This document shows, one piece after another, positions 1 through 64,000 of a stretch of DNA of 64,000 nt. A program made the translations under genes and the position numbers. Under the pieces are notes generated by a model that worked only from the letters and a program-made list of their open reading frames with translations, was not told the DNA's origin and ran no database searches. Within the stretch, counting starts at the first letter, position 1, and every line of letters starts with the position of its first letter. This DNA comes from Selaginella moellendorffii (lineage: Eukaryota; Plantae; Lycopodiophyta), in the NCBI RefSeq assembly GCF_000143415.4, contig NW_003314272.1:1274184-1338183 (forward strand). Direction: 5' to 3'.

Positions 1-1457
1 TCCGCCACCATCGAGTAGAAGCATCTCCAGCCAGCGGCGAGAGCTCCAACGCGACTACATGCCGCGAGAACGCACACGAAAGCGGCCTCGTCGGGCTTGC
101 GCCCGCCTCCAGCATCCATCTCCCGCAGCAGCTCCAAGCACGCCTCAAATTCGCCCTTGACGGCGTAGGCCCCGAGCAGGGAATTCACCGCCACTCCATC
201 CCTCTCGGGCATTCCTTCCAGCAGCTTCTCGGCGTGGCGGACGAGCCCCTTGCTCGTGTAGGCCGAGACCATGGCGTTCCACGAGACCGAGTTCCTGACG
301 GGCATGGCGTGGAAGACAGCTCTCGCCTTCCCCGCGAGCTTGTTTTGAGCGTAGGCCGCGAGCGTCACGGTCCACGACACTACGTCCTTGCCTGGGATCC
401 GAGAGAAGAGAGTTTCCATCTCTTGGACGTGGCCGGTTTGAGCGTAGGCCGTGAGCAGCGACGTCCAGCTCCCGGTGTTGCGCTCGGGCATTTGATCATA
501 CAGGCTCGTGGCCTCCTCGAGCCGGCAATGCCCCTTTTGGGCATACGAATCCAGCATCGTGTTCCAGGAGATGATGTCTCGTTCAGGCATCCCATCGAAA
601 AAGAGCTTTGCGTCGTCGATCTTCCCGGACAGGGTGTAAGCAGCCAGCATTGAGTTCCAGGACACCAAGTTTGGTTGCGGCACTAGATCAAACAGCCTCT
701 TTGCTTGATCCAATTGCCCATCTCGGGCAAATGCTGCTAGCATCACGTTCCAGGAGACTGAATCCAGCTCCGGCATCGATGTGAAGACATTTTTTGCCGA
801 TTCGATGTCTCCACTTTGTGAAAATGCCGATAAGATTGCGGTCCATGAGACCAAGCTCCACTCCGCCATGCAATCAAAGACTCGTTTGGTTTGCAAAATA
901 TGCCCGGTTTGGGCATATCCGGATAGAAGAGCGTTCCAAGTCACAAGGTTCCTTTCTTCCATGCTGGAAAACACTCGGGTAGCCGAATCGAAGTCATTGC
1001 TGTTGATGTAGCTCGTCAAGAGGGCTGTCCACGAGATCACGTTCCACTCTGGGATCTCGTCAAACAGGAGCTTTGCTTGGAGGACATACCCCGAGTGAGC
1101 ATACGCTCCCAAGAGAGAGTTCCAAACAACCAAGTCCCACGCGGGCATTCGATCGAACAGAGCCTTTGCTTCACGAATTTCGCCGCTGTGAGTGTAGGCG
1201 GAGAGGAGAAGAGACCACGAGTAGGAATTTCTCTTGTGGTCGAGGATGCCATCGAAGACCGCTCTTGCGGTGCTGGAACTCTTAAACTTGCCGTAGACAA
1301 GGATGAGAACGTTGGAGAGGTAGGTCCTGGCGCGCAGGAGCTCTGGATCGATCCGAGCATGGATGCTCTTCACCTGCGCGAGCGTGGTGCACGATCGGAT
1401 TAGACCATCCAAGGCTTCTACTTCGACAGCACTGGAAGATCGAGAATGATCGAGCAT
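1..1457 (-). CDS. PLS/SS-class pentatricopeptide repeat protein (3' end runs off the window start)
   Basis: Not in the ORF track because no stop occurs in the window. Manual translation from ATG 1457 gives MLDHSRSSSAVEVEALDGLIRSCTT...FDRMPAWDLVVWNSLLGAYAHSG...KPDEAAFVCVLAACSRVG...CFYSMVA: ~31-aa repeats, intronless. Confidence 0.9.
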   Translation of the reverse strand, partial: MLDHSRSSSAVEVEALDGLIRSCTTLAQVKSIHARIDPELLRARTYLSNVLILVYGKFKSSSTARAVFDGILDHKRNSYSWSLLLSAYTHSGEIREAKALFDRMPAWDLVVWNSLLGAYAHSGYVLQAKLLFDEIPEWNVISWTALLTSYINSNDFDSATRVFSSMEERNLVTWNALLSGYAQTGHILQTKRVFDCMAEWSLVSWTAILSAFSQSGDIESAKNVFTSMPELDSVSWNVMLAAFARDGQLDQAKRLFDLVPQPNLVSWNSMLAAYTLSGKIDDAKLFFDGMPERDIISWNTMLDSYAQKGHCRLEEATSLYDQMPERNTGSWTSLLTAYAQTGHVQEMETLFSRIPGKDVVSWTVTLAAYAQNKLAGKARAVFHAMPVRNSVSWNAMVSAYTSKGLVRHAEKLLEGMPERDGVAVNSLLGAYAVKGEFEACLELLREMDAGGGRKPDEAAFVCVLAACSRVGALAAGWRCFYSMVA

Positions 1458-1469
1458 TCTTTTGATCGA

Positions 1470-3794
1470 TCATGGGTGTTCTTCCGAAAGAACCGGTCGA
1501 CCACCTTCCTCACGCAAAAGATTGACGAGACCAACGTACGAGAAGGACGAGGTCTCGGCTGCCGCCATGGCCTTCTCTCCCAAGTCAAGATTCCTGTGAG
1601 TCATGCAAGCTCCAAGGATCGTCCCCCACGCGATCCCATGCGGCGAAAACGGCATCGTCTGGATGAGCTCCTCGGCCTTGGCGAGCTCCCCAGCTCGGGC
1701 CAGGAGATCGATCATGCAGCAGTAGTGCTCGATCCTGGGAGCCAGCTCGTAGTCGGAGGAGATGGATCTAAAGCAGCCGAGGCCCTGCTCGAGCAGCCCG
1801 GCGCGACTGTACGCTGCGAGCACGCTGGTGAGGAGGGATTCATCTGCTCTCACACCGTCACCTTGCAAAGCTCGAAAGAGCGCGATCGTTTCGGTGATAT
1901 ACCCGTTCTGGGCGTACGCTCCCAGGAGCAAGTTCCACGACACCAGATCCTTCCGAGGCATGAGCTCGAAGGTGATGCTCGCCTTCTCCATCAATCCGGC
2001 CTGGACGTAAGCCACCGCTAGCGCGTTCCACGACACCGAGTCCCACTGTGGCATCCGCTGGAACGCGAGCTCGGCCTGCCGGATCTTCTCGCTGCCGCTG
2101 TGAGCAAATGCCGCGAGGAGGCAGTTCCACGAGATTCTGTTCCTCACGGGCATCTCACAAAAGAGCCCGCTCGCTCGCTCGAGCTGGTCGTTTTGCGCGT
2201 AGCCCGCCACCATCGCGTTCCAAGTCACCACATTCCTCTCTCGCTCGTTCATGCCGTCGAAGAGCTCCTTGGCCTCGATGACATGCCCGTTTTGGGCATA
2301 CGCTGCGATCATCGCGTTGCGAGAGACGACGTTTGGCCTCGGGGTGGCATCGAAGAGTCTCTTTGCTCGATCGAGCTCGCCGTTCTGGGCCAGGCCGACC
2401 ATCAAAACGTTCCACGATATGACGGTCCACTTTGGAATCCGGTCGAAGACGAGCTGAGCCTCTTGAATCTTGCCGGACTGGACGTAAGCCACCATGATCG
2501 AGTTCCACGTTATCTCGTTGCAACACGGCATTGTAGCGAACAAGATCTCGGCCTCTCGGAGATGAATCTCGCTGGCCCCGGCGCCTTGGCAGTAAGTCGT
2601 GATCAACGTGTTCCAGGAGATGATGCTGTGTTGCGGCATGAGCTCGAAGATGGCTCTCGCCTCCTCCACGCTCGCGTTTTGGCTGTAGGCGGAGAGAAGC
2701 GCCGTCCAAGACACGACGGTCCTCTCTCGGATGCTCTCAAATGTGACTTTTGCTCGATCCAGATGCCCGTTCTCGCCATAAGCCGCCACCATTGTGTTCC
2801 ACGCCACCACATTCTTCTCGGGCATGGACTCGAAGACGTGTGTCGCCTCGTCGATGTTGCCGCTGTTCGAGAAGGCCTGAAACATGGCCGTGAGCGTCAC
2901 GACGCTGCGGCACGGGATTTTCTCGAACAAGAGCTTGATCTTGTGGAGATGCCCGTTTTGGGCATACGCCGTGAGCAGAGCGTTCCATCCGACCACGTCC
3001 TTCTGAGGCATGCTATGGAAAGTCCCCTCGGCTTCGGCAACACACTCGCTCTCTCCAAATGCATCGATAATGGTCGTCCAAGACACGCTGTTTCTCTCCG
3101 GCATCCGATCAAACAACGCTGTTGCCTCGTCCAGATCTCCAGACTCGGCAAATACCAGCACAAGCGTGCTCCACGATACGATGTTTCTCTCGGGCATGGA
3201 ATCAAACGTTTTCTTCGCCACCTGCGTGGTCCTGCACTGCGCAAGAACGTAAAGAACCGCGTTCCACGACACGAGTGTCCGCTCGGGCATCAGATCAAAG
3301 AGTTTCTTCGCAGTGGCAAAATGCCCGGCTTGGGAATGTGCTGAGATAAGGCTGTTCCATGGAATCACGCTTCTGTGAGGCATTCTATAGAAGATCTTCT
3401 TAGCCTTCTCAACATCACCCGCCTTAGACGACATGGACAGCATAATCGTCCAGCCGACGGCATCACGCACCGGCATCGTCTCAAAGAATCTCTCGGCGTC
3501 GGCATGGTACCCGTTCTGGGCATAGGCATTAAACATGATGTTGTACGAGATCGAGGTGGGCTCTCTAATCCCATCAAACACTCTGCGAGCGCATTGGACG
3601 CTTCCGTGCCTGCCATAGCCAAGAACGAGGCGCTCTGCCAGTACTTTGTCCGCCGAAAGATCAAACTCCTGCCTAATCCTGTCATGAATGCGCCTGACTT
3701 CGATCGCGCTCCTAGTGGACGATAGCTGGTCGATGAATCCCTGGTTTCTACTGGCAGTGGCGGAGTGGGGGAGCGACGAGACAAATCTCCTCAT
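1470..3794 (-). CDS. PLS/SS-class PPR protein with C-terminal E-type extension, 774 aa (candidate organellar RNA-editing factor)
   Basis: Intronless ORF with many 'F..MP.RN.VSW..ll.AYAQNG' repeats, ending HYCCMIDLLARAG...MPFSP...WGTILGAC. No DYW domain seen. Confidence 0.95.
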   Translation of the reverse strand: MRRFVSSLPHSATASRNQGFIDQLSSTRSAIEVRRIHDRIRQEFDLSADKVLAERLVLGYGRHGSVQCARRVFDGIREPTSISYNIMFNAYAQNGYHADAERFFETMPVRDAVGWTIMLSMSSKAGDVEKAKKIFYRMPHRSVIPWNSLISAHSQAGHFATAKKLFDLMPERTLVSWNAVLYVLAQCRTTQVAKKTFDSMPERNIVSWSTLVLVFAESGDLDEATALFDRMPERNSVSWTTIIDAFGESECVAEAEGTFHSMPQKDVVGWNALLTAYAQNGHLHKIKLLFEKIPCRSVVTLTAMFQAFSNSGNIDEATHVFESMPEKNVVAWNTMVAAYGENGHLDRAKVTFESIRERTVVSWTALLSAYSQNASVEEARAIFELMPQHSIISWNTLITTYCQGAGASEIHLREAEILFATMPCCNEITWNSIMVAYVQSGKIQEAQLVFDRIPKWTVISWNVLMVGLAQNGELDRAKRLFDATPRPNVVSRNAMIAAYAQNGHVIEAKELFDGMNERERNVVTWNAMVAGYAQNDQLERASGLFCEMPVRNRISWNCLLAAFAHSGSEKIRQAELAFQRMPQWDSVSWNALAVAYVQAGLMEKASITFELMPRKDLVSWNLLLGAYAQNGYITETIALFRALQGDGVRADESLLTSVLAAYSRAGLLEQGLGCFRSISSDYELAPRIEHYCCMIDLLARAGELAKAEELIQTMPFSPHGIAWGTILGACMTHRNLDLGEKAMAAAETSSFSYVGLVNLLREEGGRPVLSEEHP

Positions 3795-4234
3795 TCACAA
3801 CCTGGCCGCCCCTCCATTCTCCCTTCCCAGATCACGTCGATGGCGATCGCAGCTCCACCTTTCCACAAGATTCTGCGATTCAGCTAGCCCAAGATCGGGA
3901 CCACCACACCACAAAGACAAAGATCTCGACAATCTCTTAGTGTGAGTCGTTCAGGTACAAATCAATCCCACCAGCTGCAGTTATTACCCTAATCTTCTGT
4001 GGGTTCTAGTACTACAGTATGGAAGTTGGTGCTTTTGTTGGATTTTCATTTCCGGTTCTAAATTGCCTCCTATAGGACCGCTGTTATGGGCGAAGCAATT
4101 AGGCAGACCTTCCGCTTTATGACATCGTGTGCTGTCCCTGACGAGCATGAAGGTGATGCCGGGACACCCAAGTGGTGTTTATAAGGCGAGGCTCTTCAGT
4201 GAGAATTCCAGAGGCGTAGGATCTTCCCAGAAAG

Positions 4235-5007
4235 ATGAAGATCGTGTTGCTAGCATTGGTCTTGTCTTGCATTGCGATCTCGGGTCTTGCGGAAGAAAAG
4301 AAGCGCAATGCTGGTTAGTGCCATGCCCTTCAATCTCTTTCGATCGGTATATCATATCATGTTGTAGTAACTCTTTTATGATCTTGCTCGCAGACACTGC
4401 AACGCCAGGTAGACTTATGCGAGAAACTGCTTGCAAATATTATATGATTGACTGTTCTTGGCTTTTGATTCCTTCCGTTCTCTTGTGCAGTTGCTCGCAA
4501 ATTGCTAACTGACGGCGGTATGATCCTAAGTATAGTTTGTAGATTTCTCTAACTCTGTTGTATGCTGGCAATGCAGGATATTACAGTGACTCCCCAAAAT
4601 CAGGCAGGAGTTTCTACATCTTTGCTGCTACTGACTCTAATCCATGATTTCATTTGTGCAGCTGAGGCGCCCAAGCCGAAACCAATGCCAAAACCAGATG
4701 CGAATCCAAAGCCAAAACCGAAGCCCAAGCCCAAGCCAAATCCACAAGATCAACCAGAACCAAAGCCAGGTCCCGAGAGATTTATTGGAAGTTTGTCACT
4801 GATAGTCTTTTTCTTCTTCTTCTATGATCAGGTTGCGACGAATCATCTCCAAAGGAGCCCGAGCCGTATATGCCAATGCCGGATATGCCCATGCCGGATA
4901 TGCCAATGCCGGCAATGCCCATGCCCATGCCCATGCCCATGCCCGATCCCTTTACCTCGTATAGTACGCCCGGTACTTCAGACGACCCTACGCCGTCTTC
5001 CCCTTGA
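4235..5007 (+). CDS. Secreted proline-rich protein encoded by micro-exons (paralog 1)
   Basis: Signal peptide MKIVLLALVLSCIAISGLA, followed by phase-1 micro-exons DTATP / VARKLLTDG / GYYSDSPKS, a (PK)n exon, and a last exon with (MP)n ending DDPTPSSP* (TGA 5005-5007). Confidence 0.7.
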
Positions 5008-5092
5008 AAATTATACGAGTTTAATGTAATACCTTTATTTGAATAAGAAAAAGTGTTGCGAATTGTTTCTAGGGTTTAGGGATTTTCGAGAA

Positions 5093-6559
5093 ATGGCATC
5101 GCATGACGAGGAGATTTGCGCGGCGCTCACTCGCCTGGCGATGGCGGGCGACGGCATCGTCCTCGGCCTAGGTATGGCAGCGCTGGCGCTCCGGACCTGG
5201 CTCAAGTTTGGCTCCCACACCCGGGCGCTCAAGCAGGTGGAAGGCACGGCGCAGGTAGAAATTCACGATCTCCGGAGCTTGGTCGAGAGCGGTGAGAAAG
5301 AACCATCGTCGGACTCTTCCCCGCCGCTGGTAATCGTGAGAGGCCGAGTGGCTTTGCCGCCAAAGACGAGCAGCGAGGAGGTCCTGCTTGCGAGGAATCA
5401 AACAGATTTGGCAGTCTTTGTGGAGAGAACGCAGACTGTGAGCATCTCGATTTCTTTCTTCTACTTAGAAAGAGAGTTTACTGATCTTGTGAGCATTGGC
5501 AGTATCTGTTCAACGAGTGGAGAGGACTCTTTCGGTGGGGACCCGAATGGCGAGGGCTTTTAGGCTGGGGATCTCTCAAGGAGCAAGTCGCCTTCTCCAG
5601 GAGGAAGGTTAGTCGCCAACTTTTGTTGATGGTCTCTCAGTTCTTGTGTTTTCTTGCGACTTTTAGATCCCGTTTGTTCTACTCGACAGTGATCCTCAAT
5701 ACGATGGTGCTTGTGTTCACATCAACATGGAAAATGTGGAGCATCCTTTGCCGCTTGTGACGGTGTTTCACCAGCTGCATCCAGTTCAAACATCGTCCTC
5801 CACTTTTCTTCAAGCAGTCTTCGGTCGACGGTACCCAGTACGCACAAAGATCGTTTTCCCTTGGACCACGAAACGATTTGATTCTTGTTTCTTTTGTCAG
5901 GTTGGTGTCATCGACGAGGAAAAAATCCTTCCACTCAACCGAGAGATAACCGCTGTAGGATTCCTGAGCAAACATCCCCAAGGCCTCCCGGCTATTAAGT
6001 CTTCCAACCAGATGCCTTTCTTCTTGTAAGTACGCCTCAATCGTTTTTGACACTAATGCTTTTCTCCTGAGCCAGGACGGAGTTTAGCAGGGAAGAACTG
6101 ATCGTGGAACTAGCCAGCGCCACTCATGCTCTTTTCTGGACTGGGATCGTGATCAGCTCTCTGGCACTGGGAGTTATCGGCTATTCTGCCTTCAAGTAAG
6201 CTCTCCTCTTCTGTCTCTTCCATTCCAGCGAAGCTAACGCTCGGTCACTCCACAGGAACTGGTGTAAATGGAAAGAGTGGAGAAGGTTGCGGCAAATCCA
6301 GGAGGAGCTGCGCCGCGAGGAGCAAGTGATGGAGGAGGACGAGGAGCCGGCGACGACGCAGGAGGGGTCCGAGGTCCCGGACGGGCAACTGTGCGTGGTG
6401 TGCTTGCTGCGGAGGAAGCGAGCGGCATTCATTACGTGCGGCCATCGCGTCTGCTGCATGGGATGCGCTCGCCGAATCCGCCACAGCCAGAACGCGGCCA
6501 ACGCGAGGTGCCCGGTGTGTAGGCAAAGCGTGAGCGGATATATCAGGGTATACGACTGA
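5093..6559 (+). CDS. SPL2: SP1-like (SPL2-type) GIDE/MUL1 + C3HC4 RING E3 ubiquitin ligase, multi-exon
   Basis: N-terminal TM (DGIVLGLGMAALAL), GIDE-domain segments (PLPLVTVFHQLHP, EEKILP), second TM, RING CVVCLLRRKRAAFITCGHRVCCMGC...CPVCR. Confidence 0.85.
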
Positions 6560-6671
6560 TTTCTCGGCCGATTCTTCCGAGTTCCAACAAGATGGGAGGT
6601 GGCGAGTCAAGTGGTAAAGTTGGCGACAATGTGTAAATAGAGAGGATTTAAGAAGGGAAAGTTTCAACGTT

Positions 6672-6676
6672 GCGGG

Positions 6677-6719
<43 letters not shown>

Positions 6720-6744
6720 GCGTGTTCGATCCACGCTCACCGCA
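6672..6744 (+). tRNA. tRNA-Phe(GAA)
   Basis: GCGGGGATAGCTCAGTTGGGAGAGCGTCAGACTGAAGATCTGAAGGTCGCGTGTTCGATCCACGCTCACCGCA, the canonical plant cytosolic tRNA-Phe, followed by an oligo-T Pol III terminator at ~6757. Confidence 0.98.
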
Positions 6745-7044
6745 CGACCTGTTCTCTTTTTTTACGACCTTTTCTTCCTTTCCATTTTTTTTTTTACTGG
6801 ATTTGATGGTCAAAGTTGAAACGAGTAGACAAATAGTAAAACCCAGCGATTTCGCGGGCGCAACAAACAAACTGGAAGAAGAGTGTGTGCGTGTCACCGT
6901 CGATGATCGCGATATCAAGGGTCCAGATGCGCGCATGGGTGTTTCCACTGATCATCCATTGATCCCGTTCTCGTGGCCGCCGGAGAGAAGGAAGAGTGAT
7001 TTTACTCTGAAATTTCAGGGGATTGGAGAATTTGGAGGAGGCGA

Positions 7045-9114
7045 ATGGATTTGATCCTCCTGCTACTAGCGCTGCTGCTGGGGATCTTTGGAAGCCATCG
7101 CGCGAGCAGCCAGAGCCTCAACGCAACGGGACTGGAAAAGTTTGTGGACGAGCTCCCGCAAATCCCCGTCCTGTGCGCGTTCCAAGAGGAGCAATCCGGC
7201 GCGATGATCAAGCCCGCGAATCTCACAATCGGGATGTTTCCAACGAGATGGGTGAGACCATACATTCGATCTTTCGATCGATCTCATCCATGCTGTGCTG
7301 TGCTGTGAATTCGATGCTTCCAGAAATTCCACCGCGATCTCCCTGCCACGCCAGTGTTTGCATACGGCCGGAGCCACAAGGAGGCGACCATTCCAGGGCC
7401 AACGATCGAGGCCCGGAATGGCATCCCCGTGGAGATTACGTGGGAGAATCACCTCCCCAAGAAGCACATCCTGCCGTTGGATCTCACCATCGCCACGGCC
7501 ATTCCGCGCCACGGCGGAATCCCCACCGTCGTCCACCTCCATGGCGGGATGAACGATCCCGCCAGCGATGGCCACTCGCTCGCCTGGTTCACGCCCGGAT
7601 TCAAGGATCGCGGCCCGGCATGGCGCGCGAAATCTTCCTTCTATCGCAATGCGCAGGGCGCCGCCAATCTCTGGTATCACGATCACGCCATGGGGCTTAC
7701 CAGGGCGAACATCCTCGCCGGGCTCTCGGGCGCGTACGTGATCCGCGACCCCGCGCTGGAGCGCCGGATGAATCTCCCCAGCGGCAAGGATTTCGATCGC
7801 GTCTTGATCATCGCGGACCGGGATTTCAACAAGGACGGATCGATTTACATGAATTCCAAGGGCAACAATCCCAAGATCCATCCGCAGTGGCAAGTAAGAG
7901 CGAAATCTCTGGATTTCTTGGTGTTCTTGGAAGAAGTTCTTGCGATCTTGATCGATGTGTTCTTGGTGTTCTAGCCAGAATATTTCGGCTCGGTGATCCT
8001 GGTGAATGGAAAGGCCTGGCCTTTCCTCCGCGTCGCCAAGCGCAAGTACCGGTTCCGGATCATCAACAGCAGCAATGCTCGATTCTACGAGCTCCGCCTC
8101 TCCGATCATAGCGCTGGATCCTCCAGCGACGACGATTCCGGCTCGCTGCTGACCTTCACGCAAATCGGCTCCGACGCATTCTATCTCCCCCGCCCGATCC
8201 GCGCCAGGCGACTCACGATCGCGCCCTCGGAAATCCAGGACGTGATCATCGATTTCACCCAGGCGCGACGGGACAAGGTCCTGCTCCGGAACACGGCGGC
8301 GTTCCCATTCCCTGGCGGCGACGCGGTCGATTCCAACAATGGCGTGGTGATGAAATTCCTCGTCGCGGCCAGATCGTCGCAGCAGCTGGATCCCAGCACA
8401 ATCCCGCGCTTCCTGGTTCCCATCCAGCGCCTGGCGATCGAGCAATCCTCCAGCGCCCGCCAGATCAACCTCTACGAATTCGTGAGCTCCTCCGACGAGC
8501 CGACGCACCTGTGGATCAACGCGCTGCCCTTCGACGCCCCCGCCACGGAGACGCCGCGATGCGGCAGCACCGAGCTGTGGAGCGTGATCAACCTCACCGA
8601 GGACAATCACCCGCTCCACCTCCACCTCGCCGCCTTCCAGGTGATCGACGAGGCGCGGCTTAGCAGCGCCGAGGATCTCCGCCGATGCCTCCTGGCCAAC
8701 GGGAACAGGATGAACGCCTCGTGCAACGCGGAGCGATTCATCGATCGATCCAGCCCGAGGAGGCGCCCGCCGCGCAACGAGGCCGGGTGGAAGAATGTGT
8801 ACAAGATGAAGCCCGGGTACCTCACCAGGTTCCTCGTGCGATTCGCGGGCATCGACGGGCGGCCATATCCTTTCGACGCATCCGCGGAGCCGGGCTACGC
8901 ATACCACTGTCACGTAAGTTCTTCCAAGAACCCTAGAAACGGGTTCTACCGTACTCAAGTACGGTAGAACACCGTACGTTCGTACTACATGCTGTCCGTA
9001 CGCACGTTCTCGTCCGTACTGACACTTCTTGTCGTTCTAAGCTTTTCTCTTCTGGCTTTGCAGATTTTGGACCACGAAGACAACGAGATGATGAGACCAT
9101 TGAAGCTGCGATAG
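7045..9114 (+). CDS. LPR1: Multicopper oxidase LPR1-like (CotA/bilirubin oxidase type), 4 exons
   Basis: Signal peptide; Cu motifs [26 protein letters not shown]|[12 protein letters not shown]; WQ|PEYFG. Confidence 0.92.
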
Positions 9115-9591
9115 TAGAGGCGCCAAATAGTTCTACCTTTCCAGATCCTTTTCGGCCCCTCCAAATCGTGGACACTGTTGACAACGAAGAACTTCCAGGC
9201 ATGCTTTTGTTTTCTTTTTCGCTCTCGCTTTCGCTGTTTCTTTGCGACGAAAGAGAAAGCTCAAGCACGCAGAGTTTGCCGCCTAAAGTTCTCGTGCTCA
9301 AGTGCTCCAACTGGCGAAAAATCTCGTCCCAGTGCTCGGCGGAATATCGAAACCACTAGCGCTCGCACTCACAACATGCATGAAGTCTAGATGCCAGACA
9401 TTATTATGTTTGCCAAAAGAGCGTCTTGTAAAAAGAGAAAACCAATAGACCGTTTTTCAAAATCTCCACAAGTATAAATCTAAGTACCTGAAAGCGTGGC
9501 CATGCCAAGAGAATGGAATCCCCAGAAATATCAAAAGAAATCATCGCAAACGAACTATCTGTACACTGTATGTGTGTGATCACGGGGCAGA

Positions 9592-11152
9592 TTATTTCTT
9601 CTTTTTCTTTCCTCCGCCACCACCACCACCGCTCTGCACAAACTTCCGGCCTTTCTCGATCGACTTCTTTAATTCATCCTTCATCGCTTCTAGTCCCTTT
9701 TGTTCGTAGTCTGAGAGGCTTCCTAGCTCTAAAATCTCGTCCACTCCCTCTTTCCCCAACCGAACCTATCAAGCCATTGCGCTATCAGGAACTTTACTCG
9801 TTTCACATAAAAGAAAAAACGTACCTTGGACGAGAAGAACGACAACCCGGGAACTACTGACGATTCCACGTACGTGCATTCTATCACGTTATTAACACCG
9901 TTCAATCCCTTTAAACAGGCCTCGGCAAAGAGAGCTCCAGCATATCTGGATAAAGTTGAAGAACGAGAGTGAGTTGTTAACAATGGAGTTCCTGACAAAA
10001 AAGAGAGCTTACGCCATGGATAACGTCGCAGAGCCTTTTCCTGCTTTCGCCTTGACAACCTCCGTGCCACCGTCTTGTGTCCGCTTGGTTAGAGCATCGA
10101 GCTCTTTTGTTGACAAGGAAACTTTGGGACTTGCCTGTCAGCCATGCAACTGAGTTCATTGAACGGGTTCACTATATAATTCGAAAGAATGATCTGTTGT
10201 AAACCAGAAAAATGCAAGAAAAAACAACCTGAGAGAAAAGCGGCAAGATAGTGGCGCCAGCGTGACCTCCAATGACAGGAAGATCAACCTCTTCGATTCA
10301 GAAAAAAAAAAAGGAAAAGAAAGAGATAACGATGTTAATTCCTTTAAAAGTGATCACAGGCACTTTCTTACCAGATGGATTGAGCTTCTTCGCTGACGCC
10401 AAGAACGTCCTTGCTCGCACGACATCAAGCGTAGTAACGCCAAACAATCTGTTGGGATCGTAAGTCCCAGATTTCTTAAACACCTCCGCTGCTATAGGCA
10501 CTGTCGAGTTCACGGGATTGCTGATAATATTCACCAGCGCCTGACGATAGTCCAAAGATTAGAGGATGAGAAGCAAGAAATGAAGGTACCTTGGGGCAGT
10601 TCTTCGCAACAGCGGTACACAACGTTTGGACAATACCAGCATTTACGTTGAAAAGATCATCCCGATCCATTCCCGGCTTGCGAGGAACTCCAGCTGGGAT
10701 AATGACGAGATCTGCATCCTTGAGGCATTTTCCAAGATTTTCCTCTCCTGCAAAGCCTGCCACCTAAAACCGGAAGTTAGAAGAGAAAGAGAAAAACGAA
10801 GGACAAAAATTCTGGCAATTTTTCTCTTTTACCTGCTTAAGTTTTGAGAAGGAAGAAATCCTGCCCAAGAACATCACAGCAACAGCTCAAACTCTACCTG
10901 TGCCCTGGAATTGACGTGACTGACATCCGCGGCGACGCCAGGAGTGCCCACAATGTCATACAAGCCCAAATCCGACACGAGAGGGCTGAGCTTCATGAGC
11001 AGCGATAGCGGCTGGCCGATCCCTCCATTGGCACCCAGAATCACTACCCTGCGCTTGGCGGAGGACGCAGACCTCGCGAACGCCCGGCGCAGCACGAGCT
11101 TGGAGGCCTCCATCGCTGTAGCCCTAAAAATCCCCGCTGCCCTAAAATTCAT
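9592..11152 (-). CDS. mMDH: Mitochondrial NAD-malate dehydrogenase, multi-exon (start may be 11113)
   Basis: Arg-rich presequence, [66 protein letters not shown]; ends [16 protein letters not shown]. Confidence 0.95.
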
Positions 11153-11686
11153 GTGATTTTAAGCGCCATAGAGAAATGCCACGCTGGCATCAATGTCTTG
11201 GCGCGTAAGATTCGAACCCACATAGCATAAAGAAGCCCTAACATGGTTTTCGCCGCCAAGGGGTGACCTAATCTTGGAGCCACAACAATATCCAGCGGTT
11301 GGGCGAATCGGAGGGGAATTGGTGTGGCACGTGGCGCGCTCCCGTTGGGTAGCGCTCTCTATGCCATTGTGCCTTGTCTAGAAAACCCTTACTCTGATTT
11401 CGCCGCGCACAGGAGCAGAGGAGCGCCGCGAGAGAGAGAGAGAGGCTCTCGATTCTCCATCGCCTTGGATCGCAGCGATTGTGGCAGCGGTCGGCGGCGC
11501 CACGCGGGTGAGTGAACGCTTGCTCGAGCGAATGATTGATTGACTGATTGATATTGGATTGAGCTAAAGCGGCTGATTCGTGTTTTCTAGGGTTCGTGGG
11601 AGCGAAATTCACTGCCCGTGCTGCGATTCGAAGGCGCTGCGAGGCTCCTGCGCGTTGCGACAAGGGTGGCTGCAGTAGTTTCTTTT

Positions 11687-11881
11687 ATGTCTGAAGGCGT
11701 CGCCATATACTTGGGTTTGGTTGGGTTGCTTGGGCAGTACTGCCCTACAACGAGGAACAGACATAAGCCGCAAGAGCTCGCCTCTCTGCCCGCCATCGCC
11801 ACCGCCACCTTGGTGCTGCATGCGGCAACTCTCGGCCCCCAGGAAGAGCTCCTCCAGGACCCCGGCATCATCCTGAGCTGA
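11687..11881 (+). promoter_or_regulatory. Upstream ORF (64 aa) in the eIF5 5' leader, AUG in poor context
   Basis: tcttttATGt (-3 T, +4 T) starts MSEGVAIY...LLQDPGIILS*, which ends 48 nt before the eIF5 AUG (accaacATGg, strong context). A 5'UTR intron lies at ~11508-11590. Confidence 0.8.
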
Positions 11882-11929
11882 TCCTCGCCTCCAGCGCGTC
11901 CTCTTTTTTCTTCCTTCGGAAACACCAAC

Positions 11930-13297
11930 ATGGCGCTCCTCAACATCGGTGCTAGCAACAAGGATGACGCCTTCTACAGGTACAAGATGCCCCGGCTGGT
12001 GACCAAGATCGAGGGCCGCGGCAATGGTATCAAGACCAACATCGTCAACATGGTGGACGTTGCCAAGGCGCTCGCCCGCCCCCCGGCCTACACGACCAAG
12101 TACTTTGGCTGCGAGCTGGGAGCGCAGTCGAAGTTTGATGAGAAGACGGGGACCTCGATCGTGAACGGGGCTCACGACCACGGGAAGCTGGCGGCGTTGC
12201 TGGAGCACTTCATCAAGAAGTACGTGCAGTGCTATGGCTGTAGCAACCCGGAGACTGAGATACTTGTGAGCAAGGCGGGGATGATCACGCTCAACTGCGC
12301 GGCTTGTGGCTACATCTCCAACGTGGACATGCGGGACAAGCTGACGACGTTCATTGTGAAGAACCCACCCGAGCAGAAGAAGTCGGGCAAGGACAAGAAG
12401 CTGCGCCGGGCCGAGAAGGAGCGGCTGCAGGAGGGCGAGCTTGCGGACGAGGAGATGAAGAAGTCCAAGAAGGAAGGTAGCCGGAAGAAGAAGGACGAGG
12501 ACAAGAAGGCGCCCAAGAAGAAGCCCGGGTCTGACGAGGAGGAGGAAGTCTCGCCCGTGGCGAGCCAGGCGGACGACGAGGAGGTGGCGGAGGACGAGGA
12601 CGACGTGCAGTGGCAGGCCGATACCTCTGCTGAGGCGGCAAAGCAGCGGATGAAGGAGCAGCTCACCAGCGTGACGACGGAGATGGTGATGCTGGCGGAG
12701 CCCGAGGAGGACAAGCCGGTGGACTCCCCCCGCGTGGGCGTCGGCGGCGGCAAGTCGAAGATGAGGAAGTCCCTCTCGTCCAAGAAGTCGGATATTAAGG
12801 AGGCCGACATTCCCAAGCTCCAGGAGCTGAGCCTGCACGACAAGCTGGTGAAGGATCTCAAGGCGAAGATCGCGAGCGGCTGCTCCGCCGCCGAGGCCGC
12901 GTCCCTGGTGCTCAACAAGCCGGATCCGCCGCTGGACGTGATGGTGGCCTACTTCCAGGCTCTGTTCGACGGCGTGAGCAAGGATCTGTTCAAGGAGGTG
13001 AAGAAGTCCAAGGAGTACCTCGAAGTGGTGGTGCAGGACGAGAGCTGCCAGAAGAACTTGCTGGTGGCGATGGAGGTGTTCGCGTCCACCGGGGTGGACG
13101 TGTCCAAGCAGATGCTCCTGGTGCTCAAGTTCCTGTACGACGCGGACGTGCTGGAGGAGGAGCACATCCTCGAGTGGTATTCGTCCAAGCCATCGCCGCT
13201 GGTGGGAGCCAAGGCCGAAAACGTCAAAAAGGCGGTGGAGCCGTTCATACAGTGGCTGGAGAACGCCGAGGCCGAGACCGAGACGGAGGACGAGTAG
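11930..13297 (+). CDS. eIF5: Eukaryotic translation initiation factor 5
   Basis: [21 protein letters not shown], Zn ribbon CYGCSNPET...CAACG, C-terminal W2 domain [10 protein letters not shown]...WLENAE. Confidence 0.98.
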
Positions 13298-13769
13298 AGG
13301 ATGCTACGCGCTGGGCTGGGTTGGATTTCTTCTTCGTTCTTTCTTTCTTTCTTCCATCGTTTGATCGTGTGCGTGTGTGTGGCTTGCTTCTCTATGGTGT
13401 GTTGTTCATCCTCTTCACGAAATAATAAACTTTTATAATGTTATGTACCCTTATAGTTTAAGAATACAGGGGAAGGAGAGCTCTAGCCCCCTAGGGTTAG
13501 GGTTCCACGACGGGCGCTACTATCTCTCTCCTCCATCGAGGTAAATCCAGGCGGCAGTGGAGGGGGAGATCGCCATGAGATTTGCGCATCACGGCAGCAA
13601 TGGAGGGGGAGACGCTGTCGGATTCCATCCGCAGGGAAAAGGGAGAAGCCTTTTGCGCGAGTTCTTGTGACGCCGGGGAAGGGAGGAGAGAGAGGGCATG
13701 GGGTGATCGTCCAGTCATGCGGGGCAAGCAAGAACAGGAGGAGGAAGAACAGCGCCACGAGTGACGACA

Positions 13770-15851
13770 ATGGCGGGCTCCTTGTCAATGTCCAAGACGG
13801 AGCAGATCATTGTCGAGTTTTTCGTCAAATGCCTCCACATCATTCTCGAGGCCAGGATCCCGTGCTCCTCCTCCAACTCCTCGTCGCAGCCAGGTAGGGA
13901 TTCGCCCTCTCCGGCCTCCTCCTCCTCCTCCTCCAAGGACCGCTGGTTTAATCTGGTGCTTGGGGACTGCCCCGCGGCGCTGGAGAGCGCGGAGCCCTGG
14001 AGGAGGGGCCCCGGAGATCATCCTCCCATGGTGGTGGACATTCTGCTGGATAGATCTTCCGGGGATCACAGGTTTCGTGGAGGAGGAGGGCCGGGGACTC
14101 CGGACTCGTGGAGCGAAGGGGAGGCCGAGGACTCTTACGGGACAGTGCTCGAGAGATGGACGATCAGCCACGAGCGGTTTAGCCAGCGACGCAGCGGGTC
14201 TAGCAGCAGCCACGCGCTAGAAGTTCCAGGGATTTACAAGCGCGCCACCATCCTCGTGAGGACGCTCTACTGCTCGGTCCGGACTCTCCCGGCCCATCGC
14301 CTCTTCCACCTCGCCACCTCGTCGTCGCAGAGCCGGAGCTTCAGCCTGGGTTTCAAGGTCTGGGCGTCGCCGCCACCATTGCTCCCGGATGAAGCGGCCA
14401 TGGAAGTTCGCGGCTTTGCTCCAGTGGAGACCCCGATGGGCCGGCTGGCCGTCTCGGTGGCGTACCGCCACACCACCGCCGTGACCGCGCTGGAGGTGAC
14501 TCCCGCGATTCTTCCCAGGATCATCGCGGACTACGTTGGCAGCCCCACGACGGATCCTTTGCGGAGGCTGTCGGCGGACTCTTTCACGGGGTCGGTTCCT
14601 TGCGGTGGGATTTCTGGAAGGCGGGGAGTTCACGTTGTCTCCGTGCCAACTTCCGTGCCGAGCCCGCCATCCGGGATTGGACGCCGCCACAGCTGGGGTG
14701 GCGGGCTCAACAAGCTCCAGTCGCCGACGCTTCTGCCACCTTCGTCACCATCTTTCGGCAGCTCGCCTTCCTCTCGCCAGCACTCCCCGGTTGCTCCTCC
14801 GACTACCAGGACCAACCATAGCCAGCCGATTCCAATCTACGAGCAGCAGCAGCAGAGGTCGAGGCTCTCTCCGCCGAATCCCTCGCCGCCGGGGACGTGC
14901 CACTCGCTGGAGAGCAGCCTTGCCAGATACTTGCCTAGGCACTCCACCGCGCCGGTTAGCATCCCAAAGCCTTCGAGCGTCCGGGGCCTGCCCGACAGGA
15001 GTGCGCTTCCTCCGCCAACTCCGAGGAGGAGCTTCGAGCAGCCGCCCCAGCATGTCTACGCGAGCTCTAATCTCTCCGGTGCCCGAGGGGATGTGCCCCC
15101 ACGGCTGTCGGCGTCGACGCTCGCAGAATCGATGCTGCTGATATCTCCTCCTCATCCATACCAATCGAGTCAGGTAAGCATGTTTCTTACGGTTCTCTTT
15201 GTGCCGCTTGTCTGACTTTGTCCACTTAGGGAGATGAAGGGCCTCCCTCTGGTGTCAAGCGTTCCCTCTACGGCTCCCCTCGCGTCTCGCTGTCGAGGTC
15301 GTCCATCAAACTCCGTGACGACACGGACGACGAGGAATTCGCTTGTCCCTTCGCGGTGGACGAGGACGACGAGGAGCTCCAAAGCAGGTTTGTTTGGAGT
15401 GTTTGTTTTTCCGGATCTTTTCTCTGTATCACACTTTGTAACTATCAGAAGTCCCCGGACTCGACATACCAATGTCTTCGAAGCCTCCGGACCAAAGTCG
15501 CAGCATGCTGCGGTCGGCGCACTCGTGAGGCTTCTCAAATCAGCCCCGCCACTGCAGGGGCGATCGTGGTCGCTAGCAGGAGGAGAGGTGGACATGGCAG
15601 CAGTGGCATCGCCCGAGGCGACACACCAGGTGGTGCGATCAAAGAGCCGTCCCATTCCAGGAGCAGTGCAGCAGCACAGGTATCAAGCAAGCGCGGCAGC
15701 GTATCAAGCACCGCATCATGTTTATCGACAGCAGCAGATGACCAAGAGCCTCAAGACAACGAGCGAAGCGCTGGAGGAGCTGGAGGTGTACAAGGATCTG
15801 CGCAAATTCATCCTGACCGAGCAAGGAAGTGTACAGGCAAGCAGACAATGA
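13770..15851 (+). CDS. ATG13: Autophagy-related protein 13 (HORMA domain + disordered tail), 3 exons
   Basis: EQIIVEFFVKCLHIILEARIP, DRWFNLVL, VLERW, RTLPAHRLF, IIADYVGSP, EFACPFAVD, AAVGALVRLLKSAPPL, KTTSEALEEL. Confidence 0.92.
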
Positions 15852-16190
15852 ATTGTGTATATACAAAACAAGAAAAAAGTACCAAGTTTGGACAACATTG
15901 ATTTTTATTATTATTGAAATTCGATTGATCCATCGCTCGCATGGATCACAGACCCAAGCAAAGAATTTGCAAACTTGGATTCTTGCACAAACTTGATATC
16001 TTGACAGAAAAAATTAAAAAATAAAAAAGGATTTTCATGGGACAATGGCTTTAGTCTCGTCGACAGGGTTTCGCTTTTGTGGTGCGATCAAGCACAATGC
16101 CGCCTTGATCGCCAACAAGAGGCGAGTGTCTTTCAAGTTGCGGCTTTGCTTAATTCGTTTTTGCTTCGTCACTCCAGGCAAGTTTTGGCT

Positions 16191-17587
16191 ATGGCGAGTA
16201 GCAGTGGCAGGATTGTGGATAGCCATTTGCACGTCTGGGCGTCAAAGAAAGAGGTTAAATTGTCGAGCTTGGAAACAGATAAGTAATGCTTGTTCATCAG
16301 GCACAAGACTTTCCGTATTTTCCTGGCCAAGAACCCACAATCGATGGAAGCATTCAACTCCTTCTCGATGTCAGTTGTTTTTCTTTTCTTTCTTCTCTCT
16401 GGATCAAATGGGTGTTCCGTGTCTCGGCTTTCAGAAGCTTTGTGAGGCTAACGTTGCTGGCGCTCTGATTGTCCAGCCCATCAATCACAAGTTTGATCAC
16501 TCCTACGTAACAAGGTGATGTTCTCTACTCGTTTGCAAGGATCTTTGTCTTCCAGAAGCACCAATGTGGAATCAGCAGTGTGCTGCAAAGCCACCCTGAG
16601 AAATTCGTTGGGTGCTGCTTGGGAAACCCCGAACAAGACGGTCGTGGCTTGGCAGAACTCGAACGCTTAGTTGAGCATGTAAGTTGCTTCTTCCATTTTT
16701 CTGCTTTTGCTACAAACTTTTGCCTCGCAGGATGGATACCGGGCTGTGCGCTTCAATCCATACTTGTGGCCGTCTGGAGAGAAGGCAAGCCTTTGACCAG
16801 AAAGCTTTTGTTCCAAACTCTCTCTTTCGTGCACAGATGACCAACGAAGTTGGCAAGCGAATGTTTGCAAAGGCCGGGCAGCTTGGCATACCGGTGGGAT
16901 TCATGTGCTTCAAGGTAGACTTCACTTTAAAGATCTCGTGATCCTTGATCTTCTTTGTAAATGAATCAGGGACTCTCTCTTCACATAGAGGAGATCGAGA
17001 CATTGTGTTCTCTGTATCCATCGACCACTGTCTTGATTGATCACTTTGGCTTCTGCAAGCCGGCCGTGTGAGCTGCTCAAATTCATAATCCAGCTCACTG
17101 TTGGCTTTACTCTTCTGTGTCGTGTTTCTAGCACCGAAGAGGAAACTGCGACATGGAACTCGCTCCTGGGCCTCGCTCGATATCCACAGGTTTGCTTACA
17201 CTACATATAATCTTATGCACTTACACAAAACGAAAAACTTCTTCACAGGTCTACGTCAAAGTGAGCGCATTCTTTCGGGTGTCGAGAGAGTCATACCCGT
17301 ACAAGGATACTTGGACAATGCTGCGTCGGCTGCTGGATGTCTACGGTCCTAGGAGACTCATGTGGGGAAGGTCAGCAAGAAGTCACAAAATACGATCAGA
17401 TTGACAATCTTTCCTTTCTTGTGGCAGTGATTTTCCTTTTGTGAATCAGGAGTGTGGATACGCTAACGCGGTAGGCATTCTACACGCTGCGCGTGATCAC
17501 GGTACGGTGTCCCGAGACGAGCTGGAGTGGCTGCTCGGTAAGACGGCAAGGCAAGTCTTTGGAGGTGTTTGGGCGGCAAGCAGCTGA
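16191..17587 (+). CDS. Amidohydrolase_2 family protein (lactonase-like), multi-exon; a transit-peptide exon may start at ~16045
   Basis: IVDSHLHVW, GALIVQPINHKFDHSYV, AVRFNPYLWP, LIDHFGF, VYVKVSAFFRVS, RLMWGSDFP. Confidence 0.88.
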
Positions 17588-17703
17588 AATGGTGTGATTG
17601 AGACTCGACACATTTCAAAGAACAACATGAAAACTTTTAACACCTCGTTTACTATTATAACTCTCAGTGCTCACACACATCTATACATTCGCACCATCTG
17701 TGC

Positions 17704-18951
17704 TCACGGTATTGGAACTGGTCCATCACCTGCACATTATCAGTCAGCAAAGCTTTAACACCGCATATCTGAAGACGTACCTGGTTTTGGCTCATCACCG
17801 GGTTTTGGAAGTGGGCCTTTGCCTGGAGAAAAAGGAAATAAAGTAGGTAGAAAGCTGATAGAAAAGTGCAAACCTGGCCTGGGCTTGTTTCCAGGAAGTG
17901 GTTTGCCTCCAGGACGCGGTTCTGCACAAAACAAAAAGTTGGAAACTGAAGAGGGAAACAGAAAAGACCTGGCTTTGGTTCAGGCTTCGGATTTGGCCTT
18001 GCTCTTCCTGGTTTTGGCAATGGTTCGTGATGAATGAATCGGTCATTGAAAACATGCTATACAGACCTGGCTGTGGCAAAGGTTCGTCTCCTGGGTTTGG
18101 CTTTGGCTCGTCTCCTGGATTTGGCTTTGGCTCGTCTCCTGGGTTTGGCTTTGGCTCGTCTCCTGGGTTTGGCTTTGGCTCGTCTCCTGGGTTTGGCTTT
18201 GGCTCGTCTCCTGGATTTGGCTTTGGCTCGTCTCCTGGATTTGGCTTTGGTTCGCTCCCTGGCAGACGAACACAATGACAAACTTGCAAAAAAAGGAAGT
18301 GTGCAGACCTGGTTCATCCCCTGGGTTTGGCTTTGGCTCGTCTCCTGGGTTTGGCTTTGGTTCGTTCCCTGGAAGACAAATACAATGACAAACTTGCAAG
18401 AATGAAGTGTGCAGACCTGGTTCATCCCCTGGGTTTGGCTTTGGCTCGTCTCCTGGGTTTGGCTTTGGCTCGTCTCCTGGATTTGGCTTTGGTAAAATGA
18501 CAGGAAGAAAAATGACTTGTAACCAACCTGGCTGCGGCTTTGGCTCATTTCCGGGCGATGGTAAAGGATCAGCTCCTGGAGTTAGCTTGGGTTCGTCTCC
18601 GGGTGCAGGCTTCGTCGGAACTGGTACACCACCTGGAAAAACGAAAGAAGAAAGCATCTGCGAGTGTTATATAATGCGCCACTAAACAATAGAAACGAAG
18701 TACCTGGTCTGTCAATCAGCTTGCGACCAACTGCGAGGAAAAGCTTGTAAACAAGAAAAGAAAAAGAGAAGAGAAAAATCTCAGTACTTGGATTCAGCTG
18801 GTTCGTACCGAGTGTTCCTCCCTCGGCCCGGTCTGACAAAATGGAAGAACCTTAAGTTTCTGTGTGAGAAACCAGCGATATCCTTACTCTTGGCTCCATT
18901 CAGGCTCGACAATGCGATGTACGCAAACGCCAACAAAACGAAGAACTTCAT
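17704..18951 (-). CDS. Secreted proline-rich repeat protein (PGDEPKPN)n encoded by phase-1 micro-exons (paralog 2)
   Basis: Signal peptide MKFFVLLAFAYIALSSLNG; micro-exons DRAEGGTL / VGRKLIDRP; several exons of GDEPKPNP octapeptide repeats; last exon GDGPVPIP* (stop 17704-17706). Confidence 0.72.
18080..18492. repeat. 24-bp coding tandem repeat (GGCTCGTCTCCTGGRTTTGGCTTT) with duplicated exon+intron units
   Basis: Roughly 12 copies in three blocks, separated by near-identical introns (gtctgcacacttc...ttgcaagtttgtcattgt...ccag on the minus strand). Confidence 0.9.
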
Positions 18952-20535
18952 CCTTTTCGCGGCTACGGAGCGATTGATCGATGATCTTATCTCCACTCGA
19001 GAGAAAGAGTGGGGTTTTTAAGCGCACCCCAAAAGTGACAGCGATGAGTGGTACATGGACTGCGTAACCACGCGCGCTGGACTGTCGTATGCACCTAGTT
19101 GCTGAAAAGACCGAGCCACCTTAATAGGCAATGGCCGGCTTTTTTTTTTCCCATCTTTCTTTGTGCTGGAGTTGCCAGCTTCTGTTTTATGCAGATGTCG
19201 TGCTCAATGGAGAGTGGGCCGTCCGTCGAGAATTTTGGAAGCACAACAGGTACGACGAGATATGCCTGCCACTGGGGGAGATTTACAAAATCGGTAAGGA
19301 TTAATGATGCCCGTAGCACTACCAAAGTTTAATTTACTTGGAGTGGGAAAGGATCAAACTCGAGTCGGCCACGAGGGACTTCTTGTCCGAGGTTCTCGAC
19401 ACGTAAAATGCCCGCTCTGGGCATCAAGCGCACGGATCGCTCTCGACCTCAGGAAGGCTACCTCCATAGCTACGCGCCACCATCCCATGGTGCTATGATG
19501 AGAAAGATCAGAATAAATAAAAACAAAGTTAGTCATTTGCGCATCTTGCAGCGTAGGTGGAGTACATTTTTCTAAAGGATGCCGAGCTTTACGCGGTGGC
19601 CAGACTGCGCCACCACGCTCATAATTGTAAAATGGCGATGGGTTCTTTGGCATTTGCTTTTGGAGAGAAAGCATCTTTATTTGACGTGAGGAAAGAAGCT
19701 CTTTTCATAGTTTGGGGTGAGAGAGGATCGAACTCTCGACTTGAGCATGCCTCTATAGCTGTGACGCGCTGGCCCAAATTGTCAATTTGGGCAGTTGCAA
19801 GAGAAGCTTGAACTCCCAACCTTGGTATAAATCAAAAGCTTTAAGATCTACACATATTGCATTTGCAAAGTGTGTTGAGGAAAGCTTGAACTCCTCCAAA
19901 TCTGTCAATAGTACGCATTTGGACAACCGCCCATTTTGATCCGGGATATCGTGCATGGAGTAATGTGTGCCTCGTGCATTTTGCTAGAGCACACCGGGTG
20001 AGAGTCAAGGTCACTCAAATTTATCGTGATGACGTTCTTCCACAAAAAGTTTGCAGTCTAGAGGTGAGAGAGGATTGAACTTTCGACCTGGGGGTGGGCA
20101 TTTTGTCAATGACATGTGACAAATACCTTTCTTTGGCTCGAACTTTCCTTTCTGGAGCTATTGTAACGAATCCGGAAACGTGTCCCTCGGATGTGAGCTT
20201 CGCATGGAGTGATTTCAATCGATTTGGAGAGCATCTTCCCATGTATACGTGACGTAGAAGAAAGCAAAAGCGAGTAGAGGTACAAGCGAAAGATCTTTTC
20301 TCGTGTTTGGCATGAGGCCAGGCCGCCTGACGCGATTTCGAATATGCCACTGTTGACAACGGAGTTTCTAGCGGTGCTGGTTGCAGCATGGAGGATCCAC
20401 GAACCCACCCACAGTGATAAAGACAACCTCAGACAAAACCAGGTACTATAAACTCTTCACACCTTCTCCATAGGCGATCGATCTTTCGCGCGAGAAGCTT
20501 GTTCCGCAACAAGGGATCCAAGAAACCCATTGCAA

Positions 20536-22292
20536 ATGCGTCGCTCTTGCAGCCAGCAGTCCTTGAGCGATCTCTTAATTGGCGCCCCGGCTGTGGCCCT
20601 CTCCCCCCAGAAGAAATGCAACGTTGCAAACGGGCGAAATGGCATACGAAGGCTGCGCAAGAACACCGTTGTCAAGATCCTGGCTCGTCTCAACAGGGCC
20701 TCTAGAAAATCTTCGCGCGGCTTTGCTCTCGCCTCCAGAAGATGTTCCTCCACGCCCTCCTCGCCAAAAGTCGTGAGTATCGTCGAGAAAGTTCGAGTTC
20801 GAGCTGATCTTTCTTGTCTTGTCCAGTGCTTGGATGGATCTAAGAAAGATCATCGAGACAAGCTGGTGCTACTGAATTTGCTTGCTGCGCTCTATGGCCT
20901 TGGAAACGTAATCTCCAAGTTCGTGGACGCAGGAGCAGCTCCAGCAACTTTAAACTCGGCAGTCAAATACGCGTCGGCGTCGCTTGTGTTCCTTCCGTTT
21001 CTGATTCGAAGCCTCAAGAGCGACGATGGCGGCCACATTCGAGCTGGAGTGGAGCTTAGCTTGTGGACGTTTGCTCACAGCCTTCTCTCGAGTAGCAGCC
21101 CGAGAAGCACCGACATGAACGCGGCTTCACTGCTCTATGCATTGACGGTGAGCCCGATCGTAAAGAACGCGTAGGTTTTGATCTTCGTTTTACAGGTTCT
21201 TGGCATTCCCGTCATGCAGCTCTATGCCGGGAGATCAAGCAAAGTTACATGGCTGGCTATCACGGCGGCTCTCCTCGGTAAGTTCGTGGCCTTCATGATC
21301 GTTTTGAGTTGGAATTGGCAACTTCTTTTCTTGTTAAAGTCGTTGACTTAGAACTTTGGTCGTCCATGGCAGGCATGGGACTCCTGGAAGAAGAAGGAGC
21401 TGGATGGAAGGGAATTCTTCTACCATCGTGTGATAGCACCTGGGCGATTGTCGAGGCATCCTTCTCCATCCTCCAGCTTCTTCGATCGGAATCACTTGGA
21501 AGGAACCGAGACCCCGTGCGATTAAATGCGATTCAGCTGTCGCTTCTCTCGATCCTCAACGCTGGAGTGGAGCTGAGCCACCTCAACTCCTGGACTAGTC
21601 TCGTGAGCGAAGCACAAACGCTACCGTGGTGTCCTCTGCTTTTCAGTGGCCTCGTCTGCGTCGGCCTGGGGAGTTTGCTGGAAATGCGAGGCCTTCGAGG
21701 AGTGAACAGCTCCACCATCGCCATGAGCAGCCTCATGATACCAGTTTGGGGAGCTTTCTTCTCGCTGCTAGAGCAGGGAAGATCCTCGCAGGAGATCGCC
21801 CTTCTCTCGGGGATGGTTCTCACGGTTGCCAGGCTTTCTAGCTTCTTCATGCATGGACTGCTACACCATCGAGACGACGAGGAGGAGGATAATAGCAACA
21901 GCCAGCAAAGTTCTCAAAAATCGGGGGTTAGAAACCATCTTCCAGTGATGATCTTATCGTGCCAGTTGAAGTATCCATACTACGTTAACCAGGCCCAGGC
22001 TCTTCTTGGAGATGTGGACTCGAGCATGAACTCCAGCCTAGAGCTACTGGAAAACACGAGCTTTCCCGATCACCAACAGCGAGAAATCTATCAAGTGAAG
22101 GCTTTGCATGATCATCTACTAGTAGGCGCATCCGATGGGATTCAAGGGAGTGGTCATGCTGACTACTCGCTTGTAGACACAACTGTTCATATCGTCACGA
22201 ACTTTAACAACACCTTCGTCGCCTTGAGTGTGAGTACGCTGCAAACGTTGGCGAGCTGGGCAGACAGTACTCTCACGATTTTTGTAAGCTAG
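20536..22292 (+). CDS. EamA/DMT-superfamily membrane transporter-like protein, divergent, with basic transit-peptide-like N-terminus; start uncertain
   Basis: Multiple TM segments. Motifs LVLLNLLAALYG, RAGVELSLW, ASLLYALTV and LLEMRGLRGVNSS...PVWGAFFS resemble plant plastid EamA proteins. Confidence 0.6.
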
Positions 22293-24089
22293 ATCTGTAG
22301 AAGTATGATGAAAAGAGCAAGGCTGCAATTGTAACGATGACGTAGGAGATGATCACAAGCCTTCCGAACTCCTGTAAATGAAATACAAGACCATCCATCA
22401 GGTACCTGAAAGAATATCACCACCTTTGGATCTGGTGCTAGAATAGTTATAACGAAGGATAGGAGGGTCATCAGCGATTGCAAGGCGCTTTGCACGCCAC
22501 CAATTCTTCCTCTCTCTTGTTCTTCGACTGTGGACTGGATCACAAAAATGAGAGGAAAGCCAAGCTTAAGTTCTTGCCTGCATGAGCTGGGTCACGGCCA
22601 GATCAAACATCCACAGGCCCAGTCGAGAAGCTACGATTCCAGAGATAAGAAGTGATGCCGCGACGCTGGTCTTGTGGATCCAAACCGAGGCCACGCTCAC
22701 CATCAAGCACAGCCACTGCACAAAGACGTTTTGAGAGAGTTCTTCCGGGATGTTTTCTACGAGAGGGGCATTTACTTGAGTCGAGATGGCCCAGAGGCCT
22801 GCTTTGCCGGTTCCTTCCCTGGACTGGAGAACTGGATACATATATGTTGCTGCCACTCCTAAGAATGCTCCAAGGCCTCTTGCAACACCAATTATGTGCG
22901 CTGGCACTCCCTTCCATGCCAATGCGGCAGTCATCACAAATCCAAAGCTGGGAGAAAAGATAGAAATATTGAAGAGGAAGTTTATTCGAACCTTAGAACT
23001 GTGCAGTGGAGGACTGCCAATGCCACCGCTGCTAGCACCACTTCTTGTCTGAAGTAGCTCGCCCATCCATCGATCATCGCAATACAAGCTCCCTTGACGA
23101 GTTGCGTGACTCCGGTTAGAGCTCTAGGATCAAGTTTATCCTGACATTTCTTGGATCTGGAGAGCTTCTGGAGCGCAGGGGCGCGGTGGAAGACGGTAGA
23201 CAAAAGCCGATACTCCAGAGCGAGGCTCAAACCATTCCACGCGACAGTGGCGATCAAGCAAGGAATCGCCGAGAAGCTGCTCAGCCAGATCCCCACGAAT
23301 GCGGGAGCCAGCATCTTGCAAACCAGATCGATCCGCTTCATCGCCGAGTTGATACGCGTGAGGCTCTGCCCCGGAAGCTCGCCCAATGTCACAGCCCTGT
23401 GAAATCAAGAGACCGTTAAAAGAAATCCCAAATCCCTAAAAACAGAGGACTCCGACCAGTCCCGCTCGAGCAGGATTCCCACCGCCAGCCCGCTGAGAAT
23501 CCCCACGGCGCCCAGGGAATGGACACTTGCGATCGCGAGTTTCCTGCCCAATGGCGGGATTGATCCCGGGATGAGCAGCGGCGAAAGGGCAGTGGCGGAC
23601 AAGGCGATGGACACGTTTCGTGTCCCGATTCCAAGCCGGAGAAGCTGCGCATGGTCACACAGAATTAGAGGAAAGAACGATCGCAAGCGTTTGGCTTTGC
23701 TCGCCTTGATGTGGCTGATTTTGTCGACTGCGCTTCCAATGGCAGCGCCGAATGCCGACGTTGCGGCGGCCTGGACGAGGCCATACGCCGCGGTGAGGAG
23801 CAGAGAATTGGATCCCACTCTCATGAGCAGCAGAGCGACCAGGAAATCCCACATTCTGCGCAAAGAACTGGCATGATCAATCCGAGAAAGATGGGATCCT
23901 GAGAGCAATTTACCCGGCTCCCCATCGCCCCAAGAACTGAGCCGCGTACAAGAGCCTCAAATCCACCACCTCTTCCTCCTCCTCTTCTTCCTCTCCTCCA
24001 AATTGATCCAACGCCACGAGAAGCGTCTGAGAAGAATTAAACTCCTCGCCACCATCGCCATCCCGACCGCAAAGCTCCCCGTCCACCAT
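22273..24089 (-). CDS. FPN: Ferroportin / IREG (SLC40) transporter, multi-exon
   Basis: LYAAQFLGRWGA|RMWDF, LLERDW, INSAMKRIDLVCKMLAP, TVL|SFGFVMTA, SRLGLWMFDLAVTQLMQ, RGRIGGVQSAL; ends YFYRSSLQKS*. Confidence 0.92.
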
Positions 24090-24170
24090 AGTGATGCTTG
24101 CAAATGCCTTGGATTTATCAAGCTTTCTAGCTACAGTCGAAGTATATATATACACGCACGCGCGCACAAG

Positions 24171-25843
24171 TCATTTAGTGCTGAAGTGGCCCTTGAGGAA
24201 AGCGATCATGTCGTTGTAGACGTCGTCCCGCGCTCGAGTGCTGAGGATGAAATCGAGGTGTGCATAATCCTCCACGTACAGCACCTTGGGGTTGCAAGTG
24301 AGGAGCTCCAGTGTGTGTGCGACATCTTTGGTGTCGGACAAGCAGTCCTTGCCACCGTAAGCCATCCACACTGGAAGGGCAGGAATGGTGGCGATGTCAT
24401 ACTTTGGAGGATGGAGCTGGCGGTAGTTTCGCAGATTTCCCACCCAGCCATAGTCGAACCGCTCATACGTGCCCTTCCGGATCACTGAAGAAGATCAAAG
24501 AGCTTTATCGCCAAGACAAGAGGAAGAAAGAGTACCGACTTTGTGCGAGGTGCTGCATGTTCTTGAGAGACGTGGACTGTGGCTCGTACTGCAAGTAGTA
24601 TGGGATTCTCGACACGTTGAAGCAACAGTTGGGACCTAGAAGGAAACCACCAAAGTGTTTTGCCTGTCACAACGAGTTCACAGCTCGAGACCGGCTTACC
24701 AGTTATGGCCGCCAGAAGGTTTCCACAGTCCACTTCCGGATCTGCGCAGGCCTTGTCAACGAGCTCCACGCCGATTTCGCTGGACAAGCAGCAGGACTTG
24801 ATTGAGCAGGAAAGCAAATCAAATCAGAAGAACCTTACTTGTGAAGGTTGAATTCATACAGACCAACCGCATTGCAAATCTGTCAGTGGGAGCCGGGTAA
24901 ATCGAAACCATCTCCAGAGGTTGCAAGAAGCTACGTACCGCGTCAATGTAAAGAAATGCGGCAGTACGAATGAGCTTGGAGGTGATATGATCCAAGTACG
25001 TGATCGGGCTCAGGAATGCCGCACCAGATACCAGTCGAGAAGTTTTTGGTGATGTTAGCGCCGCCAGGCCTATGATGGTGCCCTGTGAAAACCGGAGAGA
25101 GGATCGAATTCAGCACAAGAAGAAACATACGTCCCACACCTGAGAATGGCCAACGTAAAACACTTCCGAAGATGTTGAGCTGTGAATAAACTCCAGTATT
25201 GCTGGGATGTCATACTCTGCGAGTTCGTCCCAAGACCAGTCCCAGTATTTCTGTGAATAATTTGTCATCAATCACACAAACCAATGAGGAGCACGGAAAG
25301 CCATGATGATCATGATCGAGAACCTTATCGTGTATGGAGAGAGTTTCGTGACCCCGGCTCCAATAAGTTCCACGGCCGTTGGAAATCCACACATCAAAAC
25401 CTTCATCTGCCAGGATAAAACCAAGTGATTGCGATGGCGGATTCAGAAACCAAGTATCGCCCCCCTGGAAATCAAAAACAAGAAGAAAATTCTTTTCAGA
25501 GATGATCTCCCTAGTCATATCCCGAAACATGAAAAACTCTCAAACCTGGAGCAATCCATGCTGGAGCAAGACTGCCGGACGAGGAAGGGCACCACCCTTG
25601 CGAACTCCATACGGGATCCGCTGGACAGCAACGTGGAATCCATCTAGAGTGGTCACCTGTGTCGGGTCGATTGATCGTGAAAGAGGAGTGACAAGATAAG
25701 ATCATTACCTTGTGCTCGAGACAAGGATACCCAAATGGCCGCACGAAGACGCTGCACAAGCCAGCTCCTCGATCAAGCGAGGCAGAGGAAGGTAAGGAGA
25801 GACAGAGGAGCACTGTGGCGGCGATTGCCCACATCCACTCCAT
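24171..25843 (-). CDS. Triacylglycerol/acid lipase (LIP1/MPL1-like), secreted, multi-exon
   Basis: Signal peptide, [29 protein letters not shown]|G nucleophile motif, [14 protein letters not shown]. Confidence 0.93.
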
Positions 25844-26270
25844 ATCCAGCCCTCTGCCCTGCCGTGAATTTCAAACATCCCTCTTCACAATATTTAAACC
25901 TTTAATATTCGACTGTGACTATTAGCATTACTAACAGGAGAACCAAGGTATGACAAGATCTATGTATGTACAAGATCAAAGTTGGTCAAGTGAAAGGTTC
26001 TGCGATTGCCTACTCCTTTTTTTCAGCATTCCTGCTAATTCTTTGCGGTTGATGTTTGGACAAATGTCACGAGGCGACAAATTGTTGTCTCCTGGAGGAA
26101 CTCGTCAGAGCTGTCCGCTTTCTCCAGCTTGCTCCTTCCTCTCGATCTTGATCAGGGTTTCTAGATCCAAGAGAAGAAAGAAAAGCTATTTGATTAGCGA
26201 ACATGGTGACTAAACTCGTGAAAGCAAAACAGGTAGGCTCCTCCTCTCTCGTCTTCTGCTATTGATTATC

Positions 26271-28592
26271 ATGGGCTCTAAGTTCCTGCAGAAGCGCATG
26301 AAGGAAAGCCCGTATTACATCGGGCACAACACTACGACCAAACGCGCAGAGATCTCTCCCTATTCGGTGGATGTGGAGGATATCTATGAGACCCTCTACG
26401 TAAAGCAGAATGGAGGAGGAACAGCTGATCACTCGCCATACATCGCCACCCATGAGGAGGGAGAAAACATCCCCGACTTCATCCACATCAACCTGGAGAA
26501 TGAAACTCCATCTCTACCCAAGCTGAGCAGGCAATACAGCACGAAGCAGCACTCGATCACGAATGCCTCGCAGGCTGCTAGTGACACTTTCGAGCGAGGG
26601 GGAGAAATCCAGTCACGCTTCGAGCTCAGCATCGATCAGGCCGACGCCTCAAACTCTTCGTCCACCATCGGCAAAGCTCCACCAGTCTCGTCCGAGAGCT
26701 TTGAGGCTGTGTTTAGGCCGAGGAACAACGTCAACCGGCTGCTCACGAGCTGTGCCATGAGCAGCACCCGGAATGCTCTCACCGTCTCGGGTGTGGCCGC
26801 GGCTTTCTACAACGGGGGATGGCTCCCTCCAGCTCCAGCACCCGATCATAACGTTCTTGGGATCAACGAGTTTATCGCCGAGGTGAGAGGCGAGATTGAG
26901 TCCGGATTGCCAGGACGCTCCTTGACTGTCGTCCTCGGCAGCTATTTCCCAGGTGATGATTACACTTACGAGCTGGTTTTCTCTGTAGCTCTTCTTTGTG
27001 GTTGTTTATCAGACCTGGATTCTGTGGTTTCAACGATTGCTTACGCTTACTTCCTTCACACCAAGCGAGAATCACAAAACCACTGCATTGTACCCGTCGT
27101 CAACATGAAGAGGAGTGATCTCCAAATCCACACGGAAATAGATTGGCTGTTTAAGGCAGTGCAGCTCGATGTAGAGTCTCTTGTTTTCTCGGATGAGGTG
27201 TGTTGTTGCCATCCATTTTGTTTTTCTTGCTTTTTTATTCTTTTGTGTTGTCAGATTAGCTTAACGTATTATCATCGATTTGGTAATCTCAGGCTTGTCT
27301 TAGTGGATCATAAGAAGCTCGAACCCGTCCACGAGGTACGTAATTTCAAAATATTTTATGTTTTGGATTTCAAGTTTGTCGCGCAGAGCTTAGGTGATGT
27401 GATCGTTGAAACGCTTGAACACAGCATGGTACTTTAGATAATTAACTGTACTACGAAACTAATATTCTTCTCACTTTTACTTTCAGACTGAAAAGAAGAT
27501 CCTACAGGTGCTACTGGCTTGGTCTTTGTTTTTATTACAAAATGATTTTGTGATTTTTCTCTTTTCTATCATATGAAAGGTTGGCTCGTGCTGCACTTTG
27601 GTCGCGGAGAAATTCGCCTCCGAGGCTCCCAAGCTTTTACAAGGAAGAGGCTTGAGTCGACTTTTGGTAATCAGCTATAAATCCATGTCCGAGCTCTGTC
27701 TGATGGAAAAATGTGTGTAGCTCGCTGGAATTTTGATCGACACTTGCAACCTTGACTTGTCCATTGGCCAGTGCTCAAGCAGAGACGTCGCCATGGCAAC
27801 TCTGCTCTTGAATGGGGCGGGACGCTATGGTCGCAATGGTTTCTTCAAAATGCGTAAGTATGCTTTACTTCCGTGCTCCTCCTCTCATGATGTTTCATTT
27901 CGTCTCGTCAGTCCGGAAGAGAGTATCAGACTTGTCCGTGTTGAGCCCCAGGGAGATTCTCAACAAACAGATCGAAGTCTGGACTTCGGCAGCAGGTTTG
28001 CATATGTTTGTCTATGTACTTGTTTGATCGGTTTCAATTCGTTCATGGCCTGCAGGTAGCTCGGGAAGAATAGCAAGGATCGGGATGTGCGCCATGGGCA
28101 TTGCTTTGAGCAGGTTCCTCACTGTTGAAACGGGAGTTTCCGACGAGCTCGTCCACCTCCAAAGTAATTTTTTCGGTTCTTGTTCTTTTGGTTTCAAGGA
28201 TGACATGAAAACGTTCAACAGGATCCAAAAAACTTGACATCTTGCTGGTTCTTACGAGCTACTATGACAAATCCGACAAGTTTAAGGTGCTGCTCTTCTT
28301 TTTTTTTTTTTTTTGCAAGTATAAATAATCTCCTTGTGACCAGCGCGAGCTTCTCATAGCCACTGAGGGCGAAGGACTGCTCCAAACACTAGTCGAATCT
28401 TACAACACCGCAGCACTGCAGCTCCACCCGATGGATATCATAGGCAGGAAGAAAAAAATCTTTATTTTTTTGCTCTAACACTTCTGTCATGAAGGATTGG
28501 GGCCATACACAAAGGCGTTTTCGCAAGGAAATATCACCATTTCTGGAGCTCAAGTTCGTCACATCACTAAAGGCCTTTTCAGCAGTTGCTGA
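26271..28592 (+). CDS. PRUNE-like exopolyphosphatase/DHH-family protein with N-terminal extension, multi-exon
   Basis: DLDSVVSTIAYAY, VPVVNMKRSDL, LVLVDHKKL, VGSCCTLVAE, LLLAGILIDTCNL; predicted end ITKGLFSSC*. Confidence 0.82.
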
Positions 28593-30681
28593 GTTGAGTT
28601 TTTTGTGGATTCTTTCTAAAAGCTGATAAAGTTTCACTGAAATGAGATATGCATTTTTCCTTGTCGGCATCCATGTGCACAGGCTTCGCAAGCATCACGA
28701 GCGCAGCCGGGTTGCCAGGACTGAGCTTGAGAATCTCTTTTGCTGCTCTGTTTATCTGAGAAGAATCGGTAGAGCTCCTGAGCAGGGACATCCAGTCGAG
28801 CGCATCAGCCTCGTAAGGCATGCTCCACACGAGCTCCTCGGCCTCACGAAAGTATTTCGCTCGGGAAAGCAAGTCCACCATGCACGAGTAGTGCTGCTTG
28901 CTGGCTTCGAGGCCGTAGTCGAAGCTCATGGACGCAAAAAAAGACTTTCCAGAGTAGAGCTTGCCATCGTGACTACACGCAATGAGCACGGACGCAAAGC
29001 ACGCGTCGTTGGGAGTATTCACCAAGTTGATCGAGCAAAAAATCCGCGGAGCTTCGCCCCAGCGGCCACTATGGCAGTAGGCCGCGAGGAGAGATCCCCA
29101 CGACACAACGTCGCCGCTCTCTGGCTTGCGATGGAACAGTCGACGAGCACTCGCGAGGTAGCCGAGCTGAGCGTAGGCCGCGAGCATCACGTTCCAGCAC
29201 ACAGTGTCTCGCTGGGGAATCACGTCGAAAACTTCTCTTGCCTCTCGGATCTGCCCGCTTCGAATGTAAGCCACGAGCAAGCAAGTCCACGAGACGCTGT
29301 TTGGCTGCTCGCCACCGGGTATGGAATCCAGAACTCTCTTCGAATCGCGGGCATGGCCTTTGTTAGAGTACGCGGACAGAAGAGCTGTCCAGGAAACCAA
29401 GCTCCGCTCCGGCATCTCGGTGAAGGCCTTTCTAGCCTCCTCGATATGCCCTCTCCGGGCATACGCATCCAGCCTCGTGTTCCAGGTGACGAGGTCTCGC
29501 TCCGGCATCGCCGAGAACATGGCTTCCACGGCTTCCATCTCCACGTTTTCGCAGCGAGCAAGCGCCGTGACCATGGAGTTCCAGGACACAATGTTCCTCT
29601 GTGGCATTCGCCGGAACACGGCTCTTGCTTTCTCGATATGCCCGATGTGGGCATATCCACTCAGCAAGGAGTTCCAGGACACGAGATTACGCTCTATCAT
29701 CTCATCAAATGTGAGCTCTAGAGCCTCAATGATTCCAGCCCGTGCATAGAGCGCTAGCATGCAATTGCCAGAGACTAGATCGTGGAAGGGCATTCGAGTG
29801 CTAAAGAAAATCTCAGCTTTGTGGCGGTGCGCGCTTTGGGAGTACGCTGCCAGCATAGAGTTCCAAGAGACGATGTCGCGCTCCTCCATTTCAGCGAATA
29901 CACGAGCCGCCTTCTCGACTTCCCGTGCCTGAACAAATGCCGCAAGCAAAGAGTTCCACGAAACCAAATCCCTCTCTGGCATCATCGTATAAAAAATTAT
30001 CACTGCTTGATCTATGCCTTTCGAGGAATACGCGGATAGAAGGCAATTCCACGAGAACATATTCCTTTCTGGCATTGTATCAAACACCTCCTTGGCCTCT
30101 TCCAAATGTCCAGACTGGGCAAGTGCCGAGACTAATAACGTTCCAGACACTAAGTCCCTTGATGGCATTTCGTCGTAGATTCTTTTGGCATCTAGAATCA
30201 TCTTGCTTCCACAGTAAGCAGCTAGCATTGACGTCCATGAGACCATGTCCCTCATGGGCATCTCGTCAAATATTTTCTTTGCAGATTCAATGTGGCCGTT
30301 CTGGGCATAAGCAGAGAGCAGTGATGTCCACGACACCAAGTCATGCTCCGGACTTTGGACAAAAACCCTCCAAGCATCGACCAGTTGCCCATTCTTGAGG
30401 TAAGCATCCAGCATCAAGTACCAGGAGAAAGCATCTTTGGAATCGATGGAATCAAAAACTTGTCGTGCTAGAGCAGGACTTCCAACACGTCCGTACATGC
30501 GAATGAGCTTGTTGTGGATCCGAACGTCCACCGCAGTGTGGGTTTTGCCAAGAGTGTGGCTACTGATGTACTGGTGGATGTTCCTGGCATCCTCTAACCC
30601 ATTGCAAGAATCGATGAGCTTGAAACACTCGTTCCTATTGAAGTTGCCACCCTTGATGAGCTCCACACAAGTTCTACACAT
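28579..30681 (-). CDS. PLS/SS-class PPR protein with E-type extension, 700 aa
   Basis: Intronless; many 31-aa repeats; HYSCMVDLLSRA...MPYEADALDWMSLL. Confidence 0.94.
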   Translation of the reverse strand: MCRTCVELIKGGNFNRNECFKLIDSCNGLEDARNIHQYISSHTLGKTHTAVDVRIHNKLIRMYGRVGSPALARQVFDSIDSKDAFSWYLMLDAYLKNGQLVDAWRVFVQSPEHDLVSWTSLLSAYAQNGHIESAKKIFDEMPMRDMVSWTSMLAAYCGSKMILDAKRIYDEMPSRDLVSGTLLVSALAQSGHLEEAKEVFDTMPERNMFSWNCLLSAYSSKGIDQAVIIFYTMMPERDLVSWNSLLAAFVQAREVEKAARVFAEMEERDIVSWNSMLAAYSQSAHRHKAEIFFSTRMPFHDLVSGNCMLALYARAGIIEALELTFDEMIERNLVSWNSLLSGYAHIGHIEKARAVFRRMPQRNIVSWNSMVTALARCENVEMEAVEAMFSAMPERDLVTWNTRLDAYARRGHIEEARKAFTEMPERSLVSWTALLSAYSNKGHARDSKRVLDSIPGGEQPNSVSWTCLLVAYIRSGQIREAREVFDVIPQRDTVCWNVMLAAYAQLGYLASARRLFHRKPESGDVVSWGSLLAAYCHSGRWGEAPRIFCSINLVNTPNDACFASVLIACSHDGKLYSGKSFFASMSFDYGLEASKQHYSCMVDLLSRAKYFREAEELVWSMPYEADALDWMSLLRSSTDSSQINRAAKEILKLSPGNPAALVMLAKPVHMDADKEKCISHFSETLSAFRKNPQKTQLSNC

Positions 30682-30739
30682 TAGAAAACTTGAAAGCTTT
30701 ATTTCGGTTTGTGGATCTTAGCATGCTTCATCGCAAGAT

Positions 30740-31746
30740 CTACAGAACAATCCAAATTCCATGACCAGACTCGCCATCATTCACTCCATAACGAGAACTA
30801 ATGAAGTGGACCTTGAGGTTGTTTGGAACGCACAGCTTGAGGATCTCAAGGTAGCTCACAAGCTCGGCATTGCCAGAAGCCACAGCGTTTCTCATCACAA
30901 CGTCGTAGTAATGCGTCACCTCGCGTTCCTTCTCCTGGATCATCGCACAGGTTCTGTCCACCGATTCCTGGAGCGTGTTGATGCTGGGAATCCAAGAGCA
31001 ACTGCAAGGACGCGATGCTTCTCAGTGGCTTTTTGGCGCGCAGCTCCGCGGGAAAGGAGATAACGTCGTTGACAAGGAGGACGTGGTCGTTGATGGCATT
31101 CTGGAGCGCCAGGTAGTCCCGCGACTCCAAATCGCTGTCTGGGAGCGCAATCTCCAGCGACATCTCGATGAATGGGAAGCAGGGGAGGAGGAAGCAATCG
31201 AGCCTCCTGCGGGCTCGACCGTCAACGCCGATTGTGCTAGAGAAAGGACGCTCCGGTCCATGGAGGCAGCGTAGGGCCTCCATCTGCGCGACCACACCCG
31301 GGGAGCCATGGATGATCGCAGGCGCGGAATGAGGTCCGCGCAGAACTCGAGCGATGGATGGACTGGATCGCGATGTGGGTGCGCCCCGTGGAGGATGCCC
31401 TGGAAAGTCTCCAGGAACTCCTCCCGGGGGGCGCCGCTGGGGGACTCGTCCTCGAGGAGATCATCCAGCATGATCGCGTTCCAAACCACGCGAACTCGGT
31501 GGATCCGCACGGCACGAGCATGCTCATGTAGAGCGGGATTCGCATGCGCTCCAGGGAGAGCTTTTGGGCATCGCTCATGCTGGGATTGATGAATGGGAAT
31601 GCCCACTCGTTCGCGAGCTTGGCAACGAGCTTGTGGTCGGGATGCCAGGCGCTGGAGGGGATGGAGCAGCGAATGGGCCGTAAATAGAACCTCTTTAGCC
31701 CCAGGAGGTGTTCCATGGCGGGAATCTTCTCCACGGCAAGTGCCAT
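30740..31746 (-). pseudogene. Microbial-type terpene synthase (MTPSL) pseudogene, copy A
   Basis: Near-identical to 44401-45441 but with several indels (~30990 +1; ~31212 ~-10; ~31275-31285; ~31473 +5; ~31497 ~-20) that scatter the protein over different frames. Confidence 0.92.
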
Positions 31747-31996
31747 GACCATTAGGAAGTTCGTGGAGGGCATTTTATAGTCGCCATATGGCAGAGTTTT
31801 GTGGGGTGATATCGAATGCTTGAAAATGCTATCGCAGTGGCTCGATTGTCATTGTACATCCCAGACGAAACATGGGGCGGCGGGACTATTGAAAGAAAAG
31901 TTTCATGCTCGTGTTTTCTCACCCCTCGTTGAAAAAACCGATCGATCCATTGTATTTAAGAAGGTGGCAGTCCAGTGTTACTAGCAGAAAAGAGAG
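31747..31996. promoter_or_regulatory. 250-bp putative bidirectional promoter between MTPSL-A and P450-A
   Basis: Divergent ATGs. CTATAAAA on the minus strand at ~31773-31780; TATTTAA on the plus strand at ~31953. Both are retained in copy B. Confidence 0.6.
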
Positions 31997-33559
31997 ATGG
32001 ATCTCACACTTAGTGTCGTTGTAAGCTCTCTCCTCCTCCTTTTTATCCTGGCCGTCGTGATAATCAGCTACAAGACTTCTCCACCAGGGCCATGGGGATT
32101 GCCCTTGATTGGCCACCTCCACTTGCTAGCGAGAATGCCCCTCCACCGAGCGCTGCAATCCATGTCACAAAAGCACGGCCCCATTGTGTCCTTGAGCCTG
32201 GGAATGAGGCCAGCGATCCTAATATCAGCGCCAGCTCTGGCAAGAGAGCTCTTCACCTCGCAGGATGTGAATTTTCCATCCAAGCCATATACGAGTGTCT
32301 CAGAGCACATAGGCTACAACTTTAGAAGCATCGGGACTGCCCCTTATGGCGAGTACTACAGCAGCATCCGGAAGCTGTGCCTGACGGAGCTCTTCACCGC
32401 CAGGAATATCGATTCGTTTTCATGGATTCGAAGAGAAGAGCTCTCGCATCTATTGAGTGCAATTCTCAGCAGGGCCAGCCATGGGCAGGCGCTGGATTTG
32501 AGGAAGACCCTGTCGGTGTTCACATTCAACAGCATAACCGGCGCCCTCATGAGCAAACGGTACCTCAGCCACGATACCGGTGCGGCTAGCTCAAAGGAGG
32601 CCATGGAGTTCAAGAATTGGTTAATCGAAGTGTTGCAGCTTGTTATGGAGCCCTCTTTGAGCAACTTCGTGCCTTGGTACTTGAGATGGCTTGACTGGAA
32701 GACTCCTGGATTGAGACGCCTTCATGCAAAGCTGGATAAGTTCTTGCAAATGGTTGTGGAAGAACACAAGAAGAGCACCCGAGAGCAGAAGGACTTCCTT
32801 GACATCCTGCTCAAGGCTTTCGGAGAGGAGGAAGCTTATGCAAAAGCTAATCTGTTGGTACGTGCGTGAGGATGAAGAACAAGATAGTGCTTCTGACATT
32901 CATATTCTTTCTTTCAGGACTTGATGGTGGCAGGAACTGAAACTTCCGTCACTGGGACCGAGTGGCTTATGGCAGCAGTGATCCAGGAGCCCCGGATCCT
33001 GAAAAAAGCCCAGCAAGAGCTTCACGATGCCGTGGGCAACAGGCGGATGGTGCAAGAATCAGACCTCTCCAAGCTCGGCTACCTCGACGCCATCATCAAG
33101 GAGTCACTCAGGCGCTACCCAATAGTCCCGATCTACATCCGCGAGTGCCAAGGCCAAGCGTCAAAACTCGGGGGCTACGACGTCCCAAAAGGAACCATCG
33201 TGATCGTCAACTCGTGGGCGCTGGGAATGGACCCCGTGGTGTGGGAGAATCCCACACAATTCTTGCCGGAACGCTTCCTCGCGAGCTCCATCGACATCAA
33301 AGGCCAGGACTTTGAACTCCTTCCATTTGGATCTGGGCGGAGGAGATGCCCAGGGATGCCCTTGGGCCTAAGAACCATGAAGCTGCTCGTGGCAAATCTC
33401 ATACATGGCTTTGACTGGAGTGTGGAGCCTGGGAAGATCCAATCCATGGAGGATTGCTTCAAATCTACTTGCATCATGAAGCATCCACTGCGGCCAGTGG
33501 TTACTCCAAGGCTGCACAAAGATGCCTACACTACCCAAATACATGATTTCTTCATATGA
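31997..33559 (+). CDS. Cytochrome P450, CYP71 clan (A-type), copy A, intact ~500 aa; intron 32858-32917
   Basis: TM anchor, PPGPWGLPLIGHLHLL, AGTETS (I helix), KESLR, PERF, PFGSGRRRCPG heme motif; single intron before the I helix, typical of the CYP71 clan. Confidence 0.95.
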
Positions 33560-33954
33560 TAAATTTTAATTTAGCTTTTTGCGAGATCCAAATGTACAAT
33601 TACAAAATTATATACTAATATTAGTGTAGTGGAATTTTGGTAATTAATATTAACGTAGTGGAATTTTAGTACCTGTCGGATTGATTTCAATTTAAACCAT
33701 TCACTTGAGCTAGGGTTTTTGGATTAATTAATATATACATTTTTTATATTCCCTTTTTCATATCCCTAAGGAGTGTTTGGATTTGGGATTTTGGTTTAGA
33801 TTTAACTTTAGTATCATCTAGATCTAATTTTTTCCATTTCCTTTCTTTTATTTATTTCTTTTAAAATTTTGGTTTAGATTTAACTTTTCCATTGTTTAGA
33901 TCTCCTTTTCCTTTTAGTTTTTTTCACTTCTCTTCTTTTACTCTTTCTTTTTTA

Positions 33955-34166
33955 TTCATCTTCATAGTAGAGCAGTAGTTTTCTTCTCTTTTGACTCTGG
34001 AGCAATATTCATCTTCATAGTAGAGTAGTAGTTTTCTTCTCTTTTGACTCTGGAGCAATATTCATCTTCATAGTAGAGCAGTAGTTTTCTTCTCTTTTGA
34101 CTCTGGAGCAATATTCATCTTCATAGTAAAGTAGTAGTTTTCTTCTCTTTTGACTCTAGAGCAACA
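33955..34166. repeat. 53-bp tandem repeat x4 in the retroelement leader
   Basis: Unit TTCATCTTCATAGTAGAGCAGTAGTTTTCTTCTCTTTTGACTCTGGAGCAATA. The inverted sister element has one copy (~41350-41405). Confidence 0.92.
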
Positions 34167-34913
34167 TTTGATGCAATTGCTTGATGCTATATGATTGCAA
34201 TTGAACAACCAAACTTAGTTGATGGCGGCATTCATGGCATGTGGTACAACTCCTCCTACTCTTGATGCTAATCCTCACGTTCGGCTGGAGTTCTTTTATG
34301 GGAATCCTAGAGATGATGTGTACCATTGGTTCGATCATTTCACGATGATTGCTATATATCATTCTTGGGATGATGCTCGACGTTTGCATGAATTTCCCAT
34401 GTGTCTCCAAGGGATGGTGTTGGAATGGTACAATGGTTTGAGTGCAGCCACTCGTAGGGATTGGAGTGTTCTCCCAAACATCTTCAAACGCGTTTACAAA
34501 TATGCTGATGATTGTGATGATGCCTTCTAACAATTGCATCGTTTTTGTCAAAGGCCATCTGAGTCTATAATGCAATTTGGTGTTAGTTTCTGAAGCCTCT
34601 TGCTTCATGCAGAGTTAAATATGTTGAAGCGGATCAAGTTGGGAATGTTATAGCTAACACTTCATCAAGATCTTGTTGAACTTGTGCATGCATTTGCTCC
34701 AACCACCCTTGATAATGCTCTTCGCTTGGCACAATGTTATAAAATATCGCCTTTTCCACTTCTCGTTGCATGTCCTTTAGCTCCACTTTCTGTGGGCAAT
34801 GGTCCTATTTCAATGAAAGTTGATGTTGCTGCTGCTCGAGTCCAAAGACAAGTGCGAGGATGTGGTCGTAGTTATGATGTTCATTGCTAAGTGTGTGATG
34901 AAGTTAGTCACAC

Positions 34914-35381
34914 TGTAGTGTATATGATCATGGGATGAGATTTGGATATACTGTCACCGTGGATCCTTGGAACCTTAGGGGATAAATAGGGATAAAATAG
35001 CCACTAAGGGCTCTCTCATCAAGCAATTGCCCCAGTTAGCTTAAGAGGAGAAAGATAAGGTGTGCTACATGTGGTATTAGAACAAATGGCACGGAAGGAT
35101 TGGTACATTCAGTGCGGAAATGGAGGTGTTGGTTCCTCTTGGCTTTGGTTCCTTTTAGCTCAATGGGGGTTGTTATTCAATAGTCAATAAGGACATTGAC
35201 ATCTCTGAAGGGGGGGTGAGTGTAGCACATATGATCATGGGATGAGATTTGGATATACTGTCACCGTGGACCTTTGAAACCTTAAAGGATAAATAAGGAT
35301 AAAATAACCACTAAGGGCTCTCTCATCAAGCAATTGCCCCTTTTCCAATTGGCTTAAGGGAGAGAGATAAAGTGCATTACA
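34914..35381 (+). mobile_element. TRIM (terminal-repeat retrotransposon in miniature), 468 bp
   Basis: LTR1 34914-35069 and LTR2 35221-35381 (TG...CA), PBS-like TGGTATTAGAAC, PPT GAAGGGGGGG, TSD CACAC/CACAT. Confidence 0.88.
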
Positions 35382-36697
35382 CACATTTATCGACGTTGTT
35401 AGTGTTTTTCAAATTGGCAACCTCCATTTCTTGGATGGAGAATTTGGCATCAATAATGTTTTGTTAGTGTTATTACAGTGGAAGGTTTGGACACCAAGAT
35501 GCATCCGGGAAACGAGGAATCACCCAAGTAATGGAGGAACCTTGCACGAATAAGTTAGTGACCCCTCCATCTTTCTTGCAAGAGTATTATCAAGGGGTTC
35601 ACTTAGCACCAGTTCATCTAGTGTTTACTTTCCAAGTTCGTTTTTATAATAAAAGGTCTTCTATTATTCTCTCCGTGTTAGTTGATACAGGTTTGAATTT
35701 ATCTTTTATTGTTTGACCTGTTGCCACATATTGCCATCTACATTTGCATTGTGTGGCAGAGCCAGTTTTCATTCTTTATGGCAACGGCTGTACACATACA
35801 TGTGCACTGGATGAGGTGGACCTAGTTGTGGGTATAGGCAATCTTAAGCTTGAGTTGCAGTCATTGTGGGTGGTGCCAAGTCAAACTTTTGACTTCATCC
35901 TTGGTATGGATTGATTGCAACATAATTATGCCAAATGTGACTTTGAGGCTTCTCCCCCTTGTCTCATACTTCCTTATATTTCATCCATTCCTTTCACTTC
36001 CATACCTTTTCGTCCCTTTGCTTATACCTCTACTTCAATTACTTTTGTTTCCTTATTACTTCCTCCTATGTTTCCGTGTTGTTCCACTTTTCCCTTTTCC
36101 GATCCCTTTGATAATCTTTGTATTGTAGCGGTTGACTAGTTCATGAAAGAGTATGGCGATCTCTTTGATTTGAGGTATTGTCTGGGGCCAAGATTGCCAC
36201 ATGTCATCCAATTCTAACCAGGGATGCTTGTCTAATCAAAGTTCATGTTTGTTATTAGTCACTCAAAGAGATCAAGATTTTACATGCAAACATCAAAAAG
36301 ATGTTGAAAAAGGGTATTATTCTAAAGTTGTGGAGTCCTTAGGCATGTGAATCTCATCTGGTGATAATGCTTGAAGGGAGTATTCATTTCTGCATCAATT
36401 ATTATCCATTAAATGAAGTGACGATCCCGAATGTGTACCCTCTTCCTCACACTGTTGATCTTTTGGATCGTCTGGGGAGAAGTCATTGGTTCACCAAGCT
36501 AGATCTTGCTTTTATGTATTGGCAAGTACCGATGGCCGAAAAAGATATTCCTAAGACTGCTTTTTGTACATTTTTTAGTTTGTATAAATTCTTGGTGATG
36601 CTGTTTGGTTTGTAAAATGCCCTAGCAACTTTCCAGCGGATGATGGATGAGGTTCTTTGTGATATGCTAGAGGTAACTGCTAACTTCATTAATGATA

Positions 36698-36891
36698 TGT
36701 AAGCAACCAAAGGGAACGACTTGAGAGATGATCCATGGGGTTCAAATATAGAGGGAAAGGGCCCATGAACAAGAGTGCACCCCCTTTTCCAATCGGTTAA
36801 GGGTCTTGGGATAGTTGGGGTTAAGCGTCCTTGGGTTTGAATAGTACTGGGCTGGGTGACCTCCCGGGAAGTCCAAATTCAAGAGCTTACA
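36698..36891. mobile_element. 194-bp solo LTR containing a 5S rRNA-derived segment (Cassandra-like)
   Basis: Termini TGTAAGC...GCTTACA, perfect TSD TGATA (36693-36697 / 36892-36896); 36820-36874 matches the plant 5S rRNA internal control region. Confidence 0.85.
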
Positions 36892-37316
36892 TGATATCTT
36901 GATCCACTCGGAGGGGACATGGGAGGAACACATCCCATGATGTTTGTAAAGTGTTAGATTGGCTATGGGACGTTGGTTTAATACTGAAGAGGTTGAAGTG
37001 TGTGTTTGGGTCCAAAGACATGACTTATCTTGGGTATTATATTTCTCATGGGTTTGCAAGTTGATCCTGACAAGCTTGTGGTGTGAGACACAAATCCCTT
37101 AGCCCCAAAGTGGAGCCAAAAGGGTGCCATGTGGTAGTGGCCGAAGCAAAAGCCAAACAAGCATAATACATTTGGACTAAAAGCTTCGACTTGAAAAGTC
37201 GAGAGTAGGAGTGGAACTCCCAATGAAGGGCTCGAGGAACGAGTTCGAAGCAAGCAATAAGTGAATCTCTAGAAAAGGGACACAAAAGGACCAATATATA
37301 ACATATAGAAGTGTCA

Positions 37317-37590
37317 AGATGGACCCGAGAGGGAATCCAAGGAGTTTGAGATGGACCCGAGAGGGAATCCAAGGAGTTCGAGATGGACCCGAGATGGAGT
37401 CCAAGATGGAGTCTAAGATGGAGTCCAAGATGGATCTGAGATGGATCCAAGATGGAGTCTGAGATGGAGTTTGAGATGGAACCGAGACTGAGACTGAGAC
37501 CGAGACCGAGATCGAGACTGAGTTTGAGACTGAGACCAAGACTGAGTCTGAGACCGAGACAGAGACCGAGTCCGAGTCCGAGTTTGAGTG
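37317..37590. repeat. Minisatellite/microsatellite tract (GAGATGGACCC/GAGATGGAGTC and GAGACY units) inside a probable further nested insertion (~37083-37715)
   Basis: Visible 12-bp and 6-bp periodicity; the host integrase sequence resumes at ~37716. Confidence 0.8.
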
Positions 37591-38619
37591 CAAATACTAA
37601 TATAGGTTGTTGGGTGAAAGCCCAAAGTGATCGGTGCAAGGGATTCTAAAAGTATAGTAAGGAGAGTGTGGGGGTTGGACCCTAATGGAGCCAATTTGGC
37701 CAGAAAAGGCCAGTCTGATGTCTCGGTTGGGGATACACCACACTTTCACAAGTGTTTATCATGCACAGTCAGACGATTTAGTGGAACAACTCGTTCGAAT
37801 GTTCAAAGGGATGATCGCGAAGTACGTGAACTTTCAGCATTTGGATTGGGATGGTTATTTGCTATCTTTTCAGTATACATATATCACAGGAGTGTAGAGT
37901 TCTATTGATGCTTCACCATATAAACTCTTGTATGGTCATGATCTAATATTATAAACGAAGCTAGGTTTACCTTTGCAATTGCCATGAGTTGCCGATACTA
38001 GGTCATGGGATCAGTAATTGATGAGCATCCTTCCACTTGCCCGAGTAGAGTCTGTTGAACACTTAAGTCGCATACAAGTGGGACAACAACAGTGCTACAA
38101 CTCCCATCATCATCCACCTACAGAGTATTAAATGGATGACTTAGCGTTAATACATTTTCCGCATGGTTTATTTAAGGGGCTCCTTGCTCAATAGAAAGGA
38201 CTGTATCAGATGTTGAGGCAAATTGGACCACAAGTTTATGAGGTTTGGCATGATGTCCAATAGGCCGATCCTCTAGAAATTGTGTATATGCAACGGTTGA
38301 AATGCTTTATACAAAGGGATCAAGAATAGTTGGTACCACCTATAGATCCACTAATGCCTCCTCCTAACGTTGCACTAGATCTCAACTCGTTTATAAGAGA
38401 ACCTTGATAGTCTTCCATTATTCCAAGAGGAGGGGATGATGTGAGGTCTAAGTGTACAGCTATGATGCCATATACTAATATTAGCATAGTGGGATTTTGG
38501 TAGCCGTCAGATTGGTTTCAATCCAGACCACTTGCTCCTATATATAAGCTAGGGTTTTTGGGCTAATTGATATACACATTTTCTATATTCCCTTTCCATA
38601 TACCATGCATATACAAAAA

Positions 38620-41600
38620 ATATACATATCAATTAGCCCAAAAACCCTAGTGTTCGTCAAATACTAATCCCATGACCTAGTATCGGCAGCTCATGGCAAT
38701 CACGAAGGTAAATATAGCTTCGTTTATAATATTGGATCATAACCATACAAGAGTTTATATGGTGAAGCATCAATAGAACTCTATACTCTTGTGATATATG
38801 CATACTGAAAAGACAGCAAATAACCATCCTAATCCAAATGCTGAAAGTTCACGTATTTCACAATCATCCCTTTGAATGTCCAAACAAGTTATTCTACCAA
38901 ATCGCTGACTGTGGATGATAAACACTTGTGAGAGTGTGGTGTATCCCCAACCGAGACGTCAAAACATGAAATGCCTTAGCCATAAATGCTGGACCATTAT
39001 CCAAAAAAATCTATAGGAACACCACTCAATTGAGGAGGAAGTATCTAACAGCAGTTGCAAAAGTGCTAGCAAGAGCATTAACTTCCACAAGTAGTTAGAA
39101 GCAATAATATTGCCAGCAGTCGATCGTGGAAAAGGTCCCATAAGTTCAAATGCCACCAACTCAAACGAATGGGAAACTGCAATTGACGCCAATCGTCCTT
39201 CCGCAACATAAAGGGAGTATTACAAGCTTGACACCAAACGTAGCTACGCACAACATCATGTCGCATCTCCAGCCAGTAGAAAGACTTACACAAATTCTCG
39301 GTCACATGACGATGTCCCATATACTTACCTAGAACAAAAGAATCATGGTAAGCATAGAGAAACTGTGGAATAAGATTGAGGGCACCACTAGCCATAAATG
39401 ATCATCAGGATCCATTCCCACAAAATAAAGAAGGTCGTTTTTAAGGCGATATTGAGAATGTAAATGCTAGAATGGTAAGTCATCAGTAAATCATGCAAGA
39501 TTTTCAAACTTCTAGAAGCCTTTGAATCCACGGCTCAATCTTTTAAACTTTATGAACCTCATCAAGAGAAGGTAGTTCTTTTTTTGTACCTTGTGGACAC
39601 TAAATGTCAAATACAGCAACCGCCAATGGCATAGAATCCTCGTCTAGAAAATCCATAGATGCTAAAACAATAGTTTCGTCAAAAATATGAGAAGAGAGCG
39701 AAGAAGGAAGAGGAGCTTGAGAAAGGGTGTCAACATCAGCCATAGAACTTCCCGGGCGATGAACAACATCAAAATCATATATCTGAAGTTTCAAAGCCCA
39801 CCGAACAGTACGACCAATGAGATTCTTCGGTTTTAATAATGAAGTAATGACAACATGATCACCTTTTAGTAACGTCCAAGAACCATATAGATATGCATCA
39901 AGTTTATCAAAACCCCAAACTGTTGCTAAACACTCCTTCTTTGTCATGGAGTAGTTCACCTCTGCTAGTTGTAATGTACAGCTGATGTATGCAATGGGAT
40001 AGTACTGACCAAGAACACTCGGGCTCTATTGCATCAACACACCTCCAAGACCAATATCAGAAGCATCCACACACAAAATGAAAGGTTGAGTGTACTTAGG
40101 ATATGCCAAAACTGGAGGAGTCATCAATAGCTCTTTGAGATTTATGAATGCCCGCTCACAATCCACAAACCAAATGAAAGATGACATTGATGAGTTTAGC
40201 AACACTCGCAACGGTGCAGTGCAATCAAAAAGATGATCCACAAAACAATTGAAATACTGCACTTTGCCTAAGAAGTATTGCACATCATTCACACACTTCA
40301 GAGTAGGAAACTTTACAACAACCACATATAAACAACTAAATTTTCCATTCTACTGGAAAATCCCCTCCTCTCAAAATGATAGAAGACCATCAAAGTTCTC
40401 TTATAAATGAGCTGGGATCTGGAAGAACATTAGGAGGAGGCATCGGTGGATCTGTATGTGGTACTAATTGTTCTTGATCCCTGTCGAGGGCTAGAGCAGC
40501 TCAAGAATAAGGCTTGGTCGAAGAGGGCTTCCTCCTTTTTTTGGTTAGGGAATATTCTGCTGGAAAGGGGGTGTGTCTAGAGGTTGACAAGAGGAGGGAT
40601 GGCCATTTTCTAGGCATAGCATATATGTAGAGTGGAGTAAAATAAAAAAGAAGGTTCTTGGAAAGAACCTCAAGTTCTTGGAAGGATGCCTCATTCAATA
40701 GCCTTGGAGCGCATGGAGTGAAGGTTGGCAATGTAGTGGCGACTACAGTTGTTTGAAGAGTGCATCACAGCGAGGATCGCTTAAGATCAATCAATTTGTG
40801 TGAGTTGTCTAACTTGTGGGCAGCCCTAAGCTAGGTTGTTGGCAGAGGTCCTAGCAAAGGTCACCTACAAGGCTAAGGATGAGGCTAGGCAGCAATGATT
40901 CTCAACTTCGTTGATGTGTCATTGCCAGGAGTGACATCTTTTGGTGAGCGAAGCAAGTGTTAAGATTGTGGTAGAAGGGTGAGCACCCGGAAAAGCCAGG
41001 CTACCCTCACCAAATCAAGACTGTTCCTTCCTAGTGTTCAAGAGAATACTCCAATTCTCACAAGTGGCTAAGCTCAAACCATTGTACCACTATAGCACTA
41101 TCCCTTGGAAACACGTGGGAAACTCATGCAATGTCAAGCATCATCCCAAGAATGATATATGGTAATCATCATGAAGTGATCGAACCAATGGTACACATCA
41201 TCCCTAGGATTCTCATGAAAAAATTCTAGCCAAATACAAGGATTGGCACCAAGAGCAGGAGGAGTTGTACCACACGCCATAAATGCTGTTATCAATTGAG
41301 TTTAGTTGTTTAATTACAATCACATAGCATTAAGCAATTGCACCAACTGCTGCTCCAGAGTCAAAGGAGGAGGAGATTGCTACTCTGCCATAAAGATGAA
41401 TGAAAAGGAAATAGCAAAAAAAAAAAGAAATGAAAAAAAACTAAAAGGAAAGGGAGATCTAAACAATGCAAAAGTTAAATCTAAACCAAAATCTCGAAAA
41501 AAAATAACAAAAGAAAGGAAATGGAAAAAGCTAGATCTAGACAATGCAAAAGCTACATATAAACCAAAATCCTAAATCCAAACTCCTCAGGGATAATCAA

Positions 41601-41790
41601 AGATGCCCTTCAACTTCACCAATATGAGTGCATGGAATATGGAAAGGGATTATAGAAAATGTGTATATCAATTAGCCCAAACACTTTAACTTATATACAA
41701 GAATGAATAGTTTAGATTGAAACCAAACTGACAGCTACCAAAATCCCACTATATTAATATTAGTATACAGCATTGTAACTGTACCTCATA
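38620..41790 (-). mobile_element. Second degenerate, rearranged Ty3/gypsy element of the same family in opposite orientation
   Basis: LTR ~41630-41790 is the reverse complement of the LTR above; gag relic ~41080-41290; RT-connection/RNase H (PVLAYP, VDASDIGLGGVL, NYSMTKKECLA, RWALKLQIYDFDVVHRPG); 38655-38960 is the reverse complement of 37720-38030. Confidence 0.85.
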
Positions 41791-43990
41791 ATATCAATTA
41801 TTATATTTGATTTTATACACTCTATTAAACATTAGGAGAATTAAATTATATAAAAATTATAATTAAGAAGATATAGTGTAATATTTTATCATTTCAATCA
41901 GACTATAATTTAAATAGTTATATTTATCAATAATATATATGAATTACCTTATGAGTATTATTATTAATTTAATAAACTTTATAATCTTTAATTTTATAAT
42001 TCAGTTTTCTATACCTTTTATTAAAATAAATTATTTTTGGAATGTTAAAGCAATAGTTGCTTAATATCTAAAATTTATTCATTTCTCATAAGGTGATTTA
42101 GAAGAATACTTTAAGTTAATTAAGTAAGTTATAAAAGACAATAATGATAAATATTCATTTAACTAAGCATATAATGTGTTTAAAATTGTTTAAATTTAAA
42201 TTTTGAGTTCACAAGTAAAATAAATTATTAAAATACTATATATTATAATTAATGTTTAACTCTTAGTTCATATAAGTTTATGCATTTTTACATATAAGTA
42301 GTAGCTAGATGATATTTTTATATAAATAACTAAAGTATAAATATTTATATTTTAAAGTTATTTTTTCTCACCTTATCACTTTTATAATGAAATTATATTA
42401 TGTTTTTTAACAGTTACATATTAATAAATTAAATAAAATTTATAAAAACATTATTTAACTTTTAGGATGTCTATTTTATATGATGGATATTTTTTAACTA
42501 TCAATATATATATATAGCTCTATAATATATATTACTGAAGTTCCTCTCAACTTGCAATGTTTAATTAATATATGATATTCACACTCAATGAAGATATTAC
42601 TATTATTGTTAAACTTTATAATAATTATATTTACATTCTATATAGGCATTCTAAATCTTACTAACAATTGTATCAAAAAATTTAAATAAACACCTCTTTA
42701 ACTATCATATATATAAATAGCTTTTATTGCAAGAATTATTAATTTTTACATATTTAATGTTTGTTCCTAGTTGAAAATTTTACCAAATTTCTTGCCAAAA
42801 TAATATATAATTCATTAATTTTTTTCATTTGACATAGCAATTAAAGATTTTTATTTTATGGTTTTGGATGTTGTTGAGGGTTTTGCTACATTTACAAATT
42901 GCAATCATCACTAGTAAGTAAATACCAAAATCACTAAATCCATAATTGTAAACTAAGTAATATAACTTGAAGGAGTGTTATTGTGTTTGTACTAAATTAG
43001 TATTAAAGGCTAGAGGAACATGGATGCTCTAAATTCCACAAGAGAAAACTGTGATAAGACAAAGTTGATGTGATTATAATTATTTACAGCATTGGTTAAG
43101 AGAGTTTAGAAATTATAAACAATAAAAATCGTTAGATAGTAAAATATTCCAAAATATGTAAGCATATTCTAAATATACCTGCCGGACACTTTTCTGTTCA
43201 AACCTACCTGAAATTTTTGATAACGGCTTTTAAAAAAGGAAACGCTAAGACCTGAGCGACTGAGGGTGTCGCATAGCTGGGATGTGCGATGGGAGTGATA
43301 AACCTTAGCCTCTCCGACACTGTTTGTTTGTGGAGCGTCACGGTGTATTTTAAATGTAACAAGCTGGCGTTGTTTGCGAAGTTCCCGTGCTTTCTTGCGG
43401 ACCTGTGCCACTGTAATGGATGGCGTTATATGAACGATGTGTATTCCAAACGAAACATTTCACAAAAGCCATGATTTTTCGAACAAGATTTGCCAGGCAA
43501 ACAACAAACACATCAAGAAAAATACGATACCTCTCCCGTATCTCCAAGTCCGCAGCTCATGTCACTTTGGCCAAAACTCGGATTGAGACCTCGGGACGCA
43601 GGCATACTGCAAGCTTGGACGTTCCCCAGGAGCTTTGGACGGCCATTATTGCATTGTGTCACCAGCTAGCACCGTGATGCCAATTCCGAGATCACGTCAG
43701 CAGAGAGGAGAAAAATCATGTACACTCTGCCTCAAGATCGAAAGCCAAGAAACCAGGAAAGAGCATTTAACATTTTCTAACGCTGGGCCCCTTCTATAGC
43801 TCGCCGACGCGTAGCGCCAGGAAGGCATGAGACGTGTCGATCCACGATACACTCACCTCGTGTTTGATCCTAACCGCACGAAACTCCCGAATCTAAGAGC
43901 GAGATCCGGGGTAGAGATTTGATGAAGTGACTCAGTGGAGGACCAAAAGAATATGCTCTGGTTTGAACGCGAGAGAAGAAGCCCTAATGC

Positions 43991-44302
43991 ATGCTTCGCA
44001 CCTCCAAATGGGGGCGGCTCGCGCGCGCGGTGCTCCAGTCGCACAGCCTTGACCTCCGCGAGCAGGAGAACGCGTTCGCGAAGGTGGTGCGCGAATGCGG
44101 GCAGGAGCGGGATCTGGAGCGCGGGCGGAGGATCCATGCACAGATCCAGGACGCCGGCATCGCCTCCAACACATTCCTGGGCAATCTCCTCGTCCAGATG
44201 TATGGCCGCTGCGGCTGCTTCCACGGCGCGCGGGCGGCCTTCGATGCCATCCAGCGCCGGAATGTCTTCTCGTGGACGCTCATCGTCACTCGTTCCTATT
44301 GA
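43991..44302 (+). pseudogene. 5' fragment of a PPR gene truncated at the duplication breakpoint
   Basis: RECGQERDLERGRRIHAQI...NTFLGNLLVQMYGRCG...RNVFSWT. At 44287 the sequence switches to a copy of 30626 onward and stops. Confidence 0.85.
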
Positions 44303-44400
44303 AGTTGCCACCCTTAATGAGCTCCACACAAGTTCTACACATCAGAAAACTCGAAAGCTTTATTTCGGTTTGTGGATTTTAGCATGCTTCATCGCAAGAT

Positions 44401-45441
44401 CTACAGAACAATCCAAATTCCATGACCAGACTCGGCATCATTCACTCCATAACGAGAACTAATGAAGTGGAACTTGAGGTTGTTTGGAACGCACATCTTG
44501 AGGATCTGAAGGTAGCTCACAAGCTCGGCATTGCCAGAAGCCACAGCGTTCCTCATCACAACGTCGTAGTAATGCGTCACCTCGCGTTCCTTCTCCTGGA
44601 TCATTGCACAGGTCCTGTCCACCGAGTCCTGGAACGTGTTGACGCTGGGATCCAAGAGCAACTGCAAGGACGCGATGCTTCTCAGTGGCTTTTTGGCGCG
44701 CAGCTCCGCGGGGAAGGAGATAACGTCGTTGACAAGGAGGACGTGATCGTTGATGGCGTTCTGGAGCGCCAGGTAGTCCCGCGACTCCAAATCGCTGTCT
44801 GGGAGCGCAATCTCCAGCGACATCTCGATGAATGGGAAGCAGGGGAGGAGGAAGCAATCGAGCCTCCTGCGCGCCAAGTAGCTCTCGACCGTCGACGCCG
44901 ATTGTGCTAGAGAAAGGACGCTCCGGTCCATGGAGGCAGCGTAGGCCTCCATCTGCGCGACCCAGTGCGCGTACACCCGGGGAGCCATGGATGATCGCAG
45001 GCGCGGAATGAGGTCCGCGCAGAACTCGAGCGATGGATGGACTGGATCGCGATGTGGGTGTGTCCCATGGAGGATGCCCTGGAAAGTCTCCAGGAACTCC
45101 TCCCGGGGGGCGCCGCCGGGGGACTCGTCCTCGAGGAGATCATCCAGCATGGTTCCAAACCACGCGAACTTGCCGCAGAGGACGGCGCTCTCGGTGGATC
45201 CGCACGGCACGAGCATGCTCATGTAGAGCGGGATTCGCATGCGCTCCAGGGAGAGCTTTTGGGCATCGCTCATGCTGGGATTGATGAATGGGAATGCCCA
45301 CTCGTTCGCGAGCTTGGCAACCAGCTTGTGGTCGGGATGCCAGGCGCTGGAGGGGATGGAGCAGCGAATGGGCGGCAAATAGAACCTCTTCAGCCCCAGG
45401 AGGTGTTCCATGGCGGGAATCTTCTCCACAGCAAGTGCCAT
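44401..45441 (-). CDS. MTPSL: Microbial-type terpene synthase-like protein (MTPSL), copy B, intact 346 aa, intronless
   Basis: Alpha-domain-only size; Asp-rich LDDLLED, pyrophosphate-sensor RRR, NSE motif NDVISFPAE, C-terminal (F)HFISSRY equivalent to WxxxxxRY of bacterial/fungal class I terpene cyclases. Confidence 0.93.
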   Translation of the reverse strand: MALAVEKIPAMEHLLGLKRFYLPPIRCSIPSSAWHPDHKLVAKLANEWAFPFINPSMSDAQKLSLERMRIPLYMSMLVPCGSTESAVLCGKFAWFGTMLDDLLEDESPGGAPREEFLETFQGILHGTHPHRDPVHPSLEFCADLIPRLRSSMAPRVYAHWVAQMEAYAASMDRSVLSLAQSASTVESYLARRRLDCFLLPCFPFIEMSLEIALPDSDLESRDYLALQNAINDHVLLVNDVISFPAELRAKKPLRSIASLQLLLDPSVNTFQDSVDRTCAMIQEKEREVTHYYDVVMRNAVASGNAELVSYLQILKMCVPNNLKFHFISSRYGVNDAESGHGIWIVL

Positions 45442-45746
45442 GATCAGTAGGAGATTTAGATAATCGGGATTTTGGAGAACGACATTTTATAGTCATTTTT
45501 GTTACACTGGATCATGTTGGACATTGCTATTGGAGTGGCACGAATTCATATCGACTTTGTACTGAATGCTCGAAAATTCTATCGCAGTGGCTCGATGGTC
45601 ATTGTACATCCCAGACGAAACATCGGGCGGCTGGAATATTGAAAGAAAAGTTTCATGCTCGTGTTTTCTCACCCCTCGTTGAAAAAACTGATCGATCCAT
45701 TGTATTTAAGAAGGTGGCAGTCCAGTGTTACTAGCAGAAAAGAGAG
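45442..45746. promoter_or_regulatory. 305-bp putative bidirectional promoter between MTPSL-B and P450-B
   Basis: Divergent ATGs with conserved CTATAAAA (minus) and TATTTAA (plus). The MTPSL-proximal ~110 bp differ from copy A. Confidence 0.6.
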
Positions 45747-47306
45747 ATGGATGTTGTAAGCTCTCTCCTCCTCCTTTTTATCCTGGCCGTCGTGATAATC
45801 AGCTACAAATCCAGAGTGACTTCTCCACCAGGGCCATGGGGATTGCCCTTGATTGGCCACCTCCACTTGCTAGCGAGAATGCCCCTCCACCGAGCTCTGC
45901 AATCCATGTCACAAAAGCACGGCCCCATTGTGTCCTTGAGCCTGGGAATGAGGCCAGCGATTCTCATATCAGCTCCGGCTCTGGCAAGAGAGCTCTTCAC
46001 CTCGCAGGATGTGAATTTTCCATCCAAGCCATATATGAGTGTCGCAGAGCACATAGACTACAACTTTAGAAGCATCGGGACTGCCCCTTATGGCGAGTAC
46101 TACAGCAGCATCCGGAAGCTGTGCCTGACGGAGCTCTTCACCGCCAGGAACATCGATTCGTTTTCATGGATTCGAAGCGAAGAGCTCTCGCATCTATTGA
46201 GTGCAATTCTCAGCAGCGCCAGCCATGGGCAGGCGCTGGATTTGAGGAAGACCCTGTCGGTGTTCACATTCAACAGCATAACCGGCGCCCTCATGAGCAA
46301 ACGGTACCTCAGCCACGAGCATGCCGGTGCGGCTAGCTCAAAGGAGGCCATGGAGTTCAAGAATTTGGTATTCGAAGTCGTGCACTGTATTATGGACCCC
46401 TGTTTGAGCAACTTCGTGCCTTGGTACTTGAGATGGCTTGACTGGAAGACTCCTGGAATGAGACGCCTTCATGCAAAGGTGGATAAGTTCTTGCAAATGG
46501 TTGTGGAAGAACACAAGAAGAGCACCCGAGAGCACAAAGACTTCCTTGACATTCTGCTCGAGGCTTTTGGGGAGGAGGAAGCTTATGCAAAAGCCAATCT
46601 GTTGGTACGTGCGTGAGGATGAAGAACAAGATAGTGCTTCTGATATTCATATCCTTTCTTTCAGGACTTGATTATGGCAGGAACTGAAACTTCCGTCATT
46701 GGGACCGAGTGGCTCATGGCAGCAGTGATCCAGGAGCCGCGGATCCTGAAAAAAGCCCAGCAAGAGCTTCAAGATGCCGTGGGCAACAGGCGGATGGTGC
46801 AAGAATCAGACCTCTCCAAGCTCGGCTACCTCGACGCCATCATCAAGGAGTCATTCAGGCGTTACCCGGTTGTCCCGATCCACATCCGCGAGTGCCAAGG
46901 CCAAGCGTCAAAACTCGGGGGCTACGATGTCCTAAAAGGAACCATCGTGCTCGTCAACTCGTGGGCGCTGGGAATGGACCCCGTGGTGTGGGAGAATCCC
47001 ACACAGTTCTTGCCGGAACGCTTCCTTGCGAGCTTCATCGACATCAAAGGCCAGGACTTTGAGCTCCTTCCATTTGGATCCGGGCGAAGGAGATGCCCCG
47101 GGATGCCCCTGGGCCTAAGAACCGTGAAGCTGCTCGTGGCAAATCTCATACATGGCTTTGACTGGAGTGTGGAGCCCGGCTAGATCCAATCCATGGAGGA
47201 TTGCTTCAAAACTGCTTGCATCATGAAGCATCCACTGCAGCCAGTGGTTACTCCAAGGCTGCCCAAAGATGCCTACAACATGATTTCTCCATCTGATACG
47301 TCCTAA
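45747..47306 (+). pseudogene. Cytochrome P450 copy B with premature TAG at 47181-47183 (458 aa, lacks ~40 C-terminal residues); intron 46605-46664
   Basis: Paralog of 31997-33559. GAG CCT GGG AAG ATC in copy A reads GAG CCC GGC TAG ATC here; homologous sequence continues after the stop. Confidence 0.85.
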
Positions 47307-48289
47307 TAATTACAACATATAAGCTTTTGTTATAATTCAATAAATATTTGTTTATGCTGCTGAATTAACTTTGTCATATTTTTTATTTCAACAATATGAT
47401 CATTCAGTGTGGCATGTGTTGGGAAGGGCATAAAAGTGGAGTTTTGGTTGAGAAGGTGGAGAGTTTGTTGGTGTCAAGTGGCTGGCCATGTAGTTAGTTG
47501 TGTCAATCTTGAAGCTATGGTGGTCACTTATAATGGAGCCTGTTGTCAATGAGGTTGTGTGTTGAGTTCCTTCTTAAATTTTGATGCACCTTTGTATACT
47601 AGAATTTTTAAAAGTTACACTTAAAAGGTAAAGATTTTCTTATTTGACTTAGATTTCTATCAGGTGACATTGTGTAGCAGTATAAAATGTGCATTGGTAT
47701 GAATTTCTTTCCTATCATCTCTATTGGTAGTCATTGTTTAACAAAGGCAGCCGAAGGTAAGTCTTTTTACAAACATGAAAAATGGAATTTTTATGGCTTA
47801 CAAAGGGATTCTTTGACTGTGTTCCTATTGCTGGTGATCTGACTGAGCTTAAATTCTCATGGAGGGTCTTGTATATGAAGGCTGGGAAATCGTGTTATTC
47901 AGCCTGGTCATTTCTTGGAGGTTTTCTTTTTCCTCCAGCTGAGCTTTGCTTCCTGCTAGTAAGAGGATATGAGAAACAAACAAAAAGTTTCTTTTGGAGA
48001 AACTAAACACAGTTTCTATTAATAATAATTAAAAAAATGAAATTAAAATTTGATTACAAATGAATTAGAGAAATTTTAAGAGTATTAAAATCACAATTAG
48101 AGAATAGGCTTGGGTATTCTAGATACATTCCTTCCATAAGAAAAATTTAAAAAAAAGTAAAAAAGAGCCACAAGAGACTATAAAAAATATTTGATAAAAT
48201 GAAAAGAGAAATAGCCAAGAAATGCCAGAATCTATATTAAAATTAAAAATGATCATCAAAAACATTTTATACCAAATAAAAAACATTTG

Positions 48290-48485
48290 GCTTCAACTCA
48301 TAAGTGCTAGGAATGGACCTTACAATATAGGACAGCCAAAACACTTCCATTGACATCAAAGCTCAAAACTTTGAGCTCCTTCCATGGAAAAGATGCCCTA
48401 GGATGCCTTTAGGGAATTTCATCCATGAAGATTCAATCTATTGAGGATTGCTTTAGATCTGCTTGCTTTATGAAGCATGCAATAT
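48290..48485 (+). pseudogene. Decayed 3' fragment of a third related P450
   Basis: ...CTAGGAATGGACC...TCCATTGACATCAAAGCTCAAAACTTTGAGCTCCTTCCA...GAGGATTGCTTT...ATGAAGCAT aligns with the P450 C-terminal exon, with deletions. Confidence 0.75.
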
Positions 48486-48616
48486 GCTCCAAAGTTGCCT
48501 ATTAATTTAGGAAAATTATTTATAACTGAATATAGTAATAAATAAATATTATATGTCATTGATTCATACATACTATTTAGAAGGTCTAATAGTTGCCCTT
48601 AAATATGAGATGGACT

Positions 48617-49613
48617 AATCAATTATTATATTTGATAATATACATGCTATTAAACATGAAGAGAACTAAATTATATAATAATTTGTTGTGCATTGCATGC
48701 AACAACACTTGGTTTGCTTAATATTAGTGTCAGTGAATAATCTAATTAATTAATAATTATAAACATATTTATACTTTATAAATCGAGACTAATCTTATTG
48801 CATATTAACCATTAGATGATAGAATAAAAAAGATTATACTAGGATGTGTTTAGTAAAGTTTATAAATTATAAACATGTTTATAAATTATAAATAAAAGAT
48901 TAATATAAATGAATAACAACTATTGGATGGTAGATTATCTTAAAATATTCTGGCATATTTAGATTAGATCTAGCAACTATAGATTTCTATTCTATGGTGT
49001 AGGATATTGTTAAACATTTTGCTACATTTGCAAGTTGCAATCATCACTAGTAACTAAATACTTTTCTCAAGATTTCAAGCGATTTTACCTTTTATTTTTG
49101 TTAAAACCTTTGTTTTGCTAGTGATTAAATTACCATAAGTACTATTTTGATGCAGGAAATAACCAATACTCGGCATGCTTGACTAAATTATAAACATCTT
49201 ATATCCCAAAGTTTGACAAAGATGTTCAGAATCACTAAATCCATAGTTGTAGACTAAGCAGTATACTTTGAAGGAGTGATATTGTGTTCATGTACTAAAT
49301 TAGCATTATAGGGGCTAGAGGAACATGGAAGCTCCAAATTCCACAAGAGAAAACTGTGATAGGACACAAAGTTGATGTGATTATGATTATTTAAAGCATT
49401 GTTTAAGAGAGTTTATAAATTGTAAACACAAATGAATAACAATCGCTAAATAGTAACATATCCTAGAATATTCAAGCATATTTTAAATATATTTGCCGGA
49501 CACTTTTCTGTTCAGACCTACCTGAAATTTTTTATAACGGCTTTTAAAAAAGGAAACGCTAAAGAAGCGACTGAGGGTGTCGCATAGCTGGGATGTGCGA
49601 TGGGAGTGATAAA
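48617..49613 (+). repeat. AT-rich segment duplicated at ~41793-43302 (distal part of the tandem duplication unit)
   Basis: Shared blocks such as ATCAATTATTATATTTGAT..., GCAATCATCACTAGTAA, TTCCACAAGAGAAAACTGTGATA, GCGACTGAGGGTGTCGCATAGCTGGGATGTGCGATGGGAGTGATAAA. Confidence 0.85.
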
Positions 49614-49641
49614 TCCAGCGAGAGCTTCGCTATGGAGCCCA

Positions 49642-51611
49642 TTAACGAGCAAGAGGGCTGGTGGTGGCGGTGATGTCCTGGAACACGCGAAGTCGCCGGC
49701 TCTGCTCCTGGAGCTGCTGCTGGAATGAAGAAGAGGTGGAAGAACTCGAGGGCAATGGCCTCGGATCGTTGAGCCCCAGCCCCTTGGGACTCTGGATGAA
49801 TCCCAGCTCGCCACCCAGGCACGACGCGGACGGCAGCAGCACCTGGAAAGGCTGGTGTTGACGACGATCATCGCTGTCTCCTCCGCTAAACAGCTGCTGC
49901 TTCACGGGAGACGAAGCAGCCGACTTGGAGATTCCGGGAGGTGGTCGTAGAGAAGCATTGCCAGGAGGAGCTGCTGCAACCAAAACCAGAGCCTCATGGG
50001 TCCATCGATCGAAAGAAGCAAGAAGCAGGAACTTTTCTTTACCTCCCAGATTGTCGAAGGACTCGAGCGAGAGGGATCTCCGAGCGGTGGCGGAGGGGCG
50101 TGGCGGCTTGCTGGGCGAGAACTTGAGGCTGTTGCTGCTCGCGTTGGTGGTGATGGCGCCAGAGTTCGAGTTTGCATTGACGCACAGCAGCTCCAGCTTC
50201 TTCTTGAGCGCCTCCGCCGCAAGAAAATGGTGATCCTGCTGCTGCTGGGCGATGATGTTTACGTTGGCGTTCTCATCCGCATCGTCAACAAGATTATACT
50301 CCTCCTCCTCCTCCTCCTCGTAGTCCCAGGAATCGTACGTGGGGATCTGCTGGCTTCGCGGCTGGGTTTGCTGCTGCTGCTGCTGGAGGCGATGTTGGTG
50401 GATTTCAATCTCTTGCTTGAGCTTGGATTGAGCTTGGGGAGCGTGGGCAACAAGACGCAAAATGCCGGTGCTTGGCAAGTGCTGCGGCTGATGTTGCTGT
50501 CCTTGCTCCATCTCCGCCAGCATCTCCTGTGCGCGCTCGTAAGACTTAAGGTGCGAGTCGGCGCCCCAACGAGTATCTGAGGATGCCGGCATCACGCTCT
50601 TGAGTAGTACTTTGGCCTCGTCCACGCGACCTTGCTTCATCAAGCAAATGCCCAGGTTACACATCTTGTTATTGTCCGGTTCCATGGACAGAGCTTTCCT
50701 GCCAATGATCCACAGCTTATGATCAATCGATTCAATGGCATTGCTTACCTGTAGACTGCCTCCGCTGCGATGAAATCGGATTGCTGCATGTACGCCCAGC
50801 CCAGATTCCCCTGCAAAGGACAAGATCGATCGATCGATCGATGAGAAAGAGCAAGAGCAAGAGCAAGAAGTTTCTTTCGCTGACCAGCAAGCGTGTGGCC
50901 TCCTGCTCGATGGAAACTTGGAACTTCTTGCCTTGCGAGCGCGCGGTCTTGGTCCGCTTGCCATTGAAGGCGAGGCCCGCGTAGATCAGCTGGAGCTTGT
51001 GCTTGAGGAGAGCGATCTGATCGTCCAGCCGGCCACACCTCTGGGAGAGAGAGAATCGCCCAAGTCAGCGATTTCATCGATACATGTCCGAGAGACTGGA
51101 TTTGGGGGAAAAAGGGGGCTTACCTTGTAGAGATCGAGGAGGACATTGTCCAGGGACTCCTGGGCTTGATCCGAGCAGCGCCCGCGCAGCGATTTTATGG
51201 CCTCGATCGCCTCCTCGGGCCGGTTCTGCTGCTTCATCACGATCGCCATGTCCTTGAGCGCGCTGTCCACACGGTCGCCCGCATTGATCGCCGCCCAGAA
51301 GAGCGCGATGGCCTTGTCGGGCTCCTTGTCCACCAGCTGCCAAAAGGGGGTTCTCTCAGAGATGCGATGCGAGACAGTGCGCGACCGATCGATCGATCGA
51401 TCGGATGGAATTGGTCCCTTTCTTTTACCTGGACGTGCTTGGCGCGGACGTAGGGCGAGTCCCCCAGCGGCACCTTGTGGATGACGTGAAAGGAATCGGC
51501 GCGCGAGGGAGGGCGCTTGCCGGCGGCGACGAGCGGCTTGACCGGCGAGCAGGGCGCCGATTTGCTCATCCTGGGATGCGGGGGAAGATTGCTAGAGCTG
51601 CTGTTCCACAT
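49642..51611 (-). CDS. MS5/TDM1/POLLENLESS3-like TPR protein, multi-exon
   Basis: HKVPLGDSPYVRAKHVQ, AINAGDRVDSALKDMAIVMKQ, QESLDNVLLDLYK, GNLGWAYMQQ, EPDNNKMCNLGICLM, C-terminal RRLRVFQDIT. Confidence 0.92.
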
Positions 51612-51971
51612 TCTCCTTTCCTCCGCGATCGCTGGAGCGAGCTAGCAGCTAGAAAATCGAGAGGAGCGAGAGCGGGAGGAGGGCGCGCGAGAGAAAGAAG
51701 AAGAAGGAGAGAGATTTTCTAACAGCCACAATCCCTGCTCTGCTGCCCGTTGGAACACTTTAGGGCAAGCGCTCTCCCAACGGTCGAATCCAGGTGCGTA
51801 CGGTATCGCGCGTACGGAGGGAGCGTACGGCGCGGTGGAGCATATTTGGAGAATTAGATCCGCTTGTTCTCCTCGCAAGTTGGATGGCTTCGTTCCAGAC
51901 AAGAAAGAATTTTTCCAGTTGAATCACTGTGATTTTTGTTTGTTTGTTTTTTTTTTTCATGAGATCATCGG

Positions 51972-53111
51972 CTACTTATTTGGTTCTTTGTTGCGAGAGA
52001 GCGAGTCGCGGATGAGAGTGTGCGTGAGCTCCTTGGGCAATCCCATGACGCTGTCAAGAGTTCCAATCTAGAAAAACCAGAGCAAAGGCACGCTTTTGGT
52101 TTGGTGCTTGGATTCTTCAAACCGGAAATTCCTTTTACCATGGACTGGACAAATGGAGAGACGAGGGGATGCTCCACCAGGAGGCCGCCGGCGGCATACA
52201 GGACCGACCCTTCCTTGATCTGAAACAACAAACGAGTAAAGTTTTGGAATCCTTGCCAAGCTCTCGGGAAGGCAAAGCAAAAGACAAAGAGCTATTTACC
52301 AGATCGTCGATTACTTGCTCGGGAATAGGATGGAAGTAAATCTGCGAAGAAGAAACCAAGCTCGAGAAAGACCAAAAAAAAAAAGAAGCTTTGGTTTTCT
52401 TGCCTCGGCTTTGTCGATGCTACCATTGCTGACTCCAGTGGTCACATTTGTCACAAGCACGGCACTCACTGTGATGGCTGGGTCTCGCGCGTAGCCTGCC
52501 AAAACAAAGCATGGAAGAATCACAAAGTGGAAACGAAGAACCACGTAAGAATGAATCTCAAGCTTACCAGCGATGAAGGTGCGAGCTTCGTCGCCATTCA
52601 ATGGCTTCTCGCGCACAACACCTCCGTTCACCACGACCGGTATTTTCAAGAACGAGGGAGATTGATCGGGTGAGACAACGTTGTACGAGCGACAGGAATA
52701 AGAACTCACCTGGTCCGCGGTGATGAGAAGAACTTCTTCGTCCGAAGTTTCGAGGCTTGTGATCCGTGGCAAGATAGCTTGAGCCTGCGAAAACCGCTGA
52801 TGGTTGATGCGCGTGAACTTAAGGACGTCTCACCTTGGCGTGAGCAAGCGCCATGACCAGCTCTTCCGGAGTTTCTCTTCGAATGGCACGCTCATCGATG
52901 TCCGCCGACTGGAAAAAGAAGAGTATGAGAAGGAAAAAGAAGAGAGAGAGGCTACCATCACAGTGAAGTTGTAACCCATCTCTCGAAGAACCGCTTGCCG
53001 CGTTTGTGAGGAAGAACCCAGTATGATCTACCAAAGGAAAATGGCGGTGGAACGCTTGTATATCGATCGAACACCGCATACCTTGACACTCCCGAGCTCT
53101 TCCAAGCCCAT
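51972..53111 (-). CDS. Maf-like nucleotide pyrophosphatase, multi-exon
   Basis: IILGSSSQTR, SADIDERAIR, LAHAKA, LLITADQVV, REKP, AGGLLVEHP, VMGLP; ends NKEPNK*. Confidence 0.92.
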
Positions 53112-53148
53112 TCTTACACAAGTTTAGGGCACCCAGAGGCGCTGAGCC

Positions 53149-54206
53149 ATGGCTGAGGACGTTCGCTCCTACCTCGAGCCTTCATACTGGTAAGCCGTTA
53201 GCAACTTTGGTGGATCATCATCCCTTGCAGGGACGAGAGGTTTTCCAGGGAGAGCCACTACGAGTGGTTCAAGGACTACTCCCAGTTCCAGCATTTGATC
53301 CACGCTCATTGCAGTGGCAAAAACGCAAAGGTACGTGTTTGGCTAAGCAAGGCGCTGGTTTCCTCACGTAGAGGAGGAGTTCACACTAGATTTTGGAACT
53401 TGGATGTGGCAACTCGCGCATGAGCGAAGATATGTACCGAGACGGCTTCACGGACATCACAGCGACTGATCTCTCGCCTGTGGCTGTGGAGAGCAAGCGA
53501 CGGAGATGCTCCGACTTGAACTATGGTATTCTTCTCGGCATTTCTTCTTTTCAACTCTGTCATTCTTGTCTCTCCAGGCATCAAAGTTCTTGTAGCTGAT
53601 ATCATGGACATGCCATTCAAGGACGCGAGCTTCGACGTTGTGATCGAGAAGGGAGTGATGGTATGATACAGAGATAATGTTTGGCTTTTATATCGGATCA
53701 AAATCAAAGGAACAAACAGGATGTTCTCTTCGTGGACAGCGGGAGTCCCTGGGATCCAGAGCCCCAAACAAGAGCCCGAGTTGACGCGACGCTCAAAGAG
53801 GTACACCGAGTTCTTGGAGCGAATGGTGTTTTCATCTCAATAGCATTTGGCCAGGCAAGAAAGACTTTGATCTTAGAGCTTCTACTCTCTTTTAACTCCT
53901 TGCCTTGACAGCCTCACTTTCGGCGCCCCTTTTTCGAGGCCAGTGACTTCGAGTGGTCCATGGAGTACTCAACCTTTGGAGACTCGTTCCACTATTATTT
54001 TTATACGCTAAGAAAGGTTGTCTCTTTCCTCCCCGATCAAACTTTTAAACACTCTAACATCGTTTCACCAGGGAATGGCCAGAAAGGTTTTGCCTCGAGA
54101 CTCGATGGAATTCACAAGCATTGACATGGTGCAGGAGCAAATGGATGACGAAGATTATATCATGAGAACCATGATGGTCGATGACGACAAAACCACGTCC
54201 AGTTGA
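53149..54206 (+). CDS. Class I SAM methyltransferase, EEF1AKMT4/METTL13-like, multi-exon
   Basis: YLEPSYW|DERF...HYEWFKDY, ILELGCGNS, SFDVVIEKGVM|DVLFV, SIAFGQ|PHFRR, FHYYFY. Confidence 0.9.
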
Positions 54207-54249
54207 TCGATCATTCCAAATGTCCTCGACGTCCTAGCGGCCCGGAAAC

Positions 54250-54640
54250 TCTCTCGCAGCCTATATCCCCATCGTGTAACTGGCAGGCCGTCCAGGCAAC
54301 ATTGTCGCATGGCGGGCCAAATCCTTGGCGAGCACTCACTCGCACCACACACCCCGCCGACCAGCACGCTGCTCTAGTGTGGCAGCACGCCAAAGTCGAT
54401 GCAGCGCCATCCGGGGTCCAAATCGCCGCAGTGCTTGCAAGCGAGAAGAGCGCTCAAGAACGATGTCTCATAGGGCCAAACCGACGTAGCAGCACGCTTG
54501 CAATCCCCACAGCTCGAGCACCACGCTATCATGGGGCACTGTGTCTAAGACTATCAAGCAACCGGAACGTCCGATCCTGGCAGTCCAGACGTTTCTTGCT
54601 GGCATTCTCACAAAGGTGGCCTCCGCTTCCAGAAGATAGA
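54250..54640 (-). pseudogene. Deleted relic of the 3' end of the PPR at 60024-61727
   Basis: Colinear with ~60030-60545, with multiple deletions. Confidence 0.8.
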
Positions 54641-55639
54641 TATATGCACAGGCGGTCCGTCTGGAGTCCGAGGTAGTGGACAAAACGCCCGTGGTTGTGA
54701 AGATGCTGGCTGGAGCTGGATTCGTAGGCGATGCCAGGAACGTTTTTGAGAGCTGCAAGAGTTCGCGTAACGATCCGGTGTCGTGATCAAGGCGTATGCA
54801 CAGCATGGAAACATGAAGGAAGTTATCGATATTTTCCGGGGACCGTCACCTTCGTGAGTGCATTCTCATCGCTTGCAGCCGGGCCGGTTTGCTGGAGGAA
54901 TCCATCTACCAGTTTGGATCTATGAGCTCGGATCACTGGCTCGCTGGGTGTAAGATCCACAGAACGAGCGAGGAAACTCTGAGAACGATGGAGTCCCGGT
55001 CGGGCGGGCTGTGGAGACCAGGGAGAGGATGCTCTCGTCTAACCGGGGCGGGAAGAGTGTCGTGCTCGTGGGATTGTTCGATCCGAGGCGAGCAAACAGC
55101 AGATTGATCAGGATTCGCTCGTCATTCTCACCAGCGCTATGCCCGAAGATGAAGATCCAGCATCCGGTGGAAGACAAGAGTTGCTCCCCCGGAAGAGGTA
55201 TGACTATTTTCTCTGCCTGTGATCTCTTGTCCATGTGGATTGGATTGGCCAAAAAGACACAAAGTTCCTCTTTGGGTTCCTTTAGATTTGGAAGAAGAAA
55301 TATTTGTCCACTACTGACGTACACTATCATCCGGAACAACAAGCCTGGTGGATTTAGCTCAAGGACGACGAGCTGCTGAACACTAGCACCAAGAGCATCC
55401 CAAGAGAAGATGGGTACTCACAGCTTAGAAAGTCTAGCACTACTTTTGCTGAATTTTGTCTTGGAAGCCAAGACCAAGTATCAAAGAGTGATGAAGCTAG
55501 AATCGAATGATCTACGATGGTTGCTGGCTATAAACATTGGCCACGATCGAGCAAGCTCCAACCACGTTCCATCACTACTTAGCAGCGAATCACCCATTGG
55601 CAAATAGAATATTCTAGGGTATATAGATTTCTCTTGTTT

Positions 55640-56100
55640 TTAGGTGGTCCGTTGTGGAGATGGATCACATGGCACTGTTGTACAATAGCCACATACTTTC
55701 ATGGTGACCATAGTCAGTGGGGTGTGGGGAAAAAGGTGAAAGTTTAAAGCTCAAAATGCACAAGATCGTGTCCTAATCAGATTTGGTACTTCTCAAGTCT
55801 AATGGCCAAAGCATGCTTGCTCCAGTGGTTAACATTGAGGACCCAATCAGCCTATGTGGCATGAAATATATGCTAATTGAGTTATCAGCGCGAAATGCTA
55901 GTCTCCTTCCACGGGAAAGTATTCTCCAAGGCTGGATCCATTTATGATAGGTAAGCTCACTTTGCTTTCATTTCTTTCTAATGTTATAGAACGAATGTAG
56001 GTTCGAGTGGGTCAAGCAAAGGTGACTCTGGCGGTGGTGTATTCGACATCAACAACCCCAGGATTTTATTGAATATTGGACACAGTCCCAGCATCACAGA
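55640..56100 (+). pseudogene. Possible trypsin-like serine protease relic
   Basis: An exon-like piece at ~56000-56055 reads SSGSSKGDSGGGVFDIN (GDSGG motif); upstream pieces contain stops. Confidence 0.35.
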
Positions 56101-56386
56101 TGCGGTTCAAGGTCGATAGCGGCATGGATAGTACCAGGTCAAGCAATCAAGGCACCATGATCACTGTCTTCTGTCTATTTATGCTCTATCTACGTTTGCT
56201 TGTTATTCAGATTTTCAAGTGTGCTATGTTTACTTTTCAGCGTTGTAATTTGATAAGTGTGCTGTCCTTTGTTTATTCACTTGGCTCGACCGGATGTGCC
56301 GGAGCGGCTCCAGCTGTTTCAAGTTAAACTTGCCTTGAATTTAGAGTTGCACGCTAGATTTGTTAAGATTACCTGAAAGATGTCAT

Positions 56387-57262
56387 AGGGGAATCTGGGC
56401 TGGGCGTACACGGAGCATCGCTCGCTCGATGAATCGATTGATCATGCATCATCAAACCGGACAACAACGAGATGTGTAACCTGGGCATCTGCTTGATCAA
56501 GCAATGTTGCGTGGACGAGGACAAAGTGCTACTCAAGAGCATAACGAAGGTATCCTCAGATAATCTCAGGGGCGTTGAATTGCATTTTAAGACTTACGAA
56601 ATAGCACAGGAGATGGAGAAAGGACAGCAACATCAGGCGTAACACTTGCCAAGCATTGGCATTTTGCGTCTTTGTGCCCACGCTCCCCAGCTCGAGCAAG
56701 AGATTGAAATCCCCTCCAGCAACAACAGCAGCAGCAAACCCAGCCGGAAAGCCAGCAGATGCCCACGTACGATTCCTGGGACTACGACGAGGAGGAGGAC
56801 GAGTATAATCTTGATCTTGCGGTAGAGGCGCTCAAGAAGAAGCTGGAGCTGCTGTGCGTCAATGCAAACTCCAATGCCAAGCAACAGCCTAAACTTCTCC
56901 GCCATCGCCAAAAGTTATTTCTTATTCATTCTCCTGATGGTCGATCGACCCATGATGGCTCTCGTTTTGGTTGCAGCAGCTCCTCGTGGCAATACTTCTC
57001 TACGACCACCACCCGAAATCTCCAAGTCGGCGGCTTCCTCTCCCGTAAAGCAGCAGCTGCTTAGCGGAGGAGCTAGGGATGATCGCAAGGCCACCGCCCT
57101 CGAGTTCTTTCACCTCTTCGTCATTCCAGGAGCAATTGCAGCAGCTGCAGGAGCAGAACCGGCGACTTTGCGTGTTCCAGGACATCACCGCCACCACCAG
57201 CCCTCTTGCTCGTTAATGGGTTTATCACTCCCATCAGCGATGCGACACCTCAGTCGCTCGGA
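56387..57262 (+). pseudogene. Inverted, decayed duplicate of the 3' part of the MS5-like TPR gene
   Basis: GNLGWAY, PDNNEMCNLGICL, PTYDSWDYDEEE, LKKKLELLCVNANSN and RRLCVFQDIT pieces with frameshifts; retains intron sequence. Confidence 0.88.
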
Positions 57263-57533
57263 TCTCTGTCTTTAAAATTTGTAGCGATTCCTTCTTAAGC
57301 AAACGGAAATTGCCACAAATGTTCCACAATATCCTCGGCGTACATGAAGCCAGAACTTAAGATTGATTAAGAAAAGAAACTCTTGCCGTTCACATGTATG
57401 CAGAACATGCAGGATGGATCTCTTTCGTCCTTGGCTACGTAGAGCCTATTTTGCACAGTTGCAGCTCTTCCATGTTAATCTCGAAGTCCAAAATTTAGTT
57501 CAGTAACTATTCGCTTATCAAACGACCACCTTT

Positions 57534-58312
57534 CTATGCCATGGTAGGCCGATACTGTGCCACCGCCTGGAGTCGCCCTGGGTATTTTACTCGGTACCAG
57601 TCCTTCTTGTAGGCCTCCATGAAAAACACCGTGGCGTTGTCGATGGGGAGCCCATAGACACTACCATCCTCGTCTGTCCTGACAACAATCCCACTCACCC
57701 TGAGCTCCTTGGCCGAGTCCCATCTCACGATAATATCGCCCGTTTGGACACCAGGTACGATGCCAGCCGGTTCCTTTGATAGGTAGAGCTTCTTGATGAT
57801 CGCAGGGAGCTCAACTCCCCCAGCCCCATCCTGCGCCCGCCGCACAAAAACTGCCTCTTCGTTTTGAGGCCCACCCGGCATGAGGGGCACCCCAGGCAGT
57901 TTCAGCTGAATCAGAAAAACAGCCAATCAGGGTGAATCAGGATTTTGAAGCAGCAGCTTACAGGTTCCAAGAGCTCAACAGCAGCCACCCAGGGGTGCAC
58001 CAGGGAAACAACTTCGCCTTTCACAGTCTGCCCATTGATCGTCACAGTAACTTCTTCGCCTTCCTTCCACACAATCGTGTCTTTGTAGCCCACAACGATG
58101 CACGTCGGTTGTGGGCTCAGTGCTAAGGTCGTATCAGGGAGTCCAATGAAGAGTGCAGTACCTTTATTGTCACAGGTGCCCACAAACCGGAGCAGATCCA
58201 ATGCGCCAGGAGGCGGGTTCACAGCCGTCGCCACAGAGGAAGAACCAGATACCATGGAGGTCATCACGGAGGAAGAACCAGAAACCATGAAGGTCTTCAT
58301 ATGCGCCTCCAT
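57534..58312 (-). CDS. Orphan two-exon gene (~240 aa), possibly a catalytically dead trypsin-like fold; intron ~57908-57960
   Basis: ORFs 57911-58312 and 57534-57926 join in frame via GTAAGC...TTCAG (VELLEP|LKLPG) with no internal stops. Confidence 0.6.
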
Positions 58313-58554
58313 TTGCTGTGAAAGCTAATGAGGTTGTCATTCCCAATCGAAGCTATTTACTTACATCAAGTTTCCTCTGCATCTCATCCAGCCTCTCATC
58401 CAAATTCTTCCGCTGCATCTCATCCAGATTCTTCCGCTGCATCTCATCCAGCTTCTTCCGCTGCATCTGAAAGCAGCAGCAACCTGAAGGACAAGGCACG
58501 AGTTATAGGAACGCAAGGGCTCAGTTACCTGCAAGCTTCATACCGACAAAACTT

Positions 58555-58957
58555 TAGGGCACCCCACCTAGAAATAGCATCATTGAGATTTTGGATGAGT
58601 ACCAAGACGGCTTCACGGACATACATTGACTGATCTCTCGCAAAATCAAAGGAAGGATGGGTTTCAAACAGGATGTTCTCTTCGTGGACAGCGGGAGTCC
58701 CACCCCAAGAGTTGACGCGACACTCAAAGAGGTACACCGAGTTCAAGAAAGACTTTGACTTTCAACGCGGCTACTCAACCTCGTTCCACTATTATTTTTA
58801 TACGATGAGAAAGGTTGTCCCTTTTCTCAAACTTTAGAACGCAACGTTTCACCAGAGAAAGATTTCGAGACTCTCTGGAAAGCACAAGCATTGACATGGT
58901 GCAGGAGCAAAGAGATTACTTCATGACAACCATGATGATCGACGACAAGAAAACCAT
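58555..58957 (+). pseudogene. Heavily deleted methyltransferase duplicate
   Basis: Blocks match 53126-54195 (GATGTTCTCTTCGTGGACAGCGGGAGTCCC, CACAAGCATTGACATGGTGCAGGAGCAAA). Confidence 0.8.
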
Positions 58958-59212
58958 TGAAAGAAGCTACTGGAGGCTTCACAGCAGGAAGAGGATTCAC
59001 AGGAGGAGGGTTCGTAGCCGTCGTCACAGAGGAGGAAGAACCGGAGGTCTTCACAGGCGCCTCCATTTGCTATAGAAGGAAGCGAGCCTGTCATTCCCAA
59101 TTCAAGCTATTTACTTACCTCAAGTTTCCTCAGCATGTCATCCAGCTTCTGCTCAATCTTGCTCGCAAACAGCTCTGCACTCGTCTTGCTCGTAATTCAC
59201 GCTAACAGCCTC

Positions 59213-59995
59213 AGGGCACCCAGAGCCGGTGAGCGATCGTAGCAACCTTGACGGATCATCTTCCTCACAGGGTTTCCAGACTCCAGCGTTTAATTCATGC
59301 TCACGGTACGAGTTCATTCACAGCGAGCGGATTATCTGGAAGGGAACTTGGATGTGGCAACTCGCGCACGATATGTACCAAGATGGCTTCACAGACATCA
59401 CAGCGACTGATCTCTCGCCTGGAGCGGAAGCGACGGAATGCTCCGACTTGTGGCATACATGCCATTCAAGGACGCGAGCTTCGACATTGTGATCGAGAAG
59501 GTAGGATACAAAGATAGTGTTTGGCTTTTAGATCGGATCAAAACTAAAGGAAGGATGGGTTTTAAAGAGGATGTTTAGCGGGAGTCCCTGAGATCCCGAG
59601 ATGACGCGACGCTCAATGGGGTACACGGAGTTCTTGAAGCAATGATGTTTTCTCTATCGCATTTGGCAAGATCGAAAACTTGGATCTTAGAGCTGCTCTC
59701 TTCTGACTCTTTGCCTTAAGCCTCACCTATTTCGAGGCCAGTGGCTTCGAATGGTCCATGGAGTACTCAACCTTTGGAGACTCGTTCCACTATTATTTTT
59801 ATAAGCTAAGAAATGTTGTCTCTTTCCTCCCCGATCAAACTTTAAAACGCTCTAACATCAGGGAATGGCCAGAAAGGTTTTGCTTCGAGAGTCGACGGAA
59901 ATCACAAGCAATGACATGGTGCAGGAGAAAATGCATGACGAAGATTATCTCATGAGAACCATGATGATCAACGACGACAGAACCACGTCCAGGTG
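59213..59995 (+). pseudogene. Methyltransferase pseudogene duplicate
   Basis: Colinear with 53126-54206 including introns; start codon lost, several deletions. Confidence 0.85.
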
Positions 59996-60023
59996 ATCGA
60001 TCATTCCAAATGTCCTCAAAGTT

Positions 60024-61727
60024 TCAGAGTTTCTCTTGGGCTATATCCCCATCATGTAACTGGCATGCAGCCAGGAAGGCCGTCCAAGCAACATGGTCGC
60101 ACGGCAAGCTCTGGGCCACATCCTTGGCGAGCTCCATCTCCCCGGACTTTGCGAGTAGCTCCAGCACGCAGCTGTAGTGTGGATTGCCTGGCAGCACTCC
60201 AAAGTCGAGGCTGGCGGAGACGAAGCAGCGCCATCCGGCATCCAAATCGCCGCAGTGTTTGAAAGCAAGAAGAGCGCTCAAGAACGATGTCTCATCGGGG
60301 ACTTCTCCAGCCAAGACCATCTCGTGCCAAACCGACGTAGCAGCACGCTTACAATCCCCACAGCTCGAGCACCACGCTATCATGGTGTTCCACGATACCA
60401 AGTTTCGGATGGGCATTCTGTCGAAGACTAGAACCAAGCGGTCGAGGTGACCGGCGCGTCCAAAAGCAGCGATACTGGCAGTCCAGGCCGTGACGTTTCT
60501 TGCAGGCATTCTCGCAAAGGTGGCCTCCGCCTCCATAAGATGCCCATTATAGATATAACCCGCTAAGAGGGCGTTCCAAGAGACCACGTCGGGAGCCTCT
60601 GTGGTATCAAACAATACCTTTGCTTGCTCGACATGCCTGGCTCGGGCATATGCTGTCAGCATTGAGTTTACGGTGACTGTAGTCCGCTCCGGCATAGTTT
60701 CAAACACACAGCTTGCCTGCTCAACTTTACCAGATTGGGAATATACTTGCAAGAGCAAAGTCCATGACACCACGTTAGTTTCTGGCATTTTGGTAAACAA
60801 CATTTCGGTTTCTTTACAAAGCCCATTTTCGGCAAATGCTCTAAGGAGTATGTTATATGACACTAAGTTTCTTACTGGCATTGTGCTAAACACGTTCATG
60901 CAAGAATCCAAATCACCACTAATCAAGTAACCACTTATCATGATGTTCCAGGACACTATATTTCTTTCGGCCATGCTCTTGAACAACGCTTCTGACTTAC
61001 GCATATCGAGGCTTTCGCCATATGTGGCAAGCAAGGAGTTACAAACCATGAGGTTTTGTACAGGCATATCCAAGGAAATCGCTAACACCATATCCACATC
61101 ACGTACTTCAGACAGCGCTTGCATCAGTGTCGCGCAAGAAACCACGTCCCTCTCGGGCATTCTCGAAAAGATTATCTTTGTTTGTTCAAGCTGCCCACTC
61201 AAGGCATATGCTGAAAGGAGAGCGTTCCAAGACACTAGGTCGTGCTCAGCCATTTCGTCAAAGACATGCTTGGCTTGCTCCAGCTGACCATTATTTGCAA
61301 AACCCGTGATTTTTGTGTTCCATGAAAGAATGCTAAACTCCGGCATGCGCTGCGCTAACGCTTCCATTTCTGACAGGTACCCGGAATTGGCATTTGCAAG
61401 CAGTATCACATTCCAAGCCACCACATTTGTCAGCGGCATCGCACCGAACAAGAGCATCGCCTCGTGAACGCAGCCACTGTGGGCATACGCAGCGAGGATG
61501 GCAGTCCATGAGAAAAGGTTTGGAACGCGAATGGAATCGAAGACCGCCCGAGCGTCGATGATGCTTCCACATCGATCGTAGGTTCCTATGAGCAAGTTCG
61601 CCAGGAACTTCTCGTGCCGCAGTGCTGGGTTCTGGGAAATGCAACTGTGGATGCGTCTGGCATCCACCAAGTCACTGCATTTGTGGAGAAGGCTGGCCAG
61701 CTCGGGTCGGAATGTATTTGCCACCAT
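60024..61727 (-). CDS. PLS/SS-class PPR protein, 567 aa
   Basis: Intronless PPR repeats; HYSCVLELLAKSG...AWTAFLAAC E-type end. Confidence 0.92.
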   Translation of the reverse strand: MVANTFRPELASLLHKCSDLVDARRIHSCISQNPALRHEKFLANLLIGTYDRCGSIIDARAVFDSIRVPNLFSWTAILAAYAHSGCVHEAMLLFGAMPLTNVVAWNVILLANANSGYLSEMEALAQRMPEFSILSWNTKITGFANNGQLEQAKHVFDEMAEHDLVSWNALLSAYALSGQLEQTKIIFSRMPERDVVSCATLMQALSEVRDVDMVLAISLDMPVQNLMVCNSLLATYGESLDMRKSEALFKSMAERNIVSWNIMISGYLISGDLDSCMNVFSTMPVRNLVSYNILLRAFAENGLCKETEMLFTKMPETNVVSWTLLLQVYSQSGKVEQASCVFETMPERTTVTVNSMLTAYARARHVEQAKVLFDTTEAPDVVSWNALLAGYIYNGHLMEAEATFARMPARNVTAWTASIAAFGRAGHLDRLVLVFDRMPIRNLVSWNTMIAWCSSCGDCKRAATSVWHEMVLAGEVPDETSFLSALLAFKHCGDLDAGWRCFVSASLDFGVLPGNPHYSCVLELLAKSGEMELAKDVAQSLPCDHVAWTAFLAACQLHDGDIAQEKL

Positions 61728-61865
61728 CTTTTCATGTTGCTTGGCTTGTGACTGATCATATCATGTTTATTTATATGCTTTTGGCATCCGTGGCAGTGGG
61801 ACTCTTGCCAGATGTCGCTACACAGATACGTACTTACATGGTTAAAGATGATTGAAACTTTGTCA

Positions 61866-62560
61866 ATGGACCTAATGATCGTGTTGTGCTCCTCAACTTT
61901 CATCATTCTCTTGGTTGTTTGGAGTTACAAGGTGTGCACAAATCTTCTACCAAGTCCATGGGGATCGGCACTTGCTCAGAGAAATATATTAAGTGGTGTT
62001 GTTTCAAGCCAGGAGCTAGTCAAGGAGCGCTTCACTTTGGTCAATTTTGTCCCTTGGTATTTGAGATGGCTGGTTGGCGGATTCCCCAGCACAAAGGTGT
62101 GCATGCAAAGCTAGACAAGTTCTTGTAAAAGATTGTGGACGAGCACAAAGGCAACACCCGGGAATGCCTTCCTTGACACCACGCTCCTCTTCTTTGGTGA
62201 GGGAACACAAGGAAACTTGCATAGAAGTGTCAAAGTTTTTTGTGGGGTTTCTTTCAGGACATGTTTGCTGCCAGAACTGATTCATCTGTTGTTCCAAGCG
62301 ACTGGCTGCTGGCAGCGGTACTGCAAAAGCCTCGGGGCTTAACACAAGCTCAAGAGGAGCTCGACAGGGTTGTGGGAAACGGGAGAATTTTGAGAGAGTC
62401 AGACTTTTCCAAGCTGGAATACCTTGGAGCAATCATCAAGGACACATTTAGACGATAGCAGCAATCCTTGGTATGAGATTCCCAAAGGAACCACAGCTTG
62501 CTGGTTAATGTGGGCAGTGCAAATCCACCCTATTTCTACCCAACCACTTTATTTTGAGCC
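61866..62560 (+). pseudogene. Fourth related P450 relic
   Basis: MDLMIVLCSSTFIILLVVWSYK...PSPWG, NFVPWYLRWL, HAKLDKFL*, AQEELDRVVGNGRILRESDFSKLEYLGAIIKDTFRR; large deletions and stops. Confidence 0.85.
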
Positions 62561-64000
62561 AAGACTTTTTGATCTCTGGCTTTTGAACATTTCATTAAAT
62601 CACTTTATTTATCCATTTTGACTCTTCATTATTTATATCATCACCTACCATGTGTGAATAATATATTTTGGTAGAAAGATTTATTAAACCCCCTAGGGTT
62701 TTAAAAGTTGATCATTTTAGGCTTTCACTCTATGGTGAAGTGCAATGGTTTTAATATTATTTCATTTCAAGTCTTTAGATTTTAGAATTTTAGTTTTAAT
62801 ATTTTTATATGTCATTACTTTTATCCCGTGTTAGTCATTCTTTTATCCTTTTTTAAAGATTTGTTTATCAATTGGTTCATTTTAATCTTTCAAATGGTTG
62901 TTTAGGTATTTCATTCGTGCTTTAGATTTTTCAAATTAAAGCTTCTAGTTTAAACATATTACACTTATTTAAATTTTACCTCTCAACTATTTCTATATGT
63001 TATATATTTAGTTTCACTATGAGATTTATAGATTTGTGTTTTACAATTAAATGATTCCATTGATAAAAAATCTTCTAGAATTAAAAGATTGACAACTTAC
63101 ATAAAGTAGAAAGCAATATATATCATAATACATGATATTGGCTTAGAGGCCATAAAGGGTAGTCAAAAAGTAAAGATCCTTTAGATTTAAACATCAAGAG
63201 ATAAAATTAAAATATAATGCTTTATTGTGAGTTGTTAAGGATATAAAATGTGATTAACATTGCATCCTATAATACAATACCTTTATACTTTCTAAAGAAT
63301 GTTTCCCCTTTTTACCAAATCTATTTTAAAACAGAGGAAGTTTTTTAGATATAAAGATAAAAAAATTGCATAAAGAATGCAAGGATAAAAGAAGTAACAT
63401 TTAAGCTAAGAGAAGTTTGAGTAGAAGTAGAAACTAACATAAAAGAAAATAAACTTTCAAAACAAAAATTAAAGTAAAATGTACAAATTAAGTAAAATTT
63501 TAGTGAGGATGCAAAATATGTTGGATCCTAAGTGGTAATAGAGTGGTACATTTGTGTTGTCTAGACCATAAATACAATTAAAATTATATTTTAATTAACA
63601 TATGATATAAAACATGACATAGAGATGTATGGATATTCTCTAGATTGAAGACAGAAAAATTTACACTAGAAAACAACAAAAATTGTTTAAAAGTATTGTA
63701 AAAATTAATGAATAATGAAGAGATTTTGGTTATTACTGTTATTTGAAGTAAAATTTCATTATAGCTCATAATAAACTTCTTAAAACAAAGCATCTCCAAA
63801 CAAAAAATTTTTTGGGCTCAATTTTTGCAAAGATTCTTTTGGATCAAACAGGTTACTAAATTGCTACAAACCCATTTGATTTTGTGGGCTAAGAACAAGG
63901 TACAACCTTTTTCTTGGCTTCAAAAGTTTCTAATGAACAAGTGGAAACTTCTGGCTAAGAATTGTGTGTGCTTTTGAAATAACAGATCACTGGGTCCTTT

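What the first reader, a model, noticed from the sequence alone, without database searches (positions are those of the whole stretch)
30740..47306. Head-to-head microbial-type terpene synthase + CYP71-clan P450 module: candidate two-gene terpenoid pathway, present twice
Seen in sequence: an MTPSL (minus) and a P450 (plus) diverge from ATGs only 250 bp (copy A) and 305 bp (copy B) apart, with a TATA-like box facing each way in both copies. Established: MTPSLs are alpha-domain class I cyclases of non-seed plants that resemble bacterial/fungal enzymes, and TPS-CYP pairs form the core of terpenoid gene clusters in angiosperms, with typical plant TPSs. Inference: a microbial-type cyclase has been coupled to a native plant A-type P450 on a shared promoter, making a minimal co-regulated module for an oxidised mono/sesquiterpenoid. 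I do not know of this locus being characterised as a pair, but I cannot search the literature.
Basis: partly seen in the sequence, partly recalled or inferred. Interest (0 to 1): 0.9.

Follow-up and report, generated by a model that had tools for sequence, protein, structure and literature searches.

The report
Duplicated spikemoss terpene synthase–P450 gene pair
In the spikemoss Selaginella moellendorffii, a bacterial-type terpene synthase gene and a plant P450 oxidase gene sit head-to-head 250–305 bp apart in two tandem copies, but each copy here has one broken partner and a shared pathway is plausible, not shown.

Summary
The window is S. moellendorffii scaffold GL377576.1. A 2.9-kb unit (30626-33530 and 44287-47277, about 94% identical) carries a microbial-type terpene synthase (MTPSL, minus strand) and a CYP71-clan P450 of the Selaginella family CYP797B (plus strand). 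Their ATGs are 250 and 305 bp apart, and TATA-like boxes face each way.

"Present twice" needs a caveat.
- MTPSL-A is a pseudogene with five frameshifting indels plus a 21-bp deletion.
- P450-B has a TAG about 36 codons before its normal end.
- So this haplotype keeps one intact MTPSL (B) and one intact P450 (A), 12.4 kb apart across retroelement debris.
- The other haplotype (GL377675.1) keeps a fully intact pair.

Other evidence:
- Both gene types evolve under purifying selection (dN/dS 0.26-0.43).
- Both appear in transcript-like contigs, and the P450 intron is spliced out in one run.
- Two of six other MTPSL loci also have an adjacent P450, but only as relics without a heme motif.

Co-regulation and a shared pathway remain untested. 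I rate it a credible candidate two-step sesquiterpenoid module in a birth-and-death cluster, and a new variant of known TPS-CYP pairs. The scan had already noted this stretch (s1-398802, s1-431218, s1-399047).

The parts
28579..30681 (-). PPR gene (700 aa). Its ATG lies 58 bp downstream of the MTPSL-A stop. It marks the proximal border of duplication unit A.
   Evidence: ORF; PPR Pfam families; annotated as a 700-aa gene in L007; transcript-like contigs run from the MTPSL into it.
30626..33530 (.). Duplication unit A (2.9 kb).
   Evidence: Self-BLAST, 93.8-94.3% identical to 44287-47277.
30740..31746 (-). MTPSL-A, a frameshifted pseudogene.
   Evidence: Indels +1, -10, +1, -10, +5 and -21 relative to copy B and both copies of the other haplotype. 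Annotated only as a 148-aa fragment (P0023).
31747..31996 (.). Divergent spacer A (250 bp). TATAAAA on the minus strand (31779-31773) and TATTTAA on the plus strand (31953-31959).
   Evidence: Sequence read; aligned with the other copies.
31997..33559 (+). P450-A, intact CYP797B-type gene. Exon 1 31997-32857, intron 32858-32917, exon 2 32918-33559; 500 aa.
   Evidence: The heme motif FGSGRRRCPG starts at 33326. 98.8% nucleotide identity to the 506-aa P450 of the other haplotype.
33600..43900 (.). Degenerate Ty3/gypsy-type retroelement fragments in both orientations, separating the two units.
   Evidence: RVT_1, RT_RNaseH and Integrase_H2C2 hits; inverted repeats; low GC.
44287..47277 (.). Duplication unit B (2.9 kb). 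It includes the first ~55 bp of the PPR coding sequence (44287-44342).
44401..45441 (-). MTPSL-B, an intact 346-aa class I alpha-domain terpene synthase.
   Evidence: PF19086. D100/D101, N238-D239-S242-E246 and R330-Y331 are conserved. Model pLDDT 87, pTM 0.89; best fold matches are bacterial and fungal class I synthases.
45442..45746 (.). Divergent spacer B (305 bp). TATAAAA on the minus strand (45491-45485) and TATTTAA on the plus strand (45703-45709).
   Evidence: No contig was laid on it in four runs.
45747..47306 (+). P450-B, with a premature stop. Exon 1 45747-46604, intron 46605-46664, exon 2 from 46665; TAG at 47181-47183, about 36 codons before the homologous end.
   Evidence: The intron is spliced out in a contig of run X1. 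The only run covering the place (X1) reads GGG AAG instead of GGC TAG.
48295..48496 (+). Short P450 C-terminal fragment (relic).
   Evidence: tblastn with P450-A.
62036..62455 (+). P450 fragment (41% identical to P450-A residues 221-353), next to a PPR gene (60024-61727, minus strand). The full CYP797B paralogue P0003 starts just past the window end.

Best explanation
This is a genuine divergent gene pair in the nuclear genome of Selaginella moellendorffii. One member is a microbial-type class I terpene synthase (MTPSL, allelic group of SELMODRAFT_429098). The other is a lineage-specific CYP71-clan P450 of family CYP797, subfamily B (the remnant on the other haplotype is named CYP797B16). The pair was tandemly duplicated as a 2.9-kb unit inside a local CYP797B/PPR array and is evolving by birth and death.

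In this haplotype the two copies decayed reciprocally. MTPSL-A is frameshifted and P450-B has a late nonsense codon. That leaves one intact synthase (B) and one intact P450 (A), 12.4 kb apart. The other haplotype still has an intact head-to-head pair.

Inferred mechanism: the MTPSL has no transit-peptide extension, so it would be cytosolic. It would ionise FPP (possibly GPP) through its Asp-rich and NSE metal sites to give one or more sesquiterpene or monoterpene scaffolds. The ER-anchored P450 would then hydroxylate a product.

Shown: gene identities, intact catalytic motifs, the duplication and decay pattern, purifying selection, and transcription and splicing. Inferred only: substrate, product, coupling of the two enzymes, and control by the shared spacer.
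For: - Organism and locus.
- Duplication and lesions.
- MTPSL identity. Its only relatives are SmMTPSLs (41% identity or less), fern MTPSLs and bacterial terpene synthases. All PDB sequence and fold matches are microbial class I synthases. The catalytic residues are conserved.
- P450 identity. The best PDB matches are CYP76AH, CYP76AK, CYP93C and CYP73A. It is 52-57% identical to the named CYP797B proteins. All signature motifs are present.
- Selection. MTPSL dN/dS is 0.26-0.42 among the three intact copies. P450 dN/dS is 0.36 (A vs B, dS 0.092) and 0.43 (A vs the other haplotype).
- An intact pair with a 247-bp spacer exists on the other haplotype.
- Transcript-like contigs. MTPSL contigs occur in 4 of 4 runs and P450 contigs in 2 of 4. 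The 60-nt intron is spliced out in X1. No contigs lie on the spacer or the outer flanks.
- MTPSL-P450 adjacency recurs at 2 of 6 other MTPSL loci, one of them head-to-head, with P450s of the same broad family.
- Characterised SmMTPSLs are multi-product mono- and sesquiterpene synthases (PMC7826640).
Against: - No unit in this window has both partners intact.
- The contigs laid on MTPSL-B carry the alleles of the other haplotype's copy, not those of MTPSL-B, so expression of MTPSL-B itself is not shown.
- Two runs have the MTPSL without the P450.
- On the other haplotype one MTPSL is kept intact beside a destroyed P450. At loci L003 and L008 the P450 neighbours lack the heme motif. MTPSLs are therefore retained without their adjacent P450.
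- The nearest P450 paralogue checked (P0003) has no MTPSL neighbour.
- Short intergenic distances are the rule in this genome, so 250-305 bp is weak evidence for co-regulation.
- No biochemical data exist for either protein.
Confidence: 0.55

Rival explanations
1. Coincidental neighbours. The MTPSL landed or was duplicated inside a tandem array of CYP797B genes in a compact genome. The two enzymes work in unrelated pathways, and the short divergent spacer simply reflects high gene density.
For: - CYP797B paralogues and fragments lie nearby on the same scaffold (48.3 kb, 62 kb and just past the window end).
- P0003 has no MTPSL neighbour.
- Intergenic gaps of 46-360 bp are common around here.
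- MTPSL contigs occur without P450 contigs in 2 of 4 runs.
- MTPSLs persist beside dead P450s.
Against: - Adjacency recurs at 2 of 6 other MTPSL loci, against about 1.8% expected per gene (PMC9937507). The P450s there belong to the same broad family.
- Reciprocal decay kept exactly one of each gene in this haplotype.
- Both genes are under purifying selection.
Confidence: 0.35
2. A decaying relic. The pair was once a working module but is now being lost across the population, so the intact-looking genes have little or no present function.
For: - MTPSL-A carries six indels, P450-B a nonsense codon, and the other haplotype's c1 P450 is reduced to fragments.
- Run X4 carries an expressed MTPSL allele with the same +1 insertion behind 44649 as the pseudogene.
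- The P450s at L003 and L008 are relics.
Against: - dN/dS is well below 1 for the intact copies.
- All catalytic motifs are intact in MTPSL-B, P450-A and the other haplotype's pair.
- Transcripts are present and spliced. A B-type P450 without the stop codon is seen in X1.
Confidence: 0.08
3. Assembly artefact. The two 'copies' are the two haplotypes of one locus wrongly joined in tandem.
For: The v1 assembly holds both haplotypes, and this region is polymorphic.
Against: - The other haplotype is assembled separately (GL377675.1) and itself carries two units.
- P450-A and P450-B differ by dS 0.09, far above the A-versus-allele value of 0.019.
- The units have different flanks and 10 kb of retroelement between them.
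- Both A-type and B-type P450 contigs occur in public runs.
Confidence: 0.02

Closest known systems
MpCPT5-MpMTPSL2 mini gene cluster of Marchantia polymorpha (bioRxiv 10.64898/2026.07.16.738752)
   Same: An MTPSL in a non-seed plant, paired head-to-head with a second terpenoid-pathway gene across a short spacer. In that case a shared bidirectional promoter was shown to drive co-expression.
   Different: The partner there is a cis-prenyltransferase acting upstream of the synthase, not a P450 acting downstream. Function was proven by knockouts and reporters. Here nothing is proven, and each copy in this window has one broken partner.
Terpene synthase-cytochrome P450 pair with a bidirectional promoter in Dictyostelium discoideum (discoidol to discodiene), as cited in the same preprint
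   Same: A microbial-type terpene synthase and a P450 that modifies its product, divergently arranged on one promoter. This is the architecture proposed here.
   Different: It is in an amoeba, not a plant, with a different P450 family, and it is biochemically demonstrated. I read only the preprint's description, not the primary paper.
TPS-CYP gene pairs and terpenoid gene clusters of angiosperms (my own knowledge, for example rice diterpenoid, Arabidopsis triterpene and Solanum clusters)
   Same: A scaffold-forming synthase next to CYP71-clan tailoring P450s. They originate by local duplication and show birth-and-death dynamics.
   Different: Those use typical beta-alpha or gamma-beta-alpha plant TPSs or oxidosqualene cyclases, usually span tens to hundreds of kb, and rarely share a spacer under 0.5 kb. 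Here the synthase is a single-domain microbial type and the P450 belongs to the lycophyte-specific family CYP797.
Characterised SmMTPSLs (SmMTPSL5, 15, 19, 23, 33, 37, 46, 47; PMC7826640)
   Same: Same gene family and species, with zero or one intron, about 320-370 aa and the DDxxD and NSE/DTE motifs. All made several mono- and sesquiterpenes from GPP and FPP in vitro.
   Different: The nearest SmMTPSL relatives of MTPSL-B are only 36-41% identical. MTPSL-B has not been assayed, and that paper mentions no P450 partner.

Membership tests
Microbial-type terpene synthase-like (MTPSL) | Single alpha-domain protein of about 320-420 aa, without the beta or gamma domains of typical plant TPSs | tested here: met
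   346 aa, with only PF19086 matched. The AlphaFold model is all-helical and single-domain, pLDDT 87 and pTM 0.89. It aligns over its whole length with about 300-345-residue microbial synthases, TM 0.72-0.83.
Microbial-type terpene synthase-like (MTPSL) | Class I metal-binding motifs (Asp-rich DDxxD/E, NSE/DTE triad) and the C-terminal RY pair | tested here: met
   D100-D101-L-L-E-D, N238-D239-x-x-S242-x-x-x-E246 and R330-Y331 are invariant or nearly invariant in a 21-sequence alignment.
Microbial-type terpene synthase-like (MTPSL) | Closer to bacterial or fungal terpene synthases than to typical plant TPSs | tested here: met
   An exhaustive HMMER search found only SmMTPSLs, fern MTPSLs and bacterial synthases among the hits I looked up. 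PDB sequence and fold hits are all bacterial or fungal.
Microbial-type terpene synthase-like (MTPSL) | Encoded in the nuclear genome of a non-seed plant, not in a contaminant | tested here: met
   The gene is embedded between plant PPR, P450 and other genes on a 2.9-Mb scaffold, and again on the allelic scaffold.
Microbial-type terpene synthase-like (MTPSL) | Terpene synthase activity on prenyl diphosphates | not testable with these tools
   Needs a recombinant enzyme assay.
CYP71-clan (A-type) plant P450, family CYP797 | P450 signature motifs: Pro-rich hinge, I-helix AGxE/DTS/T, ExxR, PERF, heme-binding FxxGxRxCxG | tested here: met
   PPGPWGLP, AGTETS, ESLRR, PERF and FGSGRRRCPG are all present in P450-A. 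PF00067 matches both exons.
CYP71-clan (A-type) plant P450, family CYP797 | Greatest similarity to CYP71-clan enzymes | tested here: met
   The top solved-structure matches are sugiol and ferruginol synthases (CYP76), isoflavone synthase (CYP93C) and C4H (CYP73A), ahead of animal and other-clan P450s. No clan-level tree was built.
CYP71-clan (A-type) plant P450, family CYP797 | At least 40% identity to named family members (at least 55% for the subfamily) | tested here: met
   52-57% identity to clusters holding CYP797B5, B7, B9, B13 and B20, and 40% to CYP797F1. The allelic remnant is named CYP797B16. Subfamily level is borderline.
Plant biosynthetic gene cluster / TPS-CYP pair | Physically adjacent, non-homologous biosynthetic genes | tested here: met
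   Spacers are 250 and 305 bp.
Plant biosynthetic gene cluster / TPS-CYP pair | All members of the unit intact | tested here: not met
   In this window MTPSL-A is frameshifted and P450-B has a premature stop. The feature is met only by unit c2 of the other haplotype.
Plant biosynthetic gene cluster / TPS-CYP pair | Co-expression of the members | tested here: inconclusive
   Both genes appear in contigs of runs X1 and X2, and only the MTPSL in X4 and X7. Contigs give no expression levels, and one call was allowed.
Plant biosynthetic gene cluster / TPS-CYP pair | Members catalyse steps of one pathway | not testable with these tools
   Needs co-expression assays and metabolite analysis.
Bidirectional promoter | Divergent genes less than 1 kb apart | tested here: met
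Bidirectional promoter | One regulatory region drives both genes | not testable with these tools
   Needs a dual-reporter assay and mapping of transcription start sites. The contigs do not define starts.

The most novel reading that the evidence does not exclude
The MTPSL/CYP797 divergent pair is an old, selected two-enzyme module: a microbial-type synthase recruited to a native plant P450 on a bidirectional promoter. Segmental duplication spread it through the S. moellendorffii genome (this locus, L008, L003), where it makes oxidised sesquiterpenoids. That would be the first MTPSL-P450 biosynthetic cluster in a plant, and a plant counterpart of the Dictyostelium TPS-P450 pair.
Probability: 0.22. 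Interest if true: 0.75.

Novelty: new variant of a known kind. Interest (0 to 1): 0.5.

Why it matters
MTPSLs are a second terpene synthase family, of microbial type, found in non-seed plants. Almost nothing is known about how their products are tailored. In the papers I could search, only one MTPSL gene cluster has been described, with a prenyltransferase in Marchantia. If the MTPSL and the CYP797B P450 act in sequence, this would be a minimal chimeric pathway made of a microbial-type scaffold enzyme and a lineage-specific plant oxidase. It would give a first function to the large, uncharacterised CYP797 family. It would also offer a compact system for studying how plant gene clusters are born, duplicated and lost, because several decay states are visible across two haplotypes and public samples.

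Tried and rejected
1. The word-index protein search with MTPSL-B found only its own 90% cluster. The exhaustive search was needed to reach paralogues.
2. Exact look-ups of P0025, P0026 and of MTPSL-B itself found no gene on record, so those loci could not be inspected. MTPSL-B appears to be unannotated in the v1 assembly.
3. The primary MTPSL papers (Li et al. 2012, PMC3437839; Jia et al. 2016, PMC5087002) are not held. I could not find the SmMTPSL number of this gene, nor check whether P450 neighbours were mentioned there. A search for SmMTPSL papers and a read of PMC7826640 gave no P450 link. The expression-atlas preprint does not discuss MTPSL/P450 neighbours.
4. I tested whether the P450s beside paralogous MTPSLs are the closest relatives of P450-A, which would indicate co-duplication of the pair. 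They are not. They are 37-45% identical to the whole CYP797 group and no closer to P450-A than to the other panel members, so co-duplication is neither shown nor excluded.
5. The Rfam gathering-threshold scan of 30-48 kb found nothing.
6. I considered haplotype mis-assembly as the source of the two copies and rejected it.
7. The bacterial promoter/terminator scanner was not used, because it does not apply to plant nuclear genes.


Full report
**What is there**

The window is Selaginella moellendorffii. The 346-aa ORF at 44401-45441 (minus strand) is 97% identical to SELMODRAFT_429098. A fragment model of the neighbouring pseudogene places the window on scaffold GL377576.1 of GCA_000143415.2, at roughly window coordinate + 1,274,183.

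A self-comparison shows one clean duplication: 30626-31757 and 31814-33530 match 44287-45452 and 45564-47277 at 93.8-94.3% identity. Each 2.9-kb unit has a terpene synthase on the minus strand and a P450 on the plus strand, with ATGs 250 bp (unit A) and 305 bp (unit B) apart. A TATAAAA faces the synthase and a TATTTAA faces the P450 in both units, and also in the allelic copies.

**State of the four genes**

- MTPSL-B is an intact, intronless ORF matching PF19086.
- MTPSL-A differs from B and from both allelic copies by +1, -10, +1, -10, +5 and -21 nt. It is a pseudogene, annotated only as a 148-aa fragment.
- P450-A is intact: exon 1 at 31997-32857, a 60-nt GT..AG intron, exon 2 at 32918-33559, 500 aa, with all P450 signatures.
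- P450-B has the same structure but reads GGC TAG where A reads GGG AAG (stop at 47181-47183). This removes about 36 C-terminal residues.

This haplotype therefore keeps one working-looking copy of each gene, 12.4 kb apart. Between them lie degenerate gypsy-type retroelement pieces in both orientations.

**The other haplotype**

Scaffold GL377675.1 (L001) has the same flanking genes (DHHA2, lipase, FPN1, EamA) and is 97% identical over 11 kb. It also has two units, arranged differently:

- c2 is a 506-aa P450 and a 346-aa MTPSL, both intact, with a 247-bp spacer. Its P450 is the allele of P450-A (98.8% nucleotide identity).
- c1 is an intact MTPSL (P0001) beside a P450 reduced to fragments, with about 350 bp inserted in the spacer.

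The locus is therefore structurally polymorphic and evolving by birth and death.

**What the proteins are**

An exhaustive HMMER search with MTPSL-B gave only 179 hits at E ≤ 0.001 among 1.84 billion representatives. The best are S. moellendorffii MTPSLs at 41% identity or less, including the named MTPSL13 and MTPSL30. After those come fern MTPSLs and bacterial synthases from Pseudomonas, Streptomyces and Pseudonocardia.

PDB sequence hits (VenA, caryolan-1-ol synthase, T-muurolol synthase, fungal Cop4, pentalenene synthase) are all microbial class I enzymes. So are the top 50 fold matches to a confident model (pLDDT 87, pTM 0.89, TM 0.72-0.83). D100/D101, N238-D239-S242-E246 and R330-Y331 are conserved. 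"Microbial-type alpha-domain class I cyclase" is confirmed.

For the P450, the best solved relatives are CYP76AH, CYP76AK, CYP93C and CYP73A, all in the CYP71 clan. Its closest paralogues (52-57% identity) are named CYP797B5, B7, B9, B13 and B20. The allelic remnant is CYP797B16. CYP797 is a Selaginella-specific expansion with no known function.

**Selection**

Among the three intact MTPSL copies dN/dS is 0.26-0.42, with 8-10 non-synonymous against 7-10 synonymous changes where neutrality predicts about 3.4:1. For the P450, A versus B gives dS 0.092 and dN/dS 0.36, and A versus its allele gives 0.43. Both genes have been constrained for most of the time since duplication, so the P450-B stop is recent. 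The MTPSL copies are much more alike (dS 0.03-0.04) than the P450 copies, which suggests gene conversion.

**Expression**

All four runs, from four studies, hold MTPSL contigs. X1 and X2 also hold P450 contigs. No run covers the spacer or the outer flanks. One X1 contig skips exactly the 60-nt intron, so X1 at least contains RNA.

Diagnostic sites give more detail:

- The MTPSL contigs are of the c2 type from the other haplotype, not MTPSL-B, and they continue into the PPR gene.
- X2's P450 contig is of the A/c2 type.
- X1's P450 contigs are B-type but read GGG AAG at the stop position.

The reference TAG is therefore allele-specific or possibly a reference error. X4 carries an MTPSL allele with the same +1 insertion behind 44649 as the pseudogene.

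These results show that both gene types are transcribed. They do not show co-regulation.

**Is the adjacency more than chance?**

P450s make up 0.89% of S. moellendorffii genes (PMC9937507). I examined six other MTPSL loci:

- L003 has a convergent P450 313 bp away.
- L008 has a head-to-head P450 fragment plus MTPSL, and a second MTPSL followed by a P450.
- L004, L005, L006 and L009 have none.

Two of six against about 1.8-3% expected gives P about 0.005-0.012. However, the P450s at L003 and L008 lack a heme-binding motif. They are also no closer to P450-A than to the other CYP797 members I compared. The nearest paralogue checked (P0003, just past the window end) has no MTPSL neighbour. So the association recurs, but MTPSLs clearly persist after their P450 neighbour dies.

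**Interpretation**

The most likely reading is a real MTPSL/CYP797B gene pair that may encode two steps: FPP to a sesquiterpene, then hydroxylation. This is inferred from family knowledge and from the in-vitro behaviour of other SmMTPSLs (PMC7826640).

In this haplotype the pair is split by reciprocal decay. I put about one chance in three on true metabolic coupling. The main rival is chance neighbourhood inside a CYP797B/PPR array in a compact genome.

**Comparison with known cases**

In the searchable literature I found no plant MTPSL-P450 pair. The closest published cases are two:

- the MpCPT5-MpMTPSL2 bidirectional pair in Marchantia;
- the Dictyostelium terpene synthase-P450 bidirectional pair that preprint cites.

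I therefore class this as a new variant of a known kind, still unproven.

**Earlier notes of the scan**

Earlier notes cover this same stretch (s1-398802, s1-431218, s1-399047), and my tests agree with their readings. Notes on other MTPSL/P450 neighbourhoods in this genome (s1-334485, s1-420466) fit what I saw at L003 and L008, but I could not match them to specific loci.

Noticed in passing
window 36699-36886: A ~190-bp insertion that is absent from the other haplotype (the L001 alignment breaks exactly here). It is flanked by a repeated ATGATAT and contains a sub-threshold 5S rRNA-like segment at 36801-36888 (32.5 bits against a gathering score of 38, E 7.7e-5).
   Followed up: partly
window 33600-43900: Retroelement debris in both orientations: RT on the plus strand at 36.4 kb, RNase H and integrase on the minus strand at 39.1-40.3 kb. 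Inverted repeats pair 33761-34473 with 41042-41595, and 37716-38027 with 38651-38961. A long simple-sequence tract lies at 37046-37694.
   Followed up: partly
window 28579-30742 and 44287-44342: The PPR gene's ATG (30681) lies only 58 bp downstream of the MTPSL-A stop on the same strand. Transcript-like contigs run across both genes. The first ~55 bp of the PPR coding sequence were copied with unit B, where they abut a PPR-like ORF on the opposite strand (43991-44302) that has no Pfam hit.
   Followed up: partly
window 60024-62455 and beyond 64000: A second PPR gene (minus strand, 567 aa) is followed about 300 bp later by a P450 fragment on the plus strand. This is the same layout as unit A but without an MTPSL between them. 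The full CYP797B gene P0003 starts about 130 bp past the window end. It suggests an older PPR-P450 repeat into which the MTPSL was added, or from which it was lost.
   Followed up: no
window 44401-45441 vs 45747-47306 (and L001): The divergences are discordant. MTPSL copies differ by dS 0.03-0.04, while P450-A and P450-B differ by dS 0.09, and the spacers are mosaics of A-type and B-type segments. This points to gene conversion or unequal crossing-over among the units.
   Followed up: partly
window 44649 (run X4) and 47180-47181 (run X1): Public samples carry intermediate alleles. One is an expressed MTPSL with just one of the pseudogene's indels (+1 A behind 44649). The other is a B-type P450 contig without the reference stop codon, whose 3' end beyond 47307 matches neither the window nor L001.
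   Followed up: partly
L008 (GL377664.1) 6500-13300: A decayed interleaved array: P450 fragment (minus strand) / MTPSL (plus) head-to-head about 150 bp apart, then P450 scraps, a second MTPSL and a P450 without a heme motif. It looks like a further relic of the same kind of unit.
   Followed up: partly
L005 (GL377714.1): A tandem array of four MTPSL genes (366, 366, 323 and 366 aa) with no P450 within 10 kb. The lengths match those published for SmMTPSL5/47 and SmMTPSL46, but identity was not verified.
   Followed up: no
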